Source: Cyanidioschyzon merolae
Lineage: Eukaryota
DNA length: 64,000 bases
Direction: 5' to 3' (one strand)
Assembly (NCBI GenBank): GCA_000091205.1
Contig: AP006502.2
Shown here: one piece after another, positions 1 through 64,000 of the stretch
Numbering within the stretch: position 1 is the first letter of the stretch
How the letters are laid out: every line of letters starts with the position of its first letter
Translations under genes and position numbers: made by a program
The notes under the pieces: generated by a model
What the model saw: the letters and a program-made list of their open reading frames with translations, nothing else
Told to the model about the DNA's origin: nothing
Databases searched by the model: none

Positions 1-11838: not shown

Positions 11839-13485
11839 ATGGCACCACATCGCCATAGCAAACGAGAAACGCTAAAGCACAAGTACAAAGTGCAGCGGAA
11901 AGTGGCGGAGCACAATCGACGAATGCGGCGCCTGGCTCGCAAGCAACGACAAGAAGGTATCATTAAAGGGCAGCGCAAGGCCCAGCGCGAGCTCGGTGTA
12001 CCGAACCTCTACCCCTACAAGAAGCAGTTGCTGGAGCAGGCAGCGCGACGACTGGCCCTGCGATCGACGGTGACGGCAGAAGCGGGCTCCTTGGGCGAGT
12101 CGCCCGTGTCCGCTCCTGCGTTATCCGGTGCGAATGCACTCGGGAAGACTCCGGTGTTCCGCGAAGTTGCGCGCTCGAGGCGATCTTTTGCTGCAGCGCT
12201 TCGTCGTGTCGTGGAGTTATCGGATGTCGTTGTCGAGGTGCTCGACGCCCGGAACCCGCTGGAGAGCCGATCTTCAGCGCTCGAGCTGCTGGTACGTCAC
12301 GAGGGTGCGCGAGCTGCTGGCGGGAAACGGCTGATATTGGTGCTCAGCAAAGCGGACCTGGTTCCACGTGAAGCTCTCCAGGCCTGGCTGTGTCGACTTC
12401 GGGCCGAGTACCCGACATTGGCGATGCATGAAGGCCTCGATCAGACTGGTCAGCACCGGGGCCCGCGGCAGCCAGGTAGCGCAGTACAACCAAAACAGCT
12501 CTCGCAGCTGGTGCAGCTGCTCAAGCTCTATGCGAAACGGCGTGCGGACAAGCAATCATCCAGCAGCACCATCACTGTAGGCATCGTCGGCAAACCGAAT
12601 GTGGGCAAGTCAAGTCTACTGAACGCCCTCTGCCGTGAACAAGGTGCTGTGGCGACTGGCGCCCGTCCGGGTATCACCAAAACACTGCAGGAGGTTCGGC
12701 TTGATAGCAACATCCGGTTGCTGGACTCGCCTGGTGTTGTGCTGGACGATGTGCAGGAAATCGATCCAGCACCCGTGGTGGAGGTGGAGCAGACGAAAGC
12801 CGCGGGCTCACCCGAGCCAGTTGCCAATGCGACATCTGGCTCTCGAGACGAAAGTCGAATGGCGCTCGCTGGATTTCTCGCTGTTGAGGAGCTCAGCGAT
12901 CCAGTGGCTGCGGCTCGCCTGGTACTCGAACGATGTCAGTATAACGCGGATGGAGCGCTCTCTCTACTCTACGAAATGCCTGCATTTTCGATGTGCGATA
13001 TGGTTGCTGCAAACGAAGCTACTCGAGAGGAATCTTTTGCCACGCAGTTCTTGGCACTGTTTGCAAAAAGGCGTGGGTTGTTACGCAAAGCGGGAGTTCT
13101 TGATCTCGAAGCAGCAGCTCGAGTCCTGGTGCAAGATTGGGCAACTGGCAGAATCCCATACTATACGTTGCCGAAGCACGTTGGACTGCCTTCGTCGCAG
13201 CAGCTTGGAGCCCAGATCGTTTCAAACTGGGATAACGCTTTTGATCTTGATGTCTGCGAGCCTTCACCGAGCGCAGAAGAAGTTGTGATGGATGAGAATC
13301 CTGCTACCGACGCTGCCCCGCTATCGGTCGCTGATGTAGACGATGAAGTGGTGTTCCATGTCTGGAAGCATAAAACTCGGAGAGAAAGGCAAACATTTGC
13401 TTTGCCGCTTTCTCCTGGTGCTGCGGTTGAGAACGTCGCAGCTGATGCGGATCTCGAAGACTTTGAATTTTCCACGACATCGTGA
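11839..13485 (+). CDS. Nucleolar GTP-binding protein of the GNL3/nucleostemin/Nug1 family (circularly permuted GTPase)
   Basis: The basic N-terminus MAPHRHSKRETLKHKYKVQRKVAEHNRRMRR matches the GN3L N-terminal domain. The G4/G5 motifs precede G1 (DVVVEVLDARNP...LVLSKADLV... then GIVGKPNVGKSSLLNAL...DSPGVV), which is the circularly permuted GTPase order. ATG start and stop both verified. Confidence 0.8.
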   Translation: MAPHRHSKRETLKHKYKVQRKVAEHNRRMRRLARKQRQEGIIKGQRKAQRELGVPNLYPYKKQLLEQAARRLALRSTVTAEAGSLGESPVSAPALSGANALGKTPVFREVARSRRSFAAALRRVVELSDVVVEVLDARNPLESRSSALELLVRHEGARAAGGKRLILVLSKADLVPREALQAWLCRLRAEYPTLAMHEGLDQTGQHRGPRQPGSAVQPKQLSQLVQLLKLYAKRRADKQSSSSTITVGIVGKPNVGKSSLLNALCREQGAVATGARPGITKTLQEVRLDSNIRLLDSPGVVLDDVQEIDPAPVVEVEQTKAAGSPEPVANATSGSRDESRMALAGFLAVEELSDPVAAARLVLERCQYNADGALSLLYEMPAFSMCDMVAANEATREESFATQFLALFAKRRGLLRKAGVLDLEAAARVLVQDWATGRIPYYTLPKHVGLPSSQQLGAQIVSNWDNAFDLDVCEPSPSAEEVVMDENPATDAAPLSVADVDDEVVFHVWKHKTRRERQTFALPLSPGAAVENVAADADLEDFEFSTTS

Positions 13486-16400
13486 ACCTCGGAGATGAAC
13501 AGGCCGGGCGCTCTTCACACACGAAGCCAGCTCTGTGCGGTGCAGGTCGCTCGCTTGTGAGTGTATCGCATATCTGCGGCACTTTATTTGTGTGTCTTGA
13601 GATCTGTGTGTCTATATGCTAGAGTATCAGCGGGTCGTCAGGCGCGTGTGTGGCTCCTCGAGCATGCGCTTCCCTGATCGCTCGACTCGGGGCCCTGCGG
13701 GCATTCAACATTCTCGACGCATCTGCGAGACGTGTGTCATGGATCCAACCGGCATTGCACCTAGCCGCTGGCAAGGCGCCTCTGAATCACTGGACATACG
13801 TAAGCATCGTGCTCGAGCTGTTGAGCTCTTTTCGAAGGGAATCTACCGACAACATGGCTTGCAAAGTCATCGGGGCGGGACCACACAACAGGGGCTTTGT
13901 TTGGACCCTCTTTTCAAAAACGCAACCAGAGACGGCACTTGGATGCATTCATTCAGCTTTCCGCACACGTAACAGGTTGCAGCTATGCACAAGCGCCTCG
14001 TACGCGACCGGTCATTAGCGAGATACCTGCGTAGAATCGCGGTCTTCGTAGAGAGCATGCGTTCCGTGCGACGCTCCAAAATGACAGCGTATTCTGTCCA
14101 CGATTCTGCCTGCTCGTCATTTGGCTACAGACCGTCGGCTTTGTGAGCGCAAGCTGAAAGCGTTCACGCAATGCGCATGATGCATCATCAATACAACCAG
14201 CCAAGCAAGACGGGATTCCTGACCATGGACTAGATTTCGCGTCAGGGGAGTCTGTCGAAGAAGCAATGCGTGCGAGGAGGACGTGAGCCAATCACGATCA
14301 TCCTCCATCCGCCCGGTCTTTCTCTGGGGTATTGAGTGAATGCTCAATCATTCGGAATAGAAGCCATGACGAAAAGCACCAAGAGACAAACGTGGGGTCA
14401 CTGCAGCGGCGTGCATACCAGCCCAAGCGCTTGCTGGGGCAACCAGTGCTTGCTGAGCGAACGCTGCGTAACGCTCTTAGCGACAGCAGTTTTAGACTCG
14501 CGATCGGCAGTGGCACACTCGGCAGGTCTTTTGGGCGAAGGATCAGGACGCATCCGGGATGCACTACTGCACACCTGCGGTACCAGAGAGGAACGAGGTT
14601 CCCGGACAGACCGTATTCCCGCTAGTGGAGGGTGCCGTACCCGCGCCTCGGCAATGCCTAACGAGGTTGCTGTTCAGGACTTGAATCTCTAGAATGCTTC
14701 CTACAGATGACGAGACTTTGGACTCAGAGCAGCGCACTTGCAAGAACATGTATCAACACGGTAAACGTGTAATTGTTTGTTTTTCGCACAGGTATTCAAA
14801 ACGTGGATTGTATATTATAGAGCGATGAAAGGTCGCGAGATGACTTTATGCTGGCTGGCTGGCTGGCTTCGGAGCAAAACGCCTTTACTTGTCCAGACCA
14901 GACATTGTGCGGACAGCAGACGTATGAGGTACCCCTCTCGTAGTGCGTTCCTTGAACGACTTGCACCGACCACAGCAAGTTTCAAAAGCTATCTACATGA
15001 GCGTCCCGTCTTTCATGTATTCCAGCCCGGATGATATCCATGACGTACCTCCAAAGAAGCCGCTGGATGAGAGGTTTTCGAACGGTTGATACAAATTGCG
15101 GTGAAGCGACACGAGTGAACGAAGAAGATGGCAGGCTACTACTTGTAGCTGCAGCACCTTGAACAGCGCACGATCGATTTCGCACTGCAACGCGAAAGTT
15201 TATTCCACCAGGGGCATATTGCCGTCTCAATGTATGAGACTTTATTCAGTAGACTTGGTAGATTTGTGTATGGATAATTCAAAACGGGGGCAAACTGCTG
15301 TTCATAGAAAAAAAGCAGCGGGGCTGTCGGTACTATTAGCCCTGGCTACGACTCGGTTATGTAGTTACTTATACATCGCCAAGAATTGTCTAATCGTTCA
15401 ACATCGCATGCTGCGGGGAATCACGTTTTGCGACCTATTCGTTTCACGTTCTTCTTCACTGGCCTTAGACGTTGCCGCTTTCCATCACTATAATGTGGTC
15501 ACGGAGTATGCAGATGAGATCGGCAATGAGCAGTGCTACGTGTGAGCGATGGCTCCCGGTTCCAATCGAGTAGGGGGTATGTCTGTCGGTCTCTGTGCTA
15601 CGCCCGATCCAGCGGTTTGGGCGCTGTTTCGAACGCTCACGGCAGTCGCAGTGCACAATGGAACGTCGGAAAAGCAGAATGTCGGAGATGAGGCACGCGA
15701 TGTGACTGGTGGAAATCGCAGAGCTGGTACGCAATGACGGCAGATTTCCCGGGTGTCGGTACTCGTCGTGAATTCCCGGATCATTGAGCCGTGAGCACAT
15801 TCCATCGATCAGAACGAATTTGCGGTGGGTTGCTCGACACTTGCTGGCCTGGCGCCGGATAGAAACACAATTCAAACCAGTTTCTCATTCCAGCGTCTGT
15901 GCAGAATGGACTGCAAGAAACGGGAATAAACGTGTATCCGTAGTCGGGAAGACTGCGGCGCATAGTTTGTTTACGATCAATAAAACGAACGAAATTCCTG
16001 TTGAGTAGGGTGATGCATACCTCGCCCGCACAAGCGTAAGATACTACAATGGCTACGCTTTTGATACAGGCGTCGAGGGGTATCGTGCCAGGCCCCTGCA
16101 TCCCCTTGTCTGTCGGGGCGGTACTGCGATGGGCAGTAGCGTCGGCACCAGCGACAGAACCTATAGCAAGAGTTCATTCTACGTGAGTTTCCGATGTACA
16201 ATACGTTGTTTTGGCTGCAGTGCACCGGTGAGAGCACGCATGTGCCAATGCGGGGTGTCGGACACGTGTCCTTTATCGATCGGTGCAGCGTCTCGCGCGG
16301 TGCACGCATCGCGCTCAGTGCGCGCACCTAGGAGATCAGGCAGGCGTGAGACACGACGCGCATGCCGCCGTTGAAGGGAAACGTAATCGTGATCAGCAGC

Positions 16401-16511
16401 GTCTAGCTCTCGTGTTAAAGTTGTATTTTCGTTGACTTTATGGGCAAGTATAGTTTTCAGTTCAATTGTGTTTGAAAACTCAAACAAGTGTATTCTAGTG
16501 TTTTGTCGCAG

Positions 16512-16519
16512 TATATAAG
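16512..16519 (+). promoter_or_regulatory. TATA box (tatataag) about 50 bp upstream of the element ATG
   Basis: gcagTATATAAGaggagcg is conserved in copy D (41455-41462) and degenerate in copies A and B. Confidence 0.4.
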
Positions 16520-16570
16520 AGGAGCGTTCAAAGAGGGTTCTTTTTCAAAAAAAACTAAACAAGGAAAGTT

Positions 16571-18911
16571 ATGAAAAAGCAAGTCGACGATCCTGGAGGC
16601 CCAGTGTCGCCGGCTGCCAGAAAGAAAACAAAACACAGTGCCGAGTCCAGAAGAAGAGGAGAAGAAAAAGAAGCAAAAGGAGGAGGCTCTACGTCGAGTG
16701 CTGCAAGAAAGACGAATGTACGACGAGAAGGTGGTGAAAGCTGGTCTTCTTGGATATATCAAGGATCCGTACAGGGAAAATTTGCGAGACGCTATCAGAA
16801 AACGTGTCGACTCGTACTCCAAGAGTACTGTCAAGGCGTCGTCAGGACTGATGCACTCGGCGAGGGAGATGTATCGCGACGTGACGCACATGCAAACAGT
16901 CGAGGTCCCAGACGAGTTGTTCGACACGACCTTTATTCGATACTTGATGCTCGGTACAGGGGAGATGCGAAGGGAAAATGAGCGAGTGCACGCCCTCTGC
17001 CAAAAATACTCCTTCTACAGCTTCGAGGGCACTCGATACAGGGTTGACTCGTGTATTTACGAATACGGAGCGATAAAGTACCCCACGAACCTGAATAAAC
17101 ATTTGACCGTGAACCTCGAACGTTTCATGATACGCGCCGTGTTTGCACTCTACCCGGGCATCTCTCGCAAAGCGATATGGATCATCATCGATAGCATCAA
17201 AAACGATAGTAAGAATGAACAGGTGATCGAATTTGTTCACGAGAAGACATTATGCAGGAAAACGAATGAAGCTTCTGTAATCCGTGCGGCTATACAAGAG
17301 CACCGTGCAGCACTGGGGCTTGCGAGTCCAGCAGAAAAGATATCAGAGTTGAAAAAAGATAAGAAAAGATACCATCGCCTCGTCCTGCGCTATTTCGTGT
17401 TTTTGGACCGAGAGCTCGAACGCAAGGCGGAAATGAAGCTGAGTGAAGAGACAAATGAATATTGGGAGAGACGGAAGCCTGTCCTAATAGGGCAGCGCTT
17501 CAACGTGGCTCCAATGTCCAATATCAAGTCACATTTCCTGACGATCGATTCCGGCGTCGTTCATGGCATCATGAGGGAGATCAGTCCCGAGTTCAATGTT
17601 AACAGGGAGGAGTTCTCCGGCGAAAACCGGGAGACGCACTGGAAGAATATCTTCGATTCCAAACGTCTGAGAGTGAGCAAGCAAAAGTTGTTCACTGAAA
17701 TGATTGAAACCGATGGAGTGGCCTTGTGTATACACTATCGGCGGTTGAAGAGAGATCGGCCAGTCCCTCCCTCGGCCGCGCCCGTGACGAAGGATGAAGA
17801 AAAGGAGGAGGCCGGTCCTGCGACACAGGAGGTAGACGATAACGACCTTGTCGTTGGCGCGGCGGAGCATGAAGATGAGAAGGAGGCGGATCCTGTGATG
17901 CAGGAGGTGGAGGATAACGGCCTTATCGTTGGCGCGGTGAAGCTTGATGAAAACAAAAAGGCAGATCCTGCCACGCAGAGAGTGCAAGATAATGACTTTG
18001 TCGTTGGCGCGGACCCTGGGAATACGAATATCATCACCATTGCAGCACCCAAGCGTGCGGAAGATGGTGCTGATGGTAACTTGCGTCAGAAAAACATGCG
18101 TCTTTTGAGGTTCTCGAGAGCGAGATACTATCGAGAATCGGGAATGATGAATGCAAGGAAGAAAATCGAGACATGGAATGCAGGAATGAAGGAGCACCTG
18201 GACGCTATGAGCGAGGTGACGAGCCGAGGAGCGGACTTTGAAGCTTTTCGGGAATTCATGGAACTTCGTGTTGCGCATTGGGATGCACTGTGGGAGCAGT
18301 ATACCAAGCCTCGGTTGGCTCGTCTGCTTATGAATCTATACGGGTAGAGGCAGCGGGCATTTGCGAACTTTTTCAATCAGTTGAGCGCCCTCAAAGAGGA
18401 TCAAAGTCAGAGGCTGGTAGTAGCATACGGGGCAGGGCGCTGGGCGCCCAAGAAAGGCACTACGCCAGCTCCATCGACGAGAACGTACAAGGAGTGTGCG
18501 CGGCGTTTTGTTAAAATTCCTGCAGATGAGTTTCGAACATCGTATACACATCATGAACTGGGATGTACACTTCAGACGGTGGAGATAGAAAAGTGCCAAC
18601 GGAGTCCTGAGGAAATAGCAAAGTACGGACCGCTGACGGAAGAGCAAATGGAAAGAAGGGCGAAAGTGCGAGGGCTACTCGCATTAGTAAGTACAACCAG
18701 TGATGGAAAGAAACGGATGGAGTCTGTGAATCGAGATTGTAACGCCGCTATCGATATAAGGAAATGTGCGGTGCTAGAGAAAAGACCTCCAGAATGGACA
18801 AGAGAGAACTTTATTGGACAACCTCTCAAAGTCGAACTATATGAGAAGAAGTTGGAAGCAGTAGTGGGTGGCCGGTCGCAAAAGTCTGGGAGGCGTCTAC
18901 ACCTCGGATGA
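16571..18911 (+). pseudogene. Fanzor/TnpB-like RuvC nuclease gene (copy C), nearly intact: one 2-bp poly-A frameshift and one in-frame TAG
   Basis: MKKQVDDPGGPVSPAARKK at 16571 shifts frame in the run aaagaaaacaaaac, where copy D has two more A. From 16638 to 18911 there is a single reading frame apart from the TAG at 18345-18347 (NLYG*RQRAF). RuvC-I is [19 protein letters not shown]. After it comes IPADEFRTSYTHHELGCTLQ...EKC, an E..TS motif plus a Cys/His cluster. RuvC-III is RMESVNRDCNAAIDIRKC. The N-terminus is Lys-rich and looks like a nuclear localisation signal. Confidence 0.6.
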
Positions 18912-18920
18912 AAGCGTTAT

Positions 18921-18985
18921 GTCTAGGGCGGGTTTCTCGCCACTAGTGTGCACGGTCGGCATCGTTCGACTGCGTTTAGGTTCTC
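18921..18985 (+). ncRNA. Candidate omega-RNA-like scaffold, or other conserved 3' end structure, of copy C
   Basis: The 3' tail begins right after the ORF stop and is conserved in all four copies (gtctagggcg-gg...cgcc-ac.a.tgt.cacc/ggt.ggc..cgtt.g). A GC hairpin, GGCG-ggtttct-CGCC, is present here; copy D has a lengthened stem, GGCGCG-ggtca-CGCGCC. Confidence 0.3.
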
Positions 18986-19216
18986 TCTTTTGCAAATGAA
19001 ACACATCCTCCATCAGACTTGCGAAAACGACGCAGCGCTCCTTGTCGTGCGAAGGCGTTTCCGCGCTCGTGCCTGCAACGCTGTACATACCCGTGTGTCT
19101 ACAGAGGCCGGCGCCATGCAACCGCCCTGGCGAGCAGCTGTTTATCCGGAGATGCTTATAGCATCTTGAACTCGGAGTCGAGCTTCGTTTTCCGTTGTGC
19201 GCAGATGGTGGCGTGG

Positions 19217-21364
19217 TCACACGATGCAAGCTGCCGCCGCCGCCGCTGCTGCAGTCGTCGAGGTGCTCGGTCCCGAAGAATGCCCAGTCTGACCCGCATT
19301 CCAGGTCGCAGCGCTCGCTGGATCCACAAAGCGAGTTTCGAACGCTTCTCGCTCTGCCTCGTAGTCGATGAGCACTGTTTGCCCCTCCTTGCCAGGTAAA
19401 TCAAACTGACAATCAAGGAGCACCCGTTCCAAGATACCCCGAAGACCTCGTGCACCAACGCCTTTGTGAACAGCCTCGCGTGCCACTGCCCGCAGCGCTT
19501 GATCCGTAATGTGCATATCGACGCCACTCATGCGAAACATCTCTCGAAACTGACGCACGAGTGCATTGCGCGGCTCGGTGAGCACCTGGACCAACTGCGG
19601 TTCAGTGAGCGCCCGGAGATTGACAACGATCGGGAGACGTCCCACAAACTCGGGTACCAGTCCGTATCGAATGAGGTCCGTTGACTCGACATGATCCAGC
19701 AGTGCATCGTCGACAGCGTCGGAAGCAGCCACATGCGCACCGAAACCAATCGAAGTCGCTGCTAGTCGATGACCAACGATGCGCTCCAGGCCGGAAAACG
19801 CACCGCCACAGATGAAGAGGATGTTGCGCGTGTCCATGGGAATGTACTCGGCACGAGGATTCTTCCGACCGCCTTTCTCCGGTACATTGACGATCGAGCC
19901 TTCCAACATTTTCAGTAGGGCCTGCTGGACGCCCTCGCCGGATACATCGCGAGTGATGCTGGGGCTCTCTGACTTGCGCGAGATCTTGTCGATCTCGTCG
20001 ATATAGACAATGCCCCGTTGGGCCAGATTCAAGTCGAAATCCGCTGCTTGGAGCAAACGGTGCAGAATGGATTCAACGTCCTCGCCAACGTAGCCGGCTT
20101 GGGTCAGGGTGGTTGCGTCCACCATAACAAAAGGGACCCGGCACTTGCGCGCCAGGGATTTCGCCAGCAGCGTCTTTCCGGAGCCGGTCGGCCCCAGCAA
20201 CAGAATATTCGACTTTTCGAATTCGACGCAGTGATCGAGGAGGCTGTTGAGTGTCAACGATGCAGCCGATGAGGCATCACCCATTCGGTACGGAAGCGAA
20301 CCAGGCATACAACCGGCGTTGCCAGTCCCGTAGGAGGCCGCACCGGGCGTCGAACTGCGCAGTTCCAGAATCGGCCCAGGGCGGCTCTTGACCGACTCCC
20401 GTGACGTCGCATGTGCGTCATCTGCACCAGTCGACTCATGGATGTATGGGGCACGTGTTTTCGTGCTCGCAGTCAAGTCGAGGTCACTGCTTCGAAACGC
20501 TGCTTCCGTTAGGTCGTCAAGCACAATCGGGCGGCGAGACATGTTCGACTCCGCCGGGGATGCCTCTGCATCACTGTCGAGCGGCATGCGGCGAGGACGA
20601 ACGTTTCCCGATGACCACGAGGATGACGGGTTTGCGTTACTGCTGTCGATGGAGTGGATTGCTGGAGGAACGCGTGTACCAGCACCCGATGTGCGTCGTG
20701 ACCCATGCATATCCGACATCATCATCAGCAGAATGCGCCCTGCGGAGGACTGGAGCGACGGTTTCCCTGAAATCGTTTGGGATGTGTTGCCGCTGGTGCT
20801 CGTGCTACTGCTCGTGCTACTGTTGCTACCACTGGTACTGTTATTGCTCAAACTCTCTTCGAAACCGGGCCAACCAAAGCGGGTGCTGGTGGTATTCTCG
20901 TTTTCGCTGGTGCCACCCATGCCCACGGTTGAAGCAGCGGAGGCAGCCCGCACGCGCTCCATCAGTTCACTCGCGAGCACCTTCTTATAGTGATTATGGG
21001 TGGCGACTGCCAAGACGCGTTTCGCCTTTTCCTGTCCTATGCAGTACTCGTTCAGGTGGTCGAAAAGCGCACGCGGCGTCGGGAGCGCCGCAACCCGCTG
21101 TCTCAGGAGCCGCGTATAGGTCGCCATTAGGTGACCGTCCCGCACTGCAGAACCGTAACGAAACTCGTCGGCGTCCTCCCAGCTTCCTGAACGAGTACCG
21201 CTTGTGCTCAAGCACTGGACACCGCCCTGGCGCCGACACCGGTGAATGGTACCGACTGCGGCCAAACGAGGCTCCACTGACTTTTGTCCCAGAGAGCACC
21301 AGGCTTTCCAGTCTACCAGATAACTCCGTTGGGAAAGCACCGCATCGACCCGAACCAACGACAT
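19217..21364 (-). CDS. clpX: ATP-dependent Clp protease ATP-binding subunit ClpX (organellar type)
   Basis: Walker [46 protein letters not shown]. Walker B and sensor region [17 protein letters not shown]-terminal part ...[15 protein letters not shown].... There is a long Ser/Thr/Asn-rich insertion and an N-terminal extension. The track start is GTG; the first ATG is at 21364. Confidence 0.85.
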
Positions 21365-21540
21365 TTCCTCTGACAAGTGCAAGCACACACAGACACAGCC
21401 ACAAAAGCTCGCGCTGACCTGGCGCTGCTGAAAAGCCGTTTACTCAGGAAACGTTGTGCAGGCGCGCCGCGGGATCGTTGCCGCTCAACGGGCTCGAGGT
21501 GCACTGCCGGCGGACGCGTGGCGGCGTTCTCCGCACGAGA

Positions 21541-21575
21541 TGATGATGATAACGATGATAATGATGATGATGATC
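21541..21575. repeat. Imperfect (GAT)n microsatellite
   Basis: Reads tgatgatgataacgatgataatgatgatgatgat. Confidence 0.7.
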
Positions 21576-22897
21576 ACGGGGTACGGCTGCGGCATCCTCC
21601 GCATCTGGGGCAGCGTAGGGCGCGCGGTGAGCGGCCTGCGCGCGATCCGCCCATCGATGATGCTGGTGCCCCAGCGCTGTCTGTGTGCTGTTTCCGACCT
21701 ATGGATCGCAATGGAGAAACTGAAACTCATGAGACATGAATGTATATTACAGTCATGCGTGCGCAAGCTCGGCGCTGACCAGCGACGCTGCCGGTGCTGC
21801 GCAGCGTCCCCTGGAGCGCGCGAAAGACGCTCTGTCTTCGAGTTACATCGGCATGAACAGTGTAGGTGGTATTGTGGATGCAGTGCGGCAGGTGCTCGGT
21901 GCACAGTGGAACGCATGAAACGACCAGTAGATTCGCGGGGCAGTATTGGTCATGGAACGTGAAGGTGGAGTGCAGCATGCAGGGCGCTTTCCCGGATGCA
22001 GGTATTCATTACGCAAGCCGGGACCCGTGGTCCACGGAAACCTTTTGTTTAACGAGAGAAATTGACGGTGCAAACCAGCACGCGATCCTCGTCTGCTTTG
22101 CCTCGCAAAATGGGAGTAACGACATGCGGGTATATCAACAACACGTCGCTATCTTGCTGCTACGTTCCGGATATTCATTCGTTTGCTTAACTTACCACCA
22201 TTCGATCATCGAAATTCGCTTGAACAACAACACGTCGCTATCTTGCTGCCACGTGTTTCCCGCTTCGCATATTACAACGCACCGTATGGCAGGCGACGAC
22301 GCTGTGCCGCTTATGCAGTCAGTACCGCAAGGATGCCCAGACCTGCGGCAGGCACACAACGCGCATGACGCGCTAAACTTGCAACTAGAGCATCTTCCAG
22401 CGGCTAATGAATGCCCCAAAGAACAGGTCCAGGGAACTCGTGGCGGCCGCGGTTGCATGTGCACATGCTGTAGTAGCGCGGAGGATTGCGGTGCGCTCGG
22501 TGCTGGTTGCCTGCGCACCCTGCCACCAGTGCAGCCACCACAACTTGTCCATGGCATCTGTGCGAGAACACGTAGCACGCGGCCGCCTTGCCTATGTGAA
22601 ACCGTTCATTGTTTACGGCCAAAGTTTCGAAGAAAGATGGTGAACCGAGACTCGCTGAAGCACATCGTTTCTTTCTCCAGACCAGTACGGAGACGATGTC
22701 GCGACGTTCATGAGCTGAACAACTCCAGCAGTACCCAGGATGCTCCGTGGCACCCTTGGAAACGCGGGCCATTGCCGCTGACGTTGCGAAGACGCCAGGG
22801 TCCGCATCCGCACGCCAGCGAGCAGCGAACTCTAGACGTGCTATTTTCAAGCAGGCGCTGGCTACAAGAGACCGCATCCCGGTACGGGCGCTTCGCT

Positions 22898-25800
22898 TCA
22901 GGCCAGGTAGTGATACAAGCTTGGGTCCTGGGGGTCGCGCTCCAGATACTCGCGTGCAATCAAGCTTTCAATCCGTTCCTTGATAGAATGGACATCCGGG
23001 GTAAAGCGGGTACTCAGCGCATTCTGGACGCCCGCCACAAGCTTCTGGTGCGCAAACTGGCGATGCATCTTCATGATGCGCACAATGGTAGCCTCGAGCA
23101 GCGGTACCTGATCATCGTGCCCGTTCTGGCGTGTTGCCTGGCACTCCTCTCGCTTGAACCCGTCCGCAAGATAGGCAAACGAAAGACGCCGTTGCTGCGG
23201 GTCGAAATACCGGTTCAACTGGAGCGTATCGGTGGGGCGTAGCTCCGCGCCCGCCGGCGACTTGATGAATAGGCAATGCTTCTTGTTGCAGAGTGAGAGT
23301 ACGCAACGCTTAAACAAGTCCAGAATTTCCGGGGCTTGGATATTCAGCGCGTCACAGATCTGCTCGAAGGTCATCTCATTGCGATCCTCAAATAGTAGCA
23401 ACATGCATAACTGGTACGTATTCAGTTCAAGTTCCACCTGGTCATACCGCGTCATATACGGGAACGCAGCTCGTGTGCACTCCACGAGCCCTTTGCTGAG
23501 TACGTGAATCCAACGTAATTGGCGATACTGCGTCTGATGTGCGTAGAAACATTCGTATTCTGTGAGGCAGGATGCCAGCGCCGGCGGCAAACGGAGATCA
23601 TCGTCGCTGGGAAAGGACGGCCAGATGCTCGTGGTCGTAAGAATCGCTTGGAAGACGGGCGTATGCGACGGGGTCGCGTGCTCCAAGGTGACCGCACCGG
23701 TTGAACGCTGCCGTTCCCTATTGTCTAGGATAGCGTTCCATTGGTTGAAGCGCTCCTGGAACCTCAGCGATGTGCGCATATCACGCAGCATTCCTTCAAC
23801 GCGTGCCGTGAACAGGGGTCCAATGACCGCCTTGAGCTCCTCGACGAAGGTGATCTCCAAGTCGCGCGCAATGCTCAGATCGAAGATCAACCGTCTGCAC
23901 AAGAGGAATTGATACAAATCGGCAAATACATCCTTATCGTAAACGTACTCCAGCAGTTGTACGATAACTCGGAGGTGTCCACTCAAGTCCGCTCCTGGTG
24001 GTTCGATCATGTAGATGCGCTGGAGAACTCGGTCCACGTAGGATGCAAGCAGCTTTGGTATCATGCTCATATCCCGTGGATTATTCAAAATAGACTCAAA
24101 CGCCATTCGAAAGTGCTGGGAGAAAACCTCGTGATTTTCAAAGCACGTTCGCAGAACAAGTTGATATGTTTCATGCAGGTTAACAAGCTCGCGGACCAGC
24201 CACATACCGGCCTGTTCCGTTGGTGAGATCTCTGCCTCAGGGCCGCAGCTAGCATAAGGTGCATCAAACTTTGGTGACAGGACACAAGAGAGCGCGCTTG
24301 ACATGGGCCCTGTTTCCTGCTTCTCGCTACCGTCTGCGTGTCGCTTTCGTGCGACCGAGCGGTCCGAGTCTTCATAGCCAACACTATCGCCGTTTGGATT
24401 CATTTCAGTGGTGATTGCGTCATAATGCGCAAACAAGGCCGCGCCTTCGGCTTCGGCGCAGCGCGCAAACTGTTGCGCGATGGGTCGCAGCGCACGCTCT
24501 TGGTGCGCCTGGGACTCAGGAACGAGGCGACCACTCGCGTTTGATCGAGCAAGCCCGCCGTTGCCGTCCATCGGTTGCCCGCAAAGCTCATGTATCCACT
24601 TGCCACTGTAGAGCCAGTACACCCTTTTGAGGTCATCAAACTGCCGTTGAGATAAGAGTGCGACAAATCCAGAGGTCTCCGCAGCAAGCAGCTTCTCCTC
24701 GTGTGCTAGCAAAATCACGTTCTCGATGGCATCCTTGACGCGATCCATTGATGACGGGTGCAGCACTGCCTGCGCGATAGCGATTTCTTGGCGCAAGGCT
24801 GCTTCTGCCTCTCGCATGTACTCGGGGAAGGAGCAATCTCGCAGCCAGCGTTCTGACGCCTCCGCGTAATGGGTCTGAAACGCTGCCAGATAAGGGGTTT
24901 CTATTTCGTCCGTATAATAGGAGACCCAGTCCGTTGCCGTGAAGACAACCACAGCCGAGTGGATGAGCGCCCGATCCACGACTTCTCCACTGCGGTCTCG
25001 GGCAATAAGTGTCAGGATCGCGGTTCGGAGTACGTCGCGCATCTTGTCCAAAACCTTGGTGCGGAACAAAATTCGACCCAAGTGTTCCAGAGGAGGTGGT
25101 CCGTTCTCCTTGTCCGTATAGCAACGGTCTAGATAACTGAATATCTTGCACACAAACTGCACAAGATGCTGGTATGCCATCCACCATGCACAGAACGCAT
25201 GCAGCAGTTCTTCAATGGATGTGATGCTCGCGCCCGCACCGTTGTTTTCCTCGGAGGTATCAGACACGTCGTCGGAAGCCATATCCATGAGCTCGATTCC
25301 TTGTAGACTCCCCTCTTCCATGGACTGGTGACTCACCGGAAACTGGTCACGGTCCGAGTCACCCACGGTGCTTTTCGAATGACTGAAGTGTGAGCTCTGA
25401 GTATCCATACTGGTGCGAGCTCTGCCAGCTCGCAATGCTGAACGCCCGCTGCGTGCCTCTTCCAGTTCACGCATTGGCGAGCAGCCGCTCGGTGCGTAAG
25501 ACAACATCGCCGACATTGCTCGGTTGGCACCTTCGCGAGTCGGTATTCGCCTTTCCATGTCTGGAAGAATCTTACTCGTACAGAACGCCCCCATCTCACG
25601 CTCGACTTGCTCGTAGAGCGCCCGTTTCACTGCACAAGGCCCTGGTTTTGTGCACAGGAGGAGCACGGTTCGGTACAGCTCCATCCAAACCGAGGCACTG
25701 AGGATGCCCCGCGGCGCCGGCACGTGAACCGTGTGTATCGTCGGCCGCGTTAACGCGGACTGTCGAGTTTCTGCAAGCGACCGTGAAGGCTCGAAGTCGT

Positions 25801-26254
25801 CGGCAAGGTCTCCACCGCCAGAGGAAACCGGCGAACCAGGCGGTGCAGACTCTTCCCCAACCAGCTCTGCTTCGCGCGTCTCGTGAAACGGCGCCGTACT
25901 CACCGCGTGCCGGGATGCCGGCGGCGTTGTAAGCGCCGCCATGACACGCTCTACAAGCGCCCGCTCCAACGGCTCAAAGCCCTTCTGTACAAGGGCACTC
26001 CAGTCTCGCCGAAACTGGAAGCGTAGGGGCTCACTGAACGCATAACTATCGAGCACCGCGAGCAGCTCGTTCGTAGCCTCCTCAGCAGGCACCGCAGCCG
26101 ACGCAACGGTTGAAACGGACCCTGTCGTTTCAAAGTCGACGTCGTCGTCATCACCTCCAACAGGTCCCCTGCTACCTCGCTGCCCTGAGGAAACGTCACG
26201 AGATCCCAAAACCTGACGCCCAGCTCGTGCCCGACGACTGTACGTAGAGTCCAT
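22898..26254 (-). CDS. Cullin-family protein, unusually long at 1118 aa, with insertions
   Basis: The C-terminus ...IVRIMKMHRQFAHQKLVAGVQNALSTRFTPDVHSIKERIESLIAREYLERDPQDPSLYHYLA is a canonical cullin neddylation/winged-helix end. Cullin-repeat-like helical regions lie upstream. ATG start and stop both verified. The ORF is continuous with no intron needed. Confidence 0.8.
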   Translation of the reverse strand: MDSTYSRRARAGRQVLGSRDVSSGQRGSRGPVGGDDDDVDFETTGSVSTVASAAVPAEEATNELLAVLDSYAFSEPLRFQFRRDWSALVQKGFEPLERALVERVMAALTTPPASRHAVSTAPFHETREAELVGEESAPPGSPVSSGGGDLADDFEPSRSLAETRQSALTRPTIHTVHVPAPRGILSASVWMELYRTVLLLCTKPGPCAVKRALYEQVEREMGAFCTSKILPDMERRIPTREGANRAMSAMLSYAPSGCSPMRELEEARSGRSALRAGRARTSMDTQSSHFSHSKSTVGDSDRDQFPVSHQSMEEGSLQGIELMDMASDDVSDTSEENNGAGASITSIEELLHAFCAWWMAYQHLVQFVCKIFSYLDRCYTDKENGPPPLEHLGRILFRTKVLDKMRDVLRTAILTLIARDRSGEVVDRALIHSAVVVFTATDWVSYYTDEIETPYLAAFQTHYAEASERWLRDCSFPEYMREAEAALRQEIAIAQAVLHPSSMDRVKDAIENVILLAHEEKLLAAETSGFVALLSQRQFDDLKRVYWLYSGKWIHELCGQPMDGNGGLARSNASGRLVPESQAHQERALRPIAQQFARCAEAEGAALFAHYDAITTEMNPNGDSVGYEDSDRSVARKRHADGSEKQETGPMSSALSCVLSPKFDAPYASCGPEAEISPTEQAGMWLVRELVNLHETYQLVLRTCFENHEVFSQHFRMAFESILNNPRDMSMIPKLLASYVDRVLQRIYMIEPPGADLSGHLRVIVQLLEYVYDKDVFADLYQFLLCRRLIFDLSIARDLEITFVEELKAVIGPLFTARVEGMLRDMRTSLRFQERFNQWNAILDNRERQRSTGAVTLEHATPSHTPVFQAILTTTSIWPSFPSDDDLRLPPALASCLTEYECFYAHQTQYRQLRWIHVLSKGLVECTRAAFPYMTRYDQVELELNTYQLCMLLLFEDRNEMTFEQICDALNIQAPEILDLFKRCVLSLCNKKHCLFIKSPAGAELRPTDTLQLNRYFDPQQRRLSFAYLADGFKREECQATRQNGHDDQVPLLEATIVRIMKMHRQFAHQKLVAGVQNALSTRFTPDVHSIKERIESLIAREYLERDPQDPSLYHYLA

Positions 26255-29200
26255 GGTATCCGTACGAACACTTCCAGCGCGTGTACGACGTTTCTAGTTT
26301 CGCGCGTGCCGCGCTAGCGACGCGACAGCGCCGGATGCGCCTACCGATCGAACTGCATGTGTGAGGCGCGCACGGATCATCACACGCCGCGAGCGCTCGC
26401 GAAGCGCAGCATGCGCGCGCGCAACGCAGTGTCCATCTTAGATCTGAAACAAAAATGGACATTGACCCAGACGGAGGCACAGGCGCGGCATCCGTGGTAG
26501 TGTGCTTTCGTGCAGCGCCTGGCGAGCGCATCTTCGATGTTGTTGTTGCTGTAGTTGTTTGGACATAACTATGGCGCACAGAACAGAGATCCTCGATTGC
26601 GCTCATCGATAGGGGAAAGTGTCCATCATGATTCACGCTAGCTGCAGGTTCCACGATCGCTGGTCGACTGCGGAGATCCTGGCTATTGTCCAGGTCCTAT
26701 CGTGCATCGAATGCCTGCCTTGAGCGTTCGTGATAGCGCGTATAGCGCCGGTGCGGAAGTACAGCACGGAGGCGTCGATGCGTGTGCGTGGCGCCGGCAG
26801 CCGCGCGCACCCACACGAGCAGCGTCCGGTTGGATGCATCGCTCTGCGGACTCTGGCATGCCATGGGCGCTTGCGCATGAATCGAGCGCTCTGCACTGGG
26901 GTTTGAGGCGTTCAAGGCAGGCGCTCGACGCTCGCTGGAACATGCGATATGAGCGGTATCTCTGAGGGGACCGATGGGTAGCGGCTCGTGGAGCCTGCAG
27001 GTATGGTGCGGAATGATGGACGCTATCCTGCATGTCGATATGGGCCATGCAATCGCGCGGATGCGTGGTGAATGTCAAGCTTCTGTCAAATACAAAAAGT
27101 TGGGCAAGATGCATGCTCCCGAGGTGTGCGCAAAAGCGGCAATAACGCGCTCCCACGACGCCGGGATCCAGGTCTTGTGTCGATGTAATTGAGTGCATCA
27201 ACGAGATGAGCGGCCCGCTTGCGCAGTTCACAGCTGTGTTCCCAATTGGAATCGATCGCGCGGGATGCATGAAGCGCCGCCTCGAGTCGTGAAGAAAGAG
27301 CATGTACCTCAGGGATTTCGTACCTGGGGCGACTCGCCTGATGCGAACGCCGGCCTCGAATCCTCGGCACATGCGGTTTTGGTACTGCATCCATGTGAAA
27401 GTAGTGGCTGCTGTTCGCTTGCGTCTGATATCGCATATTGCAGGGATACGCGCGCCGTAATGATGCATGTACAGTTCAGATGGAGGGAACTTTTAAAAGC
27501 TTGCTTTGGCACTGTCTCACTGAGTCGACACCCGCAAAGTCTTGGCGAGGCGGTTCCATGTCCCTGCGGCAGCAGCACCAGCAGCACTTGCCGAATGGAC
27601 GCTCGACAATCTTATGATCATCAGAGGGATTGATCGTGTCCTCCACAGTGAAAGTTGAATCGGGCATTTCTAAAGAAACTGTGGTCTTTATCCCTGGTAA
27701 TTGGCAATATTTACGAAGCCGACAGCATCCAATGAGATGCACAACCCCTACCCCGCACGAAAAAACACTGCTTTACGTCCAGATGTTCACAGTGGCGTCC
27801 GGGAACGTGCATGCAGGGTAAGCACTTGGAGGATCCGATGAGGAATGATGGCTCCACAGTTACAAGCTGATAACAATTGCGGAACCGGGGATCCCTCGTT
27901 CGTCCCAACGGCCTTATACGATGTAATAATGCTGGGTAGGCACGAGCGTCTCGAACTGCGCTCGACACTGGAGCTCGACCCAGCCGAGTGCGATGTCAAT
28001 GTTGCTCGTTGGAGATCATCGCCAGATCACAAGTGGACTACCCGTTTGGACATGGTGGTGAACGAACACGCACAACGCTGGCTCGTAAGCGTAAACGAAC
28101 GTGAACTGAGGCATCCGCGACGAGTGCTTCCTCCAATCCTTAGGGCCAAATTGATTCTTTGTAACAACAGGGACACTTTTTCTGAACTGGTCGCTCGCGA
28201 AATTTATCCTCAGTGGGTATACCCAGTTCCGGATACCTAAAGGAATAGAGGATACATCCGATATGCGTTGAATCGTGCGACTCCGGCCGCATCAAGATAC
28301 GGCAGGCTAACGCGCTGACGAAGACATCTCGAGCGCAACGCTACCCTGTGCAGAGAGGCAACTCTGCGAAGATGATTGCTTTCTTTGGTTCGCAAGGATT
28401 TTCAACTGATGCGGGTGTAGATCCTTGGAGTTCAAATTCACCAGTCGAGTAGCACGCGTCAAGCGCCTCAAATCCATCAAGTTCGACGTGAATCGGGCTC
28501 CAGGGCGAGCTCGACGGCTTTAGTGTACAAAGCGTCCTCTAGAAACCGGCGACGCGTGCAGTGATTCCACTCTGTAATTGAATGACATGCATGTACTGTT
28601 GTTCGAACCTAGGGTACAAGTACCGCTCAGGATGAGATTCGGCGGAATCACCACCCGCTCTGAGTGCTCGGGAGTTTTCTGTATCCCCTGCACTGAGGTA
28701 CATCGAGGATCCTGGGCCGGATCAAGCACACTCTCTCTGGACCAAGTGTCGGAACGCGTCCTTGATTCACATCGAGCATACCTTCTCGCAGTAATCGAGG
28801 AAGCGACAAGCCCCGAGGGCGTTTCGCTTGGAAGAGCATTCATTACGCCGCCTCGGCTCAGTAGCGCGACCTCTGAGCTACGCATTCTGAAAATTGCAAC
28901 GCCATGCCGCGAATCCACGTAGCGGTTCGATGCCCTGACTAACAATGTCATCGTTCGGTGTCAGCGACCTGATGGTGCCGGTGAAAACGGAACGCCGTCG
29001 TCTGCACACCATGGTTGTCGTTGTCGTTGTTGTTGGCATCCATTGAAGCAGTGCAGTTTTCTGCGGCTTTTTCCGAGTATGCATCAGATTCGCTCAAACC
29101 GGGATATAAGAGGGCACCGCCAAAGCGCTTCAGCCCGAGGCACGTACGCATGTCTCCAGAAATTGCAAAAAGCTTCTCTGGGATGGAGAGCATTACCCGG

Positions 29201-29540
29201 ATCCGAACCGTACGCGGCAGCGTCTAATCGAAGCCTAGGGGTCTGGCATCTCCCTGCGTGTCCGCGGCACCAGCTGCGGAATTCAAATAACACACTTGAC
29301 CAATGACACCGAAGGAAAGCATTCCTCTGCCCAGTTACCAATCAGAGAACTCGCTGGATGTGAAGCGTACCCGTCTCGAGCTCGGCCGAAGCCACAAGGC
29401 ACGCCTACTCCACTGCGAAGATCATCAGAACCACACCTTGCCTGGGAATCGGACAACCGCCGTGGTCGGCACATCACGAGACGTGTGCTTTTCGCAAACA
29501 ACTTGCCATAGCAACTTGTCTCGTGCAGTTAATCGCTTTC

Positions 29541-30818
29541 CTACCCCATATCAAGGGTAACAGCGGCAACACCATGCGGCGGTATGAGGCCAAACTCCGT
29601 GATGAGTGCGTCTACAGCTTCCGCTGGTGTCACATCATAGTACAGGTGCAAAAGTTTCAGATTTGGATAGCGTTCGCGCCAGTCTTCACCCAGCGGTGGT
29701 TGGATGCCACCATTCTGACCTACCTGGGAAGCATTGGGCCGCATCCAGGTGCCCCATGTCAATTCATCCGGATTTCCCAGCTCATTCAAGCAAATTGAAT
29801 CGATCAAGACTCGTTCGCTAAACTTGAGCGATTCACAAGCAACTGCTACGGGAATACGCTCCTGCTTCGCAAGGGAGGCAACACTGGCCGTCCCTGCTGC
29901 AGCCAGCACCGCACCGTTGCTGAAACAAGCTTCCGCGCCGAGCAACAAGAGGTTTGCCTCCTGAACCAGCATCGGTGCGCCCTGAAGCAAACCGTACGTA
30001 CACTGGGCAACGCCACCCTGGAGCAGACGATGCACGAGCGCGCAACCGCGATGACGCGGTCGAGCATCAAGAACAATCACCCGAAAGCGACGTTTGTGTT
30101 TCTGCACAGCTCGCAGCAAGATACTCTCGACCAAGAAGGAGGCATCATAGGTCATTACGACATCTCCGTCGCGAATACGATCCGCCCCTGCGTCGAAGAT
30201 CGTCTCCAGCGCGAGCACCACCCGTTCTTCAATGAAGGCGTCGATGTCGTTTATGATTTGCTGCTGGAGCTCAAGGAAGCTCTGCGCTAGTGCTTGTATA
30301 CCCAAACGACTCTTCACAAAGCGCACAGCGTTGCCCATGGCGATTGAAAGCGGTCGCGAGTCCACGAGAAACTGAATATGGCGATTAAGCGCACGCTCGA
30401 GCTCTCGCCTGGTCTCGGTGATACTCTCTGTTCCAGAATCCGACACTTTCACTGGCATAGAAGCTGCTGCGTCCGTCGCTGGTGGTAGTGTACTTGACGA
30501 GTTCGTCGGTTCAAAGTCCGCGATCATTTCGCGTAGTGCCAACAGCAGCGCAACGACTCTCGCAGAGCCGCCCTGTACCACACCGTGCGCGAGCTGCTGG
30601 CCGAGTCTCACCACCCTCGGATGCAAGCCGCTAGTTTCCACAAAGCTGACTTGTGTGGCGTCGGGCCGTAGCGGCTCCAACTGCGGCAAGTGTGCAAAGA
30701 GCGGCACCAGACGCTGAGCTGGTGCGCGCTTCAACACAGCTCGCTTCTCGGCCTTTGCGACTGCGTCGGGATCGTCGTACTGTAGTCGCTGCTTCGTTCG
30801 TGCTCCACGCGAAGTCAT
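29541..30818 (-). CDS. Subunit of the translation initiation factor eIF2B alpha/beta/delta family (IF-2B domain), probably beta or delta
   Basis: ...VVMTYDASFLVESILLRAVQKHKRRFRVIVLDARP...LGAEACFSNGAVLAAAGTASVASLAKQERIPVAVACESLKFSERV... matches the IF-2B fold shared with MtnA. An N-terminal extension favours an eIF2B subunit. The track start at 31016 is GTG; the first ATG is at 30818. Confidence 0.6.
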   Translation of the reverse strand: MTSRGARTKQRLQYDDPDAVAKAEKRAVLKRAPAQRLVPLFAHLPQLEPLRPDATQVSFVETSGLHPRVVRLGQQLAHGVVQGGSARVVALLLALREMIADFEPTNSSSTLPPATDAAASMPVKVSDSGTESITETRRELERALNRHIQFLVDSRPLSIAMGNAVRFVKSRLGIQALAQSFLELQQQIINDIDAFIEERVVLALETIFDAGADRIRDGDVVMTYDASFLVESILLRAVQKHKRRFRVIVLDARPRHRGCALVHRLLQGGVAQCTYGLLQGAPMLVQEANLLLLGAEACFSNGAVLAAAGTASVASLAKQERIPVAVACESLKFSERVLIDSICLNELGNPDELTWGTWMRPNASQVGQNGGIQPPLGEDWRERYPNLKLLHLYYDVTPAEAVDALITEFGLIPPHGVAAVTLDMG

Positions 30819-31911
30819 GACAAGGATCTGTTCGCTTCCAACTAGGCGTGCAAGCGCGACGGTTCGCAAGCCGCGGCTTCGCTCACAAAGCCGCCTCAAC
30901 CATCGGTGGCTGAGTCGCGTCGACAGCTTCGCGGATTGGTGGCACCCACAGTACCTTCGCTTGAAGTTCAGGTCTTTTTTCGTGACAAGGCTGCTCTTGG
31001 ACGGCTTTGCTGTCACTTCAAGGTATTACCACACGAGAAATGACTTTCTGAGGCCCGTTTTGATTCGGGACTCTAAGCGAGGCTTTCCGGGGGAACGCAC
31101 CAACGACACCCCCACGAGACGACGCCTGGGGCGGCGGACTTGGCTTCGAGTGCGGAGTGTGCTGGGGTAGCCTCGCTGGGCCTACTGGTGTGCCTGGACA
31201 AGAACTAGAGCACGAATATTGGGCGTGGGTGCTGCGGACCTGTCTGCCGGAGAGAAAATAGATGCCCTGGAAGCTGGACGGGACGAGAAAGCACCCAAGT
31301 CCAGGCACTGCAGCAGATCACGAGGTGAAGCTGCGCACCAACTTTGAGACTCTCCGCGAAACATATGGCCAAAGCAATTATACGTTCTCCCCAACAGAAG
31401 AGGTTGACGTTCAAAAGCACGAGCGCTTGCGGAAACGAGAGCGCTTGACCCTGGCTAAGCGCACGAGCTCAAGGCGTTCGTTCCGCGTGCCGCCAGTGGG
31501 TGCTCCGCCAAATGCCCCGAGGAACATACGTCCGATAATTTTGTTTATGACTGCTTTTACGCCTCGTCTACAGAATGGAGAATTGAATTCGAGAAGCGTG
31601 GGGACAATAGCATCTTCGCCCGCCGACTAATAACCGGATCAGTCTATGGTATTCGTTTGTGAATATCGCGATGCGTTGCAGCAGCGTTCCCGGGAGCCGG
31701 ATACGTTCTCGAGGATGCTCGGCACCAGAGAAAGCGCTTCGTCACAGATTGCGGCACCATGGCTCCCGAGGAGAGCCTCTTCGTCAGCTCTATTGCCCAC
31801 AGGCATCTCCTCCAATTCGCCTCCGACGCAGCATGGATGTACCGCACCAGCCGTGCTTTGCTCGGAGTTCAGTTTTCTCGCGAGGTCGCCCTGCAGTCAC
31901 CTGACTTGGTC

Positions 31912-33609
31912 TTATCGCTTCGCGATAGCTGGCCCGTTTTCACCTCGCGATGCGATCCACGCTGGAGCTCCCGACTGTCGAGGTTGCAGATGCTGTCCTG
32001 GCTCTAGCGTGGATCCCTCCGATTCAGAGGCGTGCTCCTCAGCAGCTAACGCTGTCTCACTATAGTATTGCTTACCACCCGAGAGCGTAGCGAGCATCCG
32101 CAAGAGTCCCGACGCGGCATCGATGTCGCCAGCAGTGCGCGCCTGGCGTTCTTCCATGGCGGGCCAGTGTGCGCGTGGCACGTAGACGCGACTGCGGTCT
32201 TCCAGATGACACGTCCGTAGGCCTACCTCGATCGCAATGACCCAACTGAGCGCTTTACCCCAACCACAACTGTAAAGATGAGGCTGGTCAAGGGCTTCCT
32301 CGCAGGGGTCTGCATGGATCCAGGTCTCCCTCGATTCGCTCCAAAACTCTGTCCAAATATGATCTTCAAAGTCGAAGACGAGTCGAACACGAGGCACCGA
32401 GCACGCACAGAGGGCTAACGCAAACGCCTGGGCCCATTCTCCGCATCGGCCGCGTCGGCTTTCGGTAAGTAAAAACAGCGCGTCATTGTACCGGGGAAAG
32501 CGTACGAGCGCCCCGCAACCTCGCTCGTCCGTGGGACACTCGTAGACCTCTACGCGCTCAGCTGCATGCAAAGCTTCACTGGCGGCCGGCAGGTCTACGC
32601 CTTTCAAGCGAAGTGTGCGTATTCCACAGTGCTCACAGGGCGGGCTGTCCACCCACTGGAAGTGTTCTCGCTTGAACCAGTGCAGTGCCTCTCGTACAAC
32701 AGCCGCAGTAAAGCAGATGTCCGCCAACGGAAGAGCATCCCCTGCTGCCGGCTGGTTATCGACCCCAATACCGGGTTCAGTTTGGGAGCGTGCTAATTGA
32801 GAAAAATGGCTTTCTGCCGACTGTTCAAAGCGCTGCACTGGTACAACGCCGCTAGCTCGGGCAGCTTCGACTTTCTGAGCGTCAAGGCGGCTGGCTTGCA
32901 CCCAGTGTTGCAGTATGCGGAACAGGAATGTGAGACACTTTGTCGCTGATTCTCCGCGTTTAAGCAGCAACAGGCAGGAGCGAAAAGGTCCTCGGGTGCG
33001 ACGCGCTAGTTCAGCGTGCGACTCTGCCAGCGCGCCTAGGACTGGGAGCAGCTCTTCGACGCTATGACCGCCGTCTGCACGCACTTCTGTGCCGACTTTC
33101 AAAGGCATATCCAGAGCATCGCACCAGAAAATCCAGCACAGGTGCTGCGCACTGGGCTCGATCCCTGATAAACGTTGGAGCTCGGTTCGCCAGCACGCCA
33201 GGGAAGTCGTTTCACCGATCTCTGCCCGTGAGAAAGTATAGCACATCGTCTTGCACCATACACCCAACGTTCCGTCGTCATCGTGCGCCATTTCGGACCA
33301 CCGGTTTACACCCTCGAGCAGTTGTTTCTGTTCCACGCTTGAAACGGAAAGGAAGCGTGCATGGAACTGGCGTAGAATTGAAGCCCGTCGCGCAAACGTT
33401 GCTGCGCGCACCGTTGAGACGCACACGGTCAACGGACGCGTTCGTGCTGGAGGCATTCGAACGGAACATATCCGGTGGTGCGCGTGATTGCCTTCAGAAA
33501 GGAAGCATACAAGGGTCCTGCGATCCCCGGGCGGGTGCCGAAGTGCAGTCCCAGCACCGGACGCAATATGGATCGAAAATGCAGGGACTTGCTGGCGTCT
33601 TTCCCGCAT
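31912..33609 (-). CDS. Peptide:N-glycanase (PNGase/Png1), with a transglutaminase-like core
   Basis: ...RRGRCGEWAQAFALALCACSVPRVRLVFDFEDHIWTEFWSESRETWIHADPCEEALDQPHLYSCGWGK... carries the Cys/His/Asp triad of PNGase. The zinc-binding CxxC pair is upstream (SPPCEHCG...YECPTDERGCGALVRF). The long N-terminal region is not assigned; the true start may be internal. Confidence 0.8.
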   Translation of the reverse strand: MRERRQQVPAFSIHIASGAGTALRHPPGDRRTLVCFLSEGNHAHHRICSVRMPPARTRPLTVCVSTVRAATFARRASILRQFHARFLSVSSVEQKQLLEGVNRWSEMAHDDDGTLGVWCKTMCYTFSRAEIGETTSLACWRTELQRLSGIEPSAQHLCWIFWCDALDMPLKVGTEVRADGGHSVEELLPVLGALAESHAELARRTRGPFRSCLLLLKRGESATKCLTFLFRILQHWVQASRLDAQKVEAARASGVVPVQRFEQSAESHFSQLARSQTEPGIGVDNQPAAGDALPLADICFTAAVVREALHWFKREHFQWVDSPPCEHCGIRTLRLKGVDLPAASEALHAAERVEVYECPTDERGCGALVRFPRYNDALFLLTESRRGRCGEWAQAFALALCACSVPRVRLVFDFEDHIWTEFWSESRETWIHADPCEEALDQPHLYSCGWGKALSWVIAIEVGLRTCHLEDRSRVYVPRAHWPAMEERQARTAGDIDAASGLLRMLATLSGGKQYYSETALAAEEHASESEGSTLEPGQHLQPRQSGAPAWIASRGENGPAIAKR

Positions 33610-33852
33610 TCCGCTAGAGACGCTTGCACATCTAGCAGCGCCCAGAAATATCTGCTGGCTATGAAAAAGGTTGCGGAAACGGAACTGTAAGCGCGGGGGC
33701 GTTACTGCAGGAGTTCCAAGTGGTGCAACCCAGGCGCCCAGTTTGCAGCGGAACTCTGCAACCGCATCCCGCCGTCATGGCGAACAAGCACACAGCTTGC
33801 GCCAAGCAGACGCACATGATCGATACTTTCTCTCGCACACGACGCAAAGGAT

Positions 33853-35433
33853 ATGCATTCGACACGTATTCCGAGTTTCCTATTCCGTGGGCGATGCGTC
33901 TCCAGTACGTGTTGGCGCGTGAACGCTCCGCGTCGGCTGTCAGTACGGATCGTAGTGCTGGATGCTGGAGGCGAAGCGTCTCCATCGCACGTTTTTGAAA
34001 GCCTGCACGCATGCCGGGAGGCAGCGCGCATGCGTGCGCGCGCACGCATCGCATCGCAGCGCGCGCACGCATCCAAATCCTCCGTGCTCGTTCAAGCTCG
34101 TCTTGGGGTTGAGGATCCGCTTTTACGACAACGCAGAGAGGAACCTATGTCAGTCCAACTACGCACAGCGGAGACATACGCAACACGAAGTAATAGTCAA
34201 CAGAGCTTGCTGAGAAATAGTGAGGGCGTGCAGTTCCCGCGCCGCTGCAGCGACCAGCAACTCTTGTTTCGGCAGTGTGGCTATCCGCCGTCGCTCGGGG
34301 CGAGCACAGCGGGCGTCGGTCAGAAGAGAGAGCGGTCCAACGAAGCTACGCTTACTGATTTGCTGGAGAGGGAACTGCTCCAGCGTCCAGTCGCGCGCCC
34401 TTTTGCTCGCATTCGGCGGCAGCGCGGGCACCCGAACGACGCAACGCCAGCGCAAACCCGTCGCCTCCATATGGACGGCGTGAGTCGGTTAGGTTCGCCA
34501 GCGCCCCAGCGCGTCGAGACACCGACGGAGCTCGAAAGCTGGTTGCACTCTGCGTTGAGGCCGAAAGAGGTAACCGCCTCTATCGGAGATCAGGCGGCCT
34601 CGGAGCCCGTTGGCGAGGCCCAAGTCCCCAGCATCCGTCGATTGCTGAGACTCGCTTCCCAACCGCAGCTCTCGAAGCATGCGTCGCCAAACGGGCAGCC
34701 TCGGGCTGACTCTTCTGCCCTAACGCCAAACGCAGCTGCGCAGCAACAATCACCCGGCAGTACCTCCTCACATGAATCGCCTTCATCGTTCGATTCAATT
34801 GATGAACAGGCATGCATGGGGGCGCTATTGCGAGCATCCTTAGATCCACAACGAGCGCAGCGCCTTTTAGAGTGTGGTGCTGTACAGTACCTCGTACAGA
34901 AACTTCGAGATTCCACGAATTCCCAGGTAGTGACGCAGATAGCGGCCGCGCTGGTGAACCTCGATCCCGCGACTACCCCAGTTCCGGGGCTTGCGCAGGC
35001 GCTCAGCAAAAAGCTCTCTCTGCTGACGTCTGAATGTTCCGAGCGGTTGATGCTCTACACCCTTGGAGACGGCTCGAAACCAGTCCTTAGTCGAGTTGAG
35101 ATCGACACACTTGCGCGGCACGCGCTCGCTTCACTGCCGCGGCATCTTGTCTTGCTGCGGCGACTGGCGGAGCTGAGTGCTGGCGGAGCGAACGGCCACG
35201 CCACCTTCTGGAACCATGCCGCGGTTCAACTGATCGAAAAGCTGAAGCCGGCAACAGCCGCGCAGGCAGAGCATCTCCTTGCGATCTTACAAACCATCCC
35301 CCTGGCCTGCATACAAAACAAGCGAGCAGCATTCGCCAACCATATTGTCATCCACATCGCTTCGCGCTTTCCCGATCAGAATAGTGTCCAACGAGCCGCT
35401 GTGGAACTGCTCGGAAAAATTGCTGCTGCCTAG
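33853..35433 (+). CDS. Hypothetical protein, possibly with ARM/HEAT-like helical repeats
   Basis: 526-codon ORF with an ATG start. The C-terminal 250 aa are leucine-rich and helical (...LLECGAVQYLVQKLRDSTNSQVVTQIAAALVNL...). The N-terminal third is Arg-rich and may not be coding. Confidence 0.3.
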   Translation: MHSTRIPSFLFRGRCVSSTCWRVNAPRRLSVRIVVLDAGGEASPSHVFESLHACREAARMRARARIASQRAHASKSSVLVQARLGVEDPLLRQRREEPMSVQLRTAETYATRSNSQQSLLRNSEGVQFPRRCSDQQLLFRQCGYPPSLGASTAGVGQKRERSNEATLTDLLERELLQRPVARPFARIRRQRGHPNDATPAQTRRLHMDGVSRLGSPAPQRVETPTELESWLHSALRPKEVTASIGDQAASEPVGEAQVPSIRRLLRLASQPQLSKHASPNGQPRADSSALTPNAAAQQQSPGSTSSHESPSSFDSIDEQACMGALLRASLDPQRAQRLLECGAVQYLVQKLRDSTNSQVVTQIAAALVNLDPATTPVPGLAQALSKKLSLLTSECSERLMLYTLGDGSKPVLSRVEIDTLARHALASLPRHLVLLRRLAELSAGGANGHATFWNHAAVQLIEKLKPATAAQAEHLLAILQTIPLACIQNKRAAFANHIVIHIASRFPDQNSVQRAAVELLGKIAAA

Positions 35434-37204
35434 TATGCGAAGCGGGTCAGTTACACATGGCGATGCGCATTCGCCGGGCGCTCCGAGCCCGTGTCTGGCC
35501 CAATCGCCCGTGTATGGACTTGAGAAGCGCCACCGTTGCCGGACAAGCAGGAGAAAATGCGCACCCGAACTACTACAGCGAACGCGCTACACTCATGTCA
35601 GCGTAAAAATAAGAAGGCCACAAACATGGGCGTATGCACTAAAGTTTGGGGCATTTCCTGCAGGCACCACCGACAGCAGGCGTTGCGGGCATTGTCTGCG
35701 ACTGGTTCCTTTTCCACCCATTTATCTCCGGCTTGCAATACACCGGTCTCGCATGTCACTTGAGCTCCGTTGTCATTAGTCGAAGGATTTTGATAACACC
35801 ATTAAAGGACAAACTACGCGGATTTCAGCTCTTGTCGACACGTTTGATGCCCAGACGATGGTTACGATCTGCGCTCCTCTAACCAGTTTCAGCTCTAGTT
35901 TCGTGTACAATCTCGGTGCTCGTGCTCCAGCGGTGACACACGGGCGTGGTCAGATGTTCCCGCATGTCCAGCGAGCATTTTCAAGCCCCCGAGTGCCGTT
36001 CAACAGCTCGTAAATACTCGCTTCATCGCTCGGTATGCGCCCATTCACGGATACAGATTGCTTGACCGGGTGCATTCCTTCGTTTGCGCTGCTGGGCGAT
36101 CGACTCGACGAGCAGTCGGTCCGTTGCACATGCCCGGCCTCACTGACGTATTCGACAGAGGATATGTGAAACTCGATGCTGTCCATGATGAAACAAGTAC
36201 CAGAAAGAAAATCCAGCCTGGAGTACAAGCCCAGGAGCTTTGATCTGTCAACGTTCGCTCCATGCCAAGCGGTGACGCATTCCCTGCTTCAAGCGATCGC
36301 TACGATGACTCAAGTCCGAGCTCAGGTAATTTTTCTCGTCCATGTAGATGTGACGTGAGCCTCTGGATACATACCGCATGAGAGGTATCAGGCTGCTGTT
36401 TCCGAATGCTGTTTCGTCGGTGGAGACAAAGAAGGGAGCATTTTTCTTTCAAACGGAATCGATTATGATGAGAGATAAACTGCTCCGTGAAATTTCAGCA
36501 TGAGCCTGTGAACGAGTCGTCAACGGGCGATGTCGAGGTTGTGGATTCTCATCAAGGCAGCGGCGCGAATGGCCATAACAGAACCGTGGGAAACTCGAAA
36601 AATGCCAGATCCGAAAGTGCTCTACGTAACGAATGGACGAGTGCGTCGCCTTGTACGCCCGCGTTTGATGATGATATCGGCTGTTTACGAAAAACTTTTC
36701 TGGTGCCGTCGCGATTCGTCTTGATGATGGTGACGGAACGCACTCCACCCGCAACGCGTCGATGGAGCCACTCTGAAACGACGATCGAGAATCCTACGAA
36801 CGATGCTTGAACCCGTAAGCCGCCATTGCTGCTCTTCGGGCGTCCAGAACATGCATCTAGATAAAAATTAGAAAAAACTTGCCATGTGGGAACAGAGCGC
36901 CCAGTATGCAGTGTTCCAGCTCAATCTGAGAGCGCACGGCAGACTTGAGACGCAGGTCAGGAGCGCCATCCCTCCCTGCGGTTGGTAAACGCACACCTCG
37001 AGCTCGTGCTGCACCGTATCCATATAGCAGGCGAGTTATGCTTGAGCTTCAGGTCTAGAGCGCAGTCTCTTAATAAAGCTGACACCCACGTCCAGCAATG
37101 TCGTGATGCACCCGATTCACCTAGCTGCCAGGCTTCGATCTGCGGGCGAGAACACTCCAGAGCATGACAATCTCCCTTCGACGCTGTCATGACATCGCTG
37201 TCTG

Positions 37205-37228
37205 GCTCGCTCGCTCGCTCGCTCGCTC
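37205..37228. repeat. (GCTC)6 microsatellite
   Basis: Reads gctcgctcgctcgctcgctcgctc. Confidence 0.8.
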
Positions 37229-37263
37229 AAACGCTGAGGCGACTTGAATCCCCCGCGAAGCAT

Positions 37264-38748
37264 TCACGAGTTTGTTTTCGAGTCAGCATCATGTTTTTGC
37301 AACTTGGAGCGAGGCTGCTGTGGTGCATTCAGAAACGAGGAGACAACCGTCGACAACAGTATGACCAGACCGCCTAGAGCGCCCTTCCAGCCGAGCCGCT
37401 CACCCAGGAAAAGCACGGATAGTGCCGCGGCAAACAGAGGCTGCGTCGCCAAAATGACTCCTGTCTCGCTCGCTGATACTCGTTTTTGGCATTGCGGCTG
37501 CACGTACGCCGAGAACGCCGATACGAGGAGGCCAGTCCAGGCAACGACCCCTACGGTCACCAAGGCGTCATACCAGCTGAGTGGCGGCAGTTCAGCACCG
37601 GCATGCACGTGCCCGTTAGATTGACTACTGAAAACAGCCCATCCAAGACTGCAAACTGTCTGTACAAGGATCTTAGTGGCCGCCAACGGTGTTGTATCGG
37701 TAATCGCACGAGCGTATCGGTCTAATCGTAATACATAGACGGAAAAAGTGAACGCAGCAAGAACCTCCAGGGAATCACCGAGCCAGTTCGACGGCACAGT
37801 GGACGTCTTATCTTGCGAAAGCAAGAACACGCCCAAAAAGGCCATACCTGAAGTGATCAACGTCTGGCTGTTGAGTTGCGAAGATCCTGGTTCCAGAAAC
37901 CCAATCCTAGCGAAAAAATCTGATAACAATGGAATAAATACAGTTTGGAGTTGCACGAGAAAGGCCGCACGCGCGGCTGGTGTGTACTCCAGCCCAATCA
38001 CCTGCGCCACATTCCCCAGAAACACATAGAGGCCGAGTTCGAGGCCACCTCGAAACCATCGATACGTATCCGACCAGAAAAGCGCCGTCAGCGTGCTCGC
38101 CAGCTCGCGAGGCGACAGCTGGGCGCCCAGGCGTCCTCCTTCACCACCATAGCCATTGGCCGCTGTCATATCAGCACCATCAGCATTACCATAATCATCA
38201 TCAACAGGAGTACTATTCGTCCTTGCCCGTCGCAAGCGTTGTTGTAGCACTAGCCACTGCGTGCGCCAAACTGGCCAGAACGTTGCACTCGACAACAACA
38301 GACGGGCAGTATTGAATAGAGCTGGTGGCGGTGGATGTTTCAATGTGTACAGCTCACGCACAGCGGGCGAAAATGAACCCCATAAAAACGCTATGAAATA
38401 GTAGAGCGCCCTGCCTGGTACCTGCAACCCTGGCAGCACTGTTACCGCTCCGGTAGACCCGGTGGTATCGGCGGCAGCAGGCTTGTTCACGTGCGGTTGC
38501 CTGCTAGGCTGCTGCTTGCGACTCACCAGTATCCTATCCTGCTCCTGCTGAGGGTCGCTCTGGTTCTGCGATCGAATTTTCCTCACCCAGAAACCTGTTC
38601 GTGTAGGTCGACGGAAGCGACGACCAGCCTCGAGCACCGTCAGCGGTACCGCACAGCGACGGAGGGCCAGCGTGCTCCGCGGAGCGCCTGCCGCTGCACA
38701 TAACGGAAGGTCGCCCAGTGCCCAGGTCAATTCAGCTTCCAGGAACAT
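37264..38748 (-). CDS. EamA/DMT-family membrane transporter
   Basis: Multi-pass hydrophobic protein with two EamA-like halves (...ALYYFIAFLWGSFSPAVRELY... and ...LGLYVFLGNVAQVIGLEYTPAARAAFLVQLQTVFIPLLS...GVILATQPLFAAALSVLFLGERLGWKGALGGLVILL...). The track start at 38859 is GTG; the first ATG is at 38748. Confidence 0.5.
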   Translation of the reverse strand: MFLEAELTWALGDLPLCAAAGAPRSTLALRRCAVPLTVLEAGRRFRRPTRTGFWVRKIRSQNQSDPQQEQDRILVSRKQQPSRQPHVNKPAAADTTGSTGAVTVLPGLQVPGRALYYFIAFLWGSFSPAVRELYTLKHPPPPALFNTARLLLSSATFWPVWRTQWLVLQQRLRRARTNSTPVDDDYGNADGADMTAANGYGGEGGRLGAQLSPRELASTLTALFWSDTYRWFRGGLELGLYVFLGNVAQVIGLEYTPAARAAFLVQLQTVFIPLLSDFFARIGFLEPGSSQLNSQTLITSGMAFLGVFLLSQDKTSTVPSNWLGDSLEVLAAFTFSVYVLRLDRYARAITDTTPLAATKILVQTVCSLGWAVFSSQSNGHVHAGAELPPLSWYDALVTVGVVAWTGLLVSAFSAYVQPQCQKRVSASETGVILATQPLFAAALSVLFLGERLGWKGALGGLVILLSTVVSSFLNAPQQPRSKLQKHDADSKTNS

Positions 38749-39865
38749 TGGTAGAGCTCGAACACTAGGGTGAACAGGAACCACGCTGGCAGTTCCTTTG
38801 CTAAGGCGTCCACTAGCGCCGCAACGTTTTCCAGTAACCGGTGAACTTGCCGCTGCCACGACCGCCGCATACAGCGCTGCACTGGCCGTTGGTCGGATGG
38901 TGGCGGAGGCGATGGCGGATATGCTGCGGCGCTTTACATGTCGACAGATTCCCAGGATTTCAAAGACCCGGAAGGCAACACGTTCAAAGTTCGTTGCTAT
39001 GAAGCATGAGCTTTCGAAAGCGGGTTACGAAAGGTAACTCGCGTCGGGCATACCGTTCCCTTGCGGGCGAAGCGCACGTCGGCAGCGGGCGACAGCCCCG
39101 CACGCTTCACAGCGCCGAGCCCCTGCCTGAAAGAGCGTCCGCTGCGCTCGGGCGTCGCTACCCAGCAGTAAGTTCGCAGAGTAGGCCTGCACGTGCTGCA
39201 TAGTGACCGGAGCCCGTTTCCAGCAATACTTTGCGCGACTCGCAGACCATGGTTCACCGACTTGAGGTAGGCTTGCATCAGCGGTCTTCCCGTTCGCAGG
39301 CGAAACTGCACTGAGCTGCTCGTTCACCTTGAAAGGTCGCGATTGGCAAGCACGGTACAATGCAGAACATTGAGGGGGAACGGTACCGCATGTGCAAAGT
39401 GCTCACATCGATCAGCGTGCGGAACGATATGTACATCCATTTTCACGCGATACCTATCAACCATCATCATGGTTTGGCTTCTGGTGCCTCCAGACCAAAT
39501 CCCGTGCTCAGAGGATCGCGCTTCTTTCGACGCATGCTGGTGCACTCGCCCGAGGACAGCGGGAACAGCAAACGCATGTCGCCGCAGTGCATATACGCTG
39601 GATGGACGACCACTCGCTTTCGAGCAGTCGACGCTCGCGAGTATTCAGCAAACGTCTTCATCATGACGATGTCGCAGTTCCGAGGAATACGCTGTGACAC
39701 AGCGGCCGGTGTCGCGTTCCTGGCATCCCGCTCCCTTGTTGGCGCTCGTGCGTCCGCATGTGCACCGAAGGACGCACCAGTGCGCGTCTACGCATTCGGG
39801 GTACCAGCTGCGTTGCGACGCCACCGAAAACTCGCGAGTACGCGAAGCTTTGCTGGACGCACACC

Positions 39866-40492
39866 CTAGTATTGCTCAAAACGAGCACCAAGTAGAGCAG
39901 CACCTGCCCATGGAGTTGGTACGACAACAATGTCGTGCGTGGTAACCGAGCATTCAGGTGCTGAAGCGCGCAAACCCTTCACAACCGAAAATACCACCGT
40001 CATCGCGAGCGTCTCGCAGACAGTGCAGGAGGCGACGCGTACAACCAGGTCGCCTTGTAGGAGGCCTCCCTGGGCCGCTGGTGACCCAGCCTCTACCTGC
40101 ACCACCTTTGCGAACGGTCTCAGGTTCGACTGACCCAGACTCGTCTCAGTCCAGTCTGAGCTTTGTGCTGGCTGGTTGTCTCCGGGGCGGTGTTCCCGGC
40201 TCGAGGCAGTCCGCACCGCTGGTGCGCTCTCCACGACTCGTGACGCAGACGCTGTAGACGGTGCGGTTTGCGTGTGTGCTGGCCCGCTTGGAAGCATCTC
40301 CGGAAGCAGCCTTCCAGTTTCTTTCATTATCAGATAATAGTCGGTTTGCAGGCGCACGAGACGTTGCCAATACTGGCGGATCTGGTGTACATCGCAGTCC
40401 GAACGGGGGAAGCCGTCCTCGTGAACGAGTGGATCTCGCACCCCGGCAGGCGTGGCTTCTAAGCAGGATACCAAGTGTTCAATGTCACGCAC
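39866..40492 (-). CDS. PSMD9/Nas2-like PDZ-domain protein (proteasome regulatory particle assembly chaperone)
   Basis: PDZ core ...FAKVVQVEAGSPAAQGGLLQGDLVVRVAS.... C-terminal ...IVVVPTPWAGAALLGARFEQY matches the P-x-P-W-x-G-x-G-L-L-G end of PSMD9/Nas2. The track start is GTG and the first ATG is at 40327, so the helical N-terminal portion HQIRQYWQRLVRLQTDYYLIMKE would need a non-ATG start or an intron. Confidence 0.45.
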   Translation of the reverse strand: MRDIEHLVSCLEATPAGVRDPLVHEDGFPRSDCDVHQIRQYWQRLVRLQTDYYLIMKETGRLLPEMLPSGPAHTQTAPSTASASRVVESAPAVRTASSREHRPGDNQPAQSSDWTETSLGQSNLRPFAKVVQVEAGSPAAQGGLLQGDLVVRVASCTVCETLAMTVVFSVVKGLRASAPECSVTTHDIVVVPTPWAGAALLGARFEQY

Positions 40493-41514
40493 GAATTCTT
40501 CTTACTGTAGGGCTAGCGCTAGTAGGCGCTGTACGCTGTCGGAGGTCATTTGTTCGACGTCTCAGACAGGCGAACGACGGCGCGTAGCTCCAGGCGTTGC
40601 CCCGGGAACCTTTACGGACGAGGTCGTTTACGAGGCTCAGCGTCCGAAGACCATAAAACGAAAGTATCATCGGAACTTGGCTCGAAAGGAATCTGGGCAG
40701 AGTGCTGACGCTGTATACGATTTTTGAATGACGACAACAACAGCGACAACCGGCCTCATGGCATGGTCAGAAATCGGGACTGTCGAGCAGTGGGACGCAC
40801 GAAAACCGCACAATTCAAACCAGTTTCTCATTCCAGCGTCTGTGCAGAATGGACTGCAAGAAACGGGAATAAACGTGCATCCGTAGTCGGGAAGACTGCG
40901 GCGCATAGTTTGTTTACGATCAATAAAACGAACGAAATTCCTGTTGAGTAGGGTGATGCATACCTCGCCCGCACAAGCGTAAGATACTACAATGGCTACG
41001 CTTTTGATACAGGCGTCGAGGGGTATCGTGCCAGGCCCCTGCATCCCCTTGTCTGTCAGGGCGGTACTGCGATGGGCAGTAGCGTCGGCACCAGCGACAG
41101 AACCTATAGCAAGAGTTCATTCTACGTGAGTTTCCGATGTACAATACGTTGTTTTGGCTGCAGTGCACCGGTGAGAGCACGCATGTGCCAATGCGGGGTG
41201 TCGGACACGTGTCCTTCATCGATCGGTGCAGCGTCTCGCGCGGTGCACGCATCGCGCTCAGTGCGCGCACCTAGGAGATCAGGCAGGCGTGAGACACGAC
41301 GCGCATGCCGCCGTTGAAGGGAAACGTAATCGTAATCCGTAGCGTCTAGCTCTCGTGTAAAAGTTGTATTTTCATTGACTTCATGGGCAAGTGTAGTTTT
41401 CAGTTCAATTGTGTTTGAAAACTCAAACAAGTGTATTCTAGTGTTTTGTCGCAGTATATAAGAGGAGCGTTCAAAGAGGGTTCTTTTTCAAAAAAAAACT
41501 AAACAAGGAAAGTT

Positions 41515-43801
41515 ATGAAAAAGCAAGTCGACGATCCAGGAGGCCCAGTGTCGCCGGCTGCCAGAAAGAAAAAACAAAACACAGTGCCGAGTCCAGAAGA
41601 AGAGGAGAAGAAAAAGAAGCAAAAGGAGGAGGCTCTACGTCGAGTGCTGCAAGAAAGACAACTGTACGACGAGATGGTTGTGAAAGCTGGTCTTCTTGGA
41701 TATATCAAGGATCCCTACAGGGAAAAGTTCCGAGGCGCTATCAGAAAACGTGTCGATTCGTACTCCAAGAGTACTGTCAAGGCGTCGTCAGGACTGATGC
41801 ACTCGGCGAGGGAGATGTATCGCGACGTGACGTACATGGAAACAGTCGAGGTCCCAGACGAGTTGTTCGACACGACCTTTATTCGATACTTGATGCTCGG
41901 TACCGGGGAGATGCGAAGGGAAAATGAGCGAGTGCACGCCCTCTGCCAAAAATACTCCTTCTACAGCTTCGAGGGTACTCGAAACAAGGGTGACTCGTGC
42001 ATTTACGAATACGGAGCGATAAAGTACCCCACGAACCTGAATAAACATTTGACCGTGAACCTCGAACGTTTCATGATACGCGCCGTGTTTGCACTCTACC
42101 CGGGCATCTCTCGCAAAGCGATATGGATCATCATCGATAGCATCAAAAACGATAGTAAGAATGAACAGGAGATCGAACTTGTTCACGAGAAGACATCATG
42201 CAGGAAAACGAATGAAGCTTCTGTAATCCGTGCGGCTATACAAGAGCACCGTGCAGCACTGGGGCTGGCGAGTCCAGCAGAAAAGATATCAGAGTTGAAA
42301 AAAGATAAGAAAAGATACGATCGCCCTGTCCTGCGCTATTCCATATTCCTGAACGGAGAACTGGAACGCAGGGCCGATATGGAGCACGGTGTGGAAGCAA
42401 ATGCAGTGCCGGAGAAACGGGAAGCTGCGCTTCTGGCGAGGCATTTCAACGTCGTTCGGTTACGCGAGATCAAGTCCCATTTGTGACGATCGACTCCACA
42501 GTCTTTCAGGACATCATGAAGGAGATCTGTCCGGATTTCGATGTCAGCAGGGAGGTGTTCTCCGGTGAAAACCGGGAGACGTTTGAAATCGAAGATATTC
42601 TGCTTCGATTTCAAACGCCTCAAAGTGAGCAAGCAAAAGCTATCCGCGGGGATGATCGAAACCGATGGCGTAGCCATGTGTGTTGACTATCGGCGGTTGA
42701 AAAGCGATCGTCCTGGCCCGTCTTCGATATTGCCCGTGACGAAGCATGAAGATGAGAAGGAGGCGGGTCCTGCGACGCAGGAGGTGGAGGATAACGGCTT
42801 TATCGTTGGCGCGGTGAAGCATGATGAAAACAAGAAGGCGGATCCTGCCACGCAGAAAGCGCAGGATAACGACTTTGTCGTTGGCGCGGACCCTGGGAAC
42901 ACGAATATCATAGCCATCGCAGTACCGAAGCGTGCGGAATATGGTCACGACGGTAACTTGCGCCAGAAGGACATGCGTCTGTCGAGATTCTCGACAGCGA
43001 GATACCATTGAGAATCCAGTATAATGAATGTGAGGAAGAAAATCGAGACATGGAATCCAGGAATGAAAGAGCATCTGGAAGCGATGAGCGAGGTGACGAG
43101 TCGCGGAGCGGACTGTAAAGCTTTTCGGAATTTCATGGAAGTTCGTGTTGCGCATTGGGATGCACTGTGGGAGGAGTATACAAAGCCCTGGTGGGATCGT
43201 CTACGTATTAATCTATACTGTCGGAAGCAAGGTGCATTCAAGAAAATTTTCGATGAGTTCAGCGCCTTGAAGGAGGATGAAAGTCAGAGGCTCGCATTAG
43301 CGTACGGAGCAGGGCGCTGGGCTCCGAAAAAAGGGTGTACACCAGCTCCAACTACAAGAACATACAAGGAGTGCGCAAGGCGTTTCGCTACGATACCTGC
43401 AGATGAGTTCCGAACATCGTATACACACCATGGACTGGGGTGCACATTTCAAAAGGTCGAGATGGGAAAGTGTTAACGGAGCCCTGAAGATATCAAAAAA
43501 GTACGGACCGCTGACAGAAGAGCAAATGGAAAGAAAAGCGAATGTTCGAGGGCTATTCGCATTAGTAAGTACAACCAATGGCAAGAAACTTATGCGATTC
43601 CTGTATCGCGACTTTGAGGCCGCTATCAATATAAGGGCATGTGCGGTGCTGGAGCATAGACCTCCAGAGTTGACACGAGAGAATTTTATGGGGCAACCTG
43701 TCAAAGTGGGACTATATGAGAAAACTATGAAACCAGTAGCAGGTGGCCGGTCGAGAGAAACTGGGAGGCGTCTGCAGCTCAGTTGGCGACTTCGTGTCTA
43801 G
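41515..43801 (+). pseudogene. Fanzor/TnpB-like nuclease pseudogene (copy D): intact N-terminus, two in-frame stops and one frameshift
   Basis: MKKQVDDPGGPVSPAARKKKQNTVPSPEEEEKKKKQ... runs continuously to a TGA at 42484-42486. The second segment (42541-43011) holds RuvC-I, ...[25 protein letters not shown], and ends at the stop at 43009-43011. A frameshift near 43440 follows, then ...IPADEFRTSYTHHGLGC.... The final piece (43403-43801) has ...RFLYRDFEAAINIRACAV, which is RuvC-III. Confidence 0.6.
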
Positions 43802-43875
43802 GGCGCGGGTCACGCGCCACTACTGTACACCGGTGGCGTCGTTCGACTCTCGAACGGCGTTTGGTACGTGAGGAA
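43796..43875 (+). ncRNA. Candidate omega-RNA-like scaffold, or other conserved 3' structure, of copy D
   Basis: gtctagGGCGCGggtcaCGCGCCactactgtacaccggtggcgtcgttcgactc... A 6-bp GC stem replaces the 4-bp stem of copy C, which is consistent with a conserved hairpin. Confidence 0.3.
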
Positions 43876-43984
43876 CAAGTTACCGGCCTCTGATGCGTGC
43901 TTCGCTTCAAGCCTCGGGTGACAAAGTCGTTTTCATCAGGACTGTACCGTTTCTTTCTTTCGTTTGGTTTGCGGATCGTGCGGA

Positions 43985-44917
43985 ATGACCGCGCTCTGGG
44001 AGGAAGCTTTTGGCTCAGGGGTCTGGGCAGCGCTCATTGCCATGCTCGTGTGTGCGCTTATAGAGCGCTTCGGTGGCGCGGTCGGCGGTGTTCTGGCTAC
44101 TGTACCGGGCACCATTACACCAGCGTCGATTGGTATGTGGCTTGCGCGGAAGGATGTGGTGTCGTTTCGATCCAGTATGGCGTCTGCACCGGTGGGGCTG
44201 CTCGTGAACGCCGGCTTTTTGACGTTCTGGCGATATCTGCCCTACTGGGTTGAGCGCCTCCATCTGCGTCGCTCTGTGCAGTTGCTGCTACTGGTGGGCG
44301 GCTCACTCACACTCTGGGCGCTGCTAGCAATCCCAGTGATGGTTCTGGTGTCGTGGCTGCGTCATCGAGAGCAGATGCTCATTCTCTATGCGCTCGGCAC
44401 TGGAAGCGCATTGCTGGTGCTCGTAGTCGGTGTCGCTGGGACGTGGCACACGCCCAAGAGCACCAGCAGGGCCAGCGGTATTCCATGGTGGATGCATCCG
44501 GTGCGAGCCTTGCTGGCGTTCTTTGTGGTGACCGCTGCGGTGTGGCTATCGCATCAATGGCCAGCGCTCGCTGGGATTTTAGCGGTGTGGCCGGCTGTCT
44601 TCCTCACCACCATGGTTGCACTCTGGTGGAGCCATGGAGGTGATTTCCAAACGAGTGCCGCATTTCCCATGATCCTTGGACTTTGGGCACCTATGTTATT
44701 TTGTGGACTTGTTTGCTTTTTATATCCTCGTTTTGATGTAAGCATTGGTTGTATCTTGTCGTGGCTGCTTGCAGTGGCGCTTGGCACGATTCCTCTCGCA
44801 GGGTACATCCGCTGGCGCCAAGCGGCAGTCACGCTAGAGCATTTCCCTGTGAATCTACGTACCGCTGAGGATCTTTTCGTTGAGAACGCTCCTGAAAGTT
44901 CACAGTCATTGGCGTAG
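43985..44917 (+). CDS. Hypothetical multi-pass membrane protein
   Basis: ORF with about 8 hydrophobic segments (...VWAALIAMLVCALIERFGGAVGGVLATVPG..., ...LLLVGGSLTLWALLAIPVMVLVSWL...). The track start at 43964 is TTG; the first ATG is at 43985 (MTALWEEAF...). No family assigned. Confidence 0.35.
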   Translation: MTALWEEAFGSGVWAALIAMLVCALIERFGGAVGGVLATVPGTITPASIGMWLARKDVVSFRSSMASAPVGLLVNAGFLTFWRYLPYWVERLHLRRSVQLLLLVGGSLTLWALLAIPVMVLVSWLRHREQMLILYALGTGSALLVLVVGVAGTWHTPKSTSRASGIPWWMHPVRALLAFFVVTAAVWLSHQWPALAGILAVWPAVFLTTMVALWWSHGGDFQTSAAFPMILGLWAPMLFCGLVCFLYPRFDVSIGCILSWLLAVALGTIPLAGYIRWRQAAVTLEHFPVNLRTAEDLFVENAPESSQSLA

Positions 44918-45869
44918 ATGAAGCGTTTTCCTGTGCAACAACGGGATGCTGAGGATCCTATCGAAGAGATCGCAGCCAACCGCTCACAAGCGTTTGCGTA
45001 AACGCAGTCCTTGCGCCATATCGGTCGCCGAGGTTGATCCAGCGTTTACGTACAGCGTTCTGTCCATTCATTTGCTTTCGATCAAACGATGTAGTTGCAT
45101 ATGAATCACATGTGACATGCAGTTGGGAGAAGCGGAATGGCACACGGGCTCCCGTGTATCGTACTAGGATGCAAACGCATGTGCAATGTGTGTGTGTGTG
45201 TCTGTGTAAAAGGGAAGTCTTGAATCGGCTGCAATCCACGGATGAATTCACACCACGCTTTGAGAGTTTTCTGTCAAGATCTGGGTTTCCCTGACCATTT
45301 GTGAGCTCTCGTGATGGAACAAAGCTGTTTTTGGATATAGAACGTGTTTATCGAGGACATTTTCCATGGATATCAGGTGATATTCAGAACAGGGGATTCT
45401 ACAATGCCTGTACCAGCATAACTTGTTTGTTTTAGGTGTATTATCGCTGGTATTCGATAAATTAAATGAATTTATCGTGTAGATTGGAGAAAGGTCGCGT
45501 AAATACTTGATGATGTGACTGGTAGTTTGCGAACAACGGCCTTGCATGTACGCATCAGTCACACCACATTCAGCAGGTGTGTGAATCACGCGCCTCGTAG
45601 ACCTTCCAATGAACGTCGTGTACCCGAAACAGAAGTTATCAAACGATATCCACGCGATTGTCTCGTATTCAATGTATTCCCGTATAGAATCCCACTGAGA
45701 AATTCGATTAGTGAAGCCACCGGACGTGAACTATTCGCACTGTTGACATGGACGGCGTTGAATAGACATGGATGGATAAAGGAGAAAGCACGCTTGGATG
45801 CCAAACCGTCTCGTGTTCAAAAGTGCACTGTCGATTTCGCAGTCAACCGATGACGCCGCTTTCAGGTTG

Positions 45870-47500
45870 GAAAGATGCTCGTTTCACTCGATGAGATTTC
45901 AGTCGGGAGACATGGCAGACTTGTATGTAGACATTGAAAGAGAGGTAAACCGCTGTTCGTAAGGAGGAGACGAGCGAGCATGCCGATATCATCCGTTCGC
46001 GGGCGATTCAATCGTACGATCGCCTAAACAGGTAACACAATACGCAGGACCTAACAGCACCTCATCCTTCGTCGAGGCACTCGTCGGGTTTCCCGCTTCC
46101 TATGATGTTCCGTGCTGCTTTCAGGAAACGCTGGTTTCCATCACTCAGAATCTGCCAAGGAGTATGCAACTGAGGCTGGCATTGAGCCGCTCTTCGTGCC
46201 CGCCTATTCTTTCTGGCTCACTCCGATTGAGGGCGTTCCCTCTGTTCCCGAACGCCATTGTTACGTTAACGGATCATTAGACGGGTCACTCGCTTCTACG
46301 ACACCGTTCTTTGAGGAATCGTTCTCTGCACTCAACAATCCTGAGCCGCTGTGTTGCTTTTCTGCTCGTTGGCGGGATGCGGTGGAGGCGCGCGCTTCGG
46401 TCTGTGGGTGTTCGCGCTACGGAAAACGCCATGAAAAGGCACCTGAGACAGCACAGATCCATGGAGACATAGAAGGAGCGAGTTCCGGAGCCACCGTCTA
46501 CCCAGTGCCTCTGGAATCCGACGAGAAAGCGTACATAGCGTACAGCGACGATACCCATGACTCCCCGCCATGTCAAGGACACGGCGATGGAAGAGCTGGT
46601 CTCCGCGGGCAAGTACGCAGCATTCGAACAACTCTGCGAAGGGCAATCAGGAACGCGCCCAGGTTTTCTTGCCTACAGGGATAGGCTGAAGGAAATGTAC
46701 ACGGGCGACAGACGCTGATGGAATATCAATCAGCACGCACTTTGTGAAGCCGGGACCTCTGTCGCGACATTGGACGCATGCCCGAGCCCTCACAGTAGAG
46801 GAAGCGAAGCGAACGCTTTGTGGCGGGCGTGGATCCCGCGTCGAAGAACATCACATTCATCGCCGTATCGCTAGATATAGCGGACGCAACCAAAGACCTG
46901 ACCTGAAACCAGGTGAAGCCGTTTAACTTTCCCACTACGCGATTTCATTGGGATTCGGGTACGGTGGAAGTCCGGAGGTATCCGAACATCTGGAACGACA
47001 AGGTCGGAACCGATCCCGATGCACCGAGCACCGTACGGAGCAGAGGCGAATGCTTCGTGCGCTTCATTCAGGAAGTACGCGAGTGTCGAAATGAACCATA
47101 TGGGCGGTTGCTGGCAGGATAACCTGGGATCACGCTGAACTCGGCAACGGTATCGGTAGAACGTAGACACGACTCGCGCATTCGCCACTTCCCTCAACGG
47201 GCCGGAAACCCAGGTGATCTCAAAGTCGTGTCGTTTGGTGATACAAGTCAATGGCCTTAGACGTGATGCAATGCCCAGAAGCCCGCACTCCCGGTCAAAC
47301 GGCCAGACCGAACAACGAGTCCAGGAATCGAGTATCTGCGAGACCCATCGATGCGTTCAGCACGACATGTGTACGCATCACGAGCATGCGGGCCCGCTGA
47401 ATCTGGTAGAAAGAAGAGCGCGACACATAGACGGATGCACGAGAAGGTGCACAGTGAGGTGACTGAGCGTCAAATGGCGAGGCGGTTGCAGGTGGGAAAC
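45870..47500 (+). mobile_element. Tc1/mariner/IS630-like DDE transposon remnant, repeat copy 1
   Basis: The high-identity core 45953-47499 matches 62454-64000. The ORF 46112-46684 begins ...SGNAGFHHSESAKEYATEAGIEPLFVPAYSFWLTPIEG. This matches the DNAxxH ... LPPYSPxLNPIE C-terminal motif carrying the final acidic residue of DDE transposases; the first Asp is replaced by Gly. The N-terminal two thirds of a transposase are absent. Confidence 0.5.
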
Positions 47501-48060
47501 GTGCTATGGTGTGATTCCAAAAGGCATTCATGTGCGCTGGGGCACGCCCCGCATTGAGCACTGAACGTGTCGAACGGCAACCGATGATGACCCGCGCTTC
47601 CGGAGCGTCCAGCTGCTTTGTATGGCGCGAATGTTCAAGCGAATCGTTTCATAGCTCGTGTAGGCACTGTGGAAAATGCGGAGCACGTTCGAGAGCGTAA
47701 AATTAGGGTGCCGGAGAGAAGGCACTGGATTCTCGCCTGGATCCAGGCAGTCGTGTAGACCGGTTCAGCAATCCATCAAGGCTGGGTCACCTTGTTTAGA
47801 GATAAACCAGGGCGGATTTCCCTTTGGGAGACTGGTGAAACAACAAGGGATACGATTCCTCGACATTGCAGGGTATACATGAAGAAACATTTTCATTTTT
47901 GCATGCACTGCGCTCTTTATGGGGCACAAATCCGAATCCATATGAGGTTTCATGTTGAATGATCACCGAACCCTAACATGCCACATGTAAGCTTCCCGCA
48001 AACTCTTTCAGGATAAAGTTCTCATAGAGGCTCGCTGCATCGCGAGCCTCGGAGAGGGAC

Positions 48061-48084
48061 CACCACCACCACCACCACCACCAC
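48061..48084. repeat. (CAC)8 microsatellite immediately upstream of an ATG
   Basis: Reads caccaccaccaccaccaccaccac, one base out of frame with the ATG at 48086. Confidence 0.8.
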
Positions 48085-48085
48085 C

Positions 48086-48589
48086 ATGTTTTGGTATTCC
48101 TGCGGAGAGCGACTGCGGACATCACTCGCGCGGCCGAGCGCTCGTCGTTTGTACGCGCCCTTAGACCAGTTCACGGGTTTCCGCTGGTCAAAGATGACGA
48201 TTCGTAACCACCGTTTCCCTTTCGAAGGTCGTAGTGCGTCTCACTATTACACGGGGGACAGTCGTGTGTCACGTACAGGTGCGAGCGCGCTGCACACTGC
48301 ACAACCGCTGCGCGGGTTCGACGCAGGGACACTGCGGCCTGCAGCGGGTCAGCGGTACCCGACCGCAAGCATGCGCGCTCCCTGTGCTGGCTACCAGCTG
48401 CCACCGGACTATGTGATTGTCGCGATTGCAGGAGCTTTGCTCGCTGGAGCGGGGTTCATGCTTCGGAGTCTTGGTGATGTGATCGGAGAAGAGTCGCGAC
48501 TTCCGTCAGCGAGCAGTGCGAAGACGCGCAGGGAGCTGTACGGAAGCCGGCGTTATTTGCAGAAAAAACCGCCTCGAGACACAAAATGA
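48086..48589 (+). CDS. Hypothetical small protein with one predicted TM helix
   Basis: 167-codon ORF with an ATG start. One hydrophobic segment DYVIVAIAGALLAGAGFMLRSL. No recognisable family; it could be non-coding. Confidence 0.15.
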   Translation: MFWYSCGERLRTSLARPSARRLYAPLDQFTGFRWSKMTIRNHRFPFEGRSASHYYTGDSRVSRTGASALHTAQPLRGFDAGTLRPAAGQRYPTASMRAPCAGYQLPPDYVIVAIAGALLAGAGFMLRSLGDVIGEESRLPSASSAKTRRELYGSRRYLQKKPPRDTK

Positions 48590-50498
48590 ATACAGATATG
48601 CCTCTAAAGACTAGCCAAGAGATGTTTCTCTGCTCAGCAAGGCGTCACGAGTGTTTTTAATTTTGGAGAAGGGGAAAGCGCGAACGATTCTCCAGGTCCG
48701 TCACCAATGAGGATTCGTAATGGAGCAGCAGATGCTGTGCATGGGACACGCGTTTCTTGAGCAGAGATTCACCCGGTCGTGTGTGACTAGAGCCAAAATA
48801 TGGCGTGACCAGCGTGGGTGGAGCATGTGCGCGAACAGGTCGGGCGTCTCTCCCGGTGGTATTCATCGCCATTGAAAAATTGCTTCCAGTGCGTTTTCTG
48901 GTCACTGTGCATCAGGAAAAGAGCTTTGCTGACCGCGCATAGAACGCTAACGCATCGACTTTTTATGTGCATTGAGTATGTGGCCGCGTCAGGGCGATCC
49001 TCTGCGCCTTATGCGCCGTGCACACGGTACCGGCTCGATACCGAGGTGGTGGTCGTTTGTCGGACTCGAGGCGAGCACAGGTGTAGCTGCACTGCGTCGA
49101 GACATTTGAGATTTTCAGGTGGTGCGAAATCGTGTTTACTGGACTATCAATCAGCGTCCTTGCTAACGATGCTGTGGCTCTCTTGCGTCAGGATGGACAC
49201 CGAGGCTGGCAGCTGTTCCGTAGGAGACGCGACCTTAACACACGCGATGCGATTTCGCTTGTTTTCTCGATGATGCTTTTCGGGGCCAGGGCCCTGGTGT
49301 TGTCGGCGTCGTTGTTGCGGATGCAGTTGCTCGCCCATGGGCCATGAGCGTCTCTGAACGTAATCTCGCCATGACTGGGACTTTGGATGAAACCGCTCTT
49401 CCTTGATGGAGCGCTGTGCGGCGGCGGATGGATCTCGGAGACATTTGTATCAGCTGAGTGTTTTATGGCCCGGCGACTGTCTGTCACCGTTTTTACGGCG
49501 ACAACCGGATGCATGCATCGATCCGAGGCTGATATGAAACCGGATACATCCGATCGCCCATATCTGTGAACGATTTTGTATGGTATATAATCGATAAATC
49601 TGACCAGAATCCCCGGAATGCGCGGTTGCCTTCGGCGACCACGAAAGAGACCGCCGCGTGCCTGTCGATGCTTGGATGTCCTGTCGACGTGAGGCGACTC
49701 TTCCCATCGGAGACGCGGATACGCTTCAACCAATTGAGGGTTAGCGGGCGCCGATCCAACCGTGGAAGCTTGCTGCTACGCTGAATGCTTCGTTCCCTAA
49801 GAGACAGGGTTTTAATCGATCGAAAGACAAATTTGGACTGGCCAACACGCCCACGAAGGCTCGCGGCAAAAATCCCGAATCCTTCGCTGCCAACATCCTC
49901 TAGAAATCGTACAGCTTTCCGATTCTCGTACGGGCGTCTGCTCTTGGTTGCCAGAGGGTTGTGAGCTGAACGACCCCACAACGCGCCTTGGCTCTCCGTG
50001 ATGCCGGTAGCAGTCGCGCGCTCCTGCATCGCTGCGTACCAGCTCCGATCCTGACCCATGACGGAGCGGGCGCGCCAGGTCTTTTGATCACCGACATGCG
50101 TGCGCAGCGACGGTCTGTCCTGAATATCAATATTCGTACAGTTTCTGTTTCGTGTTTCCAGCACGCCGCGATGCACGTTTTCCGCGCGCGAGCATTCAGT
50201 TGCCACGTGCGCCGTCGCCAGGGAGATTGCAACGCCACTGCCAGTTGCGATCTGCGCTGCGTGATGCAGGGCACGCTGTGCACGCTCGCGCACCGCTGCG
50301 ATTCAAAAAGATCGCACGATCCGGTGCACGCGCGCACGCATTCGCCAGCATCCGTGTCGCACATGCGCGCTCGCACGATGTGTGCTATCATGCGACCTCT
50401 AGTGCGTACGCACGAGGTATCGCGTAACCCTTGTGTGCGAGTTGGAACCGGGCACTCTGAACGAATCGATAACGCATTTGACAGTCGAGGGATATTTT

Positions 50499-52322
50499 AT
50501 GCTTAAGGGAATGGGGAAAGGTTGTGCTGTACGATTTAGGGACGGGAGCGCAGCGAACACACTGGGCGAGACGGAACAGTCTTGTGCTGGTCGCTCGTGT
50601 TACGGGCAGATGTTCGTGTTGAGCCGTGTGCCGCCAGTTTTCTCGCGCAATGGTTTCTCGTTGAGCAAGATTAATAGAGGATGCACTCTGTCCTTGGGTT
50701 CCGGTATACGTCGTTTTGGTTGCGGCGGGCTCGACGCTCGCTCGAGTGCTTGGTGCGGTCAACCGCGCTGCTTCGTCCACACACCCAGTTTCCCGCGCGT
50801 GCTGCGAGGCGAGAAAAAGCAGCGCAGCATTGGTGCGCAAGGTTCCCGGCGAACTGTTATGGTAGCGCTCACGTCGAAGCCGGTGCCGTGGAAGCGCCTC
50901 GCGGGCTGGTTCGTGGACGGTTTCCCTGTGTGGTGCATGTTGGCGTCGTATCTCGCGCTGAGGTATCCTCAGGTGTTCATTTCCGCACCATTCGTTACGA
51001 GTCCACAGGGCGTGACCTTCGGTTTATCGCTTATCATGCTGTCTATGGGTATGACGCTAACCTGGCAAGATGTGGGTCGGTGTCTGGGTTTGCAGCCGCC
51101 CGCCATGGAGGCAGGTACGCCATCGGGGACGCTGGCGACCTCATCGATGGTACGCCGCGCAGTCCTCGTGAATACGATCATGTGCTTCGTGGTCATGCCG
51201 CTGGTTGCTTACCTACTTGCAAAGACAGTGATGACCTCAACTGCAGTCGTTTCATCGCTCTTAGGTGCATCGCTGGACACTGTCAAAGCTGTCCCAGGTG
51301 GTATGGATGCGGCTAGTAAGGCTCTCAAGTCAGCGATCCTGACTGGCATGGTCCTGCTAGGATCCGTATCTGGCGGACAGGCAAGTAATCTGTGTACGTA
51401 TATCGCCAAGGGCGATGTCGGCATGTCCGTTACAATGACCACCGCCACGACGCTTCTCGTCACGGTGGCGTTGCCGCTGATCACCTCGCTGTTGCTGGGG
51501 GCGGCAGTACCAGTTGACGGCGCTCGTTTGGCCACCTCAACGGCACGCGTCGTCCTGCTGCCTCTGGCGCTTGGTATTGCTTTGAATACCTATGTTTTAC
51601 GAACAAACGAAGCCCGCAGCAGACTGGCACCATGGCTACCGGTTCTTGGTGTTGCTGCGACCCTGTTCACCATCGTGGGTGCCCTATCACCAGTCTCCGC
51701 AACGGTGCTTGCTGCTCTGAGTGAAACTCCTTTGGTGCTGGCAGTGGCCGGCTTTCATATTTTTGGCGGTTTCCTCGGTTATTACATTTCGAAACGAATG
51801 CCAGGTTTCTACGGCGATGAAGCCACTGCGCGCACCATCTCCATCGAGACGATGTTCAAGTCGCCAGCGCTAAGTTTCATTCTCGCGGCGAAGCACTTTG
51901 ACGGTGCCTGGGTTCTCGTACCGTCGTCAATTAGCCTTGTTGTGCTGGCGCCTATCGCTGCAGCGTATGCAGTTTTGCTGCGCCGTTCCGCGAGCCTGAG
52001 CTTTCCAGCGTTCATGGCGGGCGCCTCGAGCCTGACTCCCTTCAGAAATCTCAAACAAGTGCCGCTCGGCAGCGCTGCACCGTCACCGCAGCCCGTTGTT
52101 CGTTCCAATGTGCTCACCGTCGGAGAAACTCGAGTGAAGTCGCAGCCGCCCACAGCGCTGCCGATTGTGACCGCTCCGGGCCGTCTCCTGCATCCGCGGG
52201 TACGTGTCTACTTTCGAAACGCTCCGAATCCCGTGATCGTACCAAAAAGCGAGCTGAGAAACTTTTTGCTGAAAATGCGGAAAATGAAAGGAATGCAGGT
52301 GGTTAAGATCGTGGAAGTGTGA
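50499..52322 (+). CDS. Bile acid:sodium symporter (BASS/SBF) family transporter, plastid-envelope type
   Basis: ...SVSGGQASNLCTYIAKGDVGMSVTMTTATTLLVTVALPLITSLL... matches the BASS signature GGQSSNLATYLARGD..S..MTT.STL. About 9-10 TM segments. The long N-terminal extension is consistent with a targeting peptide. The track start at 50433 is GTG; the first ATG is at 50499, and other candidates are at 50511 and 50859. Confidence 0.7.
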   Translation: MLKGMGKGCAVRFRDGSAANTLGETEQSCAGRSCYGQMFVLSRVPPVFSRNGFSLSKINRGCTLSLGSGIRRFGCGGLDARSSAWCGQPRCFVHTPSFPRVLRGEKKQRSIGAQGSRRTVMVALTSKPVPWKRLAGWFVDGFPVWCMLASYLALRYPQVFISAPFVTSPQGVTFGLSLIMLSMGMTLTWQDVGRCLGLQPPAMEAGTPSGTLATSSMVRRAVLVNTIMCFVVMPLVAYLLAKTVMTSTAVVSSLLGASLDTVKAVPGGMDAASKALKSAILTGMVLLGSVSGGQASNLCTYIAKGDVGMSVTMTTATTLLVTVALPLITSLLLGAAVPVDGARLATSTARVVLLPLALGIALNTYVLRTNEARSRLAPWLPVLGVAATLFTIVGALSPVSATVLAALSETPLVLAVAGFHIFGGFLGYYISKRMPGFYGDEATARTISIETMFKSPALSFILAAKHFDGAWVLVPSSISLVVLAPIAAAYAVLLRRSASLSFPAFMAGASSLTPFRNLKQVPLGSAAPSPQPVVRSNVLTVGETRVKSQPPTALPIVTAPGRLLHPRVRVYFRNAPNPVIVPKSELRNFLLKMRKMKGMQVVKIVEV

Positions 52323-52465
52323 GCAGCGTGCGCCTCAGGGTCACACAAAGTTCGCATCTTGACTTCATTGTCTAGTTTCTTGGGAGCATACTGCAACACG
52401 CTGCTCTGTGCACGCCGGAGCGCATGGCAGGGACCCTGCTGTCGAGAACGCTTCTCATCCAAAAG

Positions 52466-52640
52466 TCCGTAAATATACGAGGGAAATCGATCCAGCTGCA
52501 GTATCAGTGCATCACCACTATTCCCGAGGTATCCCGAGCATCGCAACGTATATCCCAGAGTCCGTAAATATACGAGGGAAATCGATCCAGCTGCAGTATC
52601 AGTGCATCACCACTATTCCCGAGGTATCCCGAGCATCGCA
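52466..52640. repeat. Tandem duplication of a 95-bp unit (1.85 copies) just downstream of BASS
   Basis: Unit tccgtaaatatacgagggaaatcgatccagctgcagtatcagtgcatcaccactattcccgaggtatcccgagcatcgca... at 52466-52560. It is repeated exactly at 52561-52640. Confidence 0.9.
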
Positions 52641-53070
52641 GCTGCTGACAGCGGATCCTGCCCAGTTACAAGCCTCGGCCTGTGCGTACAGACGTTACGT
52701 GTCACGCTCGGAGGACAGCATTGATGCATACATGTCAATGGACCGGTTGCGCAGACACGTGCCACAGCTTTTCTATGGACAAAGCCTCTGGATACTCCGT
52801 ACTGCGCAGTACGGTGTCCCTGCGAACGCGAACGGGGTCGCTTCCCGCCGGTTCTTTGCTCTCCGCCCGTACCGCGCTGACACCATAAAACCGAGTACTC
52901 TCTTCCGCATGTCAAATTCCTATGCATAATATCCTGCACGTGACAGCAAACACCGAGCAGCTCGTGCTCCTGATGCGTTAGTATGACCTGCAAACAAGTA
53001 CAGAGAAACTGGCGTTATACCTCGCGCTGCTCGGGCATCATGCCCGTTTAACTGAACCTTGGCGTTCTCG

Positions 53071-53685
53071 TCACCGAGTTAAAAGTGTTATGATACCTTG
53101 AGATCCAACCAAGAGCTCCTGTGAGAGGCTCGTAAGCGCCAGCCACACAAGCGGTGTGATATCGACGCCACCCTGCGGCGGTATGATACGACGCGTCGGC
53201 CGCAACAGTCCCTCGGTAGCGAGCACAACGATAGACCAGGGCGGACGCCCAGCATTGATCTGAGGAAACCACGGAATCACAAATCTCAGCAGAAACAAGA
53301 CTGTGTACGTGGTGAACACCAGCGAGAGCAAGCCCCGAAGCGGTGCAACAAACGCAGGAACCTGCACACTGTTCGCCACTGTGGGTGTCGTGAGCGCACT
53401 TCCAGTCACCGCTCCCCAAGCGAATGCCATCCACGTGGAAGCGACGTCCGTCACCATGACCAGCGATTCACAAAGGCACCTCTTCGACGGGGCTCGCTGC
53501 TGTTCCGCAGCGTAACCGGTGAACACCGGATACCGACCTCGTGGTAACAGCGACTTGCGCCACCAAGTGCTGCCGCTTCGAACGCTTCCATAGTGTTGCG
53601 TTCGAGCTCCCGCTCCATTCAATTTAGAGCACACCCCGAACCTAATATCCCTTCGAAGGACGCACCCGGTGTAAAGGAGAAACAT
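53071..53685 (-). CDS. YGGT-family membrane protein (Ycf19/YlmG-like)
   Basis: 204 aa with an ATG start. Two hydrophobic YGGT-like repeats (...LLSLVFTTYTVLFLLRFVIPWFPQ... and ...WSIVVLATEGLLRPTRRIIPPQGGVDITPLVWLALTSLSQELL...). The N-terminal presequence is Arg/Ser-rich. Confidence 0.5.
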   Translation of the reverse strand: MFLLYTGCVLRRDIRFGVCSKLNGAGARTQHYGSVRSGSTWWRKSLLPRGRYPVFTGYAAEQQRAPSKRCLCESLVMVTDVASTWMAFAWGAVTGSALTTPTVANSVQVPAFVAPLRGLLSLVFTTYTVLFLLRFVIPWFPQINAGRPPWSIVVLATEGLLRPTRRIIPPQGGVDITPLVWLALTSLSQELLVGSQGIITLLTR

Positions 53686-53830
53686 TCACCACAGTTTCAC
53701 GAGGCTCAGCGGAACGCGACGGCAGCGCTTGCCAGTGCACTGCAGGCGTCCAGGTCGAACGGCGAGTCGACAAACGCTGCTGCTGGCTTCGTTGCTACTG
53801 CCGCGGGCGTACGCCTGCTTCAAACCGGCA

Positions 53831-54667
53831 ATGTTTTCCACGGCAACGTACCTGGGTCCATACCAGGTCACACAGCGACACCTATGGAGTCAATCGAGCC
53901 GGTTACAATCATGTCGGCCTCGACGCTTTGTGCGATCCATAGCGTTTTTGAAGTTGCAAGGCGAGCTTGCGTTGTTCTGCGGTCGACGCTTGTACGCGAG
54001 CGCTGTTCGACCTGGTGACGCTGCCGCAGCCGGACGTGTAAAACGTGTTGGCGTACTCGTTTCCGGCACAGGTCGCTCGCTTGAGAACCTTCTACAAAGA
54101 ATACATACTGGGACGTTGCTGGGTGCCCAGATCGTAGTCGTTGTTGCTTCGCGGGCCGACTGCTTCGCGCTCGAACGAGCGGCCCAGCGGCACGTACCCG
54201 CAGAGGTTGTGGCTGCTCGGGCCTTCTCAGACACAGACCGATTCAGTGAAGCCATCACTGAGGTCCTGGTTGCTTATCGAGTTGATTTAGTGGTTATGGC
54301 GGGTTTCATGCATTTCTATCGGATTCCGCCTCGCTATGCCAACCGTGTGCTGAACATTCATCCGGCCCTGCTGCCTGCGTTTTGTGGGCGAGGGTTTTAC
54401 GGAAACCGAGTACACCAAGCCGTGCTAGACTTTGGTGCAAAAGTGACTGGCGTCACGGTTCATTTCGCGGACAACGAATACGATCATGGACCAATTGTTC
54501 TACAGAGCGCCGTTCCCGTCCTCGATGAGGATACCGTGGAGACACTGGCTGCTCGGGTATTTGCGGAGGAGTGTCGTCTTTTGCCGGAAGCAGTCGAACT
54601 CTTCTGCCAAGATGCCCTGATTCTGGATGGACGTCGCGTTCGGATCCGACAACGACAAAACGTCTAG
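53831..54667 (+). CDS. purN: Phosphoribosylglycinamide formyltransferase (GAR transformylase, PurN) with an N-terminal presequence
   Basis: ...RVGVLVSGTGRSLENLL...VDLVVMAGFMHFYRIPPRYANRVLNIHPALLPAFCGRGFYGNRVHQAVLDFGAKVTGVTVHFADNEYDHGPIVLQSAVPVLDEDTVETLAARV... matches the N..H.SLLP and HxV..E.D.G.II motifs of PurN. The track start at 53729 is TTG; the first ATG is at 53831. Confidence 0.85.
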   Translation: MFSTATYLGPYQVTQRHLWSQSSRLQSCRPRRFVRSIAFLKLQGELALFCGRRLYASAVRPGDAAAAGRVKRVGVLVSGTGRSLENLLQRIHTGTLLGAQIVVVVASRADCFALERAAQRHVPAEVVAARAFSDTDRFSEAITEVLVAYRVDLVVMAGFMHFYRIPPRYANRVLNIHPALLPAFCGRGFYGNRVHQAVLDFGAKVTGVTVHFADNEYDHGPIVLQSAVPVLDEDTVETLAARVFAEECRLLPEAVELFCQDALILDGRRVRIRQRQNV

Positions 54668-55379
54668 AGCAGCGGCATAGCGTTCGTCAGCGTTGCCCCG
54701 GACTGGGCGACAGCAGCGCGAGTAGGATAATGAGCACATTACGGAGAGAGCATTGGCACATTCAGAACGACAAAGTGGCGGTTGGTAGACGTCTGGAGAA
54801 GCAACCCATGCGCTGCGTTCAGGTGATGGAAGCATGTGGCGGATGCTGCGGGCCCCGAAAGCGCCCCGGGGATGCTGTTTTGACGCGCTGTTTCCATTTG
54901 GGATGCGTACGCAACAGCCGCTTCGGGCTAGACGAGCACTGGAGGCTGACTTGTTTCGGAATCCGTATGCCTGGTGTAACTGCTGTTGCAACCGGCGGTG
55001 CTCGACGTGCTGTTGCCATATGCCGGCCTCGTGCAGATGGTGCTTCGTGCACCCGTACCAGCCGAGCGTCTTCCCGCGGGATACGTATGCCCGGATCAAT
55101 ATTCCTCACAAGATGCGAGCACTTGAAGACAGCTTGAGCACGACGGATGGAATGCCGCGTAGGCAAACGCCGGGAACAACGCGTACAAAGTAATGGGTAC
55201 TCTATGAGGACCGAGGCAATGACCCATGCGCTCCCCGGTACTGCAACGGATAAGTAGCGAATCCGGGAACCGCTAACGAGCAACACGCCATATAATCCAT
55301 TTCGGATCGTTTGTTTGTTTCGAGTAACGAGGAGCTCCTATGCGATGTACGCGTTCCAGCGTGCTGGCAGAAGTGCACA

Positions 55380-55380
<1 letters not shown>

Positions 55381-55410
<30 letters not shown>
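55381..55410. repeat. (CGT)10 microsatellite
   Basis: Reads cgtcgtcgtcgtcgtcgtcgtcgtcgtcgt. Confidence 0.9.
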
Positions 55411-57798
55411 GCAGGTAAATTCGCACATTTTGACAATTCCAAGGGACTGGAGCATCGCCTTCGTATATCGATGCACATGTATCCCAGATTTCAAAGTCTT
55501 GCTTCATGGCGGGCATTTTTCGTTGCGGTAGTTCACGCTTCCGTCGAAAGCGCCGTATCCGAGGCGTCTACGTCGAACAACGCAAAGTGTCGCGGCACAC
55601 ACTGCACTGCAAAGCTGCATTATCACGCGAATCCGAGTTTTTTTTTCTGTTGCCAGAACGTTTCCATTCACCAGGGATTCCCGCTTGCGCGATGGATATT
55701 AGCATTCGGCATCGCAGCAGACGCTCCCGCGCTTGACTCCAGGCTCGATCACATATACCTTATCTCGCAGATCGAAGTCGTTTTTCACGCTCTACCGTGC
55801 GCCAAGTGCCTGACGTGAGCGTCTGCGCCAACAACGGTAGCGCCGGTGCGGTCACAGCATGGCGACAACACCGCATGGTCATTCCAAGGAGCGCTTCGGC
55901 TCGAGGCGTGCCTCACCTGACCCAGCGTCTTGGCTCATTAGCGATTTGTGCTCGCAACCAAGTGCCATATCGCTCGCGTAGCGGCAGTTTCGCCCCACCC
56001 GTATCAGTTTACAATGGAACATGAAAGTGCTTGCTCCGTTCCTGGCAGGCAACTGTTTTCGTACTCTGTTTAGAAATGCGGCTTCAGGATGCCAAGTGCA
56101 GCAACAAGGGCTTTCGGATTCATGGAGAGTTTCGGGATTACCGCTCGTTTCTTCCGAATGGATCCTTCGATGCTCTCCCGGTAGCATTCGTGACATCACC
56201 GGAATCGAGATGATCCGCGAGGCAATCGAACAGGGATTTGCAAAACCTAACCATATTACGATCCAATTCATATGTACGCGTTTGCACGCGTCTACTTTCC
56301 TAACATGTAGCATACTCCAATCAATGGTGCTTGGTGTTTTCGATCTATCTATTGCGAGGCAACTCGTGGAGGTAGCCATTCACGTGGCTGGTTTGACGAG
56401 GAAACCTACTCGACGCCGTTTCCCCGGCGACGTTTTCTCCCAGCTCATGCCCAAAGTTCGCTGAACTTGGAAGTTCAGATACTCGATTCCTTTCGAAAGA
56501 CAAATGCTTTTCTTTTTGAAGTCATCGACGGAGCGTCATTCAACAGTAGCGTGATACCTGCCAAGGGGTGCGCTCCCAGAGGCTTACGTCTCTCCTGCTT
56601 GTATGGAAAAAGGTCTTGGACTCGGACTCGAGTCATCGCAGCGAACTGTCCCAGTCGAGCATAAGTCAGCGCTTTGCGGGAAGCGAGCGTAGACAGATCG
56701 GCATTTCTGGACCAGTTCTCCGGACTGGATTTTCCCTCTGGCACTCGTTTCACCCTGGGCAACTTCGCGTTTCACTCATTTTCTATCGAACCGGCCGCAT
56801 GCGTCTGCGTGTGTAGCGAACAGTGTACGCTCGCGGCGGATCAACCAGAAGGAGCTCGGCATCGTGAGGTACGGCAACTGACCCGGAAATCGAGCTTGGC
56901 ATCGAGGATAACCCTTTGTATCTGTCAAGGGCATGTACTGAGCAATCAAGCGAGCGTTTACGCGGCAAAGGGCAATAAACAAAAGACGAGGTGTCGTGGA
57001 CGTATTCGACCGCCTGACCACATCCAAGTGTCACCGCTGCAAATGGCGCCCCTGCGTTGCATATACTGAAGAGACAAATGGCGATCGACGCGTGCATCGC
57101 CAATATCGTCTGTTCAGGAAATGCGTAGAAAAATGCCGAAAGCCGGTAAGTGAGACCCTCACCACTGCCATCAACACCCTTCGACTGCATGCAACGGATT
57201 CGGAAGCAAACAAGAGACCAGCGTGTTCCAAGCTCCGAGACCTGTAATAGGAAAAGGAAGCAGTCACTGAAAAAGCTCCCATTGGCTGGAATTCATAGAA
57301 GTGCACTGAGAAGCCAACGTTGGCACGTGCACCCGAGTTACAGAGAACCCGATCGACTTTATCCTGAATTGGATGTAGCGGAAACGCGTCCCAAACTTCA
57401 GCAACAAGCGTCCTGACCTCCGTTCAGCAGACGCTTCATGACACACAGTCGTGCGCAAGATACGCACGTCGGCATACGCATGGGCCTTATGAGCATCATC
57501 CCACACGGAACGACAGTTGCTAGACATGTGTCCTCGCGATGATCCACAATGATGCTCAGGTTGGCGTATATAGTGCGTCTGTTTGCTTCATGAACTGGTG
57601 CGCTTCGGAAATCGGTGTCGTTTGCCATCGCATGAATGCAGTTCTCCGCTTAATGAATCGTGACTCGACAAGCCGAATTTCATGTCGAGCGGTTATTCTC
57701 AAAGCGCCCTTGGCTGGTACCAGCGACCGGTGTCCGTAAAATGCTCGAGTCCGCATGAGCGTTTCCCTGCAGGTCTGAATACACCTGTGGTGCGGGTA

Positions 57799-58620
57799 TC
57801 AATGTCCGACGCGACCCAGGCGCGCCTCAGTACGAGGGTTCGCAGTCATCGTCTGTGCTCGTTCGAGAGCGGCGTTCAGTAGATGCTGCGTGTAGAGGAG
57901 TTCTTCGTTATGCAACTGGCGCCCAATACGTTGAAGCTGTGCATAGACTCCGGATGGCAATGCACATGTTGCGTCGGAAACTGTGGTTTCCGTGCACATG
58001 GGCTCCGGAGTAGCTTGCGCCTCTGAGGGAACGCCTCCAGTCGCCGCCAGAGCTGTAGTTGCCGGTGCATCCGCACGGCTGCATGGTGGTAGCCATTGTT
58101 CGCGTGGTGGCCAACGCGTTATCGCCCAGTGCGCCCCTGCACGAAGCACCTCCCGAGCTGATGCGGCCGGTAGCGCCAGCTCAGCTCGCAGCAAGTCGAA
58201 GCTTGCGGGGTCCAAGTCCTGCGTTTCCAACGGCAGCTTCTTGTCGTCTGCTCTTACAAGTTCCTCACTTAGAGCCATAGTTTCCGCAATGAAATCGGTG
58301 TCCAGCTCTTCATCGACGACGCAACCGGCGTGCTCCGCGAGCTCGTCACGAAAAGCGCAATCAACTGCTCTAGAAAGAAGAAACTCGCGCACGAGACTCG
58401 GGTCTGTAGCAGGATCCCACGGGCACTCTGCAGCGTCACGCAGGTATGTTCGCAGTGCCGCGTCGTCGCCTCTCTTGAGAGGTTCCCGAGCAGCCGGCTC
58501 CCAGAGACGCAGTTGCGTGTCCTCCAGCCAAGCGACTTGGATCACCAGCGGTGCACGCTCGACAATGGTGTCAGGCGCATCGAGCGCGAGCCATACGAAC
58601 CGCTCCCACTGGTTCGCCAT
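57799..58620 (-). CDS. Hypothetical acidic protein
   Basis: 273 codons from the first ATG at 58620 (MANQWERFVWLALDAPD...). Coding-like composition. No motif I can assign. Confidence 0.3.
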   Translation of the reverse strand: MANQWERFVWLALDAPDTIVERAPLVIQVAWLEDTQLRLWEPAAREPLKRGDDAALRTYLRDAAECPWDPATDPSLVREFLLSRAVDCAFRDELAEHAGCVVDEELDTDFIAETMALSEELVRADDKKLPLETQDLDPASFDLLRAELALPAASAREVLRAGAHWAITRWPPREQWLPPCSRADAPATTALAATGGVPSEAQATPEPMCTETTVSDATCALPSGVYAQLQRIGRQLHNEELLYTQHLLNAALERAQTMTANPRTEARLGRVGH

Positions 58621-59816
58621 GTCAGCCCCAGTCACTACGAAGAGACAACCAGTCACGGCGCTTTCGAACCTGCGCCTCTACCCTGTAAGTCTACCACGCG
58701 TTGCAGTGCAACAGCGTCAAACGTCAATGTCTTATGAAGCAACGTCGCCGAACGCTGCCGGTCAGGCGGTACGCGTCACTGCGAAAAGTGAATCCTCATG
58801 TGAGGCGCACCTGCTCCGTGCATCTACGGGGTCGTTTCTATGAAGCAGTTTTTCGGACGAGAATGTTCATTGGGGATGCCGTCGACTAGGTCATTAGGGT
58901 CCTGCCACCAAAGGCAGTGTATATTGTCCACTCTGGTGTCAGGAAGAAAGCTGCACCTTTTTACAGACCGCCGCTTCTAGGTGGACCTACCATTCTTGAG
59001 CGGCGTTTGCGGATATAGAACGCAAAGCCGGCACCGGACCGCATGCTGACTGAACCAAGAAGCTCGTTTATGGACACCAAAGACACACGTTCTACCTCCC
59101 GGGTGGTAGGTCCCGCGAACCGAATGAGCACACAGGTCTAGCGTGTCGTGCACCTGCTCACTTGTTGGTATCGAGCCAAGGCCTGCATCACGAACTGGCG
59201 ACGCAGTTCATGCATGGTGGCGAAGGTAGCGTTCAGTGCCCGGATATTCGTGCTACTTGCCGGATTCGCTCCACGATTCGCACCACACACTGGCAAGCCT
59301 GTACATGTCGAGCGTCGGAGCAGAAACGAACCACGAGACCTGACCTCGCCTCGAGTCGACGTACTCCATGGCATGGTAACGCAGTGCCAACTCCGTGTTG
59401 TGTCCGTACCGATCATACAGGTGCTGCGGCGGGTGCTCGCAGCAGGCACTCGACGCTCCGCGAAAACCTACGAACGGACTAGTACCGCCCGGGAAAAGGA
59501 CGTCCAGCGGCTAATCGAACGCGGATCTCGGGTCTGGAAAGAAGGACGCTTTCCCGAATGCCGGTATACACAGAGTCATCAATCTAGGATCCTTCGTCCG
59601 TGTAAACGTGATGTCCTTGGAAACAGGTTACCAGGTCTGACTGCCTGCAAGCACTCCAGAGTACTAGCGGCACTGAGCGGCAACTGGCGTGGAGGCTTCG
59701 GATGCGCTTCCCGGGGTGCATCGCTCGATTCACCGATCGCTGGTAAATGGATCACCCTGACTTGTGCGTAACTGGAACCTTCTAAATATCATTATTGGGA
59801 GGCAAGCGTTCCCCTT

Positions 59817-61715
59817 ATGTGCCTACAAAACGGAGACACGTGGACTGCATTCGTAGCGGCACCGTTGGGTCGCACGCTTGCACCGGCACCAGTGCTGGTG
59901 AGGTGTCGAACGGGGCTGTCGACTGGTGCAACGTCGCCGCGGTACGCTACCACTGGGCAGGCACACGACAACAACGCTCGCGTGTACGTTCGGGGTGGTG
60001 TACGCTTGAGAACTGGTTGGCGACAGAGCCACTGCTCGATGCATCAGGACGGCACAGACGCTTTTCGTGTTATTCGTTCCGCTCGGGAGCTGCTCGAGGC
60101 ACGAGGCTACGAGCCGTCGGAGTTCGGGCTCCGTCCCAGCGGTGAACCCCGGCGAGCGGTCGTCATCGGCGCCGGGCTAGCAGGTCTCGCGACCGCCATG
60201 GAGCTTGCCGACGTTGGCTTTGCGGTGGATATCTTCGAAACGCGCAACTTTTACGGAGGCAAGGTCGGTTCCTGGCAGGACAGAGACGGTAACCATATCG
60301 AAATGGGACTGCATGTCTTTTTCGGGTGCTACTACAACTTGTTTGCGATCATGCGTCAGCTGGGCGTTCTCGATCAGCATTTCCTTCCCAAAGAACATCG
60401 CCATATCTTTGTGAACCGTGACGGGCGTCTGGCGGAGCTAGACTTTCGATTTGGACCAGTGGGGGCACCCTGGAACGGCCTCAAGGCGTTCTTCACCACC
60501 GAGCAGCTGAACTTGATCGATAAACTGCGGAACGCGATCGCGCTTGGCACATCGCCCATCATTCGAGCACTGGTCGACTTTGACGGTGCGATGGAACAAG
60601 TTCGAGAACTGGACGAAATGAGTTTTACACAATGGTTCATGCGTCACGGTGGCAGTCGCGGCAGCATTGAACGCTTGTGGAATCCCATTGCATATGCACT
60701 CGGCTTCATCGACTGCGATCAGATCAGTGCTCGTTGTATGCTGACGATCTTTCAGCTTTTCGCTGTTCGGACGGAAGCGAGTCAGCTTCGGCTTCTGATT
60801 GGCGCCCCGGTCCAGTACATGCTCAAGCCCATGCTAGAGTATATCAAGGCACGCGGCGGTCGCTTATATCTTCGACAGGGTGTTCGAAGTTTCATCACCG
60901 AGTCGGATGCGGAAACCGGCCAGGAACGCGTGGTAGGTGTACGAGTCCGTTCTGCTGCTTCGACATCCGCCACGAAGAACCGGGCAGTGTCCAGCACGTA
61001 CGTGCCAGCTGATGTCGTGGTCGCTGCCCTAGACGTGCCCGGGATGAAACGATTGATTCCAGACTCGTGGTGTGAGCAGTACGAATACTTTGCCAATATC
61101 AAGCGTCTGGAGACGGTGCCTGTGATCACAGTACAGTTACGCTTCAATGGCTGGGTAACGGAGCTCGCAGACGGGTCCCTGCATCGAGACGGCGACGCTC
61201 GCGGTCTGGATAACTTGCTTTACAGCGCGGATGCGGATTTCTCCTGTTTCGCTGACCTTGCGGTAACGTCCCCCGCGGATTACTACCGAGCTGGACAGGG
61301 CTCGCTTCTACAGTGTGTGATTACGCCCGCCGATCCCTATTTGCACATGGCGGATGCAGCGATTGTTGCCAAGGTTTGCAGCCAGGTCCAGGAGCTTTTC
61401 CCTAGTGCCCGCAACCTGCAATGCATCTGGAGCAACGTTGTTAAGTTAGGACAAAGCCTTTATAGAGAGGCACCTGGCGCTGAGCGGTATCGACCGACAC
61501 AGCGATCGCCGATCGCGAACTTGTATCTCGCGGGGAGCTACACCCAACAGGATTATATTGATTCACAGGAGGGGGCGGTGCGGAGCGGACGGCTCGCAGC
61601 CCAAGCGATCGTCGAAGACCTGCTCACTGCCATGAAACAGGGCAACGGGGCAACGCTGACCTATGCCGCTGCACCGCCAATGCAACGTTCTACGCTCTCG
61701 ACGGAAGCGTCCTAG
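59817..61715 (+). CDS. PDS: 15-cis-phytoene desaturase, plant/cyanobacterial type (PDS/CrtP), with an N-terminal presequence
   Basis: FAD-binding dinucleotide fold [72 protein letters not shown]. ...[31 protein letters not shown] is the C-terminal conserved PDS motif. A roughly 110-aa N-terminal extension is rich in R, S, T and A. ATG start verified. Confidence 0.9.
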
Positions 61716-62369
61716 CGGTAGCGTCTTGTCGTGGTATGCGGCGTTGCCTCGACTCGTTGTGCGCAGATGCCTTGCGAATATAGGAGCTCAGTGTCAGCGG
61801 AGTTCGGCTGATGGTGAGGCTACGATGCTGCCACGTTTTGGCGTGACAGCAGAAGGAACGGACGCAGCATCGCGCGTGCTGCTGGATTCCGAGCTGTGAA
61901 CTCTGGAACACCTGTGCCAGCACCCCCGTTTCATTTTGGATCGTTTGTCTCCCCGCAATTCAACAGCAGGATTTGTATCCTGTAGACGGCAGGGAGGTTG
62001 CCGAAAATCGTTATACTGTCACTGCAAGCATTCGAAAAAAATGACGTTGACGAGTACGTCATGTTGCTCTCAGCAGGTGATTGAACTTGTCTTCTCGTTG
62101 TGTTCATTCGGAAGGTTGTGTATTCATGCTAGAACTTTCCATAGTCTATCCACACAAATGTCTCTTCGTGAGTTGATTTCAGCGCGTAGTTTCTCTGAGA
62201 TTTACAACCGGAGTACCCAGAAGATAAGAATTTTTCACACGGGTGATCTGGACGGTGTCAAAGAGACAATGATAAACACAGAAAAGAAGCGCGCTTCTGT
62301 CAGCGACGGCCTCCGGTTCAGCAATACGACATCGAGCACGCACTGAAACGCAAACCCGAATGATAGTTG

Positions 62370-64000
62370 GCACTGGTTTTCGCCTCAGTCGATGAGTCTT
62401 TATCGGGAATGACTGATTCATCTGTATACGGGTATTCAAAGGGAGACAACCTGCTGTTCGTAAGGAAGAGACGAGCGAGCATGCCGATATCATCCGTTTG
62501 CGGGCGATTCAATCGTACGATCGCCTAAACAGGTAACACAATACGCGGGACCTAACAGCACCTCATCCTTCATCGAGGCACTCGTCGGGTTTCCCGCTTC
62601 CTATGATGTTCCGTGCTGCTTTCAGGAAACGCTGGTTTCCATCACTCAGAATCTGCCAAGGAGTATGCAACTGAGGCTGGCATTGAGCCGCTCTTCGTGC
62701 CCGCCTATTCTTTCTGGCTCACTCCGATTGAGGGCGCTCCCTCTGTTCCCGAACGCCATTGTTACGTTAACGGATCATTAGACGGGTCACTCGCTTCTGC
62801 GACACCGTTCTTTGAGGAATCGTTCTCTGCACTCAACAATCCTGAGCCGCTGTGTTGCTTTTCTGCTCGTTGGCGGGATGGGGTGCAAGCGCGCGCTTCG
62901 GTCTGTGGGTGTTCGCGCTACGGAAAACGCCATGAAAAGGCACCTGAGACAGCACAGATCCATGGAGACATAGAAGGAGCGAGTTCCGGAGCCACCGTCT
63001 ACCCAGTGCCTCTGGAATCCGACGAGAAAGCGTACATAGCGTACAGCGACGATACCCATGACTCCCCGCCATGTCAAGGACACGGCGACGGAAGAGCTGG
63101 TCTCCGCGGGCAAGTACGCAGCATTCGAACAACTCTGCGAAGGGCAATCAGGAACGCGCCCAGGTTTTCTTGCCTACAGGGATAGGCTGAAGGAAATGTA
63201 CACGGGCGACAGACGCTGATGGAATATCAATCAGCACGCACTTTGTGAAGCCGGGACCTCTGTCGCGACATTGGACGCATGCCCGAGCCCTCACAGTAGA
63301 GGAAGCGAAGCGAACGACTTTGTGGCGGGCGTGGATCCCGCGTCGAAGAACATCGCATTCATCGCCGTATCGCTAGATATAGCGGACGCAACCAAAGACC
63401 TGACCTGAAAACAGGTGAAGCCGTTTAACTTTCCCACTACTCCATTTCATTGGGATTCGGGTACGGTGGAAGTCAGGAGGTATCCGAACATCTGGAACGA
63501 CAAGGTCGGAACCGATCCCGATGCACCGAGCACCGTACGGAGCAGAGGCGAATGCTTCGTGCGCTTCATTCAGGAAGTACGCGAGTGTCGAAATGAACCA
63601 TATGGGCGGTTGCTGGCAGGATAACCTGGGATCACGCTGAACTCGGCAACGGTATCGGTAGAACGTAGACACGACTCGCGCATTCGCCACTTCCCTCAAC
63701 GGGCCGGAAACCAGGTGATCTCAAAGTCGTGTCGTTTGGTGATGCAAGTCAATGGCATTAGACGTGCTGCAATGCCCAGAAGCCCGCACTCCCGGTCAAA
63801 CGGCCAGACCGAACAACGAGTCCAGGAATCGAGTATCTGCGAGACCCATCGATGCGTTCAGCACGACATGTGTACGCATCACGAGCATGCGGGACCGCTG
63901 AATCTGGTAGAAAGAAGAGCGCGACACATAGACGGATGCACGAGAAGGTGCACAGTGAGGTGACTGAGCGTCAAATGGCGAGGCAGTTGCAGGTGGGAAA
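62370..64000 (+). mobile_element. Tc1/mariner/IS630-like DDE transposon remnant, repeat copy 2, truncated by the window end
   Basis: 62454-64000 is about 98% identical to 45953-47499 at a constant offset of 16,501 bp. The ORF 62613-63185 is the same transposase-tail ORF with a few substitutions. Similarity decays gradually to the left of 62454 (45953 in copy 1). Confidence 0.5.

Follow-up and report, generated by a model that had tools for sequence, protein, structure and literature searches.

The closest described system is CMe-1A, a Fanzor1 element of Cyanidioschyzon merolae with a 3169-bp consensus (Bao & Jurka 2013, Mobile DNA 4:12, PMC3627910). About 150 dispersed copies were reported in this species, with about 80% identity to the consensus and without TIRs (PMC3627910). 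For the encoded protein, a characterised reference is SpuFz1, whose catalytic residues are D383, E541 and D606 (Xu et al. 2024, PMC11423790) and which has a CCCC zinc finger in common with ISDra2 TnpB (PMC10432273). Some Fanzors have a rearranged active site, in which the glutamate is relocated and its canonical site holds Gly (PMC10530073).

The window analysed here is a 64,000-nucleotide stretch of nuclear DNA from C. merolae 10D. A Nug1 ORF (11839-13482) in it matched exactly to C. merolae 10D XP_005539105.1.

Four repeats (A to D) in the window are very probably old, disabled copies of CMe-1, a transposable element family that encodes Fanzor1. The published CMe-1A consensus aligned with all four at 82-88% DNA identity (blastn), and the reconstructed protein of copy C showed 76% identity over the full length with the published CMe-1 Fanzor1 protein. 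The preliminary description had reported four homologous copies, all of which are real; its naming of the element as Fanzor-like is correct, but the novelty that it implied is not supported, since the family has been known as CMe-1A since 2013 (PMC3627910). The features are as follows.

178-2593, minus strand: copy A, consensus 735-3169, 85% (blastn); 5'-truncated pseudogene
2603-5775, plus strand: copy B, consensus 1-3089 at 2603-5704, 82% (blastn); 5' module and core, pseudogene
2603-3250, plus strand: 5' module of copy B, TE-N2_CMe-like, consensus 1-647
15866-16309, plus strand: 5' module of copy C (leader-2, 444 bp), 99.3% identity to 40809-41252
16310-18956, plus strand: core of copy C, consensus 648-3137 at 16310-18953, 85-88% (blastn)
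17788-18012, plus strand: 75-bp in-frame tandem repeat, three units in copy C, about 25 aa per unit (TRF), just upstream of RuvC-I
18000-18032, plus strand: RuvC-I motif with catalytic Asp, nearly invariant column (D484 of P0001), aligned with SpuFz1 D383
18414-18443, plus strand: LVVAYGAGRW, canonical RuvC-II position with Gly; A621, Y622 and G623 nearly invariant
18525-18566, plus strand: DEFRTSYTHHELGC, relocated catalytic Glu; E656 nearly invariant, aligned with SpuFz1 E541
18729-18761, plus strand: RuvC-III, NRDCNAAIDIR with catalytic Asp; D725 nearly invariant, aligned with SpuFz1 D606
21887-22048, minus strand: old TE-N2_CMe-related fragment, consensus 6-166, 77% (blastn)
26613-26771 (plus), 26912-27088 (minus), 55651-55940 (plus) and 59349-59615 (minus): similar TE-N2_CMe-related fragments (blastn)
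40809-43841, plus strand: copy D, leader-2 (40809-41252) and core (41253-43841); core 83-85% to consensus; pseudogene

Copies A and B are arranged head-to-head with a gap of 9 bp. Their boundary had been placed at 2900/2960, but the junction is really at 2593/2603, and 2603-3250 belongs to the 5' module of B and not to A. Copy B, which aligned poorly over its last ~70 bp (5705-5775), is the only one in the window of the published CMe-1A type; C and D are a sister subfamily with another 5' module, and A is 5'-truncated. The core of copy C is composed of a 5' untranslated leader (16310-16570), the disrupted Fanzor1 ORF (ATG at 16571, stop at 18909-18911) and a 3' tail of ~45 nt.

The ORF of 750-780 codons that had been described is intact in none of the four copies, and the consensus ORF has 734 codons. 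The copy C ORF is longer than the consensus because it contains the 75-bp unit three times; the consensus has one unit, copy D two and the metagenome protein P0001 four. Damage is slightest in copy C, which has one frameshift, from a 1-bp insertion near 16624, and one premature in-frame TAG at 18345-18347. Copy A lost its ATG and carries five frameshifts and four in-frame stops, while three frameshifts were found in both B and D, together with five stops in B and two in D. All four window copies are pseudogenes, unable to make the Fanzor1 protein, and a near-full open frame was found in only one of about 44 distinct copies examined.

Divergence from the consensus is about 15-18%, and the copies differ among themselves by 17-28%. 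Pairwise DNA identity is 72-83%, except that C and D agree at 96-99% over their 5' ~1.6 kb; gene conversion has very probably homogenised part of these two relic copies. The suggestion of recent activity is therefore not supported, because the copies are old and every one is disabled.

Four copies in 64 kb, the near identity of C and D across their 5' ~1.6 kb and the failure to find TIRs or TSDs might also be expected if the repeats were not mobile but belonged to a multigene family of the host or arose by local segmental duplication. We consider this extremely improbable: besides the ~150 dispersed copies in C. merolae (PMC3627910), we found 71 further loci in hot-spring metagenomes, with unrelated flanks and none orthologous to any window-copy flank. 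The 5' and 3' homology ends are sharp and common to copies with unrelated flanks, nearly all copies are pseudogenes, and the window copies are 17-28% apart outside the 5' half of C and D.

The 5' modules and the 3' terminus bear on how the element moved. Leader-2 showed no match to consensus 1-647, is unrelated to TE-N2_CMe and is absent from the published CMe-1A consensus; at least seven distinct metagenome loci contain it whole (77-81% identity), beginning at the same sharp boundary. Homology shared by all copies begins at consensus ~645 regardless of the upstream sequence. In ~80% of copies the 3' terminus forms a hairpin, with a mean folding energy of -8.1 kcal/mol (z = -2.5); it comes in two sequence versions with different registers and with G-U pairs on the sense strand only. 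It is intact in copy D (CGTCGTTCGACTCTCGAACGGCG at about 43817-43839) and decayed in copy C. Neither TIRs, TSDs nor a transposase for CMe-1 were found in the copies here or in PMC3627910.

Considering the common start at ~645, the 3' hairpin with its versions and sense-strand G-U pairs, the lack of TIRs and TSDs, and the occurrence of Chlamydomonas Fanzor1 elements within Helitrons (Bao & Jurka, PMC3627910), one might speculate that the ~2.5-kb core is mobilised as a single-strand element, hairpin-ended and without TIRs, like IS200/IS605 or Helitrons, with transposase supplied in trans. TE-N2_CMe and leader-2 would then be neighbours or captured sequence. We regard this as unlikely. We saw no HUH or Rep transposase, either in the window or at the loci; statistical support for the 5' hairpin is weak (z = -0.47), and the 3' hairpin can equally be read as an RNA 3'-end or omega-RNA feature. 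Leader-2 copies begin at one sharp 5' end and TE-N2 copies at another, each common to several loci, indicating that longer units were also amplified whole.

The preliminary description of a TnpB/Fanzor-like split-RuvC nuclease in a repeated element of a eukaryotic nuclear genome was confirmed by profile, by predicted fold and by the active-site residues. The profile, built from the family together with its relatives, matched the solved Fanzor1 structures PpFz1 (9cf0, E=2.5e-26), SpuFz1 (8gkh, 4.5e-22) and GtFz1 (9cer, 1.7e-13). An AlphaFold (AF2) model (pLDDT 80.6, pTM 0.77) resembled SpuFz1 (Foldseek E~1e-16), PpFz1 and GtFz1; its best seven PDB matches were all Fanzor1 (E 1e-16 to 1e-13; target-normalised TM up to 0.72), followed by weak Cas12 matches. 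Residues 378-470 of P0001, matching the 75-bp repeat region, had pLDDT <50 (AF2).

The intact CMe-1 product is a single-exon protein of ~734 aa. Its N-terminus contains a basic, NLS-like stretch; REC and WED domains are present, and the split RuvC has a Fanzor-type rearranged triad. The triad comprises Asp in GADPG, Glu relocated to DEFRTS and Asp in NRDxNAA, with Gly in AYG at the canonical Glu position. The motifs quoted earlier for copy C (RuvC-I, DEFRTSYTHHELGC and NRDCNAAIDIR) were all found, and the columns of the conserved D, E and D line up with the SpuFz1 catalytic residues.

After the catalytic Glu, DEFRTSYTHHELGC contains a degenerate first zinc-ribbon half, in which His and Leu stand in for the CxxC of relatives. 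In every family member the four CCCC columns read His, Leu, Leu and Ser; the TNB domain also carries an insertion of 14-22 aa. No CMe member matched PF07282 in Pfam (Cas12f1-like TNB domain, earlier named OrfB_Zn_ribbon), but 24 other members of alignment A1 did; the proposed Zn-finger-like insertion or Cys-His cluster is thus not borne out. With the finger missing family-wide, the catalytic competence of even intact members is not assured. However, the Cys columns are degenerate in several other relatives as well, so the loss is a clade trait and not a sign of inactivation.

The divergence of CMe-1 shows that purifying selection acted on the protein in the past of the family: dN/dS comes to 0.41 overall and to 0.24 for the RuvC/TNB half, and codon position 3 is less conserved than positions 1 and 2. 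No omega-RNA was found: RNAalifold, applied to the final ~245 nt in 43 copies, gave no consensus structure, a helix scan gave equally many candidates on the opposite strand, third-codon positions and the 3' tail evolve at the neutral rate, and the Rfam search gave no match. No report of nuclease activity of the CMe-1 protein was found in the literature searched.

The replaced Cys columns, the insertion, the lack of PF07282 matches and of an omega-RNA signal, and a selection regime in which some function persists would all suit a Fanzor derivative that was exapted or whose catalysis was altered. Like the domesticated regulators derived from TnpB, such a protein would bind RNA or DNA and would not be an RNA-guided nuclease, with the zinc ribbon lost and the protein kept for another role in the element life cycle. 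This seems quite unlikely, considering that the catalytic D, E and D hardly vary across the family and relatives, that the RuvC half is under the strongest constraint, that finger loss extends to the clade, and that the multi-copy, mostly pseudogenised distribution fits a transposon instead of a host gene.

As an RNA-guided nuclease, by homology to SpuFz1, GtFz1 and PpFz1, an intact CMe-1 protein would bind an element-encoded omega-RNA and make TAM-dependent, RNA-guided double-strand cuts. Cleavage of element-free sites and copying back via homologous repair would aid persistence, as proposed for TnpB.

Compared with TnpB of IS200/IS605 and IS607 (OMEGA), CMe-1 agrees in the order of the split RuvC (first D, next E with [TS][TS], last RD with NAA), and the element lacks TIRs and TSDs and has a terminal hairpin. 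The kinship is supported transitively: CMe-1 relatives (P0028 and others) match PF07282 (best E=1.6e-9), whereas the CMe-1 proteins themselves have no Pfam TnpB match. CMe-1 differs also in about twofold size, a large N-terminal REC extension, no TnpA and a eukaryotic nuclear host.

With SpuFz1, GtFz1 and PpFz1 (PMC10432273, PMC11423790), CMe-1 shares a predicted bilobed fold of REC/WED and RuvC/TNB, the aligned catalytic D/E/D, the rearranged glutamate with Gly at the canonical site and the basic N-terminus. Sequence identity is just 12-15%, and CMe-1 differs in having no CCCC zinc finger, in an inserted, disordered repeat region that separates WED from RuvC-I, and in having no associated transposase or TIRs. 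Those proteins were characterised experimentally (Saito et al. 2023, PMC10432273; Xu et al. 2024, PMC11423790), whereas CMe-1 is known here from sequence and model.

The published CMe-1A (PMC3627910) belongs to the same species and family, with a single-exon ORF, no TIRs and ~80% identity to consensus. Relative to its consensus, copies C and D and at least seven metagenome loci have a 444-bp 5' module replacing the TE-N2_CMe-like 635 bp, and the homology of most copies begins only at ~645. The 75-bp in-frame repeat is present at 2-4 copies in C, D and P0001, and the 3'-terminal hairpin stem extends 2 nt (TT) past the published consensus end.

Through homology comparison, we found four mutually homologous segments of ~2.4-3.1 kb each in the window; these copies, and the motifs quoted for them in the preliminary description, are real. 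The junction between copies A and B, described there at 2900/2960, was placed by the alignments at 2593/2603. An ORF of 750-780 codons had also been claimed, and no intact ORF was found in any of the four copies. The segments are listed below with their alignment to the published CMe-1A consensus (Additional file 2 of Bao & Jurka 2013), the state of their reading frames and the motifs in the ORF listing of copy C.

178-2593, minus strand: copy A; consensus 735-3169, 85% identity; ATG gone, 5 frameshifts, 4 in-frame stops
2603-5775, plus strand: copy B; consensus 1-3089, 82% identity; 3 frameshifts, 5 stops
15866-18956, plus strand: copy C; consensus 648-3137, 85-88% identity; best kept ORF, with a 1-bp insertion near 16624 and an in-frame TAG at 18345-18347
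18000-18032, in copy C: RuvC-I motif
18525-18566, in copy C: DEFRTSYTHHELGC
18729-18761, in copy C: NRDCNAAIDIR (RuvC-III)
40809-43841, plus strand: copy D; consensus 648-3145, 83-85% identity; 3 frameshifts, 2 stops

All four window copies are inactive, and each contains one ORF only. The neighbouring ORFs are intronless eukaryotic housekeeping genes, including cullin, eIF2B, a Nug1/GNL3-type GTPase and a ClpX-like AAA protein; for the Nug1 ORF (11839-13482) an exact match was found in Cyanidioschyzon merolae 10D (XP_005539105.1, on a 1,621,617-bp record). This match decided against a kinetoplastid or oomycete host, which had been considered first; the window belongs to the nuclear genome of this red alga from hot springs. 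Copy B is adjoined by two long ORFs, 5786-8041 (plus strand, 751 aa) and 8529-11351 (minus strand, 940 aa), for which Pfam gave no match at E<=0.001.

The Fanzor1 family CMe-1A was reported in C. merolae by Bao & Jurka (2013, PMC3627910), with ~150 genomic copies each ~80% identical to a 3169-bp consensus and a single-exon protein of 734 aa; the family was without TIRs, its TSDs were undetermined and its class unknown (PMC3627910). The reconstructed copy C protein showed 76% identity with the published protein, CMe-1, over its full length. From the consensus alignments and this protein identity, the window repeats are therefore members of the published CMe-1A family. A Fanzor-type element was recognised correctly from the raw sequence; the family itself was already known, having been catalogued in 2013, and the window holds only relics of it. 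The 2023 surveys reportedly included red-algal Fanzors.

The CMe protein alone found no match in Pfam and none in PDB by phmmer, so a profile was needed. Close relatives found in a large protein database numbered 27 and came from hot-spring metagenomes. A more distant one, P0028 (E=5.7e-23), through which the CMe sequences connect to the profile, has a canonical CxxC...CxxxxC ribbon, and its own relatives contain PF07282 (Cas12f1-like TNB domain, formerly OrfB_Zn_ribbon). A 42-sequence alignment of the family and its relatives (A1) was used as the search profile. It matched PpFz1 (E=2.5e-26), SpuFz1 (4.5e-22) and GtFz1 (1.7e-13) in PDB, and 9274 cluster representatives in a library of 1.84 billion proteins. 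The AlphaFold2 model of P0001, an intact metagenome homologue, reached pLDDT 80.6 and pTM 0.77. Its top seven Foldseek matches in PDB were all Fanzor1 (E=1.8e-16 to 1.3e-13, TM(target) 0.48-0.72), followed by weak Cas12 matches with E of 5e-3 or weaker. The predicted structure contains an RNase H-like split RuvC within a bilobed REC/WED-RuvC/TNB architecture.

In the HMM alignment, three conserved residues (D in iDPGR, E in dEfrT and D in nRDlnAA) corresponded to SpuFz1 chain residues 777, 935 and 1000. After correction for the MBP offset of 394 these are D383, E541 and D606, which Xu et al. 2024 (PMC11423790) name as catalytic. In A1, D484, E656 and D725 of P0001 occupy the same columns and are nearly invariant. 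The canonical RuvC-II site, ~33 residues upstream of the Glu in DEF, is occupied by an invariant AYG. In the "rearranged" Fanzor active site, Gly or Pro stands in place of the canonical RuvC-II Glu (PMC10530073), and the AYG with a relocated Glu fits this arrangement. The sequence identity, the predicted fold and the active-site geometry (by aligned columns) of CMe-1 are those of Fanzor1. The reading of a TnpB/Fanzor RuvC nuclease is borne out by the Fanzor1 profile matches and the predicted RuvC fold; neither an absence of profile matches nor a fold lacking RuvC was found. At the level of motifs, an NLS-like stretch was seen within the first 45 residues, in the consensus GKKRKT and then KTKKQKREARRQR, and copy D carries ARKKKQ.

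The C4 (CCCC) zinc finger between RuvC-II and RuvC-III is part of the signature of Bao & Jurka, who classed C. merolae CMe-1 as Fanzor1 despite the absent finger (PMC3627910). In our alignment every CMe-1 sequence has His, Leu, Leu and Ser in place of the four cysteines, and 14-22 residues are inserted in the zinc-ribbon domain. PF07282 was matched by 24 of the 42 A1 members and by none of the CMe members. The Zn-finger-like insertion, or "Cys/His cluster", of the preliminary description is a ribbon remnant rather than a recognisable finger. The loss is a clade trait, because some other relatives (P0072-P0085) are degenerate at the same columns. In the TNB region of A1, which covers a wider clade, proteins with the new Pfam family PF26935 (DUF8286) tend to have degenerate ribbon cysteines, and those with intact CxxC...CxxC match PF07282; from this sequence pattern, DUF8286 may therefore be a Fanzor1 subgroup, as yet unannotated as such. 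A 75-bp unit repeated in tandem and in frame lies just upstream of RuvC-I; the consensus has one copy of the unit, copy D two, copy C three (17788-18012) and P0001 four, in a region predicted to be disordered in the P0001 model.

From metagenomes containing Cyanidiales, 71 further loci were fetched, and 44 distinct copies were extracted from these. Only one of the 44 kept a near-full open frame (L001, the locus encoding P0001). The four window copies and the 71 further loci have unrelated flanks, with sharp and common ends of homology; the Fanzor1 gene is carried by a multi-copy transposable element. Conservation across the copies is higher at the first and second codon positions than at the third, most clearly in the RuvC half (0.85-0.91 vs 0.69-0.79). 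Pairwise dN/dS was 0.41 overall and 0.24 in the RuvC/TNB region, at dS of ~0.4-0.5. Much of the family divergence therefore accrued under protein-level constraint; selection acted on the protein as the family evolved. These values quantify the "long-lasting coding capability" of CMe-1A noted in 2013 (PMC3627910).

The recent activity first proposed for the window copies is argued against by their pairwise differences of 17-28%, the 5' part of C and D excepted. Over their initial ~1.6 kb (15866-17450 vs 40809-42400), C and D are 96-99% identical, against only ~80% (~71-84%) in their 3' parts; this mosaic, in copies 25 kb apart, suggests gene conversion or partial duplication. When orthologous or empty sites were sought, sequences flanking the window copies matched none of the 72 fetched loci, and no contig was found by exact look-up with the Nug1 protein encoded nearby.

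The homology common to all copies starts at consensus ~645, irrespective of the upstream sequence. The 5' 635 bp of the consensus has 95% identity to a separate repeat, TE-N2_CMe (PMC3627910), and we found it only in a minority of copies, window copy B among them. Copies C and D have in its place a 444-bp module, leader-2:

15866-16309, plus strand: leader-2 of copy C
40809-41252, plus strand: leader-2 of copy D

Leader-2 is unrelated to TE-N2 and occurs in full length, with the same sharp start, in at least seven distinct metagenome loci at 77-81% identity. The family thus has a ~2.5-kb core with alternative 5' modules, and its published consensus seems to combine this core with a separate 635-bp repeat. 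Old intergenic fragments related to TE-N2_CMe, with 67-77% identity to the ~290 bp at the start of that consensus, were also found at five places in the window:

21887-22048, minus strand
26613-26771, plus strand
26912-27088, minus strand
55651-55940, plus strand
59349-59615, minus strand

In the metagenome loci, such fragments often lie within ~40-120 bp of CMe-1 cores, on either side of them and in both orientations (for example L014, L016/17, L020, L023, L031 and L033). Head-to-head pairs recur at two loci with unrelated flanks (window 2593/2603 and metagenome L053/L056, ~2075/2099); in these, consensus position 1 of the TE-N2-bearing copy adjoins position ~660-735 of the opposite core, with a gap of 9-24 bp. 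A second repeat, with direct copies at 45884-47499 and 62385-64000 (97% identity, at least 1.6 kb, the second truncated by the window end), is a different, younger-looking transposon relic. In its ORF at 46112-46684, ~45 aa remain of a transposase of the DDE_3 class (Tc1/mariner/IS630-type), with a Pfam E=1.4e-6 that barely reaches the threshold, and no TIRs were found within 45500-48500.

The 3' end of CMe-1 is sharp across copies. Its last ~25 nt fold as a hairpin in ~80% of copies, with a mean of -8.1 kcal/mol (z = -2.5 vs shuffles; coding controls about -1 kcal/mol). Two versions were found, AACGUUUUUC-UUUU-GAAAGGCGUU and CGUCGUUCGA-CUU-UCGAACGGCG, which differ in pairing register and have G-U pairs that only the sense strand can form. 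A 5' hairpin was suggestive and statistically weak. No TIRs or TSDs were found around copies C and D, in agreement with PMC3627910. The bases past the consensus 3' end are non-random across unrelated insertions, often TT and then (T/C)GG/T or GATG, as in TTTGGTA at 43840-43846; several copies without TT have GTGGTG instead. This could be the true element end or a target-site preference, and GTT(T/C)G(G)T or GTGGTG, frequent past the 3' end, is a lead towards a target or TAM motif.

In the search for an omega-RNA at the element ends, only the 3'-terminal hairpin found support. The tests for an omega-RNA were low in power because most copies are dead. RNAalifold on 43 aligned 3' ends gave 0 pairs and no consensus structure. 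A scan for stacked-pair helices gave 64 candidates in sense and 58 on the opposite strand; since sense was not separable from antisense, definition of an omega-RNA by covariation was dropped. Rates of change were about neutral in the 3' tail, in the leader and at synonymous sites close to the end of the ORF, with no excess conservation of tail or synonymous sites, and Rfam gave no match over the whole window.

By homology to SpuFz1, GtFz1 and PpFz1 (PMC10432273, PMC11423790), intact members would be omega-RNA-guided, TAM-dependent DNA endonucleases, and the CMe-1 nuclease probably promotes the persistence of its own element. In the papers searched we found no report of RNA-guided, TAM-dependent cleavage by the C. 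merolae protein. We might further speculate, as a long shot, that intact CMe-1 proteins of this hot-spring acidophile are active RNA-guided nucleases without a CCCC finger, that the mobile unit is the ~2.5-kb hairpin-ended core, which exchanges its 5' modules and is mobilised through single strands in the manner of IS200/IS605 or Helitrons with a trans factor, and that the sense 3' hairpin is the scaffold/guide junction of the omega-RNA.

Relative to the published description, small additions made here are leader-2, the composite make-up of the consensus, the hairpin at the 3' end, the loss of the zinc finger and measured selection. For Fanzor specialists, modest value may lie in the absence of a CCCC finger from a family with long-term purifying selection on its RuvC half, and likewise in the composite consensus, leader-2 and the conserved sense-strand 3' hairpin. 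These features could guide searches for the omega-RNA and the transposition mechanism, and could assist the choice of a hot-spring nuclease without a zinc finger as a test candidate.

The Pfam TnpB models (OrfB_IS605; OrfB_Zn_ribbon, now Cas12f1-like_TNB), proposed earlier as a profile check, matched neither the window ORFs nor the reconstructed copy C protein. P0001 reached E=0.23 and relatives reached E=1.6e-9; homology between CMe-1 and TnpB is transitive only, because the relatives and not the CMe proteins match Pfam. Neither a Y1 TnpA nor a serine-recombinase TnpA was found adjacent to the elements, whose single ORFs have host genes around them. In comparison with IS200/IS605 TnpB, CMe-1 thus lies below the Pfam TnpB threshold and is without an adjacent TnpA; SpuFz1 and ISDra2 TnpB both have a CCCC zinc finger (Saito et al., PMC10432273), and CMe-1 differs from both in being without it.

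Follow-up and report, generated by a model that had tools for sequence, protein, structure and literature searches.

Copy C, one of four family copies (A, B, C and D) found in the window, which is the whole stretch of 64,000 nucleotides analysed here, is very probably a copy of CMe-1A, the Fanzor1-bearing element of Cyanidioschyzon merolae 10D, that no longer functions and is decaying neutrally (16571-18911, + strand, chromosome 20). Expression of this copy is not expected. The sequence-only reading had described a damaged, nearly open ORF for a RuvC nuclease of the TnpB/Fanzor type, which was confirmed. It had also placed this ORF two mutations away from a full-length gene, an undercount, to which an early TGA, the double hit that made the internal TAG, a hairpin deletion, a 5' truncation and private substitutions have to be added. 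Function would have been lost by ordinary mutation. Sixteen codons into the ORF, an indel-prone A-rich tract changed in length by +1; between RuvC-I and RuvC-II, GGG became the nonsense codon TAG in two steps; five codons ahead of the family stop, TGG became TGA; an 8-nt deletion destroyed the terminal hairpin; and at least ~110 nt were lost at the 5' end.

Assignment to the CMe-1A family

Proteins encoded in the window were identical to C. merolae 10D proteins XP_005539105.1 and XP_005539120.1. The element to which copy C belongs spans ~15846-18980, a length of ~3.1 kb. It has been reported that CMe-1A comprises ~150 copies of ~3 kb which are ~80% identical to their consensus, that the element lacks terminal inverted repeats (TIRs), that its 5' 635 bp correspond to TE-N2_CMe, and that the family is old, yet some elements still encode an intact Fanzor1 (Bao and Jurka 2013, Mobile DNA 4:12; PMC3627910). 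Host, ~3 kb size, ~80% identity and copy number all match, so copy C is a member of this already known family, catalogued in 2013, the match being to the published description. The shared traits are the same host and a multi-copy ~3-kb family with one Fanzor1 ORF per element and an extended non-coding 5' part. The details added here are a variable 25-aa repeat linker, two 3' hairpins, an A-tract prone to indels, conversion of one copy by another, and the finding that 0 of 46 distinct copies sampled were fully intact.

An alignment-based scan recovered 387 metagenomic relatives, and mean pairwise identity in the family was ~0.8; a metagenome scan by exact copy C peptides gave no match. Upstream of the start codon, copy C (15866-16570) was 95-99% identical to copy D (40809-41514). 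Six other copies (L007, L011, L024, L061, L076 and L081) reach at least ~110 nt farther upstream, and in long-form copies the homology continues upstream into other Fanzor fragments. The fold z-score of the 705-nt 5' region (-1.5) was not notable.

Reading frame and lesions of copy C

The features of copy C are listed in Table 1. The N-terminal peptide that begins at the family start codon runs unbroken into the protein body in three relatives (P0014, P0026 and P0027). In copy C, frame 1 from this codon reads MKKQVDDPGGPVSPAARKK... and is lost after 136 codons, so that the MKKQ start is out of frame, as had been proposed. Frame 2 is open over 16575-18911 except for the internal TAG (context NLYG*RQRAF). 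It contains 3 stops over 16571-18911, namely its first codon, the internal TAG and the terminal TGA, compared with 33 and 45 in the other forward frames and 12-30 in the reverse frames; frame 2 is therefore a real degraded ORF rather than a chance one. After repair the ORF has 781 codons (780 aa), not the 758 given earlier.

Table 1 Positions of the features of copy C in the window
Feature	Position	Strand	Remarks
5' non-coding part (upstream region and 5' UTR)	15846..16570	+	Truncated; limits set by homology
Start codon ATG	16571..16573	+	Conserved, with the codons after it, across most copies; peptide MKKQVDDPGG...
Frame-2 open segment, upstream of TAG	16575..18344	+	REC/WED-like N-terminal part, repeat linker, RuvC-I; listed ORF 16638..18347; fold taken from a family member
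A-rich tract AGAAAGAAAACAAAACACAGTGCC	16619..16642	+	24 nt; shifts reading from frame 1 to frame 2; 16 codons into ORF
Frame-2 ATG	16716..16718	+	Private to the window's copy C; CTG, CAA or CGG in other copies, CTG in L003
Gene-conversion tract	16991..17364	+	97-98% identical to copy D; ~76-90% to L003
75-bp in-frame tandem repeat	17788..18012	+	3 units of 25 aa, directly upstream of RuvC-I strand; family range 1 to at least 5 units
RuvC-I catalytic Asp, GAC	18012..18014	+	D482 in repaired numbering; motif GADPGNTN
Internal nonsense TAG	18345..18347	+	Ancestral codon GGG
Frame-2 open segment, downstream of TAG	18348..18908	+	RuvC-II E654, His/Cys cluster THHELGC...KC, RuvC-III D723
RuvC-II Glu, GAG	18528-18530	+	E654; motif DEFRTS
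RuvC-III Asp, GAT	18735-18737	+	D723; motif NRDCNAAIDI
Stop TGA ending the copy C ORF	18909..18911	+	From TGG (Trp); 5 codons ahead of family stop; from 3'-end alignment
Hairpin A	18923..18946	+	CTAGGGCGGG-TTT-CTCGCC-A-CTAG; conserved, overlaps family stop, whole in copy C
Family stop TAG, in frame	18924-18926	+	Consensus C-terminus ...HVSWRRFV*
Terminal hairpin B remnant and element 3' end	18958..18980	+	GGCATCGTTCGAC-T-GCGTTTAGG in copy C; inter-copy homology stops just beyond

Between the family start and the family stop, the ORF of copy C is interrupted by the frameshift, the internal TAG and the early TGA. The single TAG, said earlier to be a sense codon in copies A and D, was borne out as such (GGG in A, CGG in D). 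GGG stands at this position in 33 of 45 distinct copies, while TAG occurs in copy C and its environmental relative L003 only; the other 44 distinct copies have a sense codon there, mostly GGG, from which TAG differs by two substitutions. Copy C also carries private changes at superfamily-conserved positions (Q125Y, E577Q, R587L and N729D), as well as W583L, which is absent in most family members. Its RuvC-III motif reads NRDCNAAIDI versus NRDFNAAINI in the family, the departures being F724C and N729D.

Lesions were counted against a hand-joined protein consensus; a naive column-majority DNA consensus, in which the frame changed artefactually within the A-tract and the repeat array, was not used for these counts. 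The other copies in the window carried, as stops/frameshifts, 4/1 (copy D), 3/3 (copy A) and 5/2 (copy B). Copy C has few lesions and is one of the least damaged copies in the set of 46; it also keeps all three catalytic residues. Comparison of genomic copies, which had been suggested as a way to an active consensus, yielded the consensus and no intact copy. The picture also differs from an ancient dead family with the same lesions in every genomic copy, since the paralogs are without those of copy C. The ORF products of copies C, D and B had no match in a collection of 15 billion proteins that includes the NCBI proteins of strain 10D.

Substitution pattern and gene conversion

L003, a hot-spring metagenome contig from an environmental population, matches copy C at 98-99% identity over the 3' half of the copy and a further 2.9 kb of 3' flank. 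Both share the 24-nt A-rich tract, the internal TAG, the TGA and the 8-nt hairpin deletion. Because length errors are typical of low-complexity sequence and one lesion of copy C falls in the A-rich tract, the lesions might be errors of reference sequencing or assembly, with a true copy that is intact. However, the tract length and the TAG are both also found in L003 and are therefore not sequencing errors: the tract is equally long in L003 and L051, which were assembled independently from other metagenome samples, L003 has the TGA and the hairpin deletion as well, and the TAG is two bases from GGG. We regard the error explanation as exceedingly improbable.

The 5' flank of L003 is that of copy D, not of copy C. 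This junction of a D-type 5' flank with a C-type element and its 3' flank, also noted for L051, may reflect a rearrangement or chimerism of the assembly. The orthology of L003 to copy C is therefore secure for the TAG-bearing 3' half and ambiguous for the A-tract region, in which copies C and D are 97% identical. Copy C and L003 differed by a dS of 0.32 within the conversion tract and 0.012 elsewhere. The frameshifted 5' 1.1-1.5 kb of copy C has been homogenised with the dead copy D through ectopic gene conversion, and because of this homogenisation the frameshift itself may have been copied between C and D. Gene conversion and indel-prone A-tracts shape the decay of CMe-1A copies, and for this reason an "almost intact" ORF in such a family is not evidence of recoding.

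Outside the conversion tract, dN/dS between copy C and L003 was 1.02 (18 nonsynonymous and 5 synonymous substitutions), against 0.37-0.40 among paralogs and 0.17 for the adjacent host gene, a control with 6 substitutions only. The probability of at least 18 nonsynonymous changes among 23 at an omega of 0.37 was 0.03. The evolution of the copy C ORF since the L003 split is compatible with neutrality, and the family-typical value of 0.37 is rejected (p = 0.03), on 23 substitutions only. Copy C has drifted without selection since before the two algal lineages split. An inactivation "very recently" had been proposed; the inactivation stands, and it is late relative to the age of the family (paralog dS ~0.38), but it is not recent in absolute terms, both lesions being present in L003 at a dS of ~0.012.

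A 543-aa protein running from the ATG at 16716 to the TAG at 18345, with the N-terminal domains and RuvC-I only, could be imagined to regulate the family by binding RNA or DNA without nuclease activity. This ATG is new in the window's copy C, where the family peptide reads RQLYDE or RRRYDK, and offers an in-frame start just past the frameshift, and nuclease-dead TnpB derivatives acting as regulators are known in bacteria (PMC10705468). However, the ATG is absent from L003 and is thus younger than the lesions. Furthermore, scanning ribosomes would be caught by the overlapping 136-codon ORF that begins further upstream, at the ATG at 16571, dN/dS is ~1, damage affects both the 5' end and the 3' hairpin, and the exact product was not found in the 15-billion-protein collection with its NCBI proteins of 10D. 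Such a regulator is very unlikely.

The A-rich tract and possible routes to a full-length product

The A-rich tract had been described as 2 bp shorter in copy C than in copy D (AAAG--AAAAC versus AAAGAAAAAAC). The difference is real, but its polarity is the reverse, and copy D is not an intact reference. L026 and L027, the metagenomic orthologs of copy D, have the 24-nt tract of copy C, which is common to L003, L051, L026 and L027; the +2 of copy D (26 nt) is therefore derived. Among 37 copies the tract ranged from 17 to 28 nt, with 17 copies in frame, 10 at +1 and 10 at +2 and no fixed offset. The modal in-frame length was 23 nt, relative to which copy C is at +1.

Hypermutation of the tract might switch all members of the CMe-1A family on and off, its length toggling in and out of frame over short times; for example, the frame has been restored in copy D of strain 10D by +2 relative to its own orthologs. 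We consider this very unlikely. If it were true, near-intact copies, C among them, might regain activity or provide low-level protein in trans, and the tract would represent a eukaryotic counterpart of phase variation in bacteria, governing an RNA-guided nuclease.

It had also been suggested that copy C is expressed through A-tract slippage, stop-codon readthrough or an intron. Under the first two, a full-length nuclease would still be made by recoding, with transcriptional or ribosomal slippage on the tract and readthrough of the TAG. From the ATG to the RuvC-III motif the ORF is broken just twice, no catalytic residue has been lost, and the tract is indel-prone, its length differing between copy D and the orthologs of D. 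However, the tract in copy C reads A3-G-A4-C-A4, with no homopolymer long enough for slippage, and the family phases are mixed (17/10/10); a slippery run (long homopolymer or X XXY YYZ heptamer) held out of frame in the same way across family members was not found. TAG terminates host genes in the window and is private to this locus at this codon. Where readthrough would go with a stop conserved in related copies and selection on the extension, the TAG was found in copy C and L003 only, and dN/dS has been ~1 since the lesions arose. Two rare events would, moreover, be needed on one molecule. Recoding of copy C is thus highly unlikely.

An intron that takes out the TAG or the tract would leave an open mature mRNA. 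Fanzor genes of other eukaryotes can have introns, and GT...AG pairs with multiple-of-3 lengths are present around the TAG. However, C. merolae has only a few dozen introns in its whole genome. The stretch WDALWEEYTKPRWARLRMNLYxGKQRAFANFF is colinear and conserved in all other copies, none of which has an insertion. The residues on either side of the two lesions are likewise conserved and colinear throughout the remaining copies, so that splicing out the TAG or the tract would cost conserved protein. The probability of an intron is close to nil. Copy C as a decaying element remains the preferred explanation.

The encoded nuclease

RuvC-I and RuvC-III had been called intact, and the catalytic codons GAC, GAG (RuvC-II) and GAT are indeed present. 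The columns of D482, E654 and D723 are at least 90% conserved across 71 relatives in a superfamily alignment, and all three residues are kept in copy C. Scans of both ORF halves and of the repaired protein against Pfam and NCBIfam gave no family over threshold, TnpB models included; a sub-threshold signal to Pfam Cas12f1-like_TNB was seen for family member P0001 (E 0.23) and for the distant relative P0028 (3e-4). Neither the protein nor the family profile matched any PDB entry by sequence, and fold comparison alone succeeded. The AF2 model of P0001, which is 70-72% identical to repaired copy C, had a pLDDT of 82 and a pTM of 0.80. Its best fold matches in the PDB were SpuFz1 (9ceu/8gkh; E 1e-15, TM 0.72), followed by PpFz and GtFz. 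The best seven Foldseek matches against the PDB were all Fanzor1 (SpuFz, PpFz and GtFz; E 1e-15 to 5e-13), with Fanzor2 and Cas12 far weaker. The region equivalent to the repeat is disordered in the model (pLDDT 30-46), and confidence was lower around residues 670-720 (blocks with pLDDT 53-61). Between RuvC-II and RuvC-III, copy C and the family have a THHELGC...KC cluster, as opposed to CxxC...CxxC.

These data suggest that the ancestral CMe-1A nuclease was a protein of ~760 aa and probably a split-RuvC DNA endonuclease of the TnpB/Cas12 lineage guided by an omega-RNA, the mechanism being taken by homology from the characterised Fanzor1 proteins SpuFz1 and GtFz1 (PMC10432273).

The 3' end and a candidate omega-RNA

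In the family layout, the element ends ~60 nt after the stop codon, and this stretch contains two hairpins. This two-hairpin region is a candidate omega-RNA scaffold and putative right end. Both arms of hairpin A were changed with pairing kept in, among others, L038 (AGCGTG/CACGCT), L027 (GGCGCG/CGCGCC) and L025 (GGCGAG/CTCGCC). The consensus of hairpin B is GGCGTCGTTCGAC-TTTCGAACG-GCGTTTGG, and the 8-nt deletion in copy C takes out its 3' arm. In folding calculations the sense strand was more stable than the antisense strand in 28 of 36 copies (p = 3e-5). Mean z-scores were -1.2 and -1.5. RNAalifold on a sequence-based 3'-end alignment gave a weak consensus with almost no covariation signal, because the hairpin register differs between copies. 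An Rfam search of 15700-19200 gave no match, and third-codon-position conservation at the 3' end of the ORF showed no excess and hence no RNA-overlap signal. If the candidate omega-RNA is real, it would be ~75-90 nt long, with its 3' end 14-20 nt beyond GGCGTTTGG.

Copy C in itself is of minor importance, as one decayed member of a Fanzor1 transposon family. The comparative data, however, yield a clean Fanzor1 consensus of an alga that tolerates acid and heat, and this consensus, together with the compact ~60-nt candidate omega-RNA scaffold, could guide the resurrection of an active nuclease.

Comparison with other RuvC nuclease systems

TnpB of IS200/IS605 elements (e.g., ISDra2) is the ancestral family of RuvC RNA-guided nucleases; these elements have neither TIRs nor target site duplications (TSDs), carry subterminal hairpins, and produce the guide RNA from their 3' end. 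Unlike in IS200/IS605, no TnpA transposase (Y1 or serine) was found in or beside the CMe-1A element, and the CMe-1A protein is ~2x the length of TnpB, with a eukaryote-type K/R-rich N-terminus. The Cas12f1-like_TNB signal of P0028, which is weak, may point to this lineage.

SpuFz1 of Spizellomyces punctatus (PDB 8GKH and 9CEU; Saito et al. 2023, PMC10432273) resembles the CMe-1A protein in its fold and its split RuvC D/E/D triad, although the two are only 14-15% identical in sequence, with no sequence-level PDB match. The CMe-1A protein differs from SpuFz1 by the disordered repeat insertion and by an HH..C..C cluster in place of a canonical CxxC..CxxC finger. SpuFz1 elements have 30-nt inverted repeats, whereas none have been reported for CMe-1A or were seen here in a scan for repeats of at least 60 nt; TSDs have likewise not been recognised for the family. 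The Spizellomyces Fanzor1 scaffold is 75 nt long, and the ~60 nt with two hairpins of CMe-1A occupy the same place.

Reading frames of copy C

The region 16300-19200 was read and translated in the three forward frames. In frame 1, the ATG at 16571 starts MKKQVDDPGGPVSPAARKK... and the frame is closed after 136 codons. Frame 2 is open from 16575 to the TGA at 18909-18911, with a TAG at 18345-18347 (NLYG*RQRAF) as its sole interruption. Over the ORF span it has three stops (the first codon, the TAG and the terminal TGA), compared with 33 and 45 in the other forward frames and 12-30 in the reverse frames, so its openness is not due to chance. When the four window copies of the element (A-D) were aligned, C had AAAG--AAAAC and D had AAAGAAAAAAC, and the codon at C's TAG was CGG in D and GGG in A. 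The sequence-only reading was thus correct in its observation of an out-of-frame MKKQ start, one internal TAG, sense codons at that position in A and D, and an A tract 2 nt shorter in C than in D, while its numbers and polarity were corrected. It had given the repaired ORF 758 codons; inserting two A's and replacing the TAG gave 780 aa plus a stop. Nor is C only two mutations from full length, since a further stop, substitutions, a 3' deletion and a 5' loss were found.

Family assignment

A word-indexed protein search matched only unnamed metagenome proteins, and Pfam, NCBIfam and PDB sequence searches with the protein assigned no family or structure. An exhaustive phmmer search returned 1232 relatives, many of 580-700 aa and 30-40% identical. 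For the family member P0001 (752 aa, sharing 70-72% identity with repaired copy C), an AlphaFold2 model with a 70-sequence alignment as input had a pLDDT of 82 and a pTM of 0.80. When the model was compared with the PDB by Foldseek, the seven top-ranking matches were all Fanzor1 structures (SpuFz, PpFz, GtFz), with E 1e-15 and TM 0.72 against SpuFz 9ceu and 8gkh, and matches to Fanzor2 and Cas12 were far weaker. The columns of D482, E654 and D723 (repaired numbering) are at least 90% conserved in a 71-sequence alignment, and all three residues are kept in C. The predicted fold and the active-site motifs together identify the family as Fanzor1. By analogy with characterised homologs, its mechanism would be omega-RNA-guided double-strand DNA cleavage (PMC10432273).

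It has been reported that the C. merolae genome contains a Fanzor1 element, CMe-1A, in about 150 copies, with an identity of about 80% between each copy and the consensus, which is about 3 kb long; TIRs were not found, TSDs could not be determined, the 5' 635 bp are common to the non-autonomous element TE-N2_CMe, and some single copies still encode an intact Fanzor1 (Bao and Jurka 2013, PMC3627910). The element length in the window, the mean pairwise identity among family copies (about 0.8) and the 387 relatives in hot-spring-type metagenomes agree with this description (PMC3627910). The family of copy C is exactly CMe-1A Fanzor1, in the genome of its original description, and near-intactness was already noted for this known family in 2013. 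Of five long host ORFs compared with the protein collection, three had exact matches; two of these are the Nug1-family GTPase XP_005539105.1 and the zeta-carotene desaturase XP_005539120.1 of strain 10D. The character of the window (gene-dense, intron-poor, 50-58% GC, with cullin, eIF2B and similar genes) agrees with these matches. Copies A and B, both heavily degraded, are arranged head to head, and about 1.2 kb separates their start codons.

Element copies in the window and 3' features of copy C
Feature	Position	Strand	Remark
Copy A	about 217-2528	minus	
Copy B	about 3270-5704	plus	
Copy C element	about 15846-18980	plus	3.1 kb
Copy D	40809-43848	plus	
Hairpin A	18923-18946	plus	overlaps family stop codon
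Spacer CACTACTGTACAC	between hairpins A and B	plus	common to copies
Terminal hairpin B	18958-18980 (remnant in C)	plus	two registers among the copies: CGTTCGAC-TTTC-GAACG and CGTTTTTC-TTTT-GAAAGACG

Lesions, age and selection

Across the 3' half of the element and 2.9 kb of C's 3' flank, which includes a host AAA-ATPase gene, C shares 98-99% identity with the metagenome contig L003 (Ga0078972_1003310). Tract length (24 nt), TAG, terminal TGA and 3' deletion are all the same in L003 and C. Sequencing errors were therefore ruled out as the source of C's lesions, which are older than the divergence of C's lineage from that of L003 (dS about 0.012). With one gene-conversion tract set aside, the comparison of C and L003 gave 18 nonsynonymous and 5 synonymous changes (dN/dS = 1.02); the adjacent host gene gave 0.17, on only 6 changes, and for paralog pairs the median was 0.37-0.40, with dS near 0.38. 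If omega were 0.37, at least 18 of 23 changes would be nonsynonymous with a probability of 0.03; under neutrality the probability is 0.60, and the substitutions since the split look neutral. The family protein has been under purifying selection through most of its history, most strongly in the RuvC half, but locus C no longer shows this constraint.

The damage extends beyond the frameshift and the TAG. The ancestral codon at the TAG was GGG (33 of 45 distinct copies), two bases away, and the terminal TGA arose by TGG>TGA five codons ahead of the family stop TAG at 18924-18926. At superfamily-conserved positions, C alone has Q125Y, E577Q, R587L and N729D (the last within RuvC-III), and it also carries W583L, which most family members lack. 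An 8-nt deletion takes out the 3' arm of the terminal hairpin. C matches the long-form copies only from about 15846, and these extend beyond that point in the 5' direction by at least about 110 nt. By tblastn against the family consensus, C, with one frameshift and two stops, is among the least damaged of 46 distinct copies, none of which was fully intact. The copies used as references are also dead (stops and frameshifts, respectively: D, 4 and 1; A, 3 and 3; B, 5 and 2). Several independent lines thus indicate that copy C is not alive. The proposal that it had been inactivated is upheld by the lesions common to L003, the dN/dS of 1.02 and the additional damage; "very recently" holds relative to the old family and not otherwise, because the lesions predate the split from L003.

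A-rich tract and gene conversion

Measured between GGCTGCC and GAGTCCAGAAG, the tract was 17-28 nt long among 37 distinct copies, with an in-frame mode of 23 nt; 26 (in frame), 24 (the state of C), 22 and 25 were also frequent. Seventeen copies were in frame and 10 in each other phase. These lengths and phases make the tract an ordinary homopolymer indel hot spot of decaying copies, not a conserved recoding site. The metagenomic orthologs of D (L026 and L027) carry a 24-nt tract, one of them identical to that of C, so the 26-nt tract of D in strain 10D is derived. Taking D as the reference for C therefore had the polarity wrong, and relative to the family the tract of C is +1 and not -2. In 10D the D tract (41563-41590) is 2 nt longer than in L026/L027, which shows how fast its length changes; this puts the D start back in frame, with D otherwise dead.

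C and D, dispersed copies 25 kb apart, are 97-99% identical from 15866 to about 17400 (D 40809-42350; high identity over 1.1-1.5 kb) and only about 80% identical further 3'. Within this part, the 370 bp at 16991-17364 have turned D-like in 10D alone, since it diverged from the metagenome lineage. The two copies are thus still undergoing ectopic gene conversion, by which the frameshifted state may have been spread. In two metagenome contigs from different samples (L003 1-8338 and L051 1-2699, set against window 38902-40808 and 15866-21904), D's 5' flank is joined to a C-type element and C's 3' flank, either by a real rearrangement between the two copies in an environmental strain or by an assembly chimera formed where the 5' parts are nearly identical.

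Slippage, readthrough and introns

The suggestion that C is expressed by slippage, readthrough or an intron was unsupported. The tract reads A3-G-A4-C-A4, with no run long enough for polymerase slippage, and its phases are mixed among the copies. Four or more host ORFs of the window, that of the eIF2B subunit among them, end in TAG, so the standard code applies, against readthrough. In all other copies, the residues around the TAG (WDALWEEYTKPRWARLRMNLY-G-KQRAFANFF) and around the tract are conserved and colinear; an intron over either lesion would therefore remove conserved protein. An in-frame ATG at 16716, private to the 10D copy (CTG in L003), would give at most 543 aa with RuvC-I only, and this product is absent from a collection of 15 billion proteins that includes the NCBI strain 10D proteins. 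A small residual probability, of a few chances in a hundred, is left for reversible switching by the tract or for synthesis of a truncated product.

Repeat linker and 3' end

Just 5' of the RuvC-I strand, C has three copies of a 75-bp unit (25 aa, acidic; 17788-18012). There are two in D and one each in A and B, and the number reaches five or more elsewhere in the family; the region is disordered in the P0001 model. About 60 nt 3' of the family stop codon are common to the copies, and homology stops directly after ...GGCGTTTGG. Several copies alter both hairpin arms with pairing kept. Sense-strand folds were more stable than antisense in 28 of 36 copies (p = 3e-5), with mean z-scores of -1.2 and -1.5 against shuffles. 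A consensus fold from the aligned 3' ends showed almost no covariation signal, and Rfam gave no match for the element. In SpuFz1, the omega-RNA scaffold occupies 75 nt at the same position of the element (PMC10432273), where CMe-1A has about 60 nt with two hairpins. From this correspondence, the stretch is a candidate omega-RNA and putative right end of the family.

In two metagenome loci (L076 and L032, both about 3000-3180), a long-form element begins immediately after the 3' end of another Fanzor ORF, resembling window 5546-5679. This arrangement suggests tandem or nested insertions and makes the true 5' terminus hard to define.

Other repeats in the window

A 1.6-kb duplication (45884-47499 and 62385-64000; 97% identity, 16.5 kb apart) holds a decayed piece of a second Fanzor-like gene, which is only distantly similar (27-33% identity to the RuvC-I region by tblastn). 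At 52457-52640 there are two adjoining 89-nt direct repeats, 98% identical with a start-to-start spacing of 95 nt, which are unrelated to the Fanzor copies.

Follow-up and report, generated by a model that had tools for sequence, protein, structure and literature searches.

CMe-1A copies

The window, by which we mean the whole 64,000-nt stretch of DNA that was analysed, belongs to chromosome 20 of Cyanidioschyzon merolae 10D, with exact protein matches to XP_005539105.1 and XP_005539120.1. It holds four copies of CMe-1A, the Fanzor1 transposon published for C. merolae with a 3169-bp consensus (Bao & Jurka 2013, PMC3627910). That publication lists CMe-1 as Fanzor1 and describes CMe-1A as lacking terminal inverted repeats, with copies ~80% identical to the consensus. 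No terminal inverted repeats bounding the element were found here either. All four copies match the consensus at 82-88% identity in a BLASTN search of the window, which placed them as follows; the reading frame of copy C comes from the open reading frame (ORF) list, its translation and alignment.

178..2593, minus strand: copy A, consensus nt 735-3169, 84.7% identity, 5'-truncated, many frameshifts
2603..5704, plus strand: copy B, consensus nt 1-3089, 81.7% identity, degraded
16310..18953, plus strand: copy C, consensus nt 648-3137, 85-88% identity
16638..18911, plus strand: Fanzor1 reading frame of copy C, with one in-frame TAG at 18345-18347
41253..43838, plus strand: copy D, consensus nt 648-3145, 83-85% identity, several frameshifts and stops

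Each of the four is a pseudogene. Copy B has lost two active-site residues, the Asp (DPG to GPG) and the alternative Glu (DEF to NQY), and in copy C a 2-nt deletion relative to copy D puts the upstream ATG at 16571 out of frame. An environmental locus, L004, which matches copy C at 98.2% identity over the element and its right flank, has the same stop; this metagenome contig may be a chimera of copies C and D.

Copies A and B are arranged head-to-head. The copies are recombinant mosaics, and a 5' segment of copy C (15866-16309) is common only to copy D, where it starts at 40809. The repeat array described below was considered as the C/D recombination breakpoint and rejected, since the drop in identity falls at ~17331, ~450 bp upstream of it.

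The 75-bp repeat

Copies C and D carry a 75-nt (25-codon) unit repeated head-to-tail, in frame and with no spacer, within the element's only long ORF. TRF reports period 75 for both: 3.0 copies with 76% matches and score 252 at 17788-18012 in copy C, and 2.0 copies with 82% matches and score 207 at 42741-42889 in copy D. Self-identity at offset 75 is 0.76 in C and 0.82 in D, against at most 0.49 at other offsets and at most 0.51 in 2000 shuffles, and blastn finds the offset-75 self-match of the array with E=3.5e-25. Translation in codon register, unit comparison and the four-copy alignment gave the following units.

17790..18014, plus strand: copy C array, three in-frame 75-nt units (TRF, codon-register translation, offset-75 identity)
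17790-17864, plus strand: unit C1 (codon-register translation)
17865-17939, plus strand: unit C2 (codon-register translation)
17940-18014, plus strand: unit C3, whose final codon, GAC, is the RuvC-I Asp (codon-register translation)
42742..42891, plus strand: copy D array, two in-frame 75-nt units (TRF, unit comparison)
42742-42816, plus strand: unit D1 (codon-register translation)
42817-42891, plus strand: unit D2 (codon-register translation)
4741..4815, plus strand: single unit of copy B, catalytic Asp changed to Gly (four-copy alignment)
1147..1220, minus strand: single unit of copy A, 74 nt, a 1-nt deletion shifting the frame (four-copy alignment)

An earlier sequence-only reading of this DNA had described a 75-bp coding tandem repeat with three units in copy C, two in D and one each in A and B, and a catalytic-type Asp in the last unit only. 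TRF and the four-copy alignment return the same counts (1/1/3/2 for A/B/C/D), the repeat does lie in the coding frame as 25 codons of the sole long ORF, and the periodicity on which that reading depended is present in the self-alignment of 17790-18015 (identity 0.76 at offset 75). Its coordinates needed adjustment: the array of copy C is best given as 17790-18014, and for copy D the span 42760-42905 had to be moved left by ~15-18 nt. The Asp codon (GAC, 18012-18014) closes the last unit alone; the homologous codon of internal units is GCG or GTG.

With a unit whose length is a multiple of three and in the 10-100 bp class, repeated head-to-tail inside an ORF, the array is a coding minisatellite (VNTR). 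Units within the window arrays are 69-84% identical, that is, they differ by 16-31%. Between copies, D1 and C2 share 93% identity, and D2 and C3 share 91%. Every internal unit retains a strand-like DN(D/G)(F/L)(V/I)V(G/D)A motif. The window arrays are old and degenerate, and lie in pseudogenised copies. A short inverted repeat (I11) joins the end of the array with sequence immediately upstream.

The encoded nuclease

Searches of Pfam, NCBIfam, PHROGs and PDB sequences with the window protein or a shallow family alignment returned nothing significant; the link to Fanzor1 required a deeper profile, built from an exhaustive search. This family profile matches PpFz1 (9cf0, E=1.2e-19), SpuFz1 (8gkh, 7e-14) and GtFz1 (3.5e-3). 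The AlphaFold model (pLDDT 84.5, pTM 0.82) is closer in fold to Fanzor1 than to Cas12 or TnpB: its seven best Foldseek matches are all Fanzor1 (E 1.4e-16 to 4.1e-13; target-normalised TM 0.70-0.73 for SpuFz entries), while the best Cas12 match has E=4e-3 and TnpB 8h1j has E=1.5e-2. The predicted active-site codons of copy C are these:

18012..18014, plus strand: RuvC-I Asp, D433 of the 731-aa conceptual protein (profile alignment)
18528..18530, plus strand: alternative RuvC-II Glu, E605 in ADEFRTS (invariant columns, alignment to SpuFz1 LDE541YKTS)
18735..18737, plus strand: RuvC-III Asp, D674 in NRDCNAAIDI (invariant RD.NAA.N columns, alignment to SpuFz1 NRD606)

The motif that closes the array had been read as RuvC-I, and the alignments bear this out. 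The DPG of D433 aligns with DPGRRD of PpFz1 and DPN of SpuFz1, and D433 itself with SpuFz1 D383, which together with N385 coordinates the catalytic Mg2+. D433 is invariant in the 33-sequence alignment and is kept in copies A, C and D; copy B has Gly. A hallmark of Fanzors is a Gly or Pro in place of the canonical RuvC-II Glu, together with a conserved alternative Glu further downstream (PMC10530073). Here the canonical position is an invariant Gly (VVAYGAG), and the invariant Glu of DEFRTS, 33 residues downstream, aligns with SpuFz1 E541. In the RuvC-III motif R, D, N, A and N are invariant in the family alignment, which matches it to SpuFz1 NRD606. By profile, predicted fold and catalytic-residue alignment the protein is thus a Fanzor1.

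The C4 zinc ribbon of the Bao & Jurka (2013) motif, between [TS][TS] and RD, was not found. In this region His or Cys is common in just three columns among 78 clade members (H 0.44, H 0.29, C 0.67), the pattern in copy C reads HH..C...C and not CxxC...CxxC, and only 4/33 members reach PF07282 (best E=5.6e-5). Bridging the stop codon at the element's 3' end, the end that encodes the guide (omega) RNA in Fanzors, is a conserved long-range stem in which just 2/46 predicted pairs covary; no Rfam family matches anywhere in the window.

Unit number beyond the window

The repeat had also been called variable in copy number, and wider sampling extends the range: one to six units per protein among 40 homologous proteins, and one to seven per copy across 87 loci, of which 74 have more than one. 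Unit number differs even at a single locus. L002 and L003, from two samples, are one locus, with the same genes on either side and 99.1-99.3% identity across 9.7 kb; a 147-bp indel in the array leaves 5.0 units in one and 3.0 in the other, a unit-number polymorphism between samples. Environmental contigs agree with the window, the C-like L004 and L062 having three units, and L029 and L027, which bear the left flank of copy D, having two each.

Differences in array length are nearly always multiples of 3, in dead copies too, which fits slippage of whole units; selection for frame is also compatible. The types of the first and last units are conserved by position across many copies, which points to old expansions. 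In other arrays adjacent units are near-identical (0.84-0.92 aa identity), which implies recent local duplication; these arrays, outside the window, are still unstable.

No fully intact multi-unit ORF was found among 83 metagenome loci. The nearest to intact are L005, with five units and one stop in 835 codons, and L001 and L006, with four units, one stop and an N-terminal frameshift.

Structure and selection

Structure prediction had been proposed as a check on whether the extra units form a disordered linker before RuvC-I. The AlphaFold model places them there: residues 352-416, which run from the leader through units 1-2 into the beginning of unit 3, are the only long segment with pLDDT <50 and without secondary structure, although the low pLDDT could partly reflect how few alignment rows have those columns and not true disorder. 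The strand at 427-434 (NDFVVGAD) is supplied by the last unit. In 72 distant clade members the corresponding linker is 23-133 aa long (median 30) and not periodic.

Substitution rates separate the internal units from the rest of the protein. Estimated dN/dS is 0.12 in the RuvC half and 0.28-0.40 over the whole ORF; for internal units it is ~1.3 between loci and ~1.0 between neighbouring units, values that come from only ~125 pooled codons, of units from copies C and D, L001 and L003.

Origin of the repeat

The array is probably a coding minisatellite generated by slippage or unequal exchange in the CMe-1A Fanzor1 gene and tolerated in the linker between the WED and RuvC domains. On this account a 75-bp segment, comprising the end of the WED-RuvC linker and the first RuvC beta-strand and stopping before the catalytic Asp, would have been duplicated head to tail, with its 3' breakpoint inside the Asp codon. 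Whole units would then have been gained and lost by replication slippage, unequal exchange or gene conversion among roughly 150 genomic copies, changes that keep the frame since the unit length is divisible by three. The model and the substitution rates suggest that the strand joining the RuvC fold and holding the Asp in place comes from the last unit alone. The internal units would lengthen a flexible, acidic linker whose length already varies across the wider Fanzor1 clade, and since they only extend this linker they would be tolerated and drift neutrally. Both the slippage or unequal-exchange mechanism and tolerance in an active protein are, as we see it, plausible deductions from these patterns; no sampled multi-unit copy is fully intact, so for the active nuclease tolerance is something we infer. 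The evidence favours a tolerated and neutral expansion of the linker over any effect on catalysis.

Selection on the repeat itself has to be weighed against this. Unit number might tune WED-RuvC spacing, or the acidic units might act as a DNA-mimicking or autoinhibitory tail, with expansions favoured in active lineages. The majority of loci are multi-unit, near-intact copies have three to five units, first- and last-unit types hold their positions in many copies, and the whole ORF stayed under purifying selection while multi-unit lineages diverged, all of which speaks for such a module. We nevertheless regard it as unlikely: dN/dS is ~1.0-1.3 for internal units but 0.12 for the RuvC half, the internal units have no predicted structure, a single unit is all that the published consensus and several lineages have, and the wider clade has no repeat at this linker. 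It is more improbable still that the internal units are Asp-less decoys of the first strand, competing for insertion into the RuvC sheet and yielding an inactive conformer. The strand-like motif kept in every internal unit is what suggests the idea, yet recent common descent explains that retention, the units show no sign of selection, and the model puts the strand of the last unit alone in the sheet with high confidence, leaving the internal motifs unstructured. We hold it highly doubtful that the array is a selected, tunable part of an active RNA-guided nuclease, whether through the length of an acidic WED-RuvC tether or through Asp-less decoy strands that modulate or gate cleavage. Were that so, unit gain and loss would give the transposon a fast-evolving activity switch within a host genome that is tiny and tightly policed.

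Two further readings set the protein aside. The array could act as DNA or RNA (part of a guide RNA, a regulatory element or a recombination hotspot), its coding appearance being incidental; mosaicism of the copies and the I11 inverted repeat tying the array end to the sequence just upstream could be taken that way. With the array in the middle of an ORF under purifying selection, the main C/D breakpoint ~450 bp upstream and not within it, no Rfam match, and the guide RNAs of Fanzors mapping to the element 3' end, this has very little probability. That the unit-number differences are assembly artefacts is scarcely credible. Tandem repeats are prone to mis-assembly, and contig L004 may itself be a C/D chimera, but window units that differ by 16-31% cannot have been merged or multiplied in error, environmental contigs reproduce the counts (three in L004 and L062, two in L029 and L027), and the one-to-seven series recurs in many independent samples.

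The element and its Fanzor1 protein were already known; the repeat appears to be undescribed. We found nothing relevant in the literature on tandem repeats in Fanzor genes, and the word 'tandem' is absent from the main text of Bao & Jurka 2013 (PMC3627910). What is new for CMe-1A is an in-frame 75-bp VNTR of one to seven units at the WED/RuvC junction of the Fanzor1 gene, with a unit count still polymorphic between natural populations. The data suggest that this junction tolerates insertions of 25-150 aa; lineages of three to five units diverged with the rest of the protein under purifying selection. This gives a useful hint for domain-insertion engineering of Fanzor editors, insofar as an active enzyme would presumably tolerate them as well. 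For Cyanidioschyzon populations the array could double as a strain marker. Understanding of how Fanzors work is unchanged by the repeat, which looks like a modest curiosity: a neutral floppy linker in mostly dead copies.

Comparison with other elements

The element is the same as published CMe-1A (Bao & Jurka 2013, PMC3627910), with which the protein shares ...HYRRLK...DPGNTNI...VVAYGAG...DEFRTSYTHHELGC...NRDFNAAINI. The published consensus has one 25-aa unit, whereas copies here have one to seven, varying even at a single locus.

Among solved Fanzor1 structures, SpuFz1 (8GKH), PpFz1 (9CF0) and GtFz1 (9CER) have a fold in common with the model (Foldseek E 1e-16 to 4e-13). Their rearranged RuvC triad of Asp, alternative Glu and Asp and their REC-WED-RuvC-TNB order are also present here, although sequence identity to the CMe-1A protein is just 12-16%, and the canonical C4 zinc ribbon, unlike in the solved proteins, is not conserved in the CMe-1A clade. 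Where CMe-1A has its WED-to-RuvC linker expanded by tandem repeats, PpFz1 instead has a folded ~100-aa insertion within RuvC.

Coding repeats in other mobile elements offer two parallels. The length polymorphism region of mouse LINE-1 ORF1 likewise consists of in-frame tandem units (66 and 42 bp) in a transposon ORF, and in both elements unit number varies between element families via gain, loss and recombination (PMC3600994). In LINE-1 the region belongs to a structured coiled coil, whose length it alters, whereas the CMe-1A array falls within a DNA-transposon nuclease, in a linker predicted to be disordered, and has internal units that are apparently neutral. Borg elements (PMC9879509) also have multiple-of-three tandem repeats in ORFs of mobile or extrachromosomal elements, fast-evolving and adding disordered sequence. 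Those repeats are described by their authors as perfect, recent and under strong selection, in contrast to CMe-1A, where most arrays are degenerate and the internal units tested have dN/dS ~1.

Tandem array

CMe-1A, a Fanzor1 transposon, carries an in-frame tandem array of 75-bp (25-codon) units that ends in the RuvC-I Asp codon and varies in unit number, even at a single locus. Four related elements in the window were delineated by blastn and a four-way MAFFT alignment:

about 178-2593, minus strand: copy A, one unit
2603-5704, plus strand: copy B, one unit
15866-18971, plus strand: copy C, three units
40809-43848, plus strand: copy D, two units

Tandem Repeats Finder (TRF) gives a period of 75 bp in copy C (17788-18012, 3.0 copies, 76% matches, score 252) and in copy D (42741-42889, 2.0 copies, 82% matches, score 207). 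At a 75-nt offset, self-identity reaches 0.76 in the copy C array and 0.82 in that of copy D; it is at most 0.49 at other offsets and at most 0.51 at any offset in 2000 shuffles. True-reading-frame translation delimits the units of copy C:

17790-17864, plus strand: unit C1
17865-17939, plus strand: unit C2
17940-18014, plus strand: unit C3, with the Asp codon at its end

Only the last unit of copy C ends in this codon, where DPGNTNI follows. The sequence-only reading had described three tandem units over 17791-18015, an Asp restricted to the last, and single units in copies A and B, all of which hold; its two units in copy D are also present, but it placed them about 15-18 nt too far right.

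Units within the two arrays share 69-84% identity. C3, D2 and the single units of copies A and B form a conserved terminal type, while C2 and D1 are 93% identical and the nearest relatives of C1 are D1 (84%) and C2 (80%). Since C1 and C2 have diverged more than C2 and D1, unit gains and losses have both occurred.

Variation in unit number

The segment that runs from HYRRLK to DPGNTNI measures 44+25(n-1) aa in 40 protein arrays, with n=1-6, and is 4 aa shorter in one variant. For the four window copies and 83 metagenome loci, unit number was taken from the distance between flanking anchors.

Unit number at 87 loci, some of which are the same site in different samples
1 unit: 13 loci
2 units: 25 loci
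3 units: 20 loci
4 units: 14 loci
5 units: 11 loci
6 units: 2 loci
7 units: 2 loci

P0005 and P0006, two homologs of the window protein, match at 518/520 aligned residues yet have 3 and 5 units. Their loci, from two samples, share MFS transporter and DEAD_2 helicase neighbours; over 9.7 kb their identity is 99.1-99.3%, the sole large difference being a 147-bp indel in the array. This is a same-locus VNTR polymorphism, and with the range of 1-7 units it bears out the copy-number variability first proposed from sequence alone.

C-like environmental contigs (L004, L062) have 3 units, as copy C does, and two with the copy D left flank (L029, L027) have 2, as copy D does. Near-identical units occur elsewhere, three of them in L002, and neighbouring units in P0029, P0034 and P0035 have 0.84-0.92 identity. 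Instability of such arrays, with degenerate ones (copies C and D) static, fits usual minisatellite behaviour.

Within L004:745-9193, also in L062, the copy D left flank (98.5%) is joined to a C-like 3-unit element and then the copy C right flank (98.2%), the corresponding window segments being 38902-40809 and 15866-22405. Either an environmental strain underwent ectopic C/D recombination or the assembler mis-joined the 97%-identical 5′ halves of the two copies.

Protein family

Direct searches with the window protein were negative in Pfam, NCBIfam, PHROGs and PDB sequences. A large protein database yielded 41 JGI clusters at 36-83% identity; precomputed annotation puts the uncharacterised Pfam family PF26935 (DUF8286) on some of these homologs, and Pfam seems to file part of this Fanzor1 clade as this domain of unknown function. 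With a C-terminal domain profile, exhaustive HMMER searching recovered 1859 representatives (E<=1e-3), many being 580-700 aa in length.

In a 33-member alignment of diverse relatives, Asp-Pro (DPG), Gly (AYG), Glu (DEF) and the R-D-N-A-N of an RD.NAA.N motif are invariant. Its profile matches Fanzor1 structures from Parasitella (9cf0, E=1.2e-19), Spizellomyces (8gkh, E=7e-14) and Guillardia (9cer, E=3.5e-3). DPG, DEF and NRD align with D383/N385, E541 and D606 of SpuFz1, which coordinate two Mg2+ ions in the cryo-EM structure. A published Fanzor hallmark (PMC10530073), Gly where RuvC-II canonically has Glu together with an alternative Glu farther downstream, is matched here by the Gly in AYG and the Glu in DEF. 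The original Fanzor motif is defined in part by a canonical C4 zinc ribbon, which this clade does not conserve.

An AlphaFold model on 78 sequences (pLDDT 84.5, pTM 0.82) has Fanzor1 proteins as its seven best Foldseek matches in PDB (E 1.4e-16 to 4.1e-13), with target-normalised TM of 0.70-0.73 against SpuFz entries; Cas12 and TnpB rank behind, at E>=4e-3. Profile matches, alignment to SpuFz1 D383 and Foldseek agree on the RuvC-I label that the sequence-only reading gave the motif after the array.

Extra units in the protein

The suggestion that extra units form a disordered linker before RuvC-I is supported by the model, whose only long low-confidence stretch, residues 352-416 (pLDDT 29-43, no secondary structure), runs from a Pro-rich leader through units 1 and 2 to the eighth residue of unit 3. 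The last unit supplies strand 427-434 (NDFVVGAD), which brings D433, the RuvC-I Asp of the copy C conceptual protein, into the RuvC sheet.

Internal units carry no detectable constraint or predicted structure. dN/dS is 0.12 for the RuvC half and 0.28-0.40 for the whole ORF between copies, about 1.3 for internal units paired with best partners between loci (125 codons) and about 1.0 for neighbouring units within arrays; the internal-unit rates agree with lack of constraint. In 72 distant clade members the WED-to-RuvC linker is compositionally biased, 23-133 aa long (median 30) and without periodicity, so the repeat is specific to the Cyanidioschyzon subfamily and sits in an already variable spot.

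Element copies and surroundings

Frameshifts and stops are numerous in copies A, B and D. Copy C has one frame, 16638-18911, with a single in-frame TAG (18345-18347), and its upstream ATG is out of frame through a 2-nt deletion. The TAG is shared by environmental locus L004, which has 98.2% identity with copy C plus its right flank, so copy C is an old pseudogene. Copy B lacks the RuvC-I Asp (GPG) and the downstream Glu (NQY). Identity between copies C and D is 97% as far as about 17331 (about 42280 in copy D) and 74-88% beyond, where copy C resembles copy A and copy D resembles copy B; the copies are therefore recombinant mosaics.

Copies A and B are arranged head to head with only about 10 bp between them, copy A, 5′-truncated at consensus nt 735, adjoining the 5′ end of copy B. 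An approximately 445-bp 5′ segment common to copies C and D (15866-16309, 40809-41252; 96-99% identity) is missing from the published consensus as well as from copies A and B, suggesting a subfamily whose 5′ region differs. At the 3′ end of copy C (18858-18950) the stop codon and further nested helices lie within a conserved long-range stem, GCAGTAGTGG ... CCACTACTGT. The stem recurs in copies A and D as well as L001 and L003 and is a candidate omega-RNA scaffold, but covariation is seen at only 2/46 predicted pairs. Five short fragments resemble roughly the first 290 nt of the CMe-1A consensus (67-77% identity) and are probably copies of TE-N2_CMe, a 635-bp non-autonomous element (Bao & Jurka, PMC3627910):

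21887-22048, minus strand: match to the CMe-1A 5′ end
26613-26771: match to the CMe-1A 5′ end
26912-27088, minus strand: match to the CMe-1A 5′ end
55651-55940: match to the CMe-1A 5′ end
59349-59615, minus strand: match to the CMe-1A 5′ end

Exact protein matches (XP_005539105.1, XP_005539120.1; neighbourhood CYME_CMT049C) place the window on the 1.62-Mb chromosome with CMT genes of Cyanidioschyzon merolae 10D. Its long, uninterrupted eukaryotic ORFs, on both strands, encode a cullin, a Nug1/GNL3L GTPase and a ClpX-like protein; others encode a Rad4/PNGase-type transglutaminase and zeta-carotene desaturase. The ClpX-like AAA+ ORF (19217-21388, minus strand) has, ahead of the ATPase domain, a very long N-terminal half (about 370 aa) of low complexity, rich in Ser/Thr/Ala. 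A 95-bp tandem repeat (52457-52640, 1.9 copies, 97% identity, TRF score 354) lies directly downstream of an SBF-family transporter ORF ending at 52322.

Origin of the array

The unit numbers are not an assembly artefact, because units of the window arrays have diverged too far for collapse, and unit counts agree in related environmental contigs. A role of the array at the DNA or RNA level is unlikely: the main C/D recombination breakpoint lies outside it, the window has no Rfam match, and Fanzor guide RNAs map to the element 3′ end. Nor does an adaptive role of the units, as spacer or decoy strand, find support in the model or in internal-unit dN/dS.

We infer that the array owes its origin and turnover to replication slippage, unequal exchange or gene conversion between copies, which are numerous and demonstrably mosaic. 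Active proteins would have tolerated the expansions: purifying selection acted on the rest of the ORF during the divergence of multi-unit lineages, and near-intact copies have 3-5 units; a fully intact copy was not found among the four window copies and 83 metagenome loci. The original observation is confirmed and its interpretation supported.

Relation to the published element

CMe-1A was described in C. merolae as a 3169-bp element without terminal inverted repeats, present in about 150 copies, each with about 80% identity to its consensus, and encoding a 734-aa Fanzor1 protein (Bao & Jurka 2013, PMC3627910). Its DNA consensus is 82-88% identical to copies A-D, and by sequence its protein consensus plainly belongs to the same family as the window protein. 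Element and nuclease are already known. The published consensus has one unit only, at nt 2124-2198; the word ‘tandem’ is absent from the main text of that paper, and a literature search for tandem repeats in Fanzor returned nothing relevant. The coding VNTR seems undescribed, though of a familiar kind: it may be likened to the length polymorphism region of mouse L1 ORF1 (PMC3600994), and Borg elements, with their coding repeats (PMC9879509), provide a second comparator.

Follow-up and report, generated by a model that had tools for sequence, protein, structure and literature searches.

The omega-RNAs that guide Fanzor proteins have been experimentally defined for only a handful of elements. 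The omega-RNA of SpuFz1, from the element Spu-1 of Spizellomyces punctatus, has a 75-nt scaffold followed by a guide of 14-15 nt that is drawn from the variable flank (Saito et al. 2023, PMC10432273; structure 8gkh). The scaffold consists of two stems and a 6-nt linker. The RuvC/NUC part of the protein grips the first stem (SL1) and the linker, whereas stem 2 touches the protein at its base only, and its distal part is deletable (PMC10432273). In three Fz1 structures, SL1 is invariably seven base pairs long, and what follows it is free to vary (Xu et al. 2024, PMC11423790). A Fanzor1 element of Cyanidioschyzon merolae, CMe-1A, has been described with about 150 copies that are about 80% identical to their consensus (Bao & Jurka 2013, PMC3627910). 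It is about 3 kb long, lacks terminal inverted repeats (TIRs), belongs to an unknown class, and has its 5' 635 bp in common with a short element, TE-N2_CMe (PMC3627910). This description predates omega-RNAs and describes no 3' tail, and in the literature we found no omega-RNA described for the Cyanidioschyzon Fanzor family. Here, we analyse such a tail in a stretch of 64,000 nucleotides of C. merolae contig AP006502.2 (the window) and compare it with the known systems.

The repeat and its Fanzor1 protein

The window contains four copies of one repeat of 2.5-3.1 kb, with a single long ORF in each: copy A (about 168-2528, minus strand), copy B (about 3270-5800, plus strand), copy C (15866..18985, plus strand, with a core from about 16306 that most copies have in common), and copy D (from 40809 or 41249 to 43868, plus strand). 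The boundaries of copy C, an element of about 3 kb without TIRs, come from BLAST of the window against itself and against further loci. Copies A and B face each other head to head across about 740 bp. Copy B, at about 74% identity, represents a divergent subfamily, whose 5' extension is longer and different and also occurs in the loci L085 and L006. The neighbouring genes are eukaryotic and uninterrupted (a cullin with a neddylation domain, a GNL3L-type GTPase, a ClpB-like AAA protein, and an amine oxidase), and the GC content of the window is about 55%. The element fits CMe-1A, as matched to the published description (PMC3627910) rather than to the Repbase consensus sequence: both are about 3 kb long, have many copies, lack TIRs, carry a 5' segment like TE-N2_CMe, and sit in an intron-poor red-alga setting of about 55% GC.

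The ORF of copy C (16638..18926, plus strand) occupies a single frame, which is interrupted by an in-frame TAG at 18345-18347, where other copies have a sense codon, and by a premature TGA at 18909-18911. Since the reading frames of A, D, and the metagenomic copy L001 extend to a TAG within GTCTAGGG, the ancestral stop of copy C is the TAG at 18924-18926, and the TGA five codons before it is a secondary mutation. The initial annotation had placed a conserved tail right after the nuclease stop and missed that the ancestral stop lies inside this tail. The ORFs of A, B, and D carry several stops and frameshifts. Because each ORF has stops and/or frameshifts, all four copies of the window are pseudogenes, of which copy C is the least damaged. 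The ORF of the metagenomic copy P0001 is open over 752 aa, yet it stops about 35 codons early. Just upstream of the RuvC-I motif, the Fanzor ORF contains a tandem repeat of 75 nt (25 aa) at 17788-18012 in copy C and at 4146-4450 in L001, with the motif ...Q-x-V-x-D-N-D-x-V-V-G-A... and about three repeat units in C versus about four in L001.

Profile comparison identifies the nuclease of this repeat as a bona fide Fanzor1. When a profile built from 48 diverse members of the family was searched against the PDB, its best match was PpFz1 from Parasitella (9cf0, E = 2e-19), and it also matched SpuFz1 from Spizellomyces (8gkh, E = 1e-12) and GtFz1 from Guillardia (9cer, E = 1.5e-7), with the RuvC-I (DPG), DEF/YxTS, and RDxNAA motifs kept in the alignments. 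In the alignment, the catalytic E of the family falls on the DEYKTS motif of SpuFz1. Among the 48 members, D484 and E656 do not vary, and R724, D725, and N727 are nearly invariant. The RuvC motifs are present in the ORF of copy C, including NRDCNAA. Scans of the ORF and its homologues against Pfam and NCBIfam gave nothing significant, and a Cas12f1-like_TNB match was found in six of the 48 distant relatives. A phmmer search of the PDB with one protein returned nothing, and a shallow profile of 13 sequences produced a marginal match to the RuvC-I of IscB only. An AlphaFold2 model built on a 40-sequence alignment (pLDDT 43.8, pTM 0.23) was too poor for fold comparison. The family comprises 2508 representatives at 50% identity (E <= 1e-3, among 1.84 billion representatives searched), typically of 600-700 aa, and one source metagenome of the close relatives is a Yellowstone hot-spring sample. 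Over the last 300 nt of the ORF, the mean pairwise identity of 53 non-redundant copies is 0.86, 0.88, and 0.75 at codon positions 1, 2, and 3. This pattern indicates purifying selection on the ORF while the family diversified, and thus that the family was active as a protein-coding unit.

Two further repeats were seen in the window. A second repeated element, at 45922-47700 and 62423-64000, has two copies that are 95-98% identical, the second being cut by the window end. Its product is distantly Fanzor1-like, frameshifted, and 25-33% identical to the family representatives P0071 and P0123. The covariance model of the tail presented below does not match this element. An 89-nt direct repeat unrelated to the Fanzor elements lies at 52457-52640, in two tandem copies 95 nt apart with 98% identity.

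Extent, structure, and conservation of the 3' tail

The decamer GTCTAGGGCG occurs exactly three times in the window, at 18921 (plus), 43796 (plus), and 245-236 (minus), for a chance expectation of about 0.13. We fetched 80 further loci with a C-terminal protein fragment and built a covariance model (R1) from 36 metagenomic tails with a hand-specified structure. This model matches copy D at 43799-43868 with 67 bits, copy A at 168..242 on the minus strand with 56 bits, and copy C at 18924-18983 with 39 bits. The region that follows the ORF of copy B (5715..5800, plus strand) retains faint sequence similarity only: the model gives no hit there, even without filters, and its predicted fold has no advantage over shuffles (z = +0.52). 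Hence, copies A, C, and D keep the tail that the initial annotation attributed to all four, and copy B has lost it. The spans proposed there also change: 190-245 is too short for copy A, whose tail reaches 168, and 43796-43875 is 7 nt too long for copy D.

The tail measures 66-70 nt in C, D, and A, and 63-67 nt from the TAG to the collapse of homology. Its end is abrupt. Among the 53 non-redundant copies, which come from hot-spring metagenomes, the mean pairwise identity drops from about 0.6 to about 0.27 at 18986-18990, in agreement with the boundary near 18985 annotated for copy C. BLAST of the interval 18600-19100 of copy C against the 80 loci gave alignments that end at or before 18974 in 79 of them. 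The exception, L002, is the orthologous locus, with 98.6% identity. The consensus tail, TAG-GGCGGGTTTCTCGCC-ACTACTGTACA-CCGTTGGCGTCGTTCGA-CTT-TCGAACGGCGTTGATGGTG followed by unrelated flank, is longer than that of copy C, because C and L002 lack about 8 nt of it, and with them the 3' arm of the terminal hairpin. Past the element end, the flank of copy C (18986..19005, plus strand), with an identity of about 0.27 among copies, would supply the guide if the tail acts as an omega-RNA scaffold, by analogy with the known systems. The flanks of 41 copies have no common motif.

We also looked for a similar tail in a distant homologue, the P0032 family of Fanzor1 (35% identical; loci L086-L088), which proved uninformative: homology between its copies extends only some 18 nt beyond the stop. 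In contrast to the CMe-1A-like tail, the guide-RNA scaffold of this family must therefore lie partly within the ORF. One copy of this family adjoins a gene for a DDE_3 (Tc1/mariner-type) transposase.

Four parts can be distinguished in the tail across the 53 copies: SL1, a linker, a second hairpin (SL2), and the abrupt loss of homology into the variable flank. SL1 of copy C (18924..18945, plus strand) is predicted to fold as UAGGGCGGG-UUU-CUCGCC(A)CUA, with the stop codon in its stem, and that of copy D (43799..43822, plus strand) as UAGGGCGCG-GGUCA-CGCGCC(A)CUA. The GGCG...CGCC hairpin of the initial annotation thus exists, but it is larger than was described and includes the stop codon. Seven pairs of SL1 are kept in 69-100% of 55 copies, whereas two apical pairs vary. 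Compensatory changes are found at pairs 1, 2, 8, and 9. The stem-lengthening change that had been noted in copy D is confirmed as a true double change, from G.U to C-G at the eighth pair (pair 8-21, CG:2). The linker, of 5-6 nt, reads GUGUGC in copy C (18946..18951, plus strand) for a consensus CUGUA(C). It is modelled as unpaired, and its identity (0.86) is on par with that of codon positions 1 and 2.

SL2, which the initial annotation missed, is a terminal hairpin of 10-19 bp and is the predicted dominant structure of the tail. The base of this hairpin, CAC(C)...(G)GUG, takes in the final nucleotides of the element. It is intact in copy D (43829..43865, plus strand), where it reads ACCGG..GCGUCGUUCGA-CUC-UCGAACGGCGU..UGGU with the element end at about 43868. 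What copy C retains of it (18952..18983, plus strand) is the 5' arm. The 3' arm was lost through a deletion of about 8 nt after CGACUGCG, which is evident in the alignment with 77 other copies and in the covariance model, where copy C has 3 nt for 11 of the model. Copy A has a weakened SL1 and a degenerate SL2 that carries a 6-nt insertion. Two loci with SL2 sequences unrelated to the others (L033 and L031) nevertheless have hairpins of 10-15 bp at the same position.

Relative to dinucleotide shuffles, intact tails have z-scores of -3 to -5.7, with -3.4 for copy D. The z-score is -1.6 to -1.8 for copy C, whose tail is not significantly structured because the 8-nt deletion breaks SL2, and close to zero for copies A (+0.1 to +0.6) and B. 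A sliding z-score profile over the 53 copies reveals two structured segments only, SL2 and one inside the ORF; SL1 alone is too small to show up in such scans. The segment in the ORF (18739-18799 in copy C) has a mean z of -2.0 over the 53 copies, with hairpins GCCGC...GCGGU and CUGGAG...CUCCAG over the codons of RuvC-III and VLEKRPPE. Its stems are nearly invariant, and a 5' extension of the omega-RNA in this place is inseparable from coding constraint.

Conservation along the tail is patterned. The mean pairwise identity is 0.85-0.88 in the SL1 stems and linker, 0.59 in the SL1 loop, and 0.63 in SL2, which is below the 0.75 of third codon positions. SL2 is thus poorly conserved in sequence while its pairing is kept. 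In 45 of the 53 copies, folding is more favourable for the sense strand than for its antisense (Wilcoxon p = 4e-8). G.U makes up 21% of the pairs and is the majority state at five positions. Conserved G.U pairs are valid on the sense strand only, and the strand asymmetry depends on these five inherited positions. We considered whether an excess of G.U over A.C (205 versus 63 overall) could prove selection at the RNA level and rejected this argument, since the asymmetry vanishes (71 versus 60, not significant) once the five inherited wobble positions are removed. Equal numbers of sporadic G.U and A.C are expected for copies that decay neutrally after insertion.

Covariation, element ends, and competing readings

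We consider it likely that the tail encodes the scaffold of the omega-RNA used by the Fanzor1 of the TIR-less CMe-1A family, a role for which the initial annotation had proposed it as a candidate. This reading gains from the profile matches to Fanzor1, the position of the tail, and its layout of two stems plus a linker. The main rival is a signal at the DNA level, which may coexist with a role in RNA, as in IS200/IS605: the tail, and especially SL2, would be a right-end single-strand hairpin for the enzyme that mobilises CMe-1A, similar to the hairpins at the right ends of Helitron/Helitron2 or IS200/IS605. Several observations make this conceivable. The element lacks TIRs and is of unknown class, and its hairpin extends to the very end. 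The strand asymmetry described above does not separate RNA from top-strand DNA, because G.T wobbles are tolerated in the hairpins of single-stranded DNA.

The ends of the element bear on this point. No TIRs were found in four full-length copies. The left ends that could be recovered were few, about eight, and fall into at least three types of 5' extension; from so few and heterogeneous ends, no motif shared by the flanks emerged that would define a TAM or TSD. The 5' ends are heterogeneous or truncated among copies, while the 3' ends are uniform, and this recalls the one-ended transposition of the Helitron2 that carries Fanzor1. Copies C and D have an extra 5' segment (15866-16306 and 40809-41249, 98-99% identity) found in no other recovered copy. 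It is probably the TE-N2_CMe-like 5' part of CMe-1A; the 635 bp common to these two elements would explain why C and D share it. From 5' to 3', C and D become less alike, with identities of 96%, then 79-87%, and finally about 82% at the 3' end, which suggests a mosaic or gene conversion. The most conserved 5' non-coding block, CCGCCGTTGAAGGGAAACG (16365-16383 in copy C, and equivalents), can form a 4-bp hairpin, CGTT...AACG, with a compensatory CGCT...AGCG in L006. The block resembles the sequence of an SL2 arm in direct orientation and may be a left-end signal, which would also suit the reading as a signal in DNA.

Yet, inspection for the hallmarks of Helitron and Helitron2 found neither a 5' TC or T, nor a 3' CTRR, nor an ATIR-like recurrence of the 5' terminus upstream of the hairpin. 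The element ends in ...GGTG, and the 3' hairpin is the feature it has in common with Helitron-type ends. Neither the element nor the window showed a HUH or RepHel gene. Moreover, a DNA signal leaves unexplained the conserved SL1 and linker, which resemble the protein-contacting parts of Fz1 omega-RNAs, and since both roles coexist in IS200/IS605, a role in DNA would not exclude one in RNA. We therefore regard this reading as unlikely in its own right. A bolder combination of the two is a little less probable still: CMe-1A would be the eukaryotic counterpart of IS200/IS605-type single-strand transposition, in which the right-end hairpin doubles as a signal in single-stranded DNA, for a mobilising enzyme of the HUH type or another type, and as stem 2 of the omega-RNA, with the left hairpin and TE-N2_CMe as partners. 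If true, this system would offer a naturally compact scaffold of about 66 nt from a thermoacidophilic host.

The conservation of the tail could also be passive, with copies descending from one element and hairpins that are incidental. Covariation is informative in this respect. In the model-fitted alignment of 55 copies, 75.8% of cells pair, versus 33-62% when the partners are slid. The covariation score is 0.140, versus at most 0.086 in slid controls and an average of 0.118 in shuffles, none of which reached 0.140 in 500. Changes on both sides occur at 16 of the 28 pairs, in an alignment that is fitted to the model and made of phylogenetically related copies. Many stem pairs are invariant or vary on one side only. 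The support from covariation in this larger set of copies, which had been named as a check, is thus positive and above both controls but modest, and it depends on the model: RNAalifold on a plain MAFFT alignment of the 36 tails did not recover the stems, because indels shift them out of register, and for this reason the hand-specified structure and covariance model were used. The only pairing RNAalifold returned is a long-range one between two nearly invariant motifs, CGCC in the 3' arm of SL1 and GGCG in the 3' arm of SL2 (alignment columns 17-20 with 64-67), which could be an alternative conformer. An Rfam search of 18000-19300 with E-values up to 10 identified no matching family. Passive conservation fits the facts that the copies are dead or decaying, that sporadic mismatches have no bias of G.U over A.C, and that much of the signal could be inherited from few ancestors. 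It is at odds with the double changes in excess of shuffled and slid controls, with the uneven conservation along the tail (stems and linker above third codon positions, SL1 loop and SL2 below them), with the hairpin being retained by subfamilies whose SL2 sequences differ, and with z-scores down to -5.7 being confined to the tail and one segment of the ORF. The patterned conservation and the retained hairpins make it very improbable.

That the tail might be a plain 3' UTR of the Fanzor mRNA, with hairpins for 3'-end formation, termination, or mRNA stability and no role in guiding, suits its sense-strand location immediately behind the stop codon and the stable hairpin at the end of the transcription unit, but we give this the least credence, because the conserved block stops precisely where the transposon does and not at a poly(A) or termination signal, with unrelated flanks, because its layout and length match those of characterised Fz1 omega-RNAs, and because a 3' UTR would need no strongly conserved single-stranded linker.

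The predicted scaffold and the biology of the family

The omega-RNA reading rests in large part on the comparison with known systems. As in Spu-1, the element has about 2-3 kb and a single ORF, for a Fanzor1 only. Its predicted RNA shares with the omega-RNA of SpuFz1 a layout of two stems plus a linker of 5-6 nt, a stem 2 whose base is conserved and whose distal part can vary or be dispensed with, and a guide that would come from the flank. The distance from the stop codon to the right end is about 75 nt in that system and 63-67 nt here, and the proteins are related at the profile level (E = 1e-12). The differences are that Spu-1 has 30-nt TIRs and a CA/CATA TAM, whereas TIRs are absent here, that the RNAs have no similarity in primary sequence, and that the stop codon lies inside SL1 in our element. 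PpFz1 and GtFz1 (9cf0 and 9cer; PMC11423790) also have a 7-bp SL1, which contacts RuvC/TNB in both. PpFz1 resembles our case in having one further stem only before the guide, although its SL2 has 4 bp instead of 10-19 bp. GtFz1 differs by its three further stem-loops and by an omega-RNA that overlaps 17 codons of the ORF. The initial annotation had expected about 150 nt of the ORF in the RNA; the overlap that we find is limited to the stop codon.

More distant systems present parts of the same picture. The omega-RNA (reRNA) of TnpB in IS200/IS605 elements, such as ISDra2, is a right-end RNA with a guide taken from the adjoining flank, as we propose here by analogy. The right-end region of ISDra2 also has a DNA hairpin, and its nuclease is a RuvC enzyme of the ancestor type. 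Its scaffold, however, overlaps more than 100 nt of tnpB and has a pseudoknot, and mobilisation depends on the Y1 transposase TnpA, for which no gene was seen here. The fRNA of CrFNuc-1, carried by Helitron2 in Chlamydomonas (Jiang et al. 2023, PMC10530073), also belongs to an algal Fanzor1 and is a conserved and structured RNA that derives from the 3' UTR, as is predicted for our element. The CrFNuc-1 elements are likewise non-autonomous, with a 3' terminal hairpin and variable 5' ends, but they have Helitron2 asymmetric terminal repeats, a TTTT target, and many introns, none of which was found here.

From what is observed, namely the family membership of the protein and where the tail lies, where it ends, how it folds, and how it is conserved, a mechanism can be proposed in which transcription, processing, protein binding, the use of the guide, and the TAM are modelled on SpuFz1, PpFz1, and TnpB. 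It would involve 1) transcription of the element through its right end; 2) folding of the last 66-70 nt into SL1, of 7-9 bp and including the UAG stop, a single-stranded linker of 5-6 nt (CUGUA), and SL2, whose base CAC...GUG would close at the last nucleotides of the element; 3) use of the next 15-20 nt or so, from the flanking host DNA, as the guide; 4) binding of SL1 and the linker by the RuvC/TNB surface of Fanzor1, and of the base of SL2 by WED/RuvC; 5) cleavage by Fanzor1 of guide-matching DNA beside a TAM; and 6) a target that would be the empty donor or a homologous site, so that cutting would favour the retention or copying of the element.

In the window this system is dead. The segment 18921-18985 is a decayed relic, with half of SL2 deleted and two nonsense changes in the ORF, and only copy D keeps an intact-looking scaffold, beside a badly broken ORF. 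The tail is an expected feature of a known system and, among these decayed transposon copies, an ordinary one. Its value lies in a concrete prediction, which gives the boundaries, both stems, and the conserved linker of a scaffold in a Fanzor1 family of the Cyanidiophyceae that is old and abundant. This family was recorded in 2013, when RNA guidance had yet to be discovered, and its host, a thermoacidophilic alga, is amenable to genetics. Should any copies be active, they might encode a heat-tolerant nuclease with a short guide scaffold. Finally, that a Fanzor1 element without TIRs would keep an RNA layout like that of SpuFz1 bears on how such elements move.
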